Made by a program: the position numbers and the translations under genes. Positions 1-38,405 of a DNA stretch of 38,405 nucleotides are shown one piece after another. The DNA is from a virus. Location of the stretch: the IMG/VR virus record IMGVR_UViG_3300045988_111196. One strand, 5' to 3'. Position 1 is the stretch's first letter. Every line of letters starts with the position of its first letter. The notes under the pieces were generated by a model. The model worked only from the letters and a program-made list of their open reading frames with translations, did not search any database and was not told the DNA's origin.

Positions 1-99
1 AGAAATGGGAAAGTTTAACTGATGATAAGCTTTCGGAAGCAGAAAAACTTGCACGCATGACAAAGGAACAAAAAGAACAGTATTTACAGCAAAAAAAAG
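1..99. repeat. Terminal overlap: 99 nt identical to 38307..38405 (circular or terminally redundant contig)
   Basis: Base-by-base comparison of the two window ends (agaaatgggaaagtttaactgatg...cagcaaaaaaaag) shows an exact match. The reading frame is continuous across the join. Confidence 0.95.
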
Positions 100-434
100 A
101 AAAAGAAATCTCTGAGAGAGAAGCAGCAGTCACGAGAAAAGAATTGATGGCGGAGGCTAAAAACACATTATCGGAGAAGAAACTTCCCGCAAGCCTTGCA
201 GAGATTTTAGACTATTCAGATGCCGATGCATGCAACAAGTCAATTGAAACTATAAAAAAAGCATTTCAAAATGCAGTGGAAGCAGCAGTGGAAGAACGAT
301 TAAAGGGTGGAAAACCACCAAAGAGAGCAAATGGCAATGTGGCGTTTACGAAGGAACAGGTTTCGAAGATGACACCAGCAGAAATTAATAAAAATTGGGA
401 TTCGATCAACGAATCAATGAAAGAATGGAAATAA
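1..434 (+). CDS. Capsid scaffolding protein, C-terminal part (ORF starts at 38108 and continues across the circular junction)
   Basis: The frame of ORF 57..434 is open back to base 3 (KWESLTDDKLSEAEKLARMTKEQ), matching the translation at 38311..38405. It is a charged, coiled-coil K/E-rich protein directly upstream of the major capsid gene. Confidence 0.7.
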   Translation, partial: KWESLTDDKLSEAEKLARMTKEQKEQYLQQKKEKEISEREAAVTRKELMAEAKNTLSEKKLPASLAEILDYSDADACNKSIETIKKAFQNAVEAAVEERLKGGKPPKRANGNVAFTKEQVSKMTPAEINKNWDSINESMKEWK

Positions 435-453
435 GAAAGAGAGGTAATATAAT

Positions 454-1302
454 ATGTCAGTGAAAAATTTTATCCCAACAATTTGGAGCGCGCGACTTTT
501 AGCACATTTGGACAAGAGACATGTTTATTTGAATTTATTAAACAGAGATTATGAAGGGGAAATTAAAAATTATGGAGATACGGTAAAGGTAAATCAGATC
601 GGAGATGTAACAGTAAAAAATTACACAAAAGGAGAAGATATTGATGCGCCGGAGGATTTGAGTGGAGAGCAGCAGGTACTTACGATTGATCAGGCGAAAT
701 ATTTTAATATGTCTGTTGACGATGTGGACAACGCTCAAACAAATCCGAAGCTTATGGATGCGGCAATGCAGCGCGCGGCGTATGCAATGAATGACGTAGT
801 GGATCAATTTGCGGCAAATCTTCTTGCGGTAAATGTGCATGGAGATAATCAAATTGGAACGGATGATTCTCCAATTGTTATAACGGTAGATAATGCGTAT
901 GACCATCTAGTTGACTTAGGAACAAAACTTACGGAAGCAAATGTAACAACGGTTGGAAGATGGGCGGTAATTCCTGCATGGTTCCACGGACTTCTCCTGA
1001 AAGATAAACGCTTTGTTGGAAGTGGAACGGATTACAATAAAGCAATTTTGGAAGGCGGAGAAGTTGGACAGGCAGCGGGATTTACAATTTATGTATCTAA
1101 TAATGTGCCGAACGTAGAAAAAGCAAAATATAAGATTATCGCAGGAACAAATGAAGCCGGATCGTATGCAGAACAGATCTTAGAAACAGAGGCATACAGA
1201 CCGGAGAAACGATTTTCTGATGCGGTAAAAGGACTGCATGTATATGGGGCGAAAGTATTTCAAAGTAAATGTATTGCCGTATTAACAGCAAATTCAAAAT
1301 AA
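454..1302 (+). CDS. Major capsid protein (P22-coat-like / HK97-fold family)
   Basis: 282-aa ORF with an RBS (agagagg) 8 nt upstream. The N-terminal motif FIPTIWSARLL...LNRDYEGEIKNYGDTVKV is typical of Firmicutes phage coat proteins. It lies after the scaffold gene. Confidence 0.85.
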   Translation: MSVKNFIPTIWSARLLAHLDKRHVYLNLLNRDYEGEIKNYGDTVKVNQIGDVTVKNYTKGEDIDAPEDLSGEQQVLTIDQAKYFNMSVDDVDNAQTNPKLMDAAMQRAAYAMNDVVDQFAANLLAVNVHGDNQIGTDDSPIVITVDNAYDHLVDLGTKLTEANVTTVGRWAVIPAWFHGLLLKDKRFVGSGTDYNKAILEGGEVGQAAGFTIYVSNNVPNVEKAKYKIIAGTNEAGSYAEQILETEAYRPEKRFSDAVKGLHVYGAKVFQSKCIAVLTANSK

Positions 1303-1314
1303 GGAGGGGTAGAA

Positions 1315-1614
1315 ATGTCTTTTATATACAATAAAAAAAATAAAGTCCTAACAGAGTGTTTAAACGGAGATGTAATTAAATTGGCGAAAAAGGAACCCGG
1401 TCTCTATATCGTAAACGACGATAAGGAGAAGATCAAAAAGATTATTCAAATCGAAGAAGAGACAGAACATTGTGAAAATGAAACAGGAGAACAAAACGAT
1501 CTTTCGAAAATGAATGTAGGAGATCTTCGTGCGATTGCAAAAGAAAGAGGAGTACCGGGGTGTGATGCCTTGAAAAAAGAGGAACTTTTAAAGATTTTAG
1601 AAGGTGAGAACTAA
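1315..1614 (+). CDS. Small head-module protein with Rho-N/SAP-like C-terminal motif
   Basis: RBS aaggagg is present. The C-terminus LSKMNVGDLRAIAKERGVPGCDALKKEELLKILE resembles the Rho N-terminal/SAP helix-extended-helix motif. Confidence 0.5.
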   Translation: MSFIYNKKNKVLTECLNGDVIKLAKKEPGLYIVNDDKEKIKKIIQIEEETEHCENETGEQNDLSKMNVGDLRAIAKERGVPGCDALKKEELLKILEGEN

Positions 1615-1958
1615 TGCAAAGTGAGGAAAGTATTGCGAGATTGAAAAAACTCACCGGAGAAAGTAGCACTGATTTGATTGAGTTGCTCTTGGAAGATGCT
1701 GAAGAGTTTGTTTTGGCATACACAAACAGAACGTATATGATACCTGCATTAGAAAAGCCCAAGAGAGATCTAGCATTAATATCATATAATAGAATGGGAA
1801 CAGAAGGAGAAACAGGTAGAAGCGAAGCGGGAGAAAGTTATAGCTTTGATTCTGCGCCGAAGCATATATATGATATTTTAAAACGATACAGATTAGTGAG
1901 GTGTGGCGGTCGTGCGCATGAGAAGAAGCAGGATGCAACAGATTTATCTAAAAAATAA
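1614..1958 (+). CDS. Head-tail connector protein (gp6-like)
   Basis: ATGA-type start/stop overlap with the upstream gene. The LEDAEEFVLAYTNRTY...LISYNRMGTEG pattern is typical of Phage_connect_1 proteins. Confidence 0.65.
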   Translation: MQSEESIARLKKLTGESSTDLIELLLEDAEEFVLAYTNRTYMIPALEKPKRDLALISYNRMGTEGETGRSEAGESYSFDSAPKHIYDILKRYRLVRCGGRAHEKKQDATDLSKK

Positions 1959-2280
1959 AACTGTTGAAAAAGATGGAGAAGGCAGTCCAGTGATCATTTA
2001 TGGAGATGCGAAACGGATAGAAGGGGAAGTGTGGCCGGCTTCCGGGAAATTACAGGTGGAACAATATGGAAATCGAATAAATTATATTAAGAATTGCAAG
2101 GTGGAAGGAAAATACAAAATCATTGAGCAAGATGGAAAAATAATTTATCGATTCAATGGGTTTTCTTTGTGTGAAGGCGATGGAATCTGCCTGTATTCCG
2201 GAAAAGAAAAAGATCCGGATTATCAGATTATTTCTATAAAACCGTATCAGCCTATTTATATAGAGGTAGAGAAAATTTGA
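1903..2280 (+). CDS. Head closure / head-tail adaptor protein (start uncertain: GTG 1903, ATG 1918 or ATG 1933)
   Basis: Size and position lie between the connector and the gp10-like gene. The ORF overlaps the upstream gene. Confidence 0.5.
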   Translation: MAVVRMRRSRMQQIYLKNKTVEKDGEGSPVIIYGDAKRIEGEVWPASGKLQVEQYGNRINYIKNCKVEGKYKIIEQDGKIIYRFNGFSLCEGDGICLYSGKEKDPDYQIISIKPYQPIYIEVEKI

Positions 2281-2798
2281 GTGTAAGAGGTACGGATAAA
2301 TTATGTAGGCAGCTAAATGATTCAGCTAAAGCTATGCAAGATAGTCTTGTAAAAGGTATTTCAAACGCAACGAAAATGGTTCAAGCGAATGCAAAAATGT
2401 TAGCACCGACGGAAACAGGAAACCTAAAAAATAGGATTTTTGCAAAAACAGAAAAAATAGGCACTGGAGCAAGAGGAGTTGTTTATACCAACGAAGAATA
2501 TGGACCTTATGTGGAATTGGGAACGGGTCCAAAAGGAGCTCAAGAACATAGTGGAATATCTCCGAATGTAACACCTTCTTATGTGAATAGTCCTTGGTGG
2601 ATACATGAAAGTCAAATAGATATTGATTTGGCGGAAAAATACAATTGGTTTTCGATTGATACAAAAGATGGAAAATTTTATCAATGCACTGGACAACCGG
2701 CTCAACCATTTTTATATCCGGCGTTTGCAAATAATAAAGAAAAAATTGAGCATTTGATAAAGCTGGAAACAATGAACGGAGCGAAAAATGCGATATGA
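2277..2798 (+). CDS. HK97 gp10-family tail component
   Basis: Motif AKMLAPTETGNLKNRI...VVYTNEEYGPYVELGTGPKG is characteristic of the HK97 gp10 family. The TTG start overlaps the preceding stop. Confidence 0.7.
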   Translation: MSVRGTDKLCRQLNDSAKAMQDSLVKGISNATKMVQANAKMLAPTETGNLKNRIFAKTEKIGTGARGVVYTNEEYGPYVELGTGPKGAQEHSGISPNVTPSYVNSPWWIHESQIDIDLAEKYNWFSIDTKDGKFYQCTGQPAQPFLYPAFANNKEKIEHLIKLETMNGAKNAI

Positions 2799-3157
2799 TC
2801 AATATAAAGGATAAATTTTATTCAAAATTATTAGAGGTAAATGACAATGTATCGGATGTATATCCGAATGATTGGGCAAGGATGCCTGCAATCCAGTACA
2901 CAGAAGAAGAAAATTCCGTGTATGAAAAAACGGACAAAGAAGAAAAAAGCTATGTTCGATTCCGGATTGATATTTGGGATAATAAAAGCATTTCGAAAAT
3001 CGCGATTAAGATAGATGAAAAGATTTCGGAGTTAGGACTCGTAAGGACTGGATGCAGTGATATCTCAGAACAATCTGGAATGAGGCATAAGCAAATGCGT
3101 TATGAAGGAATCATTGATATTGATACAGAAATGGTGTACTGGAATGGAGGACGTTAA
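2795..3157 (+). CDS. Tail completion/terminator-like protein (hypothetical)
   Basis: ATGA overlap with the upstream gene. It sits directly before the major tail protein. Confidence 0.45.
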   Translation: MINIKDKFYSKLLEVNDNVSDVYPNDWARMPAIQYTEEENSVYEKTDKEEKSYVRFRIDIWDNKSISKIAIKIDEKISELGLVRTGCSDISEQSGMRHKQMRYEGIIDIDTEMVYWNGGR

Positions 3158-3177
3158 AGAAAGAGAGGTTGATAGCG

Positions 3178-3591
3178 ATGTTGGCGAATGGAGCAAAACT
3201 GGAGTTCAAGAAGAAAGGTGAAGAAACGTTTAAAAAGCTAAAGGGGTTAAAGGAAATTCCAGAAATGGGAGTAGAACCAGAAAAGATTGAGAATACGACC
3301 CTAGAAGATGAAGTAAAACAATACGAAAATGGAGTCGGGGATGCAGGAGATATGACGTATGTGTTTAAGTATTACAACACGGATGCAGAATCTCCATATC
3401 GGCTGTTAAGAGATGCTGAAAAAAACAAAGAGATTTTAAGTTTCAAGGAAACACTTAAAGATGGAACCACGACGGAATTTGATGCACAGGTAGCATTAAA
3501 AAGAACAGGTGGAGGAGTAAATGGAGTGATTGATTTGAATGTATCAATGTCTTTGCAATCAGGATTGAATATTACAGATCCAGATGCATAA
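3178..3591 (+). CDS. Major tail protein
   Basis: ATG 3178 lies 9 nt after RBS aagagagg (the ORF track starts at TTG 3169). The LEFKKKGEETFKKLKGLKEIPEMG...TTLED motif resembles the phi13/TP901-type major tail family. It precedes the chaperone pair. Confidence 0.75.
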   Translation: MLANGAKLEFKKKGEETFKKLKGLKEIPEMGVEPEKIENTTLEDEVKQYENGVGDAGDMTYVFKYYNTDAESPYRLLRDAEKNKEILSFKETLKDGTTTEFDAQVALKRTGGGVNGVIDLNVSMSLQSGLNITDPDA

Positions 3592-3616
3592 ATAAAAATA
3601 CAAGGAGAAATGAGAC

Positions 3617-4060
3617 ATGGAAAGTTTATCGGGATTTGACGAAGTAAAAGAAGATGAAGTAAAGAAAACAGAAGATATCGAAGGGAAAAAAGAAGTAAGA
3701 AAGCCATATGCGATTTGGGAGATTGCGGAAGGTAAGGAACTTCACTTAAAATTAACAACAAGCGTGATCTGTAAATTAGAAGACAAATACAGAAGGAATT
3801 TATTGCAAGTGATCACATCTGATGATGTTCCGCCGCTGGCGATTATGTTAACGATAATCCAAGCGGCTGCGCAAAAGTATCATCACAAGATAGATTTTAA
3901 AAAGGTTCAAAATCTATATGATAAATATGTAGAAAATGGTGGAAGCCAGATCAAACTATTATCGAGCGTTATAATGCCGATATTGTCTGTATCTGGTTTT
4001 TTTACGCAAAATCAGATGGAAGAGATTCAGGAAAAGATGGAGGATGCAGAAGAAATCTAA
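3617..4060 (+). CDS. Tail assembly chaperone (G-like, zero-frame product)
   Basis: Position between the major tail protein and the tape measure. The C-terminus is acidic. Confidence 0.7.
   Translation: MESLSGFDEVKEDEVKKTEDIEGKKEVRKPYAIWEIAEGKELHLKLTTSVICKLEDKYRRNLLQVITSDDVPPLAIMLTIIQAAAQKYHHKIDFKKVQNLYDKYVENGGSQIKLLSSVIMPILSVSGFFTQNQMEEIQEKMEDAEEI
3997..4003 (+). promoter_or_regulatory. Slippery heptamer T_TTT_TTT for -1 programmed frameshift (G to GT-like fusion)
   Basis: Zero-frame codons are GGT TTT TTT ACG. The -1 frame is open from 3925 through 4431. Confidence 0.65.
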
Positions 4061-4080
4061 CATCTGAATATATAACGGAA

Positions 4081-4431
4081 ATGTATTACAATGCATTGGA
4101 GTGCGATGTTCCGGCAGAAACTTTCTGGGGAAGTTCAATCAAGGAAGTCAACGACATGATATATGCTTATAATCGCAAAAAGAAAGAGAAAATCAAGGAA
4201 AAGATATCTATGCAATTTCTTCTTGCAGATTTAATAAGAGACAGAATGATTACACTCATTGATGATAAACAGAAAGAGATTGTAAGAGAGTGGGACGCTT
4301 TCCCGGAGCTGTTTGAAAAAGAAAAGGAAGAATATAAAAACAGAAGCGAGGAAAAACAATTCGAAGAGTATAAGAAAAGAAGAGCACAATATGCAATGGA
4401 ATACAATAAAAGAATGGGATATGAAGAATAG
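4081..4431 (+). CDS. Tail assembly chaperone -1 frame extension (T-like), probably expressed as a 3617..4003/4003..4431 fusion
   Basis: The ORF is in the -1 frame relative to 3617..4060 and overlaps it as an open frame from 3925. No convincing RBS precedes ATG 4081. Confidence 0.6.
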   Translation: MYYNALECDVPAETFWGSSIKEVNDMIYAYNRKKKEKIKEKISMQFLLADLIRDRMITLIDDKQKEIVREWDAFPELFEKEKEEYKNRSEEKQFEEYKKRRAQYAMEYNKRMGYEE

Positions 4432-4463
4432 TTACACCTATTCGTGCGGTGAGGAGGTGAGAA

Positions 4464-7106
4464 ATGAGTATTGAATTAGAAAAAATGCGTGTTGTAATAG
4501 AAGGAGACTCGAAGTCTTTTGCGGATGAAAGCAAGAAGGCAAAGACGGAAGCAAAATCGTTGGCTGACGCAGTAAAAAAGGAAATGAACCAAGTGAAAAA
4601 AGCAACTTCGAATTCAGCTAGTGATTCTGGAATGAAGGAATTTCAGAACATGAAAAATATGCTTAAAAGCATGGCAAAAGATATGAAAAGTCTAACTTTT
4701 TTTGGGAGAATTTCTGATGGTGTAAAAAGTTATGTAAAACAGGCGCAAATAGCAGCAGGAATCAAGGTAGAGACAGATGAATACAAGCGAAATGCAGAAG
4801 ACATAGAAAGAACAGAACGAGTGCTGAAAAGACTGCAGGAAAAGCAAAGAGATATGGATGCGACAGGCATTAAGAAAAGCAGTGAAGAATATAAGAAGCT
4901 GACGCAGGAAATCGAAAAGGCGAAAAAAGCACAGGAAAGCTATAGTGCTAATAGATTGAGAATGCAGGGACTTGGTAAAGACGTGCGTTACAATACAGGA
5001 AGTGCAATTGGGAATGTCGGCGGGTCTGCAGTTGCAACGGCAAAACGAATGAAAGAAAGTATAGGAAATGCTTTTGGAAATATACCGGTTGTTAGTAAAA
5101 CGGCAAGAATGGTATCAAAGACATTAGGTGGACTGTTTTCTACATTTAAAAAAATTACACCAGCGATGCGAAAGACATCTGGTACATTTGGCGCGTTGAT
5201 TCAAAAGTTCAAAACAGGAATCCCACTTCTTGGAAAAAGTAAAAAATCAATGGATGGAATGTCGAATGCGTCAAGAGGATTAGGCGGCGCATTAAGAACA
5301 TTGGGAACGACTGCGAAGTACATGTTTGCAAGCTTTGTTATATATGGCGCTTTAAATGGAATGAAGGAAGGGTTTAAAAACCTTGCGCAATATAGCGACA
5401 GTACAAACAATAGTATTTCGATGCTGATGTCTAGTTTGACACAATTGAAAAATAGTTTGGCAGCAGCATTTGCACCAATACTAGATGTCGTAGCTCCGAT
5501 ATTAAACACATTTATACAAAAGATTATCTCTGTAGCAAATGCAGTTGGCCAATTGATGGCTGCATTGACGGGAAAAGGAACATTTGTAAAGGCAAAAAAG
5601 GTTCAGCAAAATTACGCAGAGTCATTAAAAGATACGGCACAGACAGCGAAAAAGGCAGGAGAAGAAGCAAAGAGATCGGTGCTTGGATTCGATCAACTGA
5701 ATAAGCTGGATGATAATTCGAAAGAAAATTCAGGGAAACTTGATGGTGGTATTTCTCCAGGAGAAATGTTTGAAACGGTAGAAGTTGATAGCAAATTCAA
5801 AAGTATTGCAGAACGAATCAAAGAAGCGTGGAAAACGGCAGATTTTACAGAAATCGGGTCTATTGTAGGAGAAAAACTAAATGCTGCATTAAATAGTATT
5901 CCTTGGGGAAAAATACGAGAAACTGCATCAAAAATAGCAAAAAGCATTGCAACGTTCCTGAATGGATTCATCTCGACTACTGATTGGGAGTTGGTAGGAA
6001 GTACATTTGCAAACGGAATCAATACCGTAATTGATTTTGCATATGAATTTGTGACGACTTTTGAATGGAAAAAATTTGGAAGAGCAATTTCGGATTTTTT
6101 AAATGGAAGTATAAGAGAAATCGAATGGACAAAGGCTGCAGAAGGATTATCTGATGGAGTAAAAGGGATTCTTGATGCAATTATAGAATTCTTTGAAAAT
6201 ACAGATTGGGCAGAACTTGGAAGAAAAATCGCAGACTTCATAGGAACGATTGATTGGTCGGGAATTACACAGAGAGTATTCGAAGGAATTGGAGCAGCGC
6301 TTGGAGGTCTTGCGGCGTTCTTGTACGGATTAATTGAAGATGCTTGGACATCTGTTGTTGACTGGTGGAAAGAAACGGCGTATGAAGATGGGCAATTTAC
6401 GATAGAGGGGCTTCTAAAAGGAATTTGGGATGCAATGGCATCAATTGGGACATGGATTAAAGAAAATATTTTTGATCCATTCGTAAACGGGTTTAAAAAA
6501 GCATTTGGAATACATTCTCCGTCGAAAGTGATGCAAGAACAAGGAAATTATATTGTACAAGGCTTATTACAGGGATTGGAAGATAAGATTGTAGATGTTT
6601 TCAAATGGTGCGCAGAGCTGCCGCAGAAAATTAAAGATGCAATTGGAAGTCTATGGGATATAGGAAAAGATACAATTAAGTCATTCATAGATGGATTCTT
6701 ATCGATTGATATTCCAACGCCGCATTTTAAGAAGACTGGAAATGTGGAAATTGCAGGTATATCTACCCCGATTCCTAAAATTGGAGTCGAATGGTATGAA
6801 AAAGGAGGATTTCCAAGCACAGGAGAAATGTTTGTTGCGAGAGAAAGTGGACCGGAGCTTGTAGGGCGCATGGGAAATCGAAATGTTGTAGCTAATAACA
6901 ATCAAATTGTATCTGGTATTGCAGCAGGTGTTCAAAGTGCTGTTGCCGGGGCTTTCACAGATGTGGCGATGGCTTTTGGTGGAAATTCAACAGGTGCTCC
7001 GGTTGTGGAATTGACAATTATTTGTGATTCTGAAACATTGTATCAAACAGTAAAAAAGGGCAAAGAAAAGACAGATAGAAGATACAGCGTAGTAATACCT
7101 GTATAG
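4464..7106 (+). CDS. Tail tape measure protein
   Basis: 880 aa with a coiled-coil N-terminus, Gly/Ala-rich hydrophobic segments and a W/F periodic middle region. The RBS is gaggaggtg. It follows the chaperone pair. Confidence 0.9.
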   Translation: MSIELEKMRVVIEGDSKSFADESKKAKTEAKSLADAVKKEMNQVKKATSNSASDSGMKEFQNMKNMLKSMAKDMKSLTFFGRISDGVKSYVKQAQIAAGIKVETDEYKRNAEDIERTERVLKRLQEKQRDMDATGIKKSSEEYKKLTQEIEKAKKAQESYSANRLRMQGLGKDVRYNTGSAIGNVGGSAVATAKRMKESIGNAFGNIPVVSKTARMVSKTLGGLFSTFKKITPAMRKTSGTFGALIQKFKTGIPLLGKSKKSMDGMSNASRGLGGALRTLGTTAKYMFASFVIYGALNGMKEGFKNLAQYSDSTNNSISMLMSSLTQLKNSLAAAFAPILDVVAPILNTFIQKIISVANAVGQLMAALTGKGTFVKAKKVQQNYAESLKDTAQTAKKAGEEAKRSVLGFDQLNKLDDNSKENSGKLDGGISPGEMFETVEVDSKFKSIAERIKEAWKTADFTEIGSIVGEKLNAALNSIPWGKIRETASKIAKSIATFLNGFISTTDWELVGSTFANGINTVIDFAYEFVTTFEWKKFGRAISDFLNGSIREIEWTKAAEGLSDGVKGILDAIIEFFENTDWAELGRKIADFIGTIDWSGITQRVFEGIGAALGGLAAFLYGLIEDAWTSVVDWWKETAYEDGQFTIEGLLKGIWDAMASIGTWIKENIFDPFVNGFKKAFGIHSPSKVMQEQGNYIVQGLLQGLEDKIVDVFKWCAELPQKIKDAIGSLWDIGKDTIKSFIDGFLSIDIPTPHFKKTGNVEIAGISTPIPKIGVEWYEKGGFPSTGEMFVARESGPELVGRMGNRNVVANNNQIVSGIAAGVQSAVAGAFTDVAMAFGGNSTGAPVVELTIICDSETLYQTVKKGKEKTDRRYSVVIPV

Positions 7107-7120
7107 CAAGAGGTGATAAA

Positions 7121-7477
7121 ATGTCGATGATTTCAGTAGATGGGGTGGCGGTAAAAACGCCATCCTCTTTTAGTTGGGGATTGCAAGATATCTCGGACAG
7201 TGCAGCAGGACGAACGCAGGATACGGTTATGCACAAAAACAGAGTTGGACAAAAAAGAAAGATTTCTCTTTCGTGGAAAGGGCTGACAAGAGAAGAAACT
7301 TCAAAAGTATTGAAAGCATTTAATCCGGAGTATATAAAAGTTACTTATCCGGATGCCATGAGTGGAACTGATGAAACAAGAACTTTTTACGTGGGAGACA
7401 GGTCAGCCCCTGTGAAAATATGGACGATAGGAAACAAAAGATATGAAAGTGTATCTTTTGATTTGATAGAGAGGTAG
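7121..7477 (+). CDS. Short distal-tail (Dit-position) protein
   Basis: 118-aa ORF directly after the tape measure and before the Tal-like protein. The assignment rests on synteny only. Confidence 0.45.
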   Translation: MSMISVDGVAVKTPSSFSWGLQDISDSAAGRTQDTVMHKNRVGQKRKISLSWKGLTREETSKVLKAFNPEYIKVTYPDAMSGTDETRTFYVGDRSAPVKIWTIGNKRYESVSFDLIER

Positions 7478-7481
7478 TGCG

Positions 7482-9512
7482 ATGATTAATGTTTCAAATG
7501 AATTCAAGCAAAAAATGGAATCAGATAAAAGAAATTTTCTTATATATCTTGATATTACGCTGAAAGATGGAACGAAGATAGAAGCATTAGATAACTCTGA
7601 CTTATGGGAAAACGGACTGAAAATTTCTGATGGAGTGACAGCGAGCAATCAATTCACGGTTGGAAGTTGCATCATAAATAAACTGACAGTAACGCTGAAC
7701 AATATTTATGATAAGTTTTCGGAGTATGATTTTGACGGTGCTGTTGTCACCGTGCATCTTGGATTGAAATTAGATAGTGGGAAAATCGAGAAAATAAGAA
7801 AAGGCGTTTTTATTGTGGATGAACCTAGCTATAATGGGACAACAATTACGCTGGAATGTCTTGATTATATGTCGAAGTTTGATGTGGATTACAAGGAAGT
7901 GAAAACTCCGTATCCAGCAACATTAGGAGAGATTGTGAGAGATATTTGCAATTATTGTGGTGTGCAATTAAATACACCTGCATTTAGCAATTACAATCTT
8001 GAAATAAAAGAACGACCGGAAGACGAGGCGTTGACTTGTAGACAGGTACTTGCTTATGCTGCACAACTATCTTGTGGGTTTGCAAGATGTGATACTTATG
8101 GAAGGTTGGAAATCAGATGGTTTGAACAAACGATTTTTGAAAAGAATGATAATCTTGACGGTGGTATATTTGATGATGGAACCCCACAGTATACGTCAGG
8201 AGATCAAGCGGATGGTGGAAACTTTGATGATTATTCGAGTGGCGTGAGTGCAGATGGTGGCACGTTTGACGATTTAGACTTTTATCACCATTTATATTCT
8301 TTGAACGGATTCAGTGTGTGTACGGATGATGTAGTAATAACCGGAGTAAGCGTAACAGAAGAATTTGCGGAAACAGAAAAAGAAAAAAAGAATACGGTTC
8401 TAAATGGGACAGAAGGTTATGTACTTTCTATTTCGGGGAACAAATTTATTCAAAAGGGCGATGCCGAAAAGATTGCATCGTATTTGGGAAGTAAACTGAT
8501 AGGATTAAGATTCCGTCCAATGTCTACGCAGGCACTCTCAGACCCAACGATTGAGGCGGGAGACTTAGCATATGTGACTGATCGTAAACAGAATACATAC
8601 CATTGTTTTATTACGAATCTCACTTTTAATTTGGGTGGATTTATGAGTGTGTCTTGTGATGCAGAAACACCGTCTAAAAATAGTGCGAAGGGATATACAG
8701 AGATGACGCAGGCGATTATAGCAGCTCGAAAAAACGCACAGGCGCAAATCTCAGAGTATGATTTGGCGGTGCAGGCGCTTACAAATCTTATCACTCAGTC
8801 TTTTGGTGTCTACAAAACCGCAGAGGAATTAGAGGACGGTTCGATCATTTATTACATGCATGACAAGCCAACATTAGAGGAATCTATGACTATATGGAAA
8901 ATGACAGCTAATGCATTTGCCGTGTCTACGGATGGTGGAAAAACTTGGAATGCCGGGATGGATTCTTCCGGAAATGCAGTTGTAAATGTACTTTCTGCAA
9001 TTGGGATTAATTGTGATTGGATCCATGCTGGAACACTTACTCTCGGCGGATATAATAACCAGAATGGGAAGATGACCATTCAGGATGCGTCAGGAAATGA
9101 AATTGGCAGATGGGATAGCAAAGGGGTTAGTGCAAGTGGAAGATTTGAGAGTAAAAACACATTGGATGGAAGCTCTGTTATTGTAGAAAACGGTTATATA
9201 TATATCAAAAACAAAGCGGGAAAAGTAACGGGTGCAATTTCGTACATCAATGGTGGAATTACGATAGATGTGTTAGTAGGCAGTAACCCACCTAGATTAA
9301 CTCTTTCGGAGAATGGGAATATTATGTTGGTTAATGGTAGGGGCAAAGGTTCTTGTTCAATCGGTGGTGGAGAATTTTTATCGTTAAGTGCTGATAATAT
9401 TTCTATCAGCGGGGGAAAAACAGGAACAGCAGAATTCAGTGATGGAAGTTATCTACAGTTCAAAAGTGGAATCCTTGTTGGAGGAAGAACAGCATCAGGC
9501 AGTACTTTTTAG
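7482..9512 (+). CDS. Tail-associated (Tal-like) minor structural protein / prophage tail endopeptidase family
   Basis: 676 aa. The N-terminus NEFKQKMESDKRNFLIYLDITLKDGT...FTVGSCIINKLTVTLNN is typical of the N-terminal region of phage minor structural proteins. Synteny supports the call. Confidence 0.75.
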   Translation: MINVSNEFKQKMESDKRNFLIYLDITLKDGTKIEALDNSDLWENGLKISDGVTASNQFTVGSCIINKLTVTLNNIYDKFSEYDFDGAVVTVHLGLKLDSGKIEKIRKGVFIVDEPSYNGTTITLECLDYMSKFDVDYKEVKTPYPATLGEIVRDICNYCGVQLNTPAFSNYNLEIKERPEDEALTCRQVLAYAAQLSCGFARCDTYGRLEIRWFEQTIFEKNDNLDGGIFDDGTPQYTSGDQADGGNFDDYSSGVSADGGTFDDLDFYHHLYSLNGFSVCTDDVVITGVSVTEEFAETEKEKKNTVLNGTEGYVLSISGNKFIQKGDAEKIASYLGSKLIGLRFRPMSTQALSDPTIEAGDLAYVTDRKQNTYHCFITNLTFNLGGFMSVSCDAETPSKNSAKGYTEMTQAIIAARKNAQAQISEYDLAVQALTNLITQSFGVYKTAEELEDGSIIYYMHDKPTLEESMTIWKMTANAFAVSTDGGKTWNAGMDSSGNAVVNVLSAIGINCDWIHAGTLTLGGYNNQNGKMTIQDASGNEIGRWDSKGVSASGRFESKNTLDGSSVIVENGYIYIKNKAGKVTGAISYINGGITIDVLVGSNPPRLTLSENGNIMLVNGRGKGSCSIGGGEFLSLSADNISISGGKTGTAEFSDGSYLQFKSGILVGGRTASGSTF

Positions 9513-9526
9513 AGAGGAGGAAACAA

Positions 9527-10012
9527 ATGTCAGTAATAGAAACAGCAGTAAATTGGGCTATTGGAATTGCAAATGACAATAGTCACGGATATGATCAGGG
9601 CAGTCGAGATGGACCAAACTACGACTGCTCTTCTTTTTTATCATGGGCATATCACAATGCCGGATTAAATACTCGACCGGGATACACGCCAGCGACAGGT
9701 TCTATGTACAGTGTTTTTACTAATGCCGGTTTTGTGGATGTAACAAGTCAGGTAAGTTTATCAAGTGGTTCAGGACTGGAACGGGGAGATATTTTATTGC
9801 GTCCTGGAAGTCATACGGCAATGCATATTGGGAATGGACAACTTGTCGAAGCAAGTCAAAATGAGTTTGGCGGGATTACAGGTGGTGCAAGCGGAGATCA
9901 GACAGGAAAAGAAATATGGGTACATGGGTACTACAATTTTCCTTGGACATATGTATTACGATATCCGGAACAAAACAAGGGAGTATCGTTTGTCAGATGG
10001 ATACCGGGATAA
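9527..10012 (+). CDS. NlpC/P60-like cell-wall hydrolase (virion-associated)
   Basis: Cys motif GPNYDCSSFLSWAY and His motif GSHTAMHIGNG occur at NlpC/P60-type spacing. The gene lies in the tail module. Confidence 0.65.
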   Translation: MSVIETAVNWAIGIANDNSHGYDQGSRDGPNYDCSSFLSWAYHNAGLNTRPGYTPATGSMYSVFTNAGFVDVTSQVSLSSGSGLERGDILLRPGSHTAMHIGNGQLVEASQNEFGGITGGASGDQTGKEIWVHGYYNFPWTYVLRYPEQNKGVSFVRWIPG

Positions 10013-10027
10013 TGGAGGAAAGAAAGA

Positions 10028-10567
10028 ATGGCAGTACAAAACAGGAGAGGTCCTTATGGGAAATTAGATAAAACAAAACTCCTTCCTGGGGAATATGCTA
10101 TCGTTCTTCAGGATGATCCATTTTGTAAAGATGGAAAATCTGTATATATATGTTTCCGCGCAGGAGATACGAAGCGCATGGCAACATTCGAAGATATGCA
10201 GGAAAACATAGAAGATATAACAGACGAAATTGAAAAAGAATTTACGGAAGAGATAAGAGCTGCTACAGAGGCAGCAAAATATATTACCGCTTACATTGAG
10301 GGAAAATTAGAAAATGGAGATTTTAATGGACCGCAAGGAGAGCAGGGAATACAAGGTTCTGAGGGACAAAAAGGTCCAAAAGGAGACAAGGGTGAAAAAG
10401 GTGAGAAAGGTGATACGGGGGAAAGCGGTGTAACGGTTCCAGTGGAAGGCTTTACAGCGTTAAGTGTTGATGATAAAGGAAATTTATATGTACATTATGC
10501 AGACGCTACGGATGCACCGAATTTCAGCCTAGATGACAGCGGTAATTTATATTACGAAATAGAATGA
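10028..10567 (+). CDS. Collagen-like repeat tail fibre protein
   Basis: Gly-X-Y run GPQGEQGIQGSEGQKGPKGDKGEKGEKGDTGESG. Confidence 0.7.
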   Translation: MAVQNRRGPYGKLDKTKLLPGEYAIVLQDDPFCKDGKSVYICFRAGDTKRMATFEDMQENIEDITDEIEKEFTEEIRAATEAAKYITAYIEGKLENGDFNGPQGEQGIQGSEGQKGPKGDKGEKGEKGDTGESGVTVPVEGFTALSVDDKGNLYVHYADATDAPNFSLDDSGNLYYEIE

Positions 10568-10586
10568 TAATAGGGAGAGGTGGATT

Positions 10587-11414
10587 ATGCCGAAAGTTTT
10601 AATTGGAAATGTTGCGGGACCGAAAGGACCAAAAGGGGACAAGGGGGATCAAGGTCCTGAGGGACAACGGGGACCGCAAGGAGAGCAGGGAAATATAAAT
10701 GCCGGCTCAACAGTTTCGTTTACGGAAGCACTTGAAAGAGAAAATATAAAATCTGGGGAAAGTTGTGCAACAATCTTTGGAAAGATAAAGAAATTTTTTA
10801 CGGATTTGAAAACAGTTGCATTTACTGGAAGTTACAGTGATTTATTGGATAAGCCTACACTTGGGAGTGCAGCGGGAAAAGATGTGGCAAACAATCTTAC
10901 AACAAGCGATTCATCTCATGTTTTGGATGCAAGACAGGGCAAGGCTCTTAATGAGGCAAAGCTAGATAAAAATAATGTGGTAAATAACTTGACTACTACG
11001 GAAGAAGGATATGCGCTTGATGCAAGACAGGGGAAAGAAATAAATGGAAATATTGTCGAGTTAAAAGAAAAATCCTACGAAATCATTAAAACTCAAAATG
11101 GATATATTAAAAAATATAATAATGGCGTTTTTGAAGCATGGGCGAAAACATCTATACAAAACACAAGCCTTGAATTTACTCAAATTGGAAGTACAAATTT
11201 GCATTATGCAAGGTATACCAATTTTAATCTTGGTATTACTGCTACGGAAATTTACAATATACAAACAAGCGCGATGAATAATGGAGTAGTTTGGGCGGCA
11301 CGTCCGTCTTTGAATGCGAATAAAGGCGGGATTGACGGGTATATAATCCAGATTGGCGCGGATAAGGCAAAGACTACATATCTTGATGCGTACGTGGCCG
11401 GAAAGTGGAAATAA
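10587..11414 (+). CDS. Collagen-like repeat tail fibre / receptor-binding candidate
   Basis: Gly-X-Y run GPKGPKGDKGDQGPEGQRGPQGEQG. An internal duplicated motif NNLTT(S/T)..(H/Y)(V/A)LDARQGK is also present. Confidence 0.7.
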   Translation: MPKVLIGNVAGPKGPKGDKGDQGPEGQRGPQGEQGNINAGSTVSFTEALERENIKSGESCATIFGKIKKFFTDLKTVAFTGSYSDLLDKPTLGSAAGKDVANNLTTSDSSHVLDARQGKALNEAKLDKNNVVNNLTTTEEGYALDARQGKEINGNIVELKEKSYEIIKTQNGYIKKYNNGVFEAWAKTSIQNTSLEFTQIGSTNLHYARYTNFNLGITATEIYNIQTSAMNNGVVWAARPSLNANKGGIDGYIIQIGADKAKTTYLDAYVAGKWK

Positions 11415-11429
11415 AAAAAGGGGAAGAAT

Positions 11430-11813
11430 ATGGAGAAATTAATTTTAAACGACAAATCGGAAGTGAAAATCAAAGAAGGATCTACATTAAATCATATTGT
11501 AGCGGAAGTTTCCAATTTTGCAGAGTTGCAGGAAGTAGCGGGAAAATTAGAAAAACAAGGAAATCTTGATGCGTTGCAATTTGTATCAGGAGAAAATATA
11601 ACCGGGAAGTATACAGATATGATTCTTGAACGACCAATGTTTAAAGAAGTGGATACAGTAAATGGAGCGGTGACAGCATCATTTTCTGTTAGAGAGAAAA
11701 CGGATGTTGAAAAGCGCCTTGACGCATTGGAAGCAGGACAGAATATTCAAGACGGGGCGATTAAAGATTTGGGAAATGTTGTATCTGAATTATCTGATGG
11801 AGGAAGTCTGTAA
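11430..11813 (+). CDS. Hypothetical tail-module protein
   Basis: 127-aa ORF with an RBS (aggggaag), in series with the fibre genes. Confidence 0.4.
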   Translation: MEKLILNDKSEVKIKEGSTLNHIVAEVSNFAELQEVAGKLEKQGNLDALQFVSGENITGKYTDMILERPMFKEVDTVNGAVTASFSVREKTDVEKRLDALEAGQNIQDGAIKDLGNVVSELSDGGSL

Positions 11814-11914
11814 TGGTAAATTTTTACATTGACAAAATTAAAAAGAATTTGATGAGCATTGAAGAAGTTCCGAAACTTTGGAGACAGAAGGTAGAGAAAC
11901 AAATGAAACAGTAA
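11813..11914 (+). CDS. 33-aa mini-protein (XkdX/CD1375-like motif, not in ORF track)
   Basis: The ATG overlaps the upstream TAA (TAATG). The peptide is MVNFYIDKIKKNLMSIEEVPKLWRQKVEKQMKQ, and the EEVP..W...V motif recurs in ORF 14077..14205. Confidence 0.4.
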   Translation: MVNFYIDKIKKNLMSIEEVPKLWRQKVEKQMKQ

Positions 11915-11930
11915 TGAGGTGAAACATAGT

Positions 11931-13166
11931 ATGATCACAATAGATTACAACACAAGAAAAGTACTTGCCGGAAAGCTGTGGCAGTATGATTACGGACAGG
12001 TATTACGAATACAAGGCGGAAATCTGAATAAAGTACAAGAGATACAATTTGCGCTTGAAGAGACTGGCGCGGACGCTATGCCAAGGTTTGGTGTAACAAA
12101 AGACGGTGTAACGGATGTAGTAATTCCAGATGTGATGCTGGAGAATAATGATTTCGAGGTGGATTATCCGTTTTATGTTTTTATCTACAATCGAGACGAT
12201 GCATCCGGCGAGACGGTTGAAAAATTTGCGCTGAACGTGCTTGCCAGATCAAAGCCGGAAAACTTTACAGCACCCGAAGATACCAAACTATTCCAAGAGG
12301 CGATTAAAACAGTAAATGAATCCGCCGAACGTGCAGAATCAGCAGAACAGAAAGCAGCACAACACGCAGAGCAAACGAAAGCCGATGCGATTAAAACTGG
12401 AGAAGATAGAACAGCGATTGCAGAAATGGTTGACTCTGTATCCGGCATCTCCGAACAGGTGCAAATTGTTAAGGATTATAAAGAACAGGCACAGACCGCA
12501 GCTACAAATGCACTGCTATCCGAACAGGCATCGGAACAAGCGAAAGAGTCTGCATTACAAGCACAAGGTCGTACTGAGACAGTGGCAGACGAAGTAGAGC
12601 AACACGCTCTTGAAGTTGCAGGAGATAAGTCAGAAGTGGAACGTCTAGCGACACAGGTGAGACAGGATAAATCCTCTGTGGAACAGACTGTACAGGGGTT
12701 TGGAAACACAGCACAGCAGGCGATACAAAGTGTAAACACTGCAAAAACACAGGGTGTAAATGCAATAAATACCGCAGAGGCAGAGGCTATAAAGGTAGTT
12801 GCAGACAAGGGAGCAAAGCAGACTGGCAATGTTACAGCAGAGGGAGAGAAACAAGTACAGGCGGTACAGGCAAAAGGGCAAGAGGTAATAAACTCCATTC
12901 CGAGCGATTATACAACGCAGATGGCAACGAAACTCGACAAGCAACAGGGGACGGAGAACGCTGGAAAATTACTTGGAGTGGGAACAGATGGCAATGTCGC
13001 ACTTATGGGTGGTGCTAGTGTTGGAGAGATATTAATTGCAGACTATACACATAGAGGAAATCCGGAATTCCATTTTGCAGATTTCGATTTCGCAACCGGA
13101 ATCGGAACGACGACAGAACCGCATGGATTAACGAAAAAAAACAGAAGTGTTGATATGTCCGAATGA
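11931..13166 (+). CDS. Tail fibre / baseplate upper protein-like, N-terminal and coiled-coil part (track start GTG 11919)
   Basis: N-terminus ITIDYNTRKVLAGKLWQYDYGQVLRIQG is BppU-N-like. It is followed by a long A/Q/E coiled coil. The ORF ends 8 codons after an A8 tract. Confidence 0.6.
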   Translation: MITIDYNTRKVLAGKLWQYDYGQVLRIQGGNLNKVQEIQFALEETGADAMPRFGVTKDGVTDVVIPDVMLENNDFEVDYPFYVFIYNRDDASGETVEKFALNVLARSKPENFTAPEDTKLFQEAIKTVNESAERAESAEQKAAQHAEQTKADAIKTGEDRTAIAEMVDSVSGISEQVQIVKDYKEQAQTAATNALLSEQASEQAKESALQAQGRTETVADEVEQHALEVAGDKSEVERLATQVRQDKSSVEQTVQGFGNTAQQAIQSVNTAKTQGVNAINTAEAEAIKVVADKGAKQTGNVTAEGEKQVQAVQAKGQEVINSIPSDYTTQMATKLDKQQGTENAGKLLGVGTDGNVALMGGASVGEILIADYTHRGNPEFHFADFDFATGIGTTTEPHGLTKKNRSVDMSE

Positions 13167-13845
13167 TTGGACAATTTTAAATCCGTTCAATGGTATGCTT
13201 AGTATGCCGATTGAATGGACTATGGTTGAAAAATTAAGTGATGCTTTAGCGTTAATTCCTGTCGATAATACACATTTGAAAGTAGTTGCATCCAAAGAAG
13301 AAGCAATTATTAATGTCAATCTTGAGGATGTATCCAATACAAATGTTGATATTACAAAATTCCATTTCGAAAAACCGATTAGCTACGTTGTAAAAAATTT
13401 AGATAATAAAATCAATACTAAATATATAAAAGTGTTAAGTAGTGGATATTGCTTTTACACTGGCAGATATAGATATAGAAATGTTTCTGTTATTTTTGAA
13501 AGTGGAAATATAAATACTGTGAATTATATAAATGCACTAGGGTTTTCGAGGGGTGGAAATGCTCCGGCAAGAAATGGGATTTTCGTAAATGAAGAAACGC
13601 TGATCGATTTAAGAAATAATACTAAATATTATAACAAAATACTATCGTATGCTAGAAGAAAAGGATATAGTCATTTAGTAAATGACCCAGTTAGAACGGT
13701 AGATGATGCGTGGATATTTTCGCAAGGAGCAAATGTAAAAGCAATAAAAAGTTATAGCACACACTCGGACAATTACGCCTACATGTCAAATGGAACACGT
13801 ATACAAATCTATGCGTTAGAGGGAGAATACAAAAATGAAAGTTAA
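13147..13845 (+). CDS. Tail fibre distal (receptor-binding) part; probably the frame-shifted continuation of 11931..13166
   Basis: GTG start with no RBS. The frame is open from 13132, immediately at the A8 tract. Confidence 0.5.
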   Translation: MLICPNDWTILNPFNGMLSMPIEWTMVEKLSDALALIPVDNTHLKVVASKEEAIINVNLEDVSNTNVDITKFHFEKPISYVVKNLDNKINTKYIKVLSSGYCFYTGRYRYRNVSVIFESGNINTVNYINALGFSRGGNAPARNGIFVNEETLIDLRNNTKYYNKILSYARRKGYSHLVNDPVRTVDDAWIFSQGANVKAIKSYSTHSDNYAYMSNGTRIQIYALEGEYKNES

Positions 13846-14029
13846 AAAAATGGAGTATGACGCTGCAACAGGGGAATATAAAGAAATTTACGAAGAAGAT
13901 TTACCATCTCTTGAAGAACCGGAAATCATACAGGAACAAACCTTAGAAGAAAAGGTACAGGAGTTGCAAGAAGAGAATGCAATGTTGACTGCATGTATAT
14001 TAGAAATGTCGGAGCTGGTATACAAATGA
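13835..14029 (+). CDS. Hypothetical acidic small protein
   Basis: 64-aa E-rich ORF in series after the fibre gene. Confidence 0.35.
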   Translation: MKVKKMEYDAATGEYKEIYEEDLPSLEEPEIIQEQTLEEKVQELQEENAMLTACILEMSELVYK

Positions 14030-14076
14030 TAACTTTATTAACAAATTTAATTTTATTTATAAGAAAGGATGATTTT

Positions 14077-14205
14077 ATGATGGCAATGCTGTGGGCACAA
14101 CAAATTATGTTAGGCAAAAAGAAATTTGAGGACGTACCGAGACTACTAAAAGAGCAGGTAAAGGAAATCTTGGTCGATTCCGGTATGGGTGAGTTGGCTG
14201 AATAG
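14077..14205 (+). CDS. 42-aa mini-protein (XkdX/CD1375-like motif; alternative start 14026)
   Basis: RBS aaagga lies 7 nt before ATG 14077. The peptide is MMAMLWAQQIMLGKKKFEDVPRLLKEQVKEILVDSGMGELAE. Confidence 0.4.
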   Translation: MMAMLWAQQIMLGKKKFEDVPRLLKEQVKEILVDSGMGELAE

Positions 14206-14279
14206 AGGTGGTACATATGGAAATTCGAGCAAGACCGTGAGAGTCTTTTTATTTTGCAATAATTTTTTTGGAGGGAAAT

Positions 14280-14561
14280 ATGAATGAGACAGAAGTAGAG
14301 GTAACACTTGAGAGCCACAGAAATGAAATAGGCTCGCTAAAACACCGTATGAGTGATGTGGAAAAGATTGTGGAATCCGTACACCAGCTCGCAAATGAGA
14401 TGGTTGGTCTTACGAAAGAGATGCATCACACAAACAAAGCAATCGAAAGATTGAATGAAGACGTAGCAGAATTAAAAAGAAAGCCAGCACAGCGTTGGGA
14501 ATTGGTAATTACGACAATTATCTCGGCGTTAGCTGGCTATTTAATTTCAATGATTTTTTAG
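14280..14561 (+). CDS. XhlA-like lysis-associated protein (coiled coil + C-terminal TM)
   Basis: RBS ggaggg lies 5 nt upstream of ATG 14280. A coiled coil is followed by RWELVITTIISALAGYLISMIF. It lies directly upstream of the holin, as in PBSX xhlA-xhlB. Confidence 0.6.
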   Translation: MNETEVEVTLESHRNEIGSLKHRMSDVEKIVESVHQLANEMVGLTKEMHHTNKAIERLNEDVAELKRKPAQRWELVITTIISALAGYLISMIF

Positions 14562-14574
14562 GAGGAAATGAAAA

Positions 14575-14835
14575 ATGACAAGAAAGATTAACTGGGAAGT
14601 ACGATTAAAAAACAAGCAGTTTTGGCTTGCAATTATTCCGGCGGTACTGCTATTAGTACAAGCAGTAGCAGCAGTATTTGGGTACACATTAGATTTAAAC
14701 GAACTTGGGAATAGGTTGATTGTGGTTGTAAATGCAGTATTTACAGTGCTTGTAATCTTAGGTGTTGTAACTGACCATACAACAAGAGGGGTGAAAGACA
14801 GCACACAAGCACTTACATATACAGAACCTAAATAG
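14575..14835 (+). CDS. Holin, phage phi LC3 family (XhlB-like)
   Basis: Motif KNKQFWLAIIPAVLLLVQ, two TM segments and the C-terminal GVVTDHTTRGVKDSTQALTYTEP are typical of the phiLC3 holin family. Confidence 0.75.
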   Translation: MTRKINWEVRLKNKQFWLAIIPAVLLLVQAVAAVFGYTLDLNELGNRLIVVVNAVFTVLVILGVVTDHTTRGVKDSTQALTYTEPK

Positions 14836-14851
14836 TCTAATGAAAAGTAGT

Positions 14852-14880
14852 CGGGGGTGCAAGTTGAGCCCCCGTTTAAT
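14852..14880 (+). terminator. Rho-independent terminator after holin
   Basis: Stem CGGGGG(14852-57)/CCCCCG(14869-74) followed by TTTAATAATT. Confidence 0.6.
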
Positions 14881-14918
14881 AATTCCATAGGTAGGGTGGA
14901 AAAATTTTGAAAAATCTC

Positions 14919-14958
14919 TTGACTTTTGCCTAGACATATATTATATTATGCCTAGGCA
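14919..14958 (+). promoter_or_regulatory. Sigma-A promoter with two operator-like 10-mers
   Basis: TTGACT (14919-24), a 17-nt spacer, then TATATT (14942-47). TGCCTAGACA (14927-36) and the perfect palindrome TGCCTAGGCA (14949-58) lie 22 bp apart and bracket the -10. Confidence 0.6.
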
Positions 14959-14977
14959 TAAAAGAGAGGTGAAGAAT

Positions 14978-15163
14978 ATGTCGCCGAGAACAGGAAGACC
15001 GATTGTAGGAAAAGAACCAAAGAATAAACAAATCGCATTAAGGGCAACAGAAACAACTGTGAGAAAATTTCAAGAATGTTCAGAGATTACTGGAAAAACA
15101 AAAACAGATTTGCTTGAAGAAATGGTAAATGACCTACACGAAAATCTGAAAAAAGAAAAATAA
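14978..15163 (+). CDS. Ribbon-helix-helix (Arc/CopG-like) DNA-binding protein
   Basis: RBS gagaggtg lies 7 nt before ATG 14978. The predicted beta-strand KQIALRATE is followed by two helices (TVRKFQECSEITG / KTDLLEEMVNDL). Confidence 0.6.
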   Translation: MSPRTGRPIVGKEPKNKQIALRATETTVRKFQECSEITGKTKTDLLEEMVNDLHENLKKEK

Positions 15164-15284
15164 GAAACGCCCGGCCAACCTACCAAGTCAACGAGCGTTT
15201 CTGCTAAGAAGTTTCCTTCTGTAAATATTATAATGCAGAACGGAACTTCTTTCAAGAACGAATTTGAAAGGAGTTTTTATTATT

Positions 15285-16052
15285 ATGAACGATTTAATGA
15301 ACAAAGTTGCGCAGACACCTATTGAAATTGCTTTAGGTATTGACAAAAACGGAATGACAACAGCAAGAAAGCTATATGAGTTTCTTGGAATGGATAAAAG
15401 TAATTACTCAAGATGGATTAGGAATAATATCACAGAAAATCAATTTGCTACAGAAAATGAAGATTTTGTGCGATTCGTCATAAATGACGAGACGCCCACA
15501 GGCGGGAAAATAGCAAGAGAAGATTTTCGTTTATCCTGTAATTTTGCAAAGAAACTTTCTATGATGTCAAAGAGCGAGAAAGGCGAACAGGCACGCCAGT
15601 ATTTTGTACGAGTCGAAGATGGAATGAAAGAGGTCGCTCTTCGACTTCAGAATATGTCTCCAGAACTTCAAGCTATCATCATGCATGACAAGAAGATTCA
15701 GCAGGTAGAAAGTAAAGTGGAATCTGTTAATCAGGATTTGCAGGATTTTAAGATGGACATGCCGATTCTTGGGATTGAAATTGACAAAATTACGTCCGCG
15801 GTAAAAAAGAAAGGCGTACAATGTCTTGGTGGAAAAGAAAGCAATTCTTATAAAGACAAGTCTCTGCGCGGAAAGGTGTATCATGACATTTATAGAGAAT
15901 TGAAAAGACAATTTGGAGTCAGTACATATAAAGCAATCAAAAGAAACCAGTGTGACTTAGCGGTGGAAGTGATTGGGCGCTATGAACTTCCGTATGTCCT
16001 AGTAGAGCAGATACAGGACTGTAATGCACAAATAAGCATGGAGGTGGCGTAA
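15285..16052 (+). CDS. Antirepressor (AntA-like N-terminal domain + ORF6C-like C-terminal domain)
   Basis: Motifs TTARKLYEFLGMDKSNYSRWIRNNI...FKLSCNFAKKLSMMSKSEKGEQARQYFV (seen as REDFRLSCNFAKKL...) and the C-terminal KDKSLRGKVYHDIYRELKRQFGVSTYKAIKR. Confidence 0.75.
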   Translation: MNDLMNKVAQTPIEIALGIDKNGMTTARKLYEFLGMDKSNYSRWIRNNITENQFATENEDFVRFVINDETPTGGKIAREDFRLSCNFAKKLSMMSKSEKGEQARQYFVRVEDGMKEVALRLQNMSPELQAIIMHDKKIQQVESKVESVNQDLQDFKMDMPILGIEIDKITSAVKKKGVQCLGGKESNSYKDKSLRGKVYHDIYRELKRQFGVSTYKAIKRNQCDLAVEVIGRYELPYVLVEQIQDCNAQISMEVA

Positions 16053-16053
16053 G

Positions 16054-16164
16054 ATGCGTGAAGGAGAAAATTATAAAACAATTATTAAAGAAATGTTAGA
16101 AGACACAGAGGATGTGGAAGTGTTATGTTTTGTATATACTGTTTTGAAGAACTTATTGAAGTGA
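16054..16164 (+). CDS. 36-aa mini-ORF (not in track)
   Basis: RBS ggaggtgg lies 6 nt upstream. The peptide is MREGENYKTIIKEMLEDTEDVEVLCFVYTVLKNLLK. Confidence 0.4.
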   Translation: MREGENYKTIIKEMLEDTEDVEVLCFVYTVLKNLLK

Positions 16165-16232
16165 TAGAATAGAGCGGAAAATTCCGCTGTACTTATGGTT
16201 GTCTCTATAAATGCATGGTGTGGAGGTTCAAG

Positions 16233-16346
16233 ATGAAAAATCAAGAAAATGTGGAAAGTATGAGTGAACAAAGAAAAAGATATATTATTGAAACAATAGA
16301 ACAAATAACAGATGAAAACAAACTTGGGAACTGTATTATTTTATAA
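16233..16346 (+). CDS. 37-aa mini-ORF, apparent truncated paralogue of 16054..16164
   Basis: RBS ggagg is present. The peptide ...KRYIIETIEQITDENKLGNCIIL aligns with ...YKTIIKEMLEDTEDVEVLCFV. Confidence 0.3.
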   Translation: MKNQENVESMSEQRKRYIIETIEQITDENKLGNCIIL

Positions 16347-16393
16347 AGGGATATTTAGGAGAAGCTTGTTAAAAAGAGCTAAATACAATAATT

Positions 16394-16429
16394 AGAACAT
16401 CTATCAGAAATGGTAGGTGTTCTTTTTAT
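16394..16429 (+). terminator. Rho-independent terminator; copy 1 of an exact 36-bp repeat (see 37989..38024)
   Basis: AGAACATCTA / loop TCAGAAATGG / TAGGTGTTCT gives a 10-bp stem with one G-U pair, followed by TTTTTAT. Confidence 0.7.
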
Positions 16430-16466
16430 AAAAAATTATTGTGCAATAGCACGGAAAGGAGTAAAT

Positions 16467-17492
16467 ATGGGAACATATAACGTACATGCAGGACACTGTC
16501 CACAAGGACAGGGGGCATCCGGAGCAGTTGGCATCTTGCAGGAATCTGTAGAAGATAGAATCGTCAAAAACGAAGTAATCCGTCTATTAAGAGCAGATGG
16601 GCACACGGTCTACGACTGTACTTGTGACGAGAACACGACAAAACAAGGCTGTTTAAATAAGATTGTAGCAAAATGCAATCAGCACGATGTTGACTTTGAT
16701 ATGAGTGTGCATCTAAACAGTGGTCGGAATGACTACGGCGGAGACGGTAGTGCAGGCGGAGTTGAGGTAATTATTTACGACGACACAACGAAAGAAGTCG
16801 CAGAAAGAATCTGTGCAAATATCGCAACGGAACTCGGTATCCGCAATAGAGGCGTGAAATATAACAAGTCGCTATTCGTGCTGAAAAAGACGGTATCCCC
16901 AGCGTTTCTGATAGAATGTTGCTTTGTCGATGATGCAGACGATGCTAAAGCGTGGGATGCAAAGAGATGTGCGAAAGCGATCGTGGAAGGAGTGCTGAAT
17001 AGAAAAATGGCAACAGAAAAATATACAATGCACACGTTTGGTGCTAATAGAAAAATCTACGACAATGACAGAAAAGAATATCTAAAAGACAGATGGTGTC
17101 TGTACAAAGGTAAGTATTATTACTGTGGTAAAGATGAATATTTGCTGACTGGCTGGCAGACGAATGTAGATGGTCGAAAAAAAGTTTACTTTATCGCACC
17201 TGACTGGCACTTACACGCAGGGTGGTTGTCATTTGGTTCCACTTATTACTATATGCATTCAAACGGAGAGATGGCTACAGGCTGGACGAGAATCAACGGA
17301 GATACTTATTACTTTGGAGATGATGGAATCCGTAGAACAGGCTGGCAGACGATTGACGGAAAGAAATACTGGTTTGATGCAAAAACAGGGAAAATGTTAA
17401 AAGGCAGAATCACGTTCGGAAGCACTTGGTATTATCTGTCAGAAACAGACGGACATCTTATGCACACGAAAGATGATGGAAGCTTGTATTAA
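16467..17492 (+). CDS. Endolysin: N-acetylmuramoyl-L-alanine amidase (Amidase_3) with C-terminal CW_binding_1-type repeats
   Basis: RBS ggaaaggag is present. Amidase_3 features are YNVHAGH...E...H.N and PAFLIECCFVDDADDA...AKAIVEGVLN. The C-terminus carries YYY..G.MATGW / GDTYYFGDDGIRRTGWQTIDGKKYWFD repeats. Confidence 0.85.
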   Translation: MGTYNVHAGHCPQGQGASGAVGILQESVEDRIVKNEVIRLLRADGHTVYDCTCDENTTKQGCLNKIVAKCNQHDVDFDMSVHLNSGRNDYGGDGSAGGVEVIIYDDTTKEVAERICANIATELGIRNRGVKYNKSLFVLKKTVSPAFLIECCFVDDADDAKAWDAKRCAKAIVEGVLNRKMATEKYTMHTFGANRKIYDNDRKEYLKDRWCLYKGKYYYCGKDEYLLTGWQTNVDGRKKVYFIAPDWHLHAGWLSFGSTYYYMHSNGEMATGWTRINGDTYYFGDDGIRRTGWQTIDGKKYWFDAKTGKMLKGRITFGSTWYYLSETDGHLMHTKDDGSLY

Positions 17493-17516
17493 CGCTTAAA
17501 TGAGTGTTGAAAACTA

Positions 17517-17551
17517 TTGACACACTAAATACACAGGTGCTATATTATAAT
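17517..17551 (+). promoter_or_regulatory. Promoter-like element downstream of endolysin
   Basis: TTGACA (17517-22), an 18-nt spacer, then TGcTATATT (17538-46). Confidence 0.35.
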
Positions 17552-17565
17552 TAGAAACAAACAAA

Positions 17566-17619
17566 GAGACCGTTCCTTATTCAACGTACCCCGGAGACAT
17601 GAGGAGCGGTTTCTTTTTT
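17566..17619 (+). terminator. Strong rho-independent terminator (end of the late operon and/or of a short RNA)
   Basis: GAGACCGTTCC (17566-76) pairs with GGAGCGGTTTC (17603-13) as 11 bp including 2 G-U pairs, followed by T6. Confidence 0.7.
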
Positions 17620-17740
17620 GTATTAAAGATATTGTATCATCTTACAAAATTTAATAAAACATAACAGAACCGTTTACAACACGTTTACAACAAAAATGCC
17701 TGCAAACGGCGTAAATTCATTGCAATTTCTTAATGGAATA

Positions 17741-19096
17741 TTAAATTGTCCACCATCCCATTGCATTTCCTACGGAACTTACAAGGATTGCAATTAAGCA
17801 AATCGGTGCGATCCATTTGATCATAACTACGAATAACTTCTCGCCTTTGAATGTTCCGTCTGAGCTTTTTACTTCGTCGATAACAACTTTTGGCTTGATG
17901 ACAAATCCGACAAAAATACAAGTGAAGAATGCAAGGATTGGCATCAATATGCTGTTGCTGAGGAAATCGAATGCATCCAGGATTGACAAGTTAAGGAATG
18001 TGATGTCGCTCCAGATTCCAAATCCTAAAGAAGATGGGATACCCATTATCAATGCAATTACCGTAACGATAATACAAGTAAATTTACGGCTCCAGTGGAA
18101 TTTATCTCTTAAAATAGAAACAATTGTCTCCATCAGTGAGATGGAAGAGGTCAGTGCAGCAAAAAATATCAGAATAAAGAAAAGAGTTCCGATTGCACCA
18201 CCCATTGGCATGCTGTTAAATACTTTTGGAAGCATTACAAACATAAGTCCAGGTCCTTGTCCCAATTGCTCTGCTGTTCCGCCTGAGAAAGCGAATACTG
18301 CAGGGATGATCATAAGTCCTGCCATAAATGCAATACCGGTATCAAAAACCTCGATTTGGCGAACAGAACTTTCCAAATTATTATCTTTTTTCATATAAGA
18401 ACCATATGTAATCATAATTCCCATCGCAAGAGACATTGAGTAGAATAATTGTCCCATTGCTGCTATGACAGTCATTCCGGAGAAGTTTTCCATACTTGGT
18501 TTTACGTAATAAATCAGACCATCAATTGCTCCGTCCACTGTAAGTCCGTATCCTGCGATAATGACAGTTAAGACAACTAATACAGGCATCATAAATTTAC
18601 TCACTGTCTCGATTCCTTTTTCTACACCGAGAAGAACGATGATCGAAGTGAATGCAATAAAGAGACAGAACCATCCAATTGGTTCCCCTGTAGTGCCGAT
18701 GAAATTATTAAAATAAGCATCATCGGCAGCTGCCTGTACATTACCTGTTACAAATGTAACAAAATACTTGATTACCCATCCGCCGATTACACTATAATAA
18801 GGAAAGATGATAATCGGTATGATTGCGGCGAGTACTCCTAGAAAACCAAAGCGTTTATCTAATTTTTTGAAAGCGCCAATTGCGCTGAGCCCTGTCTTTC
18901 TTCCGATTGCGATTTCAGCAATCATTAATGAAAAACCGAATGTGACTGCAAGAATCAGATATACAAGAAGAAATGTTCCTCCTCCATATTTTGCTGCGAG
19001 ATACGGGAATCTCCAAAGGTTACCAAGCCCTACAGCAGACCCGGCAGCAGCAAGTACAAATCCAATCTTGCTGGAAAAATTACTTCTTTGTGACAT
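17741..19096 (-). CDS. Sodium-dependent transporter, NSS/SNF family (bacterial chromosomal-type gene)
   Basis: 451 aa, multi-TM. The signature is GFVLAAAGSAVGLGNLWRFPYLAAKYGGGTFLLVYL. RBS gaggagga is present. Confidence 0.9.
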   Translation of the reverse strand: MSQRSNFSSKIGFVLAAAGSAVGLGNLWRFPYLAAKYGGGTFLLVYLILAVTFGFSLMIAEIAIGRKTGLSAIGAFKKLDKRFGFLGVLAAIIPIIIFPYYSVIGGWVIKYFVTFVTGNVQAAADDAYFNNFIGTTGEPIGWFCLFIAFTSIIVLLGVEKGIETVSKFMMPVLVVLTVIIAGYGLTVDGAIDGLIYYVKPSMENFSGMTVIAAMGQLFYSMSLAMGIMITYGSYMKKDNNLESSVRQIEVFDTGIAFMAGLMIIPAVFAFSGGTAEQLGQGPGLMFVMLPKVFNSMPMGGAIGTLFFILIFFAALTSSISLMETIVSILRDKFHWSRKFTCIIVTVIALIMGIPSSLGFGIWSDITFLNLSILDAFDFLSNSILMPILAFFTCIFVGFVIKPKVVIDEVKSSDGTFKGEKLFVVMIKWIAPICLIAILVSSVGNAMGWWTI

Positions 19097-19251
19097 AAAA
19101 AATCCTCCTCAAAATTCATTTAGACTAAGTTAAGTAGCCTTATTATTGCATAAAAGTGAAAAGAATGCAAGAAAAAAAGAGCACAATCTGTTTTTTAATG
19201 CGAACAATTTTGAGAATGGTGTAAGAATAATAAGAAAAAATGAAAAAAACG

Positions 19252-19427
19252 TTGACAAAAATGGTGAGCTGTGATATGTTAATACATGCGTAAGGCAAAA
19301 AGAAAGCAGAGTTCCACTCTCACCTTAGCACAAGTGGGTGACTAATGGTTGATATTGAAGCATAAAAATAGAATTTCTATTTTGTGTGCAGAAATGGAGT
19401 GGATAGCTGTGAGCTATTCATTTTTTT
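19252..19427 (+). promoter_or_regulatory. infC promoter plus ribosomal-protein L20 leader with terminator
   Basis: TTGACA (19252-57), a 17-nt spacer, then TGaTATGTT. A structured leader follows, ending in hairpin GGATAGCT/AGCTATTC (19401-19419) plus T7. This is the position of the Firmicutes infC-rpmI-rplT L20 leader. Confidence 0.6.
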
Positions 19428-19493
19428 ACGCATCAATTATATGAAAAAATTAGAGTAAAGTAAAGATTATTTTATTTATGGAGGTGCACTACA

Positions 19494-20000
19494 ATTAGCG
19501 ATTTAATGATCAACGAGCAAATCAGAGACAAGGAAGTACGTTTAATAGGAGAGAATGGTGACCAGTTAGGCGTTATGTCTGCAAGGGAAGCTTTGAAGCT
19601 GGCAGAAGAGGAAGAATTGGATTTGGTTAAAATTGCTCCAACAGCAAAACCACCAGTTTGTAAGATTATTGATTATGGTAAATACAGATATGAACTGGCG
19701 AGAAAAGAAAAAGAAGCGAAGAAAAAACAAAAAACTGTTGAGGTAAAGGAAGTGCGTCTTTCGCCGAACATCGATACGAATGATTTGAACACGAAAGTGA
19801 ACAACGCAAAGAAATTTATCCAAAAAGGAAATAAAGTAAAAGTTACTTTACGTTTTCGAGGAAGAGAGATGGCTCATATGCAGACGAGCAAACATATTCT
19901 GGATGATTTTGCAGAGATGTTAAAAGATGTTGCAGCCATTGAAAAACCTGCAAAACTCGAAGGCAGAAGCATTAGTATGGTTTTAACTGAAAAACGTTAA
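19494..20000 (+). CDS. infC: Translation initiation factor IF-3 (ATT start codon)
   Basis: [24 protein letters not shown]...[16 protein letters not shown]...[13 protein letters not shown] is unmistakably IF-3. GGAGG (19480-84) lies 9 nt before in-frame ATT 19494, whereas ATG 19506 is 21 nt from the SD. Confidence 0.9.
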
Positions 20001-20034
20001 AAATAAATACCTAAATATTAAGGAGGAACATATC

Positions 20035-20229
20035 ATGCCAAAAATTAAAACAAATAGAGCTGCTGCAAAGCGCTTCAAAAAAACAGCTACAGGTAAATTA
20101 AAAAGAAACAAAGCTTACAAGAGCCATATCTTAACTAAGAAATCTACAAAAAGAAAAAGAAATCTTAGACAGGCAACTATTACAGATGCTACAAATTTTA
20201 GCGGTATTGGAAGCGCAGAAGACGATTGA
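20035..20229 (+). pseudogene. rpmI: Ribosomal protein L35, 3'-truncated and fused to unrelated sequence
   Basis: [54 protein letters not shown] is canonical L35. The last ~10 residues ([10 protein letters not shown]) are not L35-like. No rplT follows. Confidence 0.8.
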
Positions 20230-20632
20230 CAGCCTAAAAGGCAGATGTGAGTTCCTTGGTGGACAAGTTGTGGAACAGCAGAAGCTAATCGAGGAAATGG
20301 AACCGAAAGCAAATTACGTTGACCATATTCTGGAATCGAAATCACTAGTGGCAACAACACAGATTGCGAAAGATTACGGAATGTCCGCAATGCGGTTTAA
20401 TCAGATTCTAAATAGTTTAAAAATCCAGTACAAGGTCAATAAACAGTGGGTGCTTTATTCGAAATATCAGAATTGTGGGTATGTACATAGCAAGACAATC
20501 GATATTACAAGAAGCAACGGAGATCCGGACGTGACAATGCAGACACAGTGGACACAGAAAGGGCGACTCTTCTTGTACGAGGAACTTAAGAAAAATGATA
20601 TTTATCCGGTAATTGAGCAGGAAGTAGCATAG
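20186..20632 (+). pseudogene. Phage antirepressor, KilAC-domain C-terminal fragment (5'-truncated)
   Basis: PKANYVDHILESKSLVATTQIAKDYGMSAMRFNQILNSLKIQYK...WVLYSKYQNCGYV...TQWTQKGRLFLYEEL matches the KilAC domain. The Bro-N/AntA N-terminal domain and an RBS are missing. The ORF overlaps the rpmI remnant. Confidence 0.75.
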
Positions 20633-20678
20633 AGGAGGAAATTATGGAACGAAAAATTGTGGAAGGAGAGTGATAGAA

Positions 20679-20807
20679 ATGAATGATAGAGAAGAGGTTT
20701 TGGCAATGTTGAAAAATTTTCTTGAAAAAGCAACGGGAGACAATTCTACACAAGAAGAAGTAAGAATTATCCCCGATGTTGCTAAGATTCTGTTAGAACA
20801 TTATTGA
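20679..20807 (+). CDS. 42-aa hypothetical (not in track)
   Basis: RBS ggaaggagag lies 8 nt upstream. The peptide is MNDREEVLAMLKNFLEKATGDNSTQEEVRIIPDVAKILLEHY. Confidence 0.4.
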   Translation: MNDREEVLAMLKNFLEKATGDNSTQEEVRIIPDVAKILLEHY

Positions 20808-20808
20808 T

Positions 20809-21000
20809 TTATTCTGCGTCAACATTGTTGGATTGATAGAGTGTTTCCAATTTGTTGTATATTGCTTCGTACATATCAGCAATGTTTGCTCCTGTTTCAG
20901 CATTTGTATAATTAGGAGCTGAGTGTGTTAGCTTGGAAACTACAATATCTTTTGCTAAATTCATGATGAATTGTTTCTCTGACATTCTCATATTTGTCAC
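20809..21000 (-). CDS. Small minus-strand hypothetical protein (likely start ATG at 20991)
   Basis: This is one of only two credible minus-strand genes. It is divergent from HTH gene 21090 across a 90-bp region. Confidence 0.45.
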   Translation of the reverse strand: MTNMRMSEKQFIMNLAKDIVVSKLTHSAPNYTNAETGANIADMYEAIYNKLETLYQSNNVDAE

Positions 21001-21089
21001 CGCCTTTCATAAATACTCGGCATTAGCAGATGCCTGTATCTAAAGTATAGGAGATGACAAAGGAAAATACAAGTTAGGAGGTGATAAGC

Positions 21090-21308
21090 ATGAGCGAAAT
21101 CATACAAGCACCCGCAATCGCAAAGATAGTAGGGTGTCCTGTCCATCAAGTCCGTTACAACATTAAAAATGGATATTGGAAGTTTGCAAGAGTTACAAAG
21201 ACAGGACAAGCTAAACATCGCTACGAATCTACGATAACGGAAGTAGCAAGATATATCGGTATTAGTAGGGAAGAGGCGATAAAACGATTAGAAGGAGGTG
21301 ATACATAG
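21090..21308 (+). CDS. Small HTH DNA-binding protein (Xis/MerR-like HTH_17 type)
   Basis: RBS taggaggtg lies 6 nt before ATG 21090. The HTH candidate is APAIAKIVGCPVHQVRYNIKNG. Confidence 0.5.
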   Translation: MSEIIQAPAIAKIVGCPVHQVRYNIKNGYWKFARVTKTGQAKHRYESTITEVARYIGISREEAIKRLEGGDT

Positions 21309-21481
21309 TGAACTGGAACAGAAGAAAAGCACTCCCCGATTGGGAGAAAAGACGAATCCGAAACAGGCGTGAGCGTTACCGCCGGAAAGAACAAGTATTA
21401 GCGTACATAACGGCTCTTTTAATACTGGTGGTAATAGGTGTCGGGATTGTAGGGCAAATAATTTTAACAGGAGGTTTGTAA
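21308..21481 (+). CDS. 57-aa basic N-terminus + single-TM protein (not in track)
   Basis: RBS ggaggtg lies 7 nt before GTG 21308. The peptide is ...RRIRNRRERYRRKEQVLAYITALLILVVIGVGIVGQIILTGGL. Confidence 0.4.
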   Translation: MNWNRRKALPDWEKRRIRNRRERYRRKEQVLAYITALLILVVIGVGIVGQIILTGGL

Positions 21482-21483
21482 AA

Positions 21484-21678
21484 ATGGAAGAAATCAAGGT
21501 AATGCAGTTCGATCGGTCGGACGTGCTCAGACAACGCAGACTGAAAAAGCAGCTGCTTAAGAAAGAACTTTACGACGAGTTAATATTCCGCAGGGTGATG
21601 ATTTGCATAGGAATGTTAATTTCCGGAAGCATCGGCTTTGTAGCCGGAGAAATTGTAGCAGCGTCAATATTGTTATAA
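21484..21678 (+). CDS. 64-aa C-terminally TM-anchored protein
   Basis: The ORF has a hydrophobic tail VMICIGMLISGSIGFVAGEIVAASILL. It is followed by hairpin GAGTGCTT...AAGCACTC. Confidence 0.45.
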   Translation: MEEIKVMQFDRSDVLRQRRLKKQLLKKELYDELIFRRVMICIGMLISGSIGFVAGEIVAASILL

Positions 21679-21764
21679 AAAAGAGTGCTTAAAAAGACCG
21701 GCAAGTCTCAAGCACTCGGCAAACTAATCAATTAAATTGTAGAGGATTTTGGAGGGAAAGTCAA

Positions 21765-22475
21765 ATGAAAAAATTTGAGTTAACAAGTGAGTTTATCACT
21801 AATATTTTCGGGACAAAATTATTTCGTATTAAAGCATTAATCGAGTTTGGAAACGTTAAAGCGGGTGAGCTTGGCGGTTTCGTGGAAAAAGAAGAAAATC
21901 TAAGTCAGGATGGTAATGCTTGGGTGTACGATAATGCTCGTGTGTACGGTGATGCTTGTGTGTGCGGTGATGCTTGTGTGTGCGGTAATGCTCGTGTGTG
22001 CGGTGATGCTCGTGTGTGCGGTAATGCTCGTGTGTACGATAATGCTCGTGTGTACGATAATGCTCGTGTGCACGGTAATGCTTGGGTGTACGGTAATGCT
22101 TGTGTGTGCGGTGATGCTTGTGTGTGCGGTGATGCTCGTGTGTACGACAATGCTTGGGTGTACGGTAATGCTTGGGTGTACGATAATGCTCGTGTGTACG
22201 GTGATGCTTGTGTGTACGGTGATGCTCGTGTGTGCGGTGATGCTTGTGTGTACGGTGATGCTGGCTACGCCACGGTGCATGGTTTTGGCTCCGAATATCG
22301 TACAACTACATTTTTTAAAACAAAAGCAGGAGTTGGTGTGAAATGCGGATGTTTTTATGGAAATTTATCAGAATTCCGAAAAAAGGTAGTAGAGACACAT
22401 GGGGAAACGAAAAAGGCAAAGGAATACTTGATGCTTGCTGATCTGATGGAATTTAGATTTTCGGATAACTCATAA
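21765..22475 (+). CDS. Cys-rich hexapeptide-repeat (beta-helix-like) protein of unknown function
   Basis: RBS ggaggg is present. N-terminal domain FELTSEFITNIFGTKLFRIKALIEFGNVKAGELGGFVEKEENLS, then 19 repeats of (G/D)(N/D)A(W/R/C)V(Y/C/H), then a 70-aa C-terminal domain. Confidence 0.8.
   Translation: MKKFELTSEFITNIFGTKLFRIKALIEFGNVKAGELGGFVEKEENLSQDGNAWVYDNARVYGDACVCGDACVCGNARVCGDARVCGNARVYDNARVYDNARVHGNAWVYGNACVCGDACVCGDARVYDNAWVYGNAWVYDNARVYGDACVYGDARVCGDACVYGDAGYATVHGFGSEYRTTTFFKTKAGVGVKCGCFYGNLSEFRKKVVETHGETKKAKEYLMLADLMEFRFSDNS
21912..22253 (+). repeat. 19 tandem copies of an 18-bp unit (consensus GGTGATGCTYGTGTGTRC)
   Basis: The units were parsed one by one. Variation is confined to codons 1, 2, 4 and 6. 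A 20th degenerate unit follows. Confidence 0.95.
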
Positions 22476-22495
22476 ATAGAAGAGAGGAAAAGTCA

Positions 22496-22780
22496 ATGGA
22501 ACAATTAGAAGGAACGGTAACAATGCCGTTGATTACATATCAAAAAATGAGAAATGATACGAGTCAGATTTTTGATTCACATGGTACTAATCACAACTCG
22601 AAGGACGAGAAAAGCGGTATTTGGCTCTATTTGAATCAAGAAAAACTCTTTGACCTTGCGTGGGAAGAGATGATCAGACGTGGCATAGATGTATCAAAGT
22701 ACGACAAGGAGAAAGCAACGTACGAGCATGGATTTGTCAAGTTCGGGTTTAAAGAGAGTCAGGTAGATATAAACGCATAA
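22496..22780 (+). CDS. Hypothetical protein
   Basis: 94-aa ORF with RBS agaggaaaag. Confidence 0.45.
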   Translation: MEQLEGTVTMPLITYQKMRNDTSQIFDSHGTNHNSKDEKSGIWLYLNQEKLFDLAWEEMIRRGIDVSKYDKEKATYEHGFVKFGFKESQVDINA

Positions 22781-22924
22781 GTATGTATGCCAAAGTTGTG
22801 GAGCAAATTTAGACCCGGGCGAAAAGTGTGACTGCATAGCAAAACGTAAAGAAACAGAGGAACAATACGAACAATTGCTTAAGCAGGAAAAAGACGGGCA
22901 ATTTGCATTAAAGGAGTTGATTGC

Positions 22925-23089
22925 ATGTACATAGGAATTGCAGGACAAGAGAAAGAGACATGCGTAAATGATTGCGACGCTTATCAATACGCATTAGAGC
23001 AGATGCAATGGGATGAGGAATTACAAAAAGAGTTTGTTGAGTGGTTTTACTCAGGAAACTATGTACACGAGGAGGAAGAAAATGCTTAA
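22925..23089 (+). CDS. 54-aa hypothetical (not in track)
   Basis: RBS aaggag lies 8 nt upstream. The peptide is MYIGIAGQEKETCVNDCDAYQYALEQMQWDEELQKEFVEWFYSGNYVHEEEENA. It overlaps the next start by 8 nt. Confidence 0.45.
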   Translation: MYIGIAGQEKETCVNDCDAYQYALEQMQWDEELQKEFVEWFYSGNYVHEEEENA

Positions 23090-23702
23090 AAGTTATGATG
23101 AACTTAGAAAAATAGATGTAAAGCCATATTGCGAGAAACGAGACGGGCTACTGTATCTGAATTGGGCTATGTGTATTGACTTGCTTCGAAAAAATGGAGC
23201 CACGAAAGTTTACTGGGAGCCAATTCCAAGCGAAAAGTCAGGCGGAAGCCTTAGAATGTCTGATGCTGTTTTTACAGATTCCAAAGGGAATACAAACCGC
23301 TGTTATGAGACACGCATTCGAGTGATCATCGATGATAATGAGTACGAGATGCAGACACCGGTAATGAACGGAGCGAATCCTGTGAAAGATAATTCGATGT
23401 CGCAACAGAGAGTATGGAATAGTATGTGTAGGGCATTTGTGAAGTGTGTTGCGATACATACAGGTTTAGGATTTGATTTGTGGCTTAAGGAAGAATATGA
23501 CAAGATGGATGCTCAAATCCCTGAAACAGCTGATAACCTAGCTTCTTCAGCAAAAATAAAGACGTTAGAGAAGTTGTGCATTTCTCACGGCATCGATTTA
23601 GACGCATGGATTTGTGGTAATGGAAGGACAAGGGAGACATTAACAGAAGGTGAAGCAGCTAAAATGCTGAATGCAATTAAAAAGAAATACGGTGATGAGT
23701 AG
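23082..23702 (+). CDS. Single-strand annealing protein, DUF1071/Sak3-like
   Basis: RBS gaggagg lies 7 nt before ATG 23082 (the track start 23013 has no RBS). The motifs LYLNWAMCIDLL...TPVMNGANPV...NSMCRAFVKCVAIHTGLGFDLW match the DUF1071 pattern. Confidence 0.65.
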   Translation: MLKSYDELRKIDVKPYCEKRDGLLYLNWAMCIDLLRKNGATKVYWEPIPSEKSGGSLRMSDAVFTDSKGNTNRCYETRIRVIIDDNEYEMQTPVMNGANPVKDNSMSQQRVWNSMCRAFVKCVAIHTGLGFDLWLKEEYDKMDAQIPETADNLASSAKIKTLEKLCISHGIDLDAWICGNGRTRETLTEGEAAKMLNAIKKKYGDE

Positions 23703-24277
23703 TGAAATTTACAGGACAGTTAAAACAACCGGTAATTGATTTTGTAACCGGTAAGCTGACATTGTTGTTTGAGCCTGTCGAGGATTTTCGGCAGGCATAC
23801 GAAGAACTTAAGGACTGTGAGAAGCTAAGTCTTGAAATAAAGCCGTACAGGCGCAAACGTAGCCTAGATGCAAATGCATACTACTGGGTACTGCTTACCA
23901 AATTAGCAAAAAAGATAGGCTTATCAAATCCGGAAGCGCATAATATGTTACTTTGCGGATATGGACAAGTTGAGCTGTTCGGAAATAAAGCAGTATACAT
24001 CACGATTCCGGATACGGAAGAGGCAGAGAAAAAGGTCAAGAACGCAACAGACTACCACCTACAAGCGACTTCGCAAGTCCGAGAGGGAAATGACGGTATT
24101 ATGTACCGGACATACAAATTGCTAAGAGGGTCGCACACGTACAACACAGAAGAAATGGCTAGATTGATTGATGGATTAGTGCAGTGTTGCAAAGATGCAG
24201 GTATGCCGGATGCCGATATTGCATCACCGGACGAAAAGAGAATTTTGAAAGAAAGGTACGGTGTGGATTTTGGCTAA
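23702..24277 (+). CDS. Hypothetical recombination-module protein (NinB/Orf-like motif RKRSLDANAYYW)
   Basis: The GTG overlaps the upstream stop. The call rests only on motif resemblance to NinB RSLDQNRKLW and on the adjacent annealase. Confidence 0.35.
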   Translation: MKFTGQLKQPVIDFVTGKLTLLFEPVEDFRQAYEELKDCEKLSLEIKPYRRKRSLDANAYYWVLLTKLAKKIGLSNPEAHNMLLCGYGQVELFGNKAVYITIPDTEEAEKKVKNATDYHLQATSQVREGNDGIMYRTYKLLRGSHTYNTEEMARLIDGLVQCCKDAGMPDADIASPDEKRILKERYGVDFG

Positions 24278-24283
24278 AAGGCT

Positions 24284-24562
24284 ATGGAGCATTTTACAGA
24301 CGATATGGATCACTGTATGTATACCGGTCAGTACGGGGTGGAAAGACATCATATTTTCTCGCACACGTCAAACGAGAGAGATTTGTGCGAAGATTATGGT
24401 TTTATTGCTCCGTTAAGACCGGATTTGCATCCAAATGGAGTACATAGAGGGAAAGATGCAGGAAAGATAGATAAGGACTTAAGGAAACGCTGCAAAGCGT
24501 ATTATTTGGAACACTACGGAACAGAAGAACAGTTCCGGCAAGAATTTTTTTACAGAAGTTAG
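24284..24562 (+). CDS. Small HNH-motif protein (possible nuclease)
   Basis: The pattern C..TG....ERHHIF...N....E.YG......LH..GVH is consistent with a beta-beta-alpha-Me fold. Confidence 0.35.
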   Translation: MEHFTDDMDHCMYTGQYGVERHHIFSHTSNERDLCEDYGFIAPLRPDLHPNGVHRGKDAGKIDKDLRKRCKAYYLEHYGTEEQFRQEFFYRS

Positions 24563-24604
24563 TAAGGGAAAATCCTTTGCTATAGAGTAACCCGTAAACC
24601 GTTC

Positions 24605-25513
24605 ATGGCAAATATATATATCACAAAACGTAAGCCAAATACCTCCAGCTACACAATTGGTTTAGTTGGAGGAGAAAGGGGTGATAAGGGCTTGAATTAC
24701 TTAGCTGAGATTATCGCCTTCGAACGATGGCTCGAAAATAACTACTTGACCAGAGACGCCCAACTCCTGTGGTACAGATTAATGTACCAGGCTAATAAGT
24801 GTAACTGGCCTGAGTGGGTTACAGTAGATAACCTGAGATTGATGGCAGCCATGCAAATGAGTCGTGAGGCAACCTTTATAAAGGTGCGAGACGATCTCCT
24901 AAAAGCTGGTTTAATCGAATACCAAAAGGGCAAAAAAGGAAGCCCGAACAAATACAGATTAATACCTTTCACTTTCAAAAACGTAGTAAAAAGCGAAGTA
25001 GAAACGGTAGTAAATCCAGTAGTAAAAAGCGAAGTAGAAACGGTAGTACAACAAGTAGCAGAAACCGTAGACATAGATAAATATAAAACAGAAACTAAAA
25101 ATAAAAAGAAAGATACTAACGTATCTAAAGAAAAAATCGACTTTGCGGCGATTTCCGACTTGTACAATAGCATCTGTGTATCTTACCCGACATTGAAGAC
25201 CATGTCTGAGAGACGGAAAAAAGCTATCCGTGCGAGGATGAATACAGGATATACAGTTGATGATTTCCGTATTTTGTTTAAAAAGGCTGAGAGTAGCAGC
25301 TTCCTGAAAGGGCAGAACAACCGGAACTGGTCCGCCACATTCGACTGGCTGATCATGGACGGTAACATGGCAAAGGTGCTGGATGGAAATTATGACGACA
25401 AAGGGCAGAAAGGAGAAAGATATGACACTGGACGAGAAACTGGAAGAGATGAGAAAAGCCTCACAGAACTCGGAATTGAAGCAGGACTTGGGAGAGAGTT
25501 CTCAGGATTCTAA
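24605..25513 (+). CDS. Replisome organiser / replication initiator (winged-helix N-terminus, Phg_2220_C-like C-terminus)
   Basis: N-terminal motif LLWYRLMYQANKCNWPEWVTVDNLRLMAAMQMSREATFIKVRDDLLKAGLIEYQKGKKG. C-terminal motif YPTLKTMSERRKKAIRARM...FLKGQNNRNWSATFDWLI. Confidence 0.7.
   Translation: MANIYITKRKPNTSSYTIGLVGGERGDKGLNYLAEIIAFERWLENNYLTRDAQLLWYRLMYQANKCNWPEWVTVDNLRLMAAMQMSREATFIKVRDDLLKAGLIEYQKGKKGSPNKYRLIPFTFKNVVKSEVETVVNPVVKSEVETVVQQVAETVDIDKYKTETKNKKKDTNVSKEKIDFAAISDLYNSICVSYPTLKTMSERRKKAIRARMNTGYTVDDFRILFKKAESSSFLKGQNNRNWSATFDWLIMDGNMAKVLDGNYDDKGQKGERYDTGRETGRDEKSLTELGIEAGLGREFSGF
24983..25048 (+). repeat. Two exact 30-bp direct repeats (iteron-like) inside the replisome organiser gene
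   Basis: GTAGTAAAAAGCGAAGTAGAAACGGTAGTA occurs at 24983-25012 and 25019-25048. A degenerate third GTAGCAGAAACCGTAGA follows, then an A/T-rich stretch. Confidence 0.85.
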
Positions 25514-26237
25514 GTGTCAGTGTGGCGGTATGGGATGGATACCGTACAAGAAAGATGGCTTGTGGTTTACAAAAGAATGTGAGTGCCGGGCGAAAGAAAT
25601 TGCAGAGAGCCGTCTGAGGTTTGCAAATATACCTGAGCTGTTCCAGGAACTTACGTTGAAAACATTCCGGGCAGACATCTACAGAGAGCCGGAGAGTGTA
25701 GCGAAGATTAATCTCGCTTGCAATATCGTAAAACGGTATCTTGAGAATTTTGAGGAGATGGAAGCTGCTGGAATGGGATTATATCTTGTTTCACACACGA
25801 AAGGTTCAGGAAAGACAAGAATGGCGGCAGGAATCGCAAATGAACTGATGGCGAGAGGGAAACAGGTCAAGTTTGCTGTATCTTCTGCAATCTTGAAAGA
25901 GATAAAGGACACGTGGCATGAGGGGAGCGATTACACAGAGAGCAGACTGATAGATCAATTGTGCCTAACAGAAGTGCTGATCGTAGATGATTTCGGAGCC
26001 GAGAAGATTTCGGACTGGGTGAATGAGAAATTTTATCAAATCTTAAACGAGCGCTATGTGCGGCGGAAAGTGACGATTTTTACGAGTAACGAGAAGCTTT
26101 GTGAGAGCAAATATGACGAGCGCATCATAAGCAGGCTAAAAGAGAATTGTTACGAGGTAGACTTCCCGGAGGAATCTGTCAGAGAGTTGCTTGCAGAGCA
26201 GAAAAAAGCGGAAATGCTGAAAAGTCTTAGATCATAG
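25422..26237 (+). CDS. DnaC/DnaI-like helicase loader (IstB-type AAA+ ATPase)
   Basis: RBS aggag lies ~6 nt before ATG 25422. N-terminal Cys cluster CQCGGMGW...ECECR, Walker A HTKGSGKT and Walker B LIVDDFGAE. Confidence 0.85.
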   Translation: MTLDEKLEEMRKASQNSELKQDLGESSQDSKCQCGGMGWIPYKKDGLWFTKECECRAKEIAESRLRFANIPELFQELTLKTFRADIYREPESVAKINLACNIVKRYLENFEEMEAAGMGLYLVSHTKGSGKTRMAAGIANELMARGKQVKFAVSSAILKEIKDTWHEGSDYTESRLIDQLCLTEVLIVDDFGAEKISDWVNEKFYQILNERYVRRKVTIFTSNEKLCESKYDERIISRLKENCYEVDFPEESVRELLAEQKKAEMLKSLRS

Positions 26238-26264
26238 CGTTCAAAGCTATATGGAGTAGAGAAT

Positions 26265-26591
26265 ATGGAAGGACAAATGAGTTTGTTTGATTTTATCGAA
26301 CATCCAGTGAAGCCTGGGGATTGGTTGGAAGAAAATCGACTTGGTGAAGAAATGACATTTGATGAAATAGCCGAGTCTGTCGGTAAAGTGATTGCGATTG
26401 ACATGAGTACAGAATCTCACGCATGGTACGAAGCAGTATGTGTTGAAAAGATACTGGAAAAGGATGAGTATGACGGAAAGTATCGGCGGCTAATCTATTA
26501 TGACGGAGTGAGACAAAGGGGACGTATCAGCGAGATGTATTTTCAAGGTGGCGGTTTAAGAGGTCGCCAAAGAGCATGGAGGATAAGATGA
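26265..26591 (+). CDS. Hypothetical protein
   Basis: 108-aa ORF in series with its neighbours. Confidence 0.4.
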   Translation: MEGQMSLFDFIEHPVKPGDWLEENRLGEEMTFDEIAESVGKVIAIDMSTESHAWYEAVCVEKILEKDEYDGKYRRLIYYDGVRQRGRISEMYFQGGGLRGRQRAWRIR

Positions 26592-26926
26592 GTTGGGTAG
26601 ATAAAGCACATAGACGCAATAAAGTAGCGAAGGACGTTGATAAGATCTTGAAAGATAAACGATTTATCGAGGCGAATAATCATAGAGAGGAACAGGCAGT
26701 CCTACAGGCAATGTGTTGGTTAGCATTTATTGGATGCGAATATTTGGAAATGCAGCACCGATACAAAAAGAATGGTCTGACAAGGTTTCTGAAATTTGTG
26801 AAAGGACGAATGGAAGAGATCGGGGATGATGAGAAGTATTTCAAGGACATCGTTGAGTACTACAAGAAGAATCACGATCTAGATGTTGCGACTACACTTG
26901 GAGTTAAGATCGGACAGGAGAATTAA
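26588..26926 (+). CDS. Hypothetical protein
   Basis: ATGA overlap with the upstream stop. RBS ggagg lies 5 nt upstream (the track start is 26576). Confidence 0.4.
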   Translation: MSWVDKAHRRNKVAKDVDKILKDKRFIEANNHREEQAVLQAMCWLAFIGCEYLEMQHRYKKNGLTRFLKFVKGRMEEIGDDEKYFKDIVEYYKKNHDLDVATTLGVKIGQEN

Positions 26927-26928
26927 GG

Positions 26929-27327
26929 ATGGACAGCAGTATGAAAGAAGTGAATTTATATCCGAAGGTATGCAATCTATGCGGTGGAAAAGTAGAATGC
27001 ATAAGCAACTCTGTAATTTATGGGAGAGAATATGGAAGTGGATATTGCTATAGATGTCAATCTTGTGGTGCTTATGTTGGAACACATAAACCTTGGCCGA
27101 AAAGGGCAATGGGAATTTTGGCAAACGCAGAGATGCGTGAGTGGAAAAGGAAATGTCATGAAGTATTTGACTCCTTTTGGAAAAATGAAGGGGGAAAGAA
27201 AAGGCGGATGATGTACAAGAGACTTGCAGAGAAAATGAATATACAAGTTTCAATGTGTCACTTTGGATATTTTGATACTGATCAGCTGAAACAGGCGTAT
27301 CAGATTATGAAGAATTGGAAAGTTTGA
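26929..27327 (+). CDS. Zinc-finger protein (DUF3268-like)
   Basis: CNLCGG...CYRCQSCGAYVGTHKPWP...GILANAEMREWKRKCHEVFD. Confidence 0.5.
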   Translation: MDSSMKEVNLYPKVCNLCGGKVECISNSVIYGREYGSGYCYRCQSCGAYVGTHKPWPKRAMGILANAEMREWKRKCHEVFDSFWKNEGGKKRRMMYKRLAEKMNIQVSMCHFGYFDTDQLKQAYQIMKNWKV

Positions 27328-27337
27328 GGTATAGAGC

Positions 27338-27688
27338 ATGAGCAGATTAACAAGAAAAGAAACAATAATTATAAGAGGAAATGAGACCGCGGCTTGTAAT
27401 TATAAAAATAATGAGTGTAATGACTCGTGCAGATATGGAATTTGCAAATGGCAAGAAAAAGCAAATATGCGGTTGAAAAAGTACGAAGATACCGGATTAA
27501 CTCCAGAGCAGGTGCAGGAGCTGAAGGAACGGGATACGGCGAAGAAACCGATTATCATCGGGGTGAATGGAGCAATTGGATGCAGAGTGGGGGAATGTCC
27601 AAAATGTGGAGGAATACTTAGAAGTTATATGAGGTTTTGCGACGAGTGCGGACAGAGATTAGATTTCGGAGGTTTAGATGAAATTTGA
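27338..27688 (+). CDS. Hypothetical protein with C-terminal zinc ribbon
   Basis: CPKCGG...FCDECGQ. Confidence 0.4.
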   Translation: MSRLTRKETIIIRGNETAACNYKNNECNDSCRYGICKWQEKANMRLKKYEDTGLTPEQVQELKERDTAKKPIIIGVNGAIGCRVGECPKCGGILRSYMRFCDECGQRLDFGGLDEI

Positions 27689-28175
27689 AAATGCATGTAA
27701 CTGCATAGTAGATTATTCAATTTTAGAAAAAGCAATAAAAGAAGAATGTAGTAGAAGAAATATCACACCCAAAGACGAATACAAAATTTATCTTTATCGT
27801 GGATATGCTGGAATTTCAATAAAGCATGACAAGGTGTCGGTACATAGAATAATTGGGAAATATATTGTTGGATTTAATTTCGATTCAGAAATTCACGTTC
27901 ACCATATTGATGGAAATAAATTAAATAATAATATTTCTAATCTTCAAGTAATTAAAAATTCGTTACATACAAAAGAACATAATTTAGTTCAATATGTTTC
28001 AGAAGAGTATAAAAGAAATTTTGGAAACAGGATGCGACATATTATTTCGAGAAGTGATGTTACAAAAGAAACAGTGATTTCTCTTAGGAACAAAGGGTTA
28101 ACAATCAACCAAATTGCTGAAAAACTAAATTGTGGATATAACACTGTTTGCAGAAGATTAGGAATGAAAGATTAG
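27678..28175 (+). CDS. HNH homing-type endonuclease with C-terminal HTH
   Basis: VHRII...IHVHHIDGNKLNNNISNLQVIKNSLHTKEH is an HNH_3-like motif. The C-terminus is LTINQIAEKLNCGYNTVCRRL. The gene is very AT-rich. Confidence 0.8.
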   Translation: MKFENACNCIVDYSILEKAIKEECSRRNITPKDEYKIYLYRGYAGISIKHDKVSVHRIIGKYIVGFNFDSEIHVHHIDGNKLNNNISNLQVIKNSLHTKEHNLVQYVSEEYKRNFGNRMRHIISRSDVTKETVISLRNKGLTINQIAEKLNCGYNTVCRRLGMKD

Positions 28176-28191
28176 ATTGGAGTGAGTGGAT

Positions 28192-28632
28192 ATGCGAGAA
28201 ATACTTTTTAAAGCAAGAACAACTAAAAAACATAATGAAAAACATGCATTTGATAATGTTTGGGTCGAGGGAGATTTAATAAGGAGTGGTGGAAAGTATT
28301 ATATTCATACAACAGGAAACAAAGTTAATGTTGACGAAGAGCTAGGGAAAATAATTGTCATGCATGAAATTGACCAAACCACTCTCTGCCAGTACACCGG
28401 ACTTGTAGATAAGAACGGTCAGAAGATTTGGGAGAATGATATTGTAAATAGAACTGATTTACATGTTGTAAGTGAGCCGTCTATCGGATTTATTGAATAC
28501 GATTTGGAAAACACGTCATTCTTAATACATTGGACAAATAAGGTAGAATATTCACCAACATATCATTGGAAAGATAAGTTGCAAGTAATCGGAAATATTT
28601 TCGATAATGCAGAGTTGTTGGAGGTGGAGTGA
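28192..28632 (+). CDS. YopX-family protein
   Basis: LCQYTGLVDKNGQKIWENDIV...VIGNIFDNAELL. Confidence 0.65.
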   Translation: MREILFKARTTKKHNEKHAFDNVWVEGDLIRSGGKYYIHTTGNKVNVDEELGKIIVMHEIDQTTLCQYTGLVDKNGQKIWENDIVNRTDLHVVSEPSIGFIEYDLENTSFLIHWTNKVEYSPTYHWKDKLQVIGNIFDNAELLEVE

Positions 28633-28823
28633 TGAAAATTCCAAAGAGAGTTCAAAATCTTCTTGATAGACGCGAGAAACTTGCAATGAATTTAATGAGT
28701 GTGAGCAGCGAATTAGATACATGGCTTGAAAAGAATGGTGCAGATTTTATGGATTCTGATTTGGTGAACAGTACGCTTACAGGATGCATGATTTATTGCG
28801 AGCCAGGAAATGCAAAAAAGTAA
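28632..28823 (+). CDS. Hypothetical protein
   Basis: 63-aa ORF overlapping the upstream stop. Confidence 0.35.
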   Translation: MKIPKRVQNLLDRREKLAMNLMSVSSELDTWLEKNGADFMDSDLVNSTLTGCMIYCEPGNAKK

Positions 28824-28850
28824 TATTGAAGATTATATAAAAGATAAAAT

Positions 28851-29426
28851 GTGGATTACACTGAGGAGATGGATAATATGCAAGCATTAGAGAAGATTTT
28901 GGAAGAGATAGAAGAACGTGTGAACATTGTTGAAAACATTCCAGTAAATGAAGATGATGATTTTCTGGATGGTGAGGAGTGTTATGAAGACGGAAGAGTA
29001 CAAGGTCGGTATGAAGAGCTGGTATGGTGCAGAGGCATGATCCATTCCCACATGGATGATGCGACAGATACGAATGACGGGTGGATTCTAGTAGAGGACG
29101 GATTGCCGGAAGAACATGATTCTATATTTGCAAAATTTAAAGGAACAGACATGTGGTCAAATGCAATGTTTGAAAAGTCGTCGGACAAAGTAAATGTAAC
29201 TTTTGAATTTGAAGACGGAACACGAAAATCCGGAACATCTTATACGATTGATGGAAAATGGAAGTGCGAAAAGGGGAATTGTGCTGTGAAACGAAAGGTT
29301 ATAGCATGGCGTCCACTTCCGGAACCATACAAGCCTAAGAAAGACCTTCCGGCAGCAGGAAATGAACAAATTTATGAAAGTGGAGTAGGAGGAGTGAAAA
29401 GGTGGACAACCTGGAAAACATTGTAA
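28851..29426 (+). CDS. DUF551-like protein (likely start ATG 28878)
   Basis: GWILVEDGLPEE...KVIAWRPLPEPY resembles the DUF551 pattern. Confidence 0.45.
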   Translation: MDYTEEMDNMQALEKILEEIEERVNIVENIPVNEDDDFLDGEECYEDGRVQGRYEELVWCRGMIHSHMDDATDTNDGWILVEDGLPEEHDSIFAKFKGTDMWSNAMFEKSSDKVNVTFEFEDGTRKSGTSYTIDGKWKCEKGNCAVKRKVIAWRPLPEPYKPKKDLPAAGNEQIYESGVGGVKRWTTWKTL

Positions 29427-29578
29427 ATAAAATGCAAAGCGACGCAGAAATGAAATACACAAGAACAGTAGAAAAAGAAAGAGCATACTGTGATGGATAC
29501 AAACAGGGTATTGAAGATTTGTATGCATATATACGACGGAGCAAAGCGTTTAAAGAGGGCAGCGGAGCACGGTCTTAA
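29402..29578 (+). CDS. 58-aa hypothetical (not in track)
   Basis: RBS aggaggag lies 7 nt before GTG 29402. Confidence 0.35.
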   Translation: MDNLENIVNKMQSDAEMKYTRTVEKERAYCDGYKQGIEDLYAYIRRSKAFKEGSGARS

Positions 29579-29689
29579 GTGCCGTTGCCCCGACCTCACA
29601 GTATTATAGGCTCCTCTACTATATATACACGCGAACTTGAAAAATCTAACGCTATTTAAAAAAATATAAAAATTAAAGAAGGTGATAAT

Positions 29690-29950
29690 TTGAGCTATGG
29701 AAGAACACGGAAACAAGCAAAGCTGGACGAAGAAAAGACCTTTGATGATATTATAAAGCGAGGACCGAGTGAAAACGCAAAGTGGCACATGCAGCGGAAA
29801 GCATACACAACATGCAGTCATCGCAAGGAGAGGAAACAGTTGGCAGAGTATAGTAGTGTGGCGGATTTTTATGAGGAAAGACTTAAGGGAGGTGGTGCCG
29901 GTGGACAAGTTAAAACTGAAAAAGTACAGACCGAACAAAGCAAGACTTAA
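29690..29950 (+). CDS. Hypothetical basic protein (TTG start; doubtful 3' end)
   Basis: RBS-like aaggtg is present. The ORF overlaps the next gene. Confidence 0.3.
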   Translation: MSYGRTRKQAKLDEEKTFDDIIKRGPSENAKWHMQRKAYTTCSHRKERKQLAEYSSVADFYEERLKGGGAGGQVKTEKVQTEQSKT

Positions 29951-30341
29951 GCGTATAGAAGAGAGGATATCAGAACTCTGTGAGACTGAGCCGGCAGGAG
30001 AAGTGATGGGAAAGGTTCGTGGGTCAAGTAAAGATTTTCCCTATACGGAAGTTAGGACATCTGTGATGATACCTGATCCGGATGAGCAGGAGCGAATAAA
30101 CAAGCAGATCAGGAAAAAAGAAGCGGAACGCCTGCAGGTAGTAGCAGAGATTCAAGAGGTGGAAGAGTTTCTTGACGGGATAGAGGATGTAGAGATTAAG
30201 GAGATTTTTGAATTGCTGTATGTAGAAGGGAAAAAGCAGAGAGAGGTTGCGGAGGTTATCGGATTGGAACGGAGTGTAATATCGAAAAAAATTACGAATT
30301 ATCTCAATTTGCACACAAAGCACAAAAATAGTGTGCTATAA
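29871..30341 (+). CDS. Late-gene transcriptional regulator with sigma-70 region-4-like HTH (alternative start GTG 29901)
   Basis: EIFELLYVEGKKQREVAEVIGLERSVISKKITNYL. GGGAGG lies ~9 nt before GTG 29901. Its position upstream of the packaging genes matches RinA/ArpU/DUF1492-type activators. Confidence 0.55.
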   Translation: MRKDLREVVPVDKLKLKKYRPNKARLKRIEERISELCETEPAGEVMGKVRGSSKDFPYTEVRTSVMIPDPDEQERINKQIRKKEAERLQVVAEIQEVEEFLDGIEDVEIKEIFELLYVEGKKQREVAEVIGLERSVISKKITNYLNLHTKHKNSVL

Positions 30342-30404
30342 TTATTCTAGAAAAGTTATAATTAACTTTAGACTTTTCTTCCCAAAACACACATACATTG
30401 AGAG

Positions 30405-30438
30405 AGACGCCTTGCAGAGATTGTGAGGTGTCTTTTTT
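30405..30438 (+). terminator. Rho-independent terminator after the regulator gene
   Basis: AGACGCCT (30405-12) pairs with AGGTGTCT (30426-33), followed by T6. Confidence 0.7.
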
Positions 30439-30445
30439 GTGAATT

Positions 30446-30481
30446 TTGTCAATAGACAAAAAAGAACAGACGTTCTATAAT
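30446..30481 (+). promoter_or_regulatory. Promoter of the two-gene cassette with overlapping palindrome
   Basis: TAGACA (30453-58), a 17-nt spacer, then TATAAT (30476-81). Inverted repeat TTGTCaataGACAA (30446-59) covers the -35. Confidence 0.6.
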
Positions 30482-30589
30482 GGATTTACTTCATACGTGA
30501 AATAAATGTCACACCATGTTGAATGATGATGAAAAATCTTGTATTATGTTTATAGGGTTTTGTTTATGTAAGTGTGTGGAGGAAAGAAT

Positions 30590-31561
30590 ATGAAACAAGA
30601 GAACATGAAAAGTAGTATGGTTGCAAACTTTAATTTGGTTTTTTATGGCGAGAATGGAAGTGAAGAACCATTGCTAAATTACTTTGATGCGATTTTTATG
30701 CCGGCACTCACTGCAAAGTATATTAAAAAAGCAGGAGATTCTGAGTTCTTTTTTACGGAAATTAATTTAGAAGAAGCAAGAGATGGAGAATATGTTTTAA
30801 CAGGTTTAATAGTTAAAAGAACCGTCTTAGAAGTAAAATCTGATGTGGATGAGAATTGGGATATAATTGAAAAGGATGAAAAATACCCGTCTGCACCATT
30901 CTCGATATTTGTGATTTATTTAAAGAATCATAGAATGCTATTTGTTAAAAATCAAAAGGGAAGTCCGACAATTCAAAATTTTAAGGCAACAGCGAAAGAT
31001 TTTTTGAATAGATTTGTTAAAGAGGAAAATCAGAGCTTAAAGGGAAAAAATAAAAAAGAACTTCCGATACCTATATTAAATGTAGTGGGTATTCCAATGA
31101 GGAAAAAATTGGTAGAATCATTAAAAGAAGTGGAAAAAATTAATGAACTGTGCTTAAGATTTTATCCATTAAATGGAGATATTGATTTTGGTGGGATATT
31201 AGGAGATATATCAAATGATGTCAGAAGAGCAGTGGGCTGTAAGAAAACAGATTTGATTTTAAAATCACCTGGAAATATAGAAGAAGTGATTGATTTAGTT
31301 GAAAAATCTAACGGGATTGTAGAGCCGATATTCAAGGTGACCTATAGAACTGAAGACGGAAAGAAGAAAAAGACAAGAATAAAAAATGAAAGAATTTCAG
31401 AGAGTATGAATTTGGATATTCGACAAGGGAATTTAAGAAACGAAATATCACAGATTATTGAAGAAGGTAAAAAATTGGAAAGCATTACATATGTGAGTGA
31501 AAATAACAATGAAATATATTCTAGAAACAGCAGTAAAATAATAGGTTTTATTAAAAAATAG
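30590..31561 (+). CDS. Cassette gene A: 323-aa soluble protein, no recognisable family
   Basis: GGAGG (30578-82) lies 7 nt before ATG 30590. I found no Walker, HNH, TIR or other motif. The gene is AT-rich. Confidence 0.8.
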   Translation: MKQENMKSSMVANFNLVFYGENGSEEPLLNYFDAIFMPALTAKYIKKAGDSEFFFTEINLEEARDGEYVLTGLIVKRTVLEVKSDVDENWDIIEKDEKYPSAPFSIFVIYLKNHRMLFVKNQKGSPTIQNFKATAKDFLNRFVKEENQSLKGKNKKELPIPILNVVGIPMRKKLVESLKEVEKINELCLRFYPLNGDIDFGGILGDISNDVRRAVGCKKTDLILKSPGNIEEVIDLVEKSNGIVEPIFKVTYRTEDGKKKKTRIKNERISESMNLDIRQGNLRNEISQIIEEGKKLESITYVSENNNEIYSRNSSKIIGFIKK

Positions 31562-31584
31562 TATTGGATGTGGAGGGTGAGAGA

Positions 31585-32229
31585 ATGAAAAAAATCGACA
31601 TTGATTTATTACAAAAAATGCTTGAACCTCAATCATCTGATCAAATAATGCTGGAATCTTTCGAGAGCTTAAAACCCACAAAAAAGGAGATTAAAAAATT
31701 CCTGTTTATTTGCTTAGTAGCATTGATTCCGGCATTGCTAATTGGCTATTCTGAAGATACGATTGATCTTTTTGAAAATTCAGTAGAAAAAATTAATGCT
31801 ATATTATTGGCGATATTTGGAATTGTATTTACAGGATATGTGTTTTTTCAAGCTTTGGTCAATGATGACTTATTGATTCGTATGTTGAATAGCAAAACTG
31901 AAAAAAATGGTAAAGACAAAAGCAAATTGCAAGAGACTAATGAGGAGTTTGTAAATTTGATGATGCTGTGCCTGTTTTTTATACTTTTGAATTTGTTTTT
32001 GTCATTGTGCTTAGGAGCTGTTCCAAATGATTTTGTATGTTTTGAAAGAAGAATATATAACAATGCTTTAGCAATACTATTGTTAAATTTATATTTCTTT
32101 TTCGCTTTTTATATAATGTGGGAGATAAAAAGTTTTATTTTTAACATTTTTCAGCTTTTCAAAATGCACGCGGGTACAAGAGTAATGGAAATTATAGAAA
32201 AAGAGAAAGATGAAGAACCAAACAATTAA
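31585..32229 (+). CDS. Cassette gene B: 214-aa membrane protein with four predicted TM helices
   Basis: GGAGGG lies 7 nt before ATG 31585, 23 nt after the gene A stop. Hydrophobic segments are FLFICLVALIPALLIGY, INAILLAIFGIVFTGYVFFQALV, FVNLMMLCLFFILLNLFLSLCLGAV and ALAILLLNLYFFFAFYIMWEI. Confidence 0.8.
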   Translation: MKKIDIDLLQKMLEPQSSDQIMLESFESLKPTKKEIKKFLFICLVALIPALLIGYSEDTIDLFENSVEKINAILLAIFGIVFTGYVFFQALVNDDLLIRMLNSKTEKNGKDKSKLQETNEEFVNLMMLCLFFILLNLFLSLCLGAVPNDFVCFERRIYNNALAILLLNLYFFFAFYIMWEIKSFIFNIFQLFKMHAGTRVMEIIEKEKDEEPNN

Positions 32230-32233
32230 ATAT

Positions 32234-32254
32234 GCACCCTTCGGGGTGCTTTTT
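32234..32254 (+). terminator. Rho-independent terminator (UUCG tetraloop)
   Basis: GCACCC-TTCG-GGGTGC followed by T5. Confidence 0.85.
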
Positions 32255-32303
32255 CAATACATAAAACATCTCATTCCTCACATACTATATCCGAGGTGAG
32301 GAA

Positions 32304-32450
32304 ATGGATAAGAAGGATCAAGAGAAGTTAAACAGAAAGAAAAGCAATGAAGAATTCAACAGCATTACTGAGAAGGTAAAGCCGGAGAATCAGAACCGGC
32401 ATCACAATGTCAGGAAAGAGGCAGTTGATGTGAAGATGAGACAAATGTAA
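32304..32450 (+). CDS. 48-aa basic hypothetical (not in track)
   Basis: The SD gaggtgagg is embedded in an 8-bp hairpin, TTCCTCAC (32274-81) / GTGAGGAA (32296-303). A weak terminator follows. Confidence 0.35.
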   Translation: MDKKDQEKLNRKKSNEEFNSITEKVKPENQNRHHNVRKEAVDVKMRQM

Positions 32451-32487
32451 GGCGTCCATTAGGGCGTCTTTTCTAATACCCAAATAT

Positions 32488-32559
32488 GGATACATAGCTC
32501 AGTGGTAGAGCACTTCACTCGTAGTGAATATGTCACAGGTTCGATTCCTGTTGTATCCA
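32488..32559 (+). tRNA. tRNA-Thr (anticodon CGT)
   Basis: Manual cloverleaf: acceptor GGATACA/TGTATCC, D arm GCTC-AGTGGTA-GAGC, anticodon arm CTTCA-CTCGTAG-TGAAT (one C-U mismatch), T arm ACAGG-TTCGATT-CCTGT, discriminator A. No CCA is encoded. Confidence 0.85.
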
Positions 32560-32604
32560 GAGATAGAAAATTAAAAAACAAACACGAATGAGAGGTGGTG
32601 AGGC

Positions 32605-33375
32605 TTGGCGAGACCGAGAAGTCCAAATAGAGATAAGGCGAAAGAATTATGGATTAAAAGTGGAAGAACACGCTTACTTAAAGACATTGCGGAAGAACTG
32701 CAGGTATCAGAAGAACAGATACGAAAGTGGAAAAATCAAGACAAGTGGGATAAGGTAACGTTACCAAATACAAATAGTAACGTTACCAATCAAAAGGGAG
32801 GACAACCAGGAAACAAGAATGCAGCAGGAAACCGAGGAGGAGCAGCGCCGACAAATAATAAAAATGCGTTAAAAACTGGAGAATTTGAGTCGATTTTTTT
32901 TGATACTTTAAGCCTGAAGGAAAAAGATTTGATTGATGGAGTTGCGCTGGAAAAAGAAAAACTACTCCTGCAAGAAATACAACTCTTGACAGTGAGAGAA
33001 TATCGAATGTTGAAGAGAATACAGATACTGAAAGAGGAAAGTGAAAATGATACTGCACGATCAGGAATGACAATGACGAAGTATACAAAAGGGGAAGAAA
33101 GAGGGGAATATACGGATTTAAAGGAATATGAAAGTGTTTTAGTTCAGATACAGATGATAGAAGATGCATTAACTAGAGTCCAAGCAAGAAAACAGAAGGC
33201 AATTGATTCGTTGCATAAAATTGGATATGATGATGCACGATTAGAGTTGGAAACAATGAAATTCGAATTAGAACTCTTGAAACAAGATGGACAAACTGAC
33301 GATAAGGAAGACGACGGATTTATTGAGGCAATGAATAAAACAGCGACGGATGTTTGGGGTGATTATGACGAATAG
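32605..33375 (+). CDS. Terminase small subunit
   Basis: N-terminal HTH LLKDIAEELQVSEEQIRKWKNQDKW and the GGQPGNKNAAGNRGGAAPTNNKNALKTG motif are typical of Firmicutes TerS. The start is TTG after RBS gagaggtgg. Confidence 0.8.
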   Translation: MARPRSPNRDKAKELWIKSGRTRLLKDIAEELQVSEEQIRKWKNQDKWDKVTLPNTNSNVTNQKGGQPGNKNAAGNRGGAAPTNNKNALKTGEFESIFFDTLSLKEKDLIDGVALEKEKLLLQEIQLLTVREYRMLKRIQILKEESENDTARSGMTMTKYTKGEERGEYTDLKEYESVLVQIQMIEDALTRVQARKQKAIDSLHKIGYDDARLELETMKFELELLKQDGQTDDKEDDGFIEAMNKTATDVWGDYDE

Positions 33376-34771
33376 AACTAAAGCGTTAAAGCGAAAAATA
33401 TCCGAAATGAAAAGCAGAAGAAAAGCGATTTCAAAACAAATATTTAAGTTTCAGCCTTTTTCGAAAAAGCAGAAACAGGTGTTAACCTGGTGGCTTCCGA
33501 CATCTCCGGTAAAAGATAGAGATGGCATAATAGCGGACGGGGCAATCAGATCGGGGAAAACAGTCAGCATGTCTTTGTCTTATGTAATGTGGGCGATGAC
33601 CACTTTTTCCGGGCAAAACTTCGGAATGTGCGGAAAAACGATTGGTTCATTCAGGAGAAATGTACTGTTTTGGTTAAAACTAATGCTGAAAAGCAGAGGT
33701 TATGGAGTAGTGGACCACAGATCGGACAATCTGATTGTAGTATCTAAAAATGGAATAGAAAACTATTTTTATATATTTGGTGGAAAAGACGAACGGTCAC
33801 AAGACTTGATACAAGGTATCACTCTTGCAGGCTGTTTTTTTGATGAAGTAGCGTTGATGCCGGAAAGTTTTGTAAATCAAGCTACCGGAAGATGTTCGGT
33901 GGATGGATCTAAGTTTTGGTTTAACTGCAATCCGGATGGTCCATATCACTGGTTTAAAGTAAATTGGATTGATAAGAGTGTTGATTTTTTAGGAAAGAAA
34001 AAAGCGGAAGAATTAAAAAAGAAGAATATTGTTCTAAAAAATTTATTATATATACACTTCACTATGGATGATAATTTGAGTCTAAGTGAGAAAGTAAAAG
34101 AAAGATACCGTTCGATGTATACTGGTGTATTTTACAAGCGGTATATACGTGGATTGTGGGCTGTTGCCGAAGGAATTATTTACGACATGTTTTCAGAAGA
34201 GAAACATGTGCAGAATATATTGCAATTTTTCAGAAGTTTAACTAATTCCGGAAGATACGTAAGCGTAGATTACGGTACACAAAATGCAACAGTTTTTCTT
34301 TTGTGGAATAAAGGAATAGACGGGAAATGGTATTGTATCCGAGAGTACTACTATTCCGGAAGAGAAAAAGAAGAACAGAAGACAGATAATCAGTATGTAG
34401 AGGATTTTAAAGAGTTTTTGGACGGAACGGAAATAAAAGCAGTAATCGTAGACCCGTCAGCTGCATCTTTCATCGCTTCGTTAAGAAAAGCTGGATTTTC
34501 AGTCATTAAAGCAAAAAATGATGTAGAAGACGGTATTCGTGTTGTGGGAATGCTTTTGAATCAAGAAAAAATTATTTTTTCTGAATCGTGTGTGAATACT
34601 AGAAAAGAATTTGCTTCCTATGCATGGGATAAAAAAGCAGCAGAACGCGGAGAAGACAAGCCGATAAAAACAATGGATCATGCAATGGATGCCGTAAGGT
34701 ATTTCTGTTATACGATTTTAAATAATCAAAAAGCAAGAGTCAAAGACAAGAAAAAACTAGGATTCCAGTAG
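33350..34771 (+). CDS. Terminase large subunit (PBSX family; likely start ATG 33365)
   Basis: Walker A GAIRSGKT, FDEVALM, and the C-terminal nuclease motif MDHAMDAVRY. Confidence 0.9.
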   Translation: MFGVIMTNRTKALKRKISEMKSRRKAISKQIFKFQPFSKKQKQVLTWWLPTSPVKDRDGIIADGAIRSGKTVSMSLSYVMWAMTTFSGQNFGMCGKTIGSFRRNVLFWLKLMLKSRGYGVVDHRSDNLIVVSKNGIENYFYIFGGKDERSQDLIQGITLAGCFFDEVALMPESFVNQATGRCSVDGSKFWFNCNPDGPYHWFKVNWIDKSVDFLGKKKAEELKKKNIVLKNLLYIHFTMDDNLSLSEKVKERYRSMYTGVFYKRYIRGLWAVAEGIIYDMFSEEKHVQNILQFFRSLTNSGRYVSVDYGTQNATVFLLWNKGIDGKWYCIREYYYSGREKEEQKTDNQYVEDFKEFLDGTEIKAVIVDPSAASFIASLRKAGFSVIKAKNDVEDGIRVVGMLLNQEKIIFSESCVNTRKEFASYAWDKKAAERGEDKPIKTMDHAMDAVRYFCYTILNNQKARVKDKKKLGFQ

Positions 34772-34784
34772 AGAGGAGAAAAAT

Positions 34785-36203
34785 ATGCTTTGTAGCCTTA
34801 CTTATCCAAGAGATAAATACGACGAAGAAAATCTTGATAAAAGGTTGATTGTACAATTAATCAGTAAACATCGCAAATATATAGTTCCACAATTAAGGAA
34901 GAATAAGGAATATTATGATGGAAAGCATGCGATATCGGATAAAGAGAGGGAAAATAATGCTCCGAATGCAAAAACGGTATGCAATCATGCGAAAGATATT
35001 ACCGATACAGCATCGGGGTATTTTATGGGAAATCCAATAACATATAACAACACAGGAGAAAATGATATAGAGGCACTGATGAAAGCGTTTGATGTAGCTG
35101 AAGTAGATGACACAGACAATGATAACGCTCTGATGCAGTCAATATATGGAGTTGCCTATGATTATACATATGCAGCAGAAGGAAAGTCGGAGTTGATGAC
35201 GAGAAACCTGGAATCGGAAAATACGTTTATTGTACAGGATGACTCCATCGAACAAAAAGAATTATTCGGGGTGTATTACTACATTCGAAGAAATTCTGCG
35301 ACAAATGAAGAAAAATACATAGCGACTGTATGCACAGAAAACTTAATCTATAATTTTGAGCTTTCGACAGATTACAGCGAAGAACAAGCGATGCCGGAAG
35401 AACAAGGCGTTGCTCACAATATGAGAGAGTGTCCGATCACAGAGTACAAAAACAACAAGTTCAACATCGGAGATTTTGAACAACAAATCGGGTTAATAGA
35501 TGCATACAATATGCTAATGGCGGACAGGGTGAATGATAAGGAACAATTCATCGATGCGATACTTGTGATATATGGTTCGCTGCTTGGAGATACCGAAGAT
35601 GAATCAAAAGAAGCGCACAAGAAGTTAAAGTCTGAGAAATTGCTGGAAATGGACCAGGATGCGCGAGCGGAGTACCTAACGAGGCAATTGGATGAAACAG
35701 GTGCAGAAACGCTTAGGAAAGCGATAAAAGAAGATATTTATACATTTAGTCATATTCCAAATCTGACAGATGAAAATTTCAGTGGAAATACATCCGGTGT
35801 GGCAATGGAATACAAACTGCTTGGACTGGAAATGGTAACAAAAATAAAAGAACGATATTACAGGAAGGGATTAAGAAAACGAATACGACTTTTCTGTAAT
35901 TTCCTAGAATTAAAGGCGATTTCTATGGAGTCCGATTCTATCATACCTGTATTCAGTAGGGCGTTACCGAAAAATCTAGTTGAAACAGCACAGATAATTG
36001 CAAATCTTGATGGAAAAGTAAGCACCAGGACGTTGATACAGCTATTGCCATTTGTGGAAGATCCGGATGCGGAAGTAGAAAATGTTAAGAAGGAAAAAGA
36101 AGATAACGTAGAAGCGCAAAGAAGAGTATTTTCTGTAAATGAAAATACAGCTCCGGAAGATACAATTCCGAAAGAAGAGGAAGATGCTGATATAGATGAA
36201 TAA
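34785..36203 (+). CDS. Portal protein (SPP1 gp6-like)
   Basis: 472 aa following terL. It carries KNKEYYDGKHAI...NHAKDITDTASGYFMGNPITY. Confidence 0.9.
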   Translation: MLCSLTYPRDKYDEENLDKRLIVQLISKHRKYIVPQLRKNKEYYDGKHAISDKERENNAPNAKTVCNHAKDITDTASGYFMGNPITYNNTGENDIEALMKAFDVAEVDDTDNDNALMQSIYGVAYDYTYAAEGKSELMTRNLESENTFIVQDDSIEQKELFGVYYYIRRNSATNEEKYIATVCTENLIYNFELSTDYSEEQAMPEEQGVAHNMRECPITEYKNNKFNIGDFEQQIGLIDAYNMLMADRVNDKEQFIDAILVIYGSLLGDTEDESKEAHKKLKSEKLLEMDQDARAEYLTRQLDETGAETLRKAIKEDIYTFSHIPNLTDENFSGNTSGVAMEYKLLGLEMVTKIKERYYRKGLRKRIRLFCNFLELKAISMESDSIIPVFSRALPKNLVETAQIIANLDGKVSTRTLIQLLPFVEDPDAEVENVKKEKEDNVEAQRRVFSVNENTAPEDTIPKEEEDADIDE

Positions 36204-37725
36204 AAAAACACTTTCTTATTGGAAAAAAAGAAAATCTCAGAGAATGTTTGAGTATATGGAGGAGGCAGAGAAAAACGCAAAACAGATAGCAGATATTTAT
36301 GCGAAAGCAAGCAGATATTTGATTTATAAAGCGGAAGAAATTTTTGATAAATATGTAGATAAATATGAACTTACAGAGAAAGAAGCTTTAGATCTTTTGT
36401 CAAGAATGAAAAAGAAAGAAGATATCGAAGAGCTGAAAAGGTTACTGGCAGCAGAAAAAGATAATAAAAAGAAAAAAGATCTTCTTGCCAAATTGGAAGC
36501 TCCTGCATATCAATTCAGAATAAGGAGACTAAAACAACTGCAAGATGAAATTGATTCGATGATGTTTTCTGTATATCAACAGGAAAAAATAATTTCGACT
36601 AACTTTTACACAGATTTAGGAATAGAGGCATATTACAAGTCGGTGTTTGATTTGCAGTCCTATACAGAAATAGGATTTCGATTCGTAAACATAGATGAAA
36701 ACAAGATTGCGAAAGCGTTGTACGCAAAGTGGTCGGGAGAAAATTATTCAAAACGTATTTGGAAGAATACAGATAGACTTGCGCAGGAATTAAAAGAGCA
36801 ATTGACTGTTTCGATTATGACTGGAAAGCCACTTAGGGAAGTTGCAAGAGAGCTAGAAAATCAATTTTTAGTTGGAAGTTATCAGGCGAGAAGATTAGTC
36901 AGGACAGAAAGCGCTTATATTGTTGGCCAACTTGAAATTGAGTCGTATAAGGAGTGTGGGATAGAGGAATATATATTTGTAGCGACACTGGACTTAAAAA
37001 CATCGACTATATGCAGAAATATGGATAAAATGCGCATCAGGCTTGAAGATGCTTTAGTAGGAACAAATTATCCGCCTATGCATCCGTTTTGTAGATCTAC
37101 TACAATTGCTTACATATCAGAAGAAGTATTAAAAACCATGAAAGCACGTGCGAGAGATCCAGAGACTGGAGAAAACATTTTTGTACCGGCGAACATGACG
37201 TGGAGTGAGTGGTATAACAGATATGTGAAAGGGAAAAAGGCAGCAAAGACTGTAGAGAAAAAGATAAAGGGTGAATCTGCAGATAAAAAACAATATAAAT
37301 CTTATAAAGAAGTTTTGGGAAATCAAAAAGATTTAGAATCTTTTGCTAAGTTTCGAGATATGAAGTATAATAAAAATGAAACCTGGAAGGAAATGAAAGA
37401 AGCATACAAAGATGTAAATTGGCAGAAAAAATGTCAAGAAAACATAAGCTCCGGGGAAGTTCATAAAGTACCATTTGAAAACGCACCGAACAGTATATTT
37501 GATAAATATGAAAATGGGAAAATAGTTCAAAGAAGATATTACGGAAAGACGGGAAAGCCAAGACTGGATATAGACTTAACGGATCATGGCAATGCAGTAA
37601 AACATCCAGTTGTGCCACATAGACATGGATGGAAAGAATTGAATGATTCGAGCGTAAAAAGAGATGAGGTGCATGATATGCCGTTAAAATTAGGAGATAA
37701 AATAGCAAATGCTGATATTTTATAG
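36196..37725 (+). CDS. Minor head protein, MuF/SPP1 gp7 family, with ~165-aa C-terminal extension
   Basis: MuF core features ARRLVRTESAYI...NYPPMHPFCRSTTIAY. The extension (37226-37725) contains DLTDHGNAVKHPVVPHRHGW. Confidence 0.85.
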   Translation: MNKKTLSYWKKRKSQRMFEYMEEAEKNAKQIADIYAKASRYLIYKAEEIFDKYVDKYELTEKEALDLLSRMKKKEDIEELKRLLAAEKDNKKKKDLLAKLEAPAYQFRIRRLKQLQDEIDSMMFSVYQQEKIISTNFYTDLGIEAYYKSVFDLQSYTEIGFRFVNIDENKIAKALYAKWSGENYSKRIWKNTDRLAQELKEQLTVSIMTGKPLREVARELENQFLVGSYQARRLVRTESAYIVGQLEIESYKECGIEEYIFVATLDLKTSTICRNMDKMRIRLEDALVGTNYPPMHPFCRSTTIAYISEEVLKTMKARARDPETGENIFVPANMTWSEWYNRYVKGKKAAKTVEKKIKGESADKKQYKSYKEVLGNQKDLESFAKFRDMKYNKNETWKEMKEAYKDVNWQKKCQENISSGEVHKVPFENAPNSIFDKYENGKIVQRRYYGKTGKPRLDIDLTDHGNAVKHPVVPHRHGWKELNDSSVKRDEVHDMPLKLGDKIANADIL

Positions 37726-37733
37726 AGAGGGTG

Positions 37734-37982
37734 ATGAAATTGGGAGACAGGCTTGAGAGTTTAAAAGAATTGACGGATGCAGTTGATATGGGGCTTGATA
37801 TAGAGTTTAGGTTGTACGGAATTCGATATAATATATCGACGGATGGAACTCCGTTCATTGCGGAATGCCCGGATGGAGAAGGGACGTATTATGATAATGC
37901 AGAAGATATGGTAAATAACCATAGAGTAAATGAAAAATTATTAAAAGATATTTGGCAGGAATTTGAAATATTGGGAATGTAA
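37734..37982 (+). CDS. Small hypothetical protein directly after the MuF gene
   Basis: RBS agagagg is present. The 82-aa ORF is followed by the repeated terminator. Confidence 0.5.
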   Translation: MKLGDRLESLKELTDAVDMGLDIEFRLYGIRYNISTDGTPFIAECPDGEGTYYDNAEDMVNNHRVNEKLLKDIWQEFEILGM

Positions 37983-37988
37983 AAACAA

Positions 37989-38024
37989 AGAACATCTATC
38001 AGAAATGGTAGGTGTTCTTTTTAT
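37989..38024 (+). terminator. Rho-independent terminator; copy 2 of the exact 36-bp repeat
   Basis: Identical to 16394..16429. Confidence 0.7.
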
Positions 38025-38107
38025 GAAAGAAATTAGGTGGGAGGTGGTCGGAATGTCTCGGAGTTATCCGTTAAATAGCGAAAACAATAACGAAAGGAGT
38101 TTAAATT

Positions 38108-38405
38108 ATGCAAAATGAAAAGAGAAGATTTCCGTTAGCACTGCAATTTTTCTCGGATGATGGAGAGAGCGATGAAGGGAAAAAACCAGACGGAACAGGA
38201 GAAGAAGGTCAGTCGTTCGACGATTTCATCGAAAAAGACGGAAACAAAGAAGAATTTGAAAAAAGAATGAAAGAAGCAGTAAAAAAAGCAGTTTCAGAAG
38301 CGCAAGAGAAATGGGAAAGTTTAACTGATGATAAGCTTTCGGAAGCAGAAAAACTTGCACGCATGACAAAGGAACAAAAAGAACAGTATTTACAGCAAAA
38401 AAAAG
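38108..38405 (+). CDS. Capsid scaffolding protein, N-terminal part (continues at 100..434 after removing the overlap)
   Basis: RBS aaaggag lies 8 nt before ATG 38108. The ORF is open to the window end and in frame with 3..434. Confidence 0.7.
   Translation, partial: MQNEKRRFPLALQFFSDDGESDEGKKPDGTGEEGQSFDDFIEKDGNKEEFEKRMKEAVKKAVSEAQEKWESLTDDKLSEAEKLARMTKEQKEQYLQQKK
38307..38405. repeat. Terminal overlap copy (identical to 1..99)
   Basis: Exact 99-nt identity. Confidence 0.95.

What the first reader, a model, noticed from the sequence alone, without database searches (positions are those of the whole stretch)
30446..32254. Self-contained AT-rich two-gene cassette (motif-less soluble protein + 4-TM membrane protein) between late regulator and terminase: candidate undescribed RexAB/Kiwa-style defence system
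**Seen in the sequence**
- The upstream gene ends in a good terminator (30405-38).
- A consensus-like promoter follows: TAGACA, 17 nt, TATAAT. Its -35 is covered by the palindrome TTGTCaataGACAA.
- A ~105-nt leader precedes two tightly coupled genes, each with GGAGG 7 nt upstream of its ATG and only a 23-nt gap between them.
- A textbook GCACCC-UUCG-GGGUGC+U5 terminator closes the unit.
- Composition is foreign. My hand counts of 60-nt lines give 28% and 30% G+C inside the cassette (lines 31021, 31801) versus 45-47% in the flanking regulator and terL lines (30061, 33541).
- Gene A (323 aa) has no catalytic or NTP-binding motif that I can recognise.
- Gene B has four long hydrophobic helices and a charged loop (KTEKNGKDKSKLQETNEE).

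**Established knowledge**
- Autonomously transcribed 'morons' in prophages often encode exclusion or abortive-infection functions.
- A cytoplasmic sensor paired with a small polytopic membrane effector is the logic of lambda RexA/RexB. Kiwa (KwaA 4-TM + KwaB) has similar component sizes but the opposite gene order.

**Inference**
- This is a lysogenic-conversion defence pair with a membrane-disrupting effector, possibly a new family.
Basis: partly seen in the sequence, partly recalled or inferred. Interest (0 to 1): 0.88.

Follow-up and report, generated by a model that had tools for sequence, protein, structure and literature searches.

The report
SOS-controlled RexAB-type prophage defence cassette
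A self-contained two-gene cassette in a gut-bacterium prophage encodes a soluble protein with the fold of phage lambda's RexA and a four-helix membrane partner, so it is most likely an unannotated, widespread relative of the classic RexAB phage-exclusion system, apparently switched on by DNA damage.

Summary
Genes A (30590-31561, 323 aa) and B (31585-32229, 214 aa) form an insulated unit with its own promoter and a terminator on each side. It is the most AT-rich 1.8 kb of the window.

Neither protein matches Pfam, PADLOC, PHROGs or NCBIfam. The AlphaFold model of A has one significant PDB match, lambda RexA (8twq, E=2e-7), and the same domain layout. B has four hydrophobic spans and no detectable relative, RexB included.

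It is the only such box in the window and is conserved in 14 of 35 homologous loci.

Verdict: a RexAB-type abortive-infection pair from a new sequence family, with predicted SOS control. It is a new variant of a known kind. Function is inferred, not shown.

The parts
30399..30439 (+). Upstream intrinsic-terminator-like hairpin with T-run. It ends transcription of the regulator gene and insulates the cassette from read-through.
   Evidence: Upstream terminators occur in 12/32 homologous loci against about 3% per 125-nt control segment.
30446..30459 (.). Its significance is doubtful.
   Evidence: Single occurrence, not above chance. It recurs only in L069 among the fetched loci.
30453..30481 (+). 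Promoter P1: -35 TAGACA, 17-nt spacer, -10 TATAAT (11/12 match).
   Evidence: The equivalent promoter lies 106-160 nt upstream of A in many homologous loci.
30464..30475 (.). GAACAGACGTTC, matching GAAC-N4-GTTC, the LexA (Cheo/DinR) operator consensus of Bacillus and Clostridium. It fills the P1 spacer and abuts the -10 hexamer.
   Evidence: It is the only such box in the 38-kb window. An exact box in the same geometry occurs in 14/35 non-redundant loci against 0.3% background. 22 of 26 distinct boxes in 847 kb of loci lie upstream of gene A. Consensus taken from PMC4234289. LexA binding is not tested.
30519..30547 (+). Second promoter-like site P2, TTGAAT-17-TATTAT (9/12), about 70 nt upstream of A and inside the P1 leader. 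It could give LexA-independent basal expression.
   Evidence: The position is conserved in alignment A5, as TTGAAA-17-TATTAT or as an extended -10 TGnTATAAT.
30578..30582 (+). Ribosome-binding site GGAGG, 7 nt before the ATG of gene A.
30590..31561 (+). Gene A, 323 aa, soluble, pI 8.5. RexA-fold protein and the putative DNA-binding sensor/activator.
- Residues 1-152: N-terminal domain with seven strands.
- Residues 160-276: alpha/beta domain with four helices.
- Residues 282-318: C-terminal helices.
   Evidence: AF2 model with pLDDT 83.9 and pTM 0.83. Foldseek against PDB: 8twq lambda RexA at E=2.2e-7 and probability 1.00, the only significant hit. 657 relatives in 1.84e9 representative proteins. 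No Pfam, PADLOC, PHROGs or NCBIfam family.
31572..31576 (+). Ribosome-binding site GGAGG, 8 nt before the ATG of gene B. The A-B gap is 23 nt.
31585..32229 (+). Gene B, 214 aa. Membrane protein with four hydrophobic spans (about 42-54, 71-85, 126-144, 165-176). Predicted N-in/C-in topology, an N-terminal cytoplasmic extension of about 36 residues, a conserved charged central loop (KLQETNE) and a conserved C-terminal amphipathic helix (KSFIFNIFQLF). Putative membrane effector.
   Evidence: It follows A directly in 57 of 62 A hits. No fold or sequence relative was found.
32234..32254 (+). Intrinsic terminator GCACCC-TTCG-GGGTGC plus TTTTT, closing the unit.
   Evidence: Downstream terminators occur in 13/32 homologous loci against 3% of controls.

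Best explanation
The cassette is a RexAB-type two-component abortive-infection/exclusion module carried as a mobile accessory unit (a 'moron') by an integrated Lachnospiraceae prophage.

Proposed mechanism:
1. A and B are made from one bicistronic mRNA that starts at the cassette's own promoter and stops at its own terminator.
2. In an unstressed lysogen the main promoter P1 is held down by host LexA bound to the GAAC-N4-GTTC box that fills its spacer. A weaker downstream promoter P2 may give basal expression.
3. DNA damage or RecA activation, for example during phage attack or stress, derepresses P1.
4. Protein A, a basic soluble protein with the lambda RexA fold and by analogy a dimeric non-specific DNA binder, senses an infection cue.
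5. A then activates protein B, a four-helix inner-membrane protein. Contact is probably through B's conserved cytoplasmic loop and C-terminal helix.
6. B compromises membrane integrity or potential. Cell growth and phage development stop.

Shown here: the anatomy, A's fold similarity to RexA, the strict A-B pairing, the mobility between contexts, and the conservation of the LexA-type box.

Inferred: LexA binding, DNA binding by A, the A-B interaction, membrane damage, and defence itself.
For: - Fold: A's only significant PDB match is lambda RexA 8twq (E=2.2e-7, probability 1.00; the next hit has E=2.7e-3 and probability 0.14).
- Domain layout: the model's element order is seven strands with flanking helices, then an alpha/beta domain with four helices, then returning C-terminal helices. 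This matches the published RexA architecture (PMC11077077). The pI is 8.5 against 8.6 for RexA.
- Partner: B has four hydrophobic spans like RexB, Sbash gp31, CarolAnn gp43 and P. putida RexB (PMC6426596, PMC12894663). Gene order is the same as rexA-rexB.
- Pairing: 57 of 62 A hits have B directly downstream. All exceptions are truncated, frameshifted or too divergent.
- Bridge to lambda-like placement: in Klebsiella P2-like phage 4LV2017 an A homologue (hhalign 98.6%, E=5e-16) lies directly after cI. It is followed by an unannotated 4-TM ORF with a weak B match (E=9e-5).
- Autonomy: promoter and terminators are enriched across loci, and the cassette has the lowest G+C of the window.
- LexA box; consensus from PMC4234289.
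- Precedent: DNA-damage control of DUF4747/CarolAnn-type operons by CapK/CapS (PMC13373217).
Against: - The global TM-score to RexA is only 0.29-0.33 (rmsd 14 A). This is plausibly due to the hinge between domains, but no per-domain superposition could be run.
- No sequence-level link was found. hhalign of A profiles against RexA, the RexA family and CarolAnn gp44 gives probability below 1%. Only 1 of 129 family members touches Pfam DUF4747, at E=4e-4.
- B has no detectable similarity to RexB or CarolAnn gp43, nor to any PDB or BFVD structure.
- PADLOC finds nothing. As a control, it also misses the validated CarolAnn pair.
- SOS-induced expression would coincide with the prophage's own induction, which is awkward for a suicide system.
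- The LexA box is present in only about 40% of loci.
- There is no experimental evidence of any phenotype.
Confidence: 0.6

Rival explanations
1. The pair mainly serves the prophage's own life cycle. A RexA-like protein made when LexA is cleaved helps commit the prophage to lytic growth, as lambda RexA does by binding CI and stabilising the lytic state, and B modulates it. Exclusion of other phages would be secondary or absent.
For: - The LexA-type box predicts expression exactly when SOS-dependent induction happens.
- Lambda RexA and RexB assist the lysogeny-to-lytic transition (bioRxiv 10.1101/2021.04.19.439022; PMC11077077).
- The usual position is at the early/late boundary, next to a transcriptional regulator and terS.
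Against: - The identical cassette serves phages with different modules.
- About 60% of loci lack the LexA box.
Confidence: 0.17
2. It is an SOS-induced membrane toxin module with a TisB-like or toxin-antitoxin/addiction logic. B depolarises the membrane under DNA damage to cause dormancy or to stabilise the element, and A acts as its regulator or antidote rather than as a phage sensor.
For: - A LexA-type operator in front of a small polytopic membrane protein.
- HicAB toxin-antitoxin modules are neighbours in L068.
- In Butters the membrane protein sequesters a toxic cytosolic partner (PMC12894663).
Against: - A is large (323 aa), has the RexA fold and comes first in the operon, which is unlike typical antitoxins.
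- The LexA box is absent from most loci.
- No toxin-antitoxin family match was found.
Confidence: 0.08
3. It is a superinfection-exclusion system acting at the envelope. B blocks DNA injection or receptor function of incoming phages, in the manner of Sie, Imm or Ltp, and A is a cytoplasmic accessory. No cell suicide is involved.
For: - A membrane protein encoded by a prophage moron.
- A weak PHROGs hit of B to a 'moron/membrane protein' family (E=0.13).
Against: - The strictly conserved soluble RexA-fold partner is not a feature of known Sie systems.
- B's conserved residues face the cytoplasm, in the central loop and the C-terminal helix.
- The PHROGs hit is not significant.
Confidence: 0.07
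4. The resemblance of A to RexA is convergent or spurious, and the pair has an unrelated, unknown accessory function.
For: - Low TM-score.
- No sequence or profile similarity to any Rex-like protein.
- B is unrelated to RexB.
Against: - Foldseek E=2e-7 with a full-length collinear alignment and no competing hit.
- Matching domain composition.
- Same gene order and same type of partner.
- The Klebsiella relative sits exactly where rexA sits in lambda.
Confidence: 0.08

Closest known systems
Phage lambda RexA/RexB exclusion system (Pfam PF15969/PF15968; PDB 8twq)
   Same: - Two adjacent prophage genes in the same order: a basic soluble protein, then a 4-TM membrane protein.
- A has the RexA fold as its only significant PDB match, with the same two-domain layout.
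- A relative in a Klebsiella P2-like phage lies directly downstream of cI, as rexA does.
   Different: - No sequence or profile similarity for either protein.
- B is 214 aa against 144 aa, with an extra N-terminal cytoplasmic segment, a long C-terminal helix and acidic pI.
- The cassette is not co-transcribed with the repressor. It has its own promoter with a LexA-type operator.
- The host is a Firmicute.
Mycobacteriophage Sbash gp30/gp31 and Gordonia phage CarolAnn gp44/gp43 ('DUF4747/CarolAnn' type)
   Same: - A soluble protein of about 320-370 aa followed by a 4-TM protein of about 165-215 aa.
- Sbash 30/31 also have their own promoter and sit away from the repressor, next to tail genes (PMC6426596), like L064 and L070 here.
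- Faint DUF4747 signals occur in a minority of A homologues.
- The central cytoplasmic loop of the membrane partner is functionally important in Sbash and is highly conserved in B.
   Different: - hhalign of the A and B profiles against CarolAnn gp44 and gp43 finds nothing.
- Different phylum.
- Predicted LexA control is not reported for those systems.
Pseudomonas putida prophage P1 RexABpp (PP_5643/PP_5644)
   Same: - It was assigned to the RexAB type on the same grounds used here: RexA similarity by remote homology and structure, a 4-TM partner with no detectable RexB homology, and a prophage location (PMC12894663).
- HicAB is a neighbour there, as in L068 here.
   Different: - RexApp is detectable by HHpred (98%), whereas the A family is not detectable by hhalign here.
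- RexABpp has experimental support (DNA binding, B-dependent membrane damage) and this cassette has none.
DNA-damage-regulated immune operons (CapK/CapS and related regulators)
   Same: Predicted induction of a RexAB-type operon by DNA damage. DUF4747/CarolAnn operons are among those placed under CapK/CapS control (PMC13373217).
   Different: No dedicated regulator genes are present here. Control would be direct, by host LexA at an operator embedded in the promoter.
Kiwa (KwaA 4-TM + KwaB DUF4868)
   Same: A membrane protein plus a soluble protein of similar sizes.
   Different: Opposite gene order, no PADLOC or Pfam match to KwaA or KwaB, and A has the RexA fold instead.

Membership tests
Lambda RexA family (Pfam PF15969, PADLOC RexA) | Significant sequence or profile match to RexA | tested here: not met
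   No Pfam or PADLOC hit. hhalign of the A profiles against RexA and against a 26-sequence RexA alignment gives probability below 1%. Positive control: lambda RexA hits both libraries.
Lambda RexA family (fold level) | Two-domain RexA fold: a split globular domain with a seven-stranded sheet, an inserted alpha/beta dimerization domain, and a returning C-terminal helix | tested here: met
   Foldseek against 8twq gives E=2.2e-7 and probability 1.00, the only significant PDB hit. The model has 7 strands in residues 1-152, an alpha/beta domain with 4 helices at 160-276, and C-terminal helices at 282-318, compared with the description in PMC11077077. Caveat: global TM is 0.29-0.33 and no per-domain superposition was possible.
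RexAB-type system | RexA-like gene immediately followed by a gene for a roughly 4-TM membrane protein, conserved as a pair | tested here: met
   Four hydrophobic spans. B lies directly downstream in 57 of 62 A hits found through A alone.
RexAB-type system | Carried by a temperate phage or prophage and expressed independently of lytic genes | tested here: inconclusive
   The prophage location is shown. An own promoter and flanking terminators are predicted and enriched across loci. Expression itself is not measurable here.
RexAB-type system | Non-specific DNA binding and dimerisation of the RexA-like protein; B-dependent membrane damage; exclusion of heterologous phages | not testable with these tools
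   Needs EMSA, overexpression toxicity assays, membrane-potential dyes and plaque assays.
Lambda RexB family (Pfam PF15968, PADLOC RexB) | Sequence or fold similarity to RexB | tested here: not met
   No Pfam or PADLOC hit. hhalign against RexB gives probability 1%. No significant PDB or BFVD fold match. Only the four-span architecture is shared with RexB.
DUF4747 / CarolAnn-Sbash type | Match to Pfam DUF4747 (PF15931) or to CarolAnn gp44/gp43 | tested here: not met
   1 of 129 family members hits DUF4747, at E=4e-4. Precomputed hits exist on 16 of the 120 listed homologues but were not reproduced by hmmscan. hhalign against gp44 and gp43 finds nothing. CarolAnn gp44 itself has no Pfam or PADLOC hit.
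Kiwa | KwaA (4-TM) followed by KwaB (DUF4868) | tested here: not met
   No PADLOC or Pfam hit. The gene order is reversed.
LexA (SOS) regulon of Firmicutes | GAAC-N4-GTTC operator placed within or overlapping the promoter | tested here: met
   GAACAGACGTTC at 30464-30475 lies between the -35 and -10 hexamers and is unique in the window. It is conserved in 14/35 loci against 0.3% background. 22 of 26 boxes in 847 kb lie upstream of A. Consensus from PMC4234289.
LexA (SOS) regulon of Firmicutes | LexA binding and induction by DNA damage | not testable with these tools
   Needs EMSA with host LexA and transcript measurement with and without mitomycin C.
Prophage 'moron' | Own promoter, own terminator, deviant base composition, variable presence and position among related phages | tested here: met
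   Positions vary. The identical cassette is joined to three different packaging modules.

The most novel reading that the evidence does not exclude
This would be the first RexAB-type system of Firmicutes. It would also be the founding member of a large, unannotated family (hundreds of 50%-identity clusters, very common in human-gut Lachnospiraceae prophages) whose abortive-infection effector is licensed directly by the host SOS repressor. LexA cleavage, not lysogeny as such, would arm the membrane-damaging pair. That would couple DNA-damage sensing to phage exclusion, or to commitment to prophage induction, without any dedicated regulator gene.
Probability: 0.3. Interest if true: 0.7.

Novelty: new variant of a known kind. 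Interest (0 to 1): 0.6.

Why it matters

This cassette defines a family that current annotation resources (Pfam, PADLOC, PHROGs, NCBIfam) do not recognise. The family is abundant in human-gut Lachnospiraceae prophages: the exact A protein occurs in 599 collection blocks, and 657 representative clusters match the A profile.

It offers three things:
- Many natural sequence variants with strongly conserved motifs, in B's cytoplasmic loop and C-terminal helix and in A's NHRM...NQKGSP and PLNGD segments. These can guide mutagenesis of the sensor-effector interface.
- A simple, testable regulatory hypothesis: a LexA operator inside the promoter. This links the emerging theme of DNA-damage-controlled immunity to a classic exclusion system.
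- A route to annotating an unrecognised two-gene pair in other phages, for example the unannotated partner ORF in Klebsiella phage 4LV2017.

It bears on phage-bacterium dynamics in the gut and on defence-system annotation.

Tried and rejected
- Family libraries (Pfam, PADLOC, PHROGs, NCBIfam) for A and B: nothing above threshold.
- PDB sequence profiles for A and B: nothing.
- hhalign of the A profiles (Neff 2.6 and 5.9) against lambda RexA, a RexA-family alignment and CarolAnn gp44: no similarity.
- hhalign of the B profile against RexB and CarolAnn gp43: none.
- Fold search of B against PDB and BFVD: no significant match. I spent the last fold search on B rather than on A against BFVD.
- The precomputed PF15931 (DUF4747) tags on some A homologues: hmmscan did not reproduce them, and only 1 of 129 members gives E=4e-4. 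They are a lead, not evidence.
- Nucleotide search of the cassette in deposited phage genomes: no match. The protein search found only the Klebsiella P2-like phages.
- A structured RNA leader or riboswitch: no Rfam hit, and the fold z-score is -1.7.
- Kiwa relationship: rejected.
- Literature search 'RexAB + LexA + SOS': swamped by the unrelated S. aureus RexAB (AddAB-type) helicase-nuclease.
Full report
OBSERVATION

The upstream gene matches phrog_36, a transcriptional regulator family (E=8e-13), and ends in a terminator-like hairpin with a T-run at 30399-30439. A promoter match TAGACA-17-TATAAT at 30453-30481 is the best in 29.5-33 kb, at 11/12. Gene A (30590-31561, 323 aa) and gene B (31585-32229, 214 aa) are 23 nt apart. 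GGAGG lies 7 nt before the ATG of A and 8 nt before the ATG of B. GCACCC-TTCG-GGGTGC plus T5 at 32234-32254 closes the unit.

The dip is nevertheless real. The cassette is 0.301 against 0.384 for the rest and is the lowest 1.8-kb stretch of the whole window. Downstream come a 48-aa ORF, a tRNA-Thr, terS (phrog_1889, E=1e-75) and terL.

The window is chromosomal. An SNF-family transporter, infC and rpmI lie at 17.7-20.2 kb. The cassette therefore sits in an integrated prophage whose left junction is at the 3' end of rpmI.

THE PROTEINS

Neither protein reaches any threshold in Pfam, PADLOC, PHROGs or NCBIfam, or in PDB sequence profiles. Both have many homologues: 489 for A and 85 for B in the word-indexed search. 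A profile of A finds 657 representative clusters, 137 of them below 1e-30.

Both AlphaFold models are confident (A: pLDDT 83.9, pTM 0.83; B: pLDDT 82.9). For A the only significant PDB match is lambda RexA, 8twq (E=2.2e-7, probability 1.00). The next hit has E=2.7e-3 and probability 0.14.

The global TM-score is low, at 0.29-0.33. RexA is a hinged two-domain protein that was crystallised in a closed state (PMC11077077), so a low global score can be reconciled with a full-length collinear alignment. I could not run a per-domain superposition.

The order of elements in the model fits the published RexA layout: a split globular domain with a seven-stranded sheet, an inserted four-helix alpha/beta dimerization domain, and a returning C-terminal helix. 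The model has seven strands and two helices in residues 1-152, an alpha/beta domain with four helices in 160-276, and C-terminal helices in 282-318. A is basic (pI 8.5, against 8.6 for RexA).

B has four hydrophobic spans. Its charge distribution fits an N-in/C-in topology. Its most conserved motifs are FGIVFTGYxFFQAL in TM2, KLQETNExF in the central cytoplasmic loop, and KSFIFNIFQLF in a C-terminal amphipathic helix. B has no significant fold match in PDB or BFVD.

NO SEQUENCE-LEVEL LINK TO KNOWN REX PROTEINS

hhalign of A profiles (Neff 2.6 and 5.9) against lambda RexA, a 26-member RexA alignment and CarolAnn gp44 gives probabilities below 1%. B against RexB and against CarolAnn gp43 likewise gives nothing.

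Some A homologues carry a precomputed PF15931 tag. That family is DUF4747, the domain that the Sbash, CarolAnn and Butters papers report as a weak HHpred link to RexA. My hmmscan did not reproduce the tags, and only 1 of 129 family members hits DUF4747, at E=4e-4.

A control shows that these negatives are typical of the group. PADLOC and Pfam recognise lambda RexA and RexB, but neither recognises the experimentally validated CarolAnn gp44/gp43. The P. putida RexAB-type system was likewise assigned without any detectable RexB homology (PMC12894663).

PAIRING AND MOBILITY

I collected loci through A alone, from species-representative genomes, IMG/VR and assemblies. In these, 57 of 62 A hits have a B homologue directly downstream on the same strand (gap -36 to +32 nt). 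Every exception is a truncated or frameshifted copy, or the very divergent Klebsiella copy. Hosts named in the records are Lachnospiraceae: Dorea, Roseburia, Sporofaciens and Faecalimonas.

The commonest position is just upstream of terS, in at least 20 of 39 loci, and this holds in prophages with different replication and packaging modules. The identical A protein is present in 599 collection blocks and is joined to three different packaging modules.

The pair also occurs in other settings:
- after a tape-measure-sized gene inside tail modules;
- between two HicAB modules;
- between a ParM-like gene and an HTH repressor;

In Klebsiella P2-like phage 4LV2017 an A homologue (hhalign 98.6%, E=5e-16) lies directly downstream of cI, exactly where rexA lies in lambda. 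It is followed by an unannotated 201-aa four-span ORF with a weak match to B (E=9e-5).

REGULATION

Across 32 non-redundant loci, a promoter match of at least 10/12 lies within 250 nt upstream in 17. A terminator lies downstream in 13 and upstream in 12. Control segments give 3-4%.

That palindrome occurs once in the window, which is no more than chance, and recurs only in L069. The conserved element is GAAC-N4-GTTC, filling the spacer and abutting the -10 hexamer: AGAACAGACGTTCTATAAT in the window. This is the LexA operator consensus of Bacillus and Clostridium (PMC4234289).

It is the only such box in the 38-kb window. An exact box in the same geometry occurs in 14 of 35 non-redundant loci, against 0.3% of background segments. 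Of 26 distinct boxes in 847 kb of fetched loci, 22 lie upstream of gene A.

A second promoter-like site about 70 nt upstream of A is also positionally conserved. The leader has no Rfam match and no significant structure.

INTERPRETATION

The best-supported reading is a RexAB-type two-component abortive-infection/exclusion module, carried as a moron. A RexA-fold sensor would activate a four-helix membrane effector, and in a large subset the main promoter would be repressed by host LexA and induced by DNA damage.

The following are shown: anatomy, fold similarity, pairing, mobility, defence-like neighbours, and conservation of the operator. DNA binding, the A-B interaction, membrane damage, LexA binding and protection are all inferred by analogy with lambda, Sbash, CarolAnn and P. 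putida (PMC6426596, PMC6426606, PMC12894663). DNA-damage control of DUF4747/CarolAnn-type operons through CapK/CapS gives a precedent for the regulatory logic (PMC13373217).

The main rival is that SOS-timed expression serves the prophage's own switch to lytic growth, as reported for lambda RexA. The non-prophage and varied contexts argue against that being the sole role.

NOVELTY

The kind of system is known. The sequence family, its Firmicute host range, the divergent B protein and the embedded LexA operator are not described in the literature I could search. The P. putida paper counts five described RexAB-like systems, all from Proteobacteria or Actinobacteria. I rate this a new variant of a known kind, of moderate-to-high interest.

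Noticed in passing
window 17741-20229: Host genes sit in the middle of the window: an SNF-family Na+ transporter (17741-19096, - strand; E=2e-89 to 4us3), infC/IF-3 (19506-20000; E=4e-58) and rpmI/bL35 (20035-20229). The last ~14 residues of bL35 diverge from solved homologues, and rplT does not follow. This suggests a prophage integrated at the 3' end of rpmI, with phage genes starting at about 20.2 kb. No integrase is visible at that junction.
   Followed up: partly
window 1-17492: The left 17.5 kb looks like the late end of a phage. By my reading of the sequence, the ORF at 16410-17492 is an amidase-type endolysin with cell-wall-binding repeats. It abuts the host genes on the other side, so the host island would be flanked by phage DNA on both sides (two prophages, or a rearrangement). 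Not examined with tools.
   Followed up: no
window 32487-32560: A tRNA-Thr (anticodon CGT) lies between the cassette and terS.
   Followed up: no
window 32304-32474: A 48-aa, highly charged ORF (32304-32450) has its own GAGGTGAGG ribosome-binding site and a terminator-like hairpin (GGCGTCC-ATTA-GGGCGTC plus T-run). It stays with A and B in close relatives that have different packaging modules (L072, L073), but is absent from more distant loci such as L001.
   Followed up: partly
window 27601-28175: A second AT-rich patch (G+C 0.287 at 27601-28000) coincides with an HNH_3 endonuclease gene carrying an HTH domain (27678-28175; E=6e-10). It is probably a homing-endonuclease insertion, and is followed by a YopX-family gene.
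   Followed up: no
L008:5025-5630 (Klebsiella phage 4LV2017, KY271398 record positions about 1244-1849): An unannotated 201-aa ORF with four hydrophobic spans lies directly after the A-like 'hypothetical protein' that follows cI. With that gene it would form an unrecognised RexAB-type pair in a P2-like phage, and the same arrangement is present in 11 further Klebsiella phage records.
   Followed up: partly
[not shown]
   Followed up: no
L068:4131-4776 and 8482-9126: HicA/HicB toxin-antitoxin modules lie on both sides of the A/B pair in a ParA/Rep-carrying phage-like element. The P. putida RexABpp prophage also carries HicAB2.
   Followed up: no
window 30830-30889 (protein A residues 81-100): The one low-confidence loop of the A model (pLDDT below 50 at residues 81-84 and 93-100) contains invariant or nearly invariant residues (S84, D85, E94, D96, then A102 and P103). 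It is a conserved, probably flexible surface loop and a candidate sensing or interaction site.
   Followed up: no
L019:1881: One of the few LexA-type boxes not upstream of gene A. It has a -10-like TATAAT directly adjacent on the minus strand in the same prophage region, so it may be another SOS-controlled phage promoter.
   Followed up: no
L072, L073 compared with window 32600-38405: There is marked mosaicism. An identical early region plus cassette is joined to three unrelated packaging/head modules: Phage_terminase terS with Terminase_6N in the window, HNH with TerL_ATPase and an HK97-type portal and capsid in L072, and Terminase_2 with an SPP1 portal and Mu_F in L073. The exchange point lies just downstream of the cassette and the 48-aa ORF.
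   Followed up: partly
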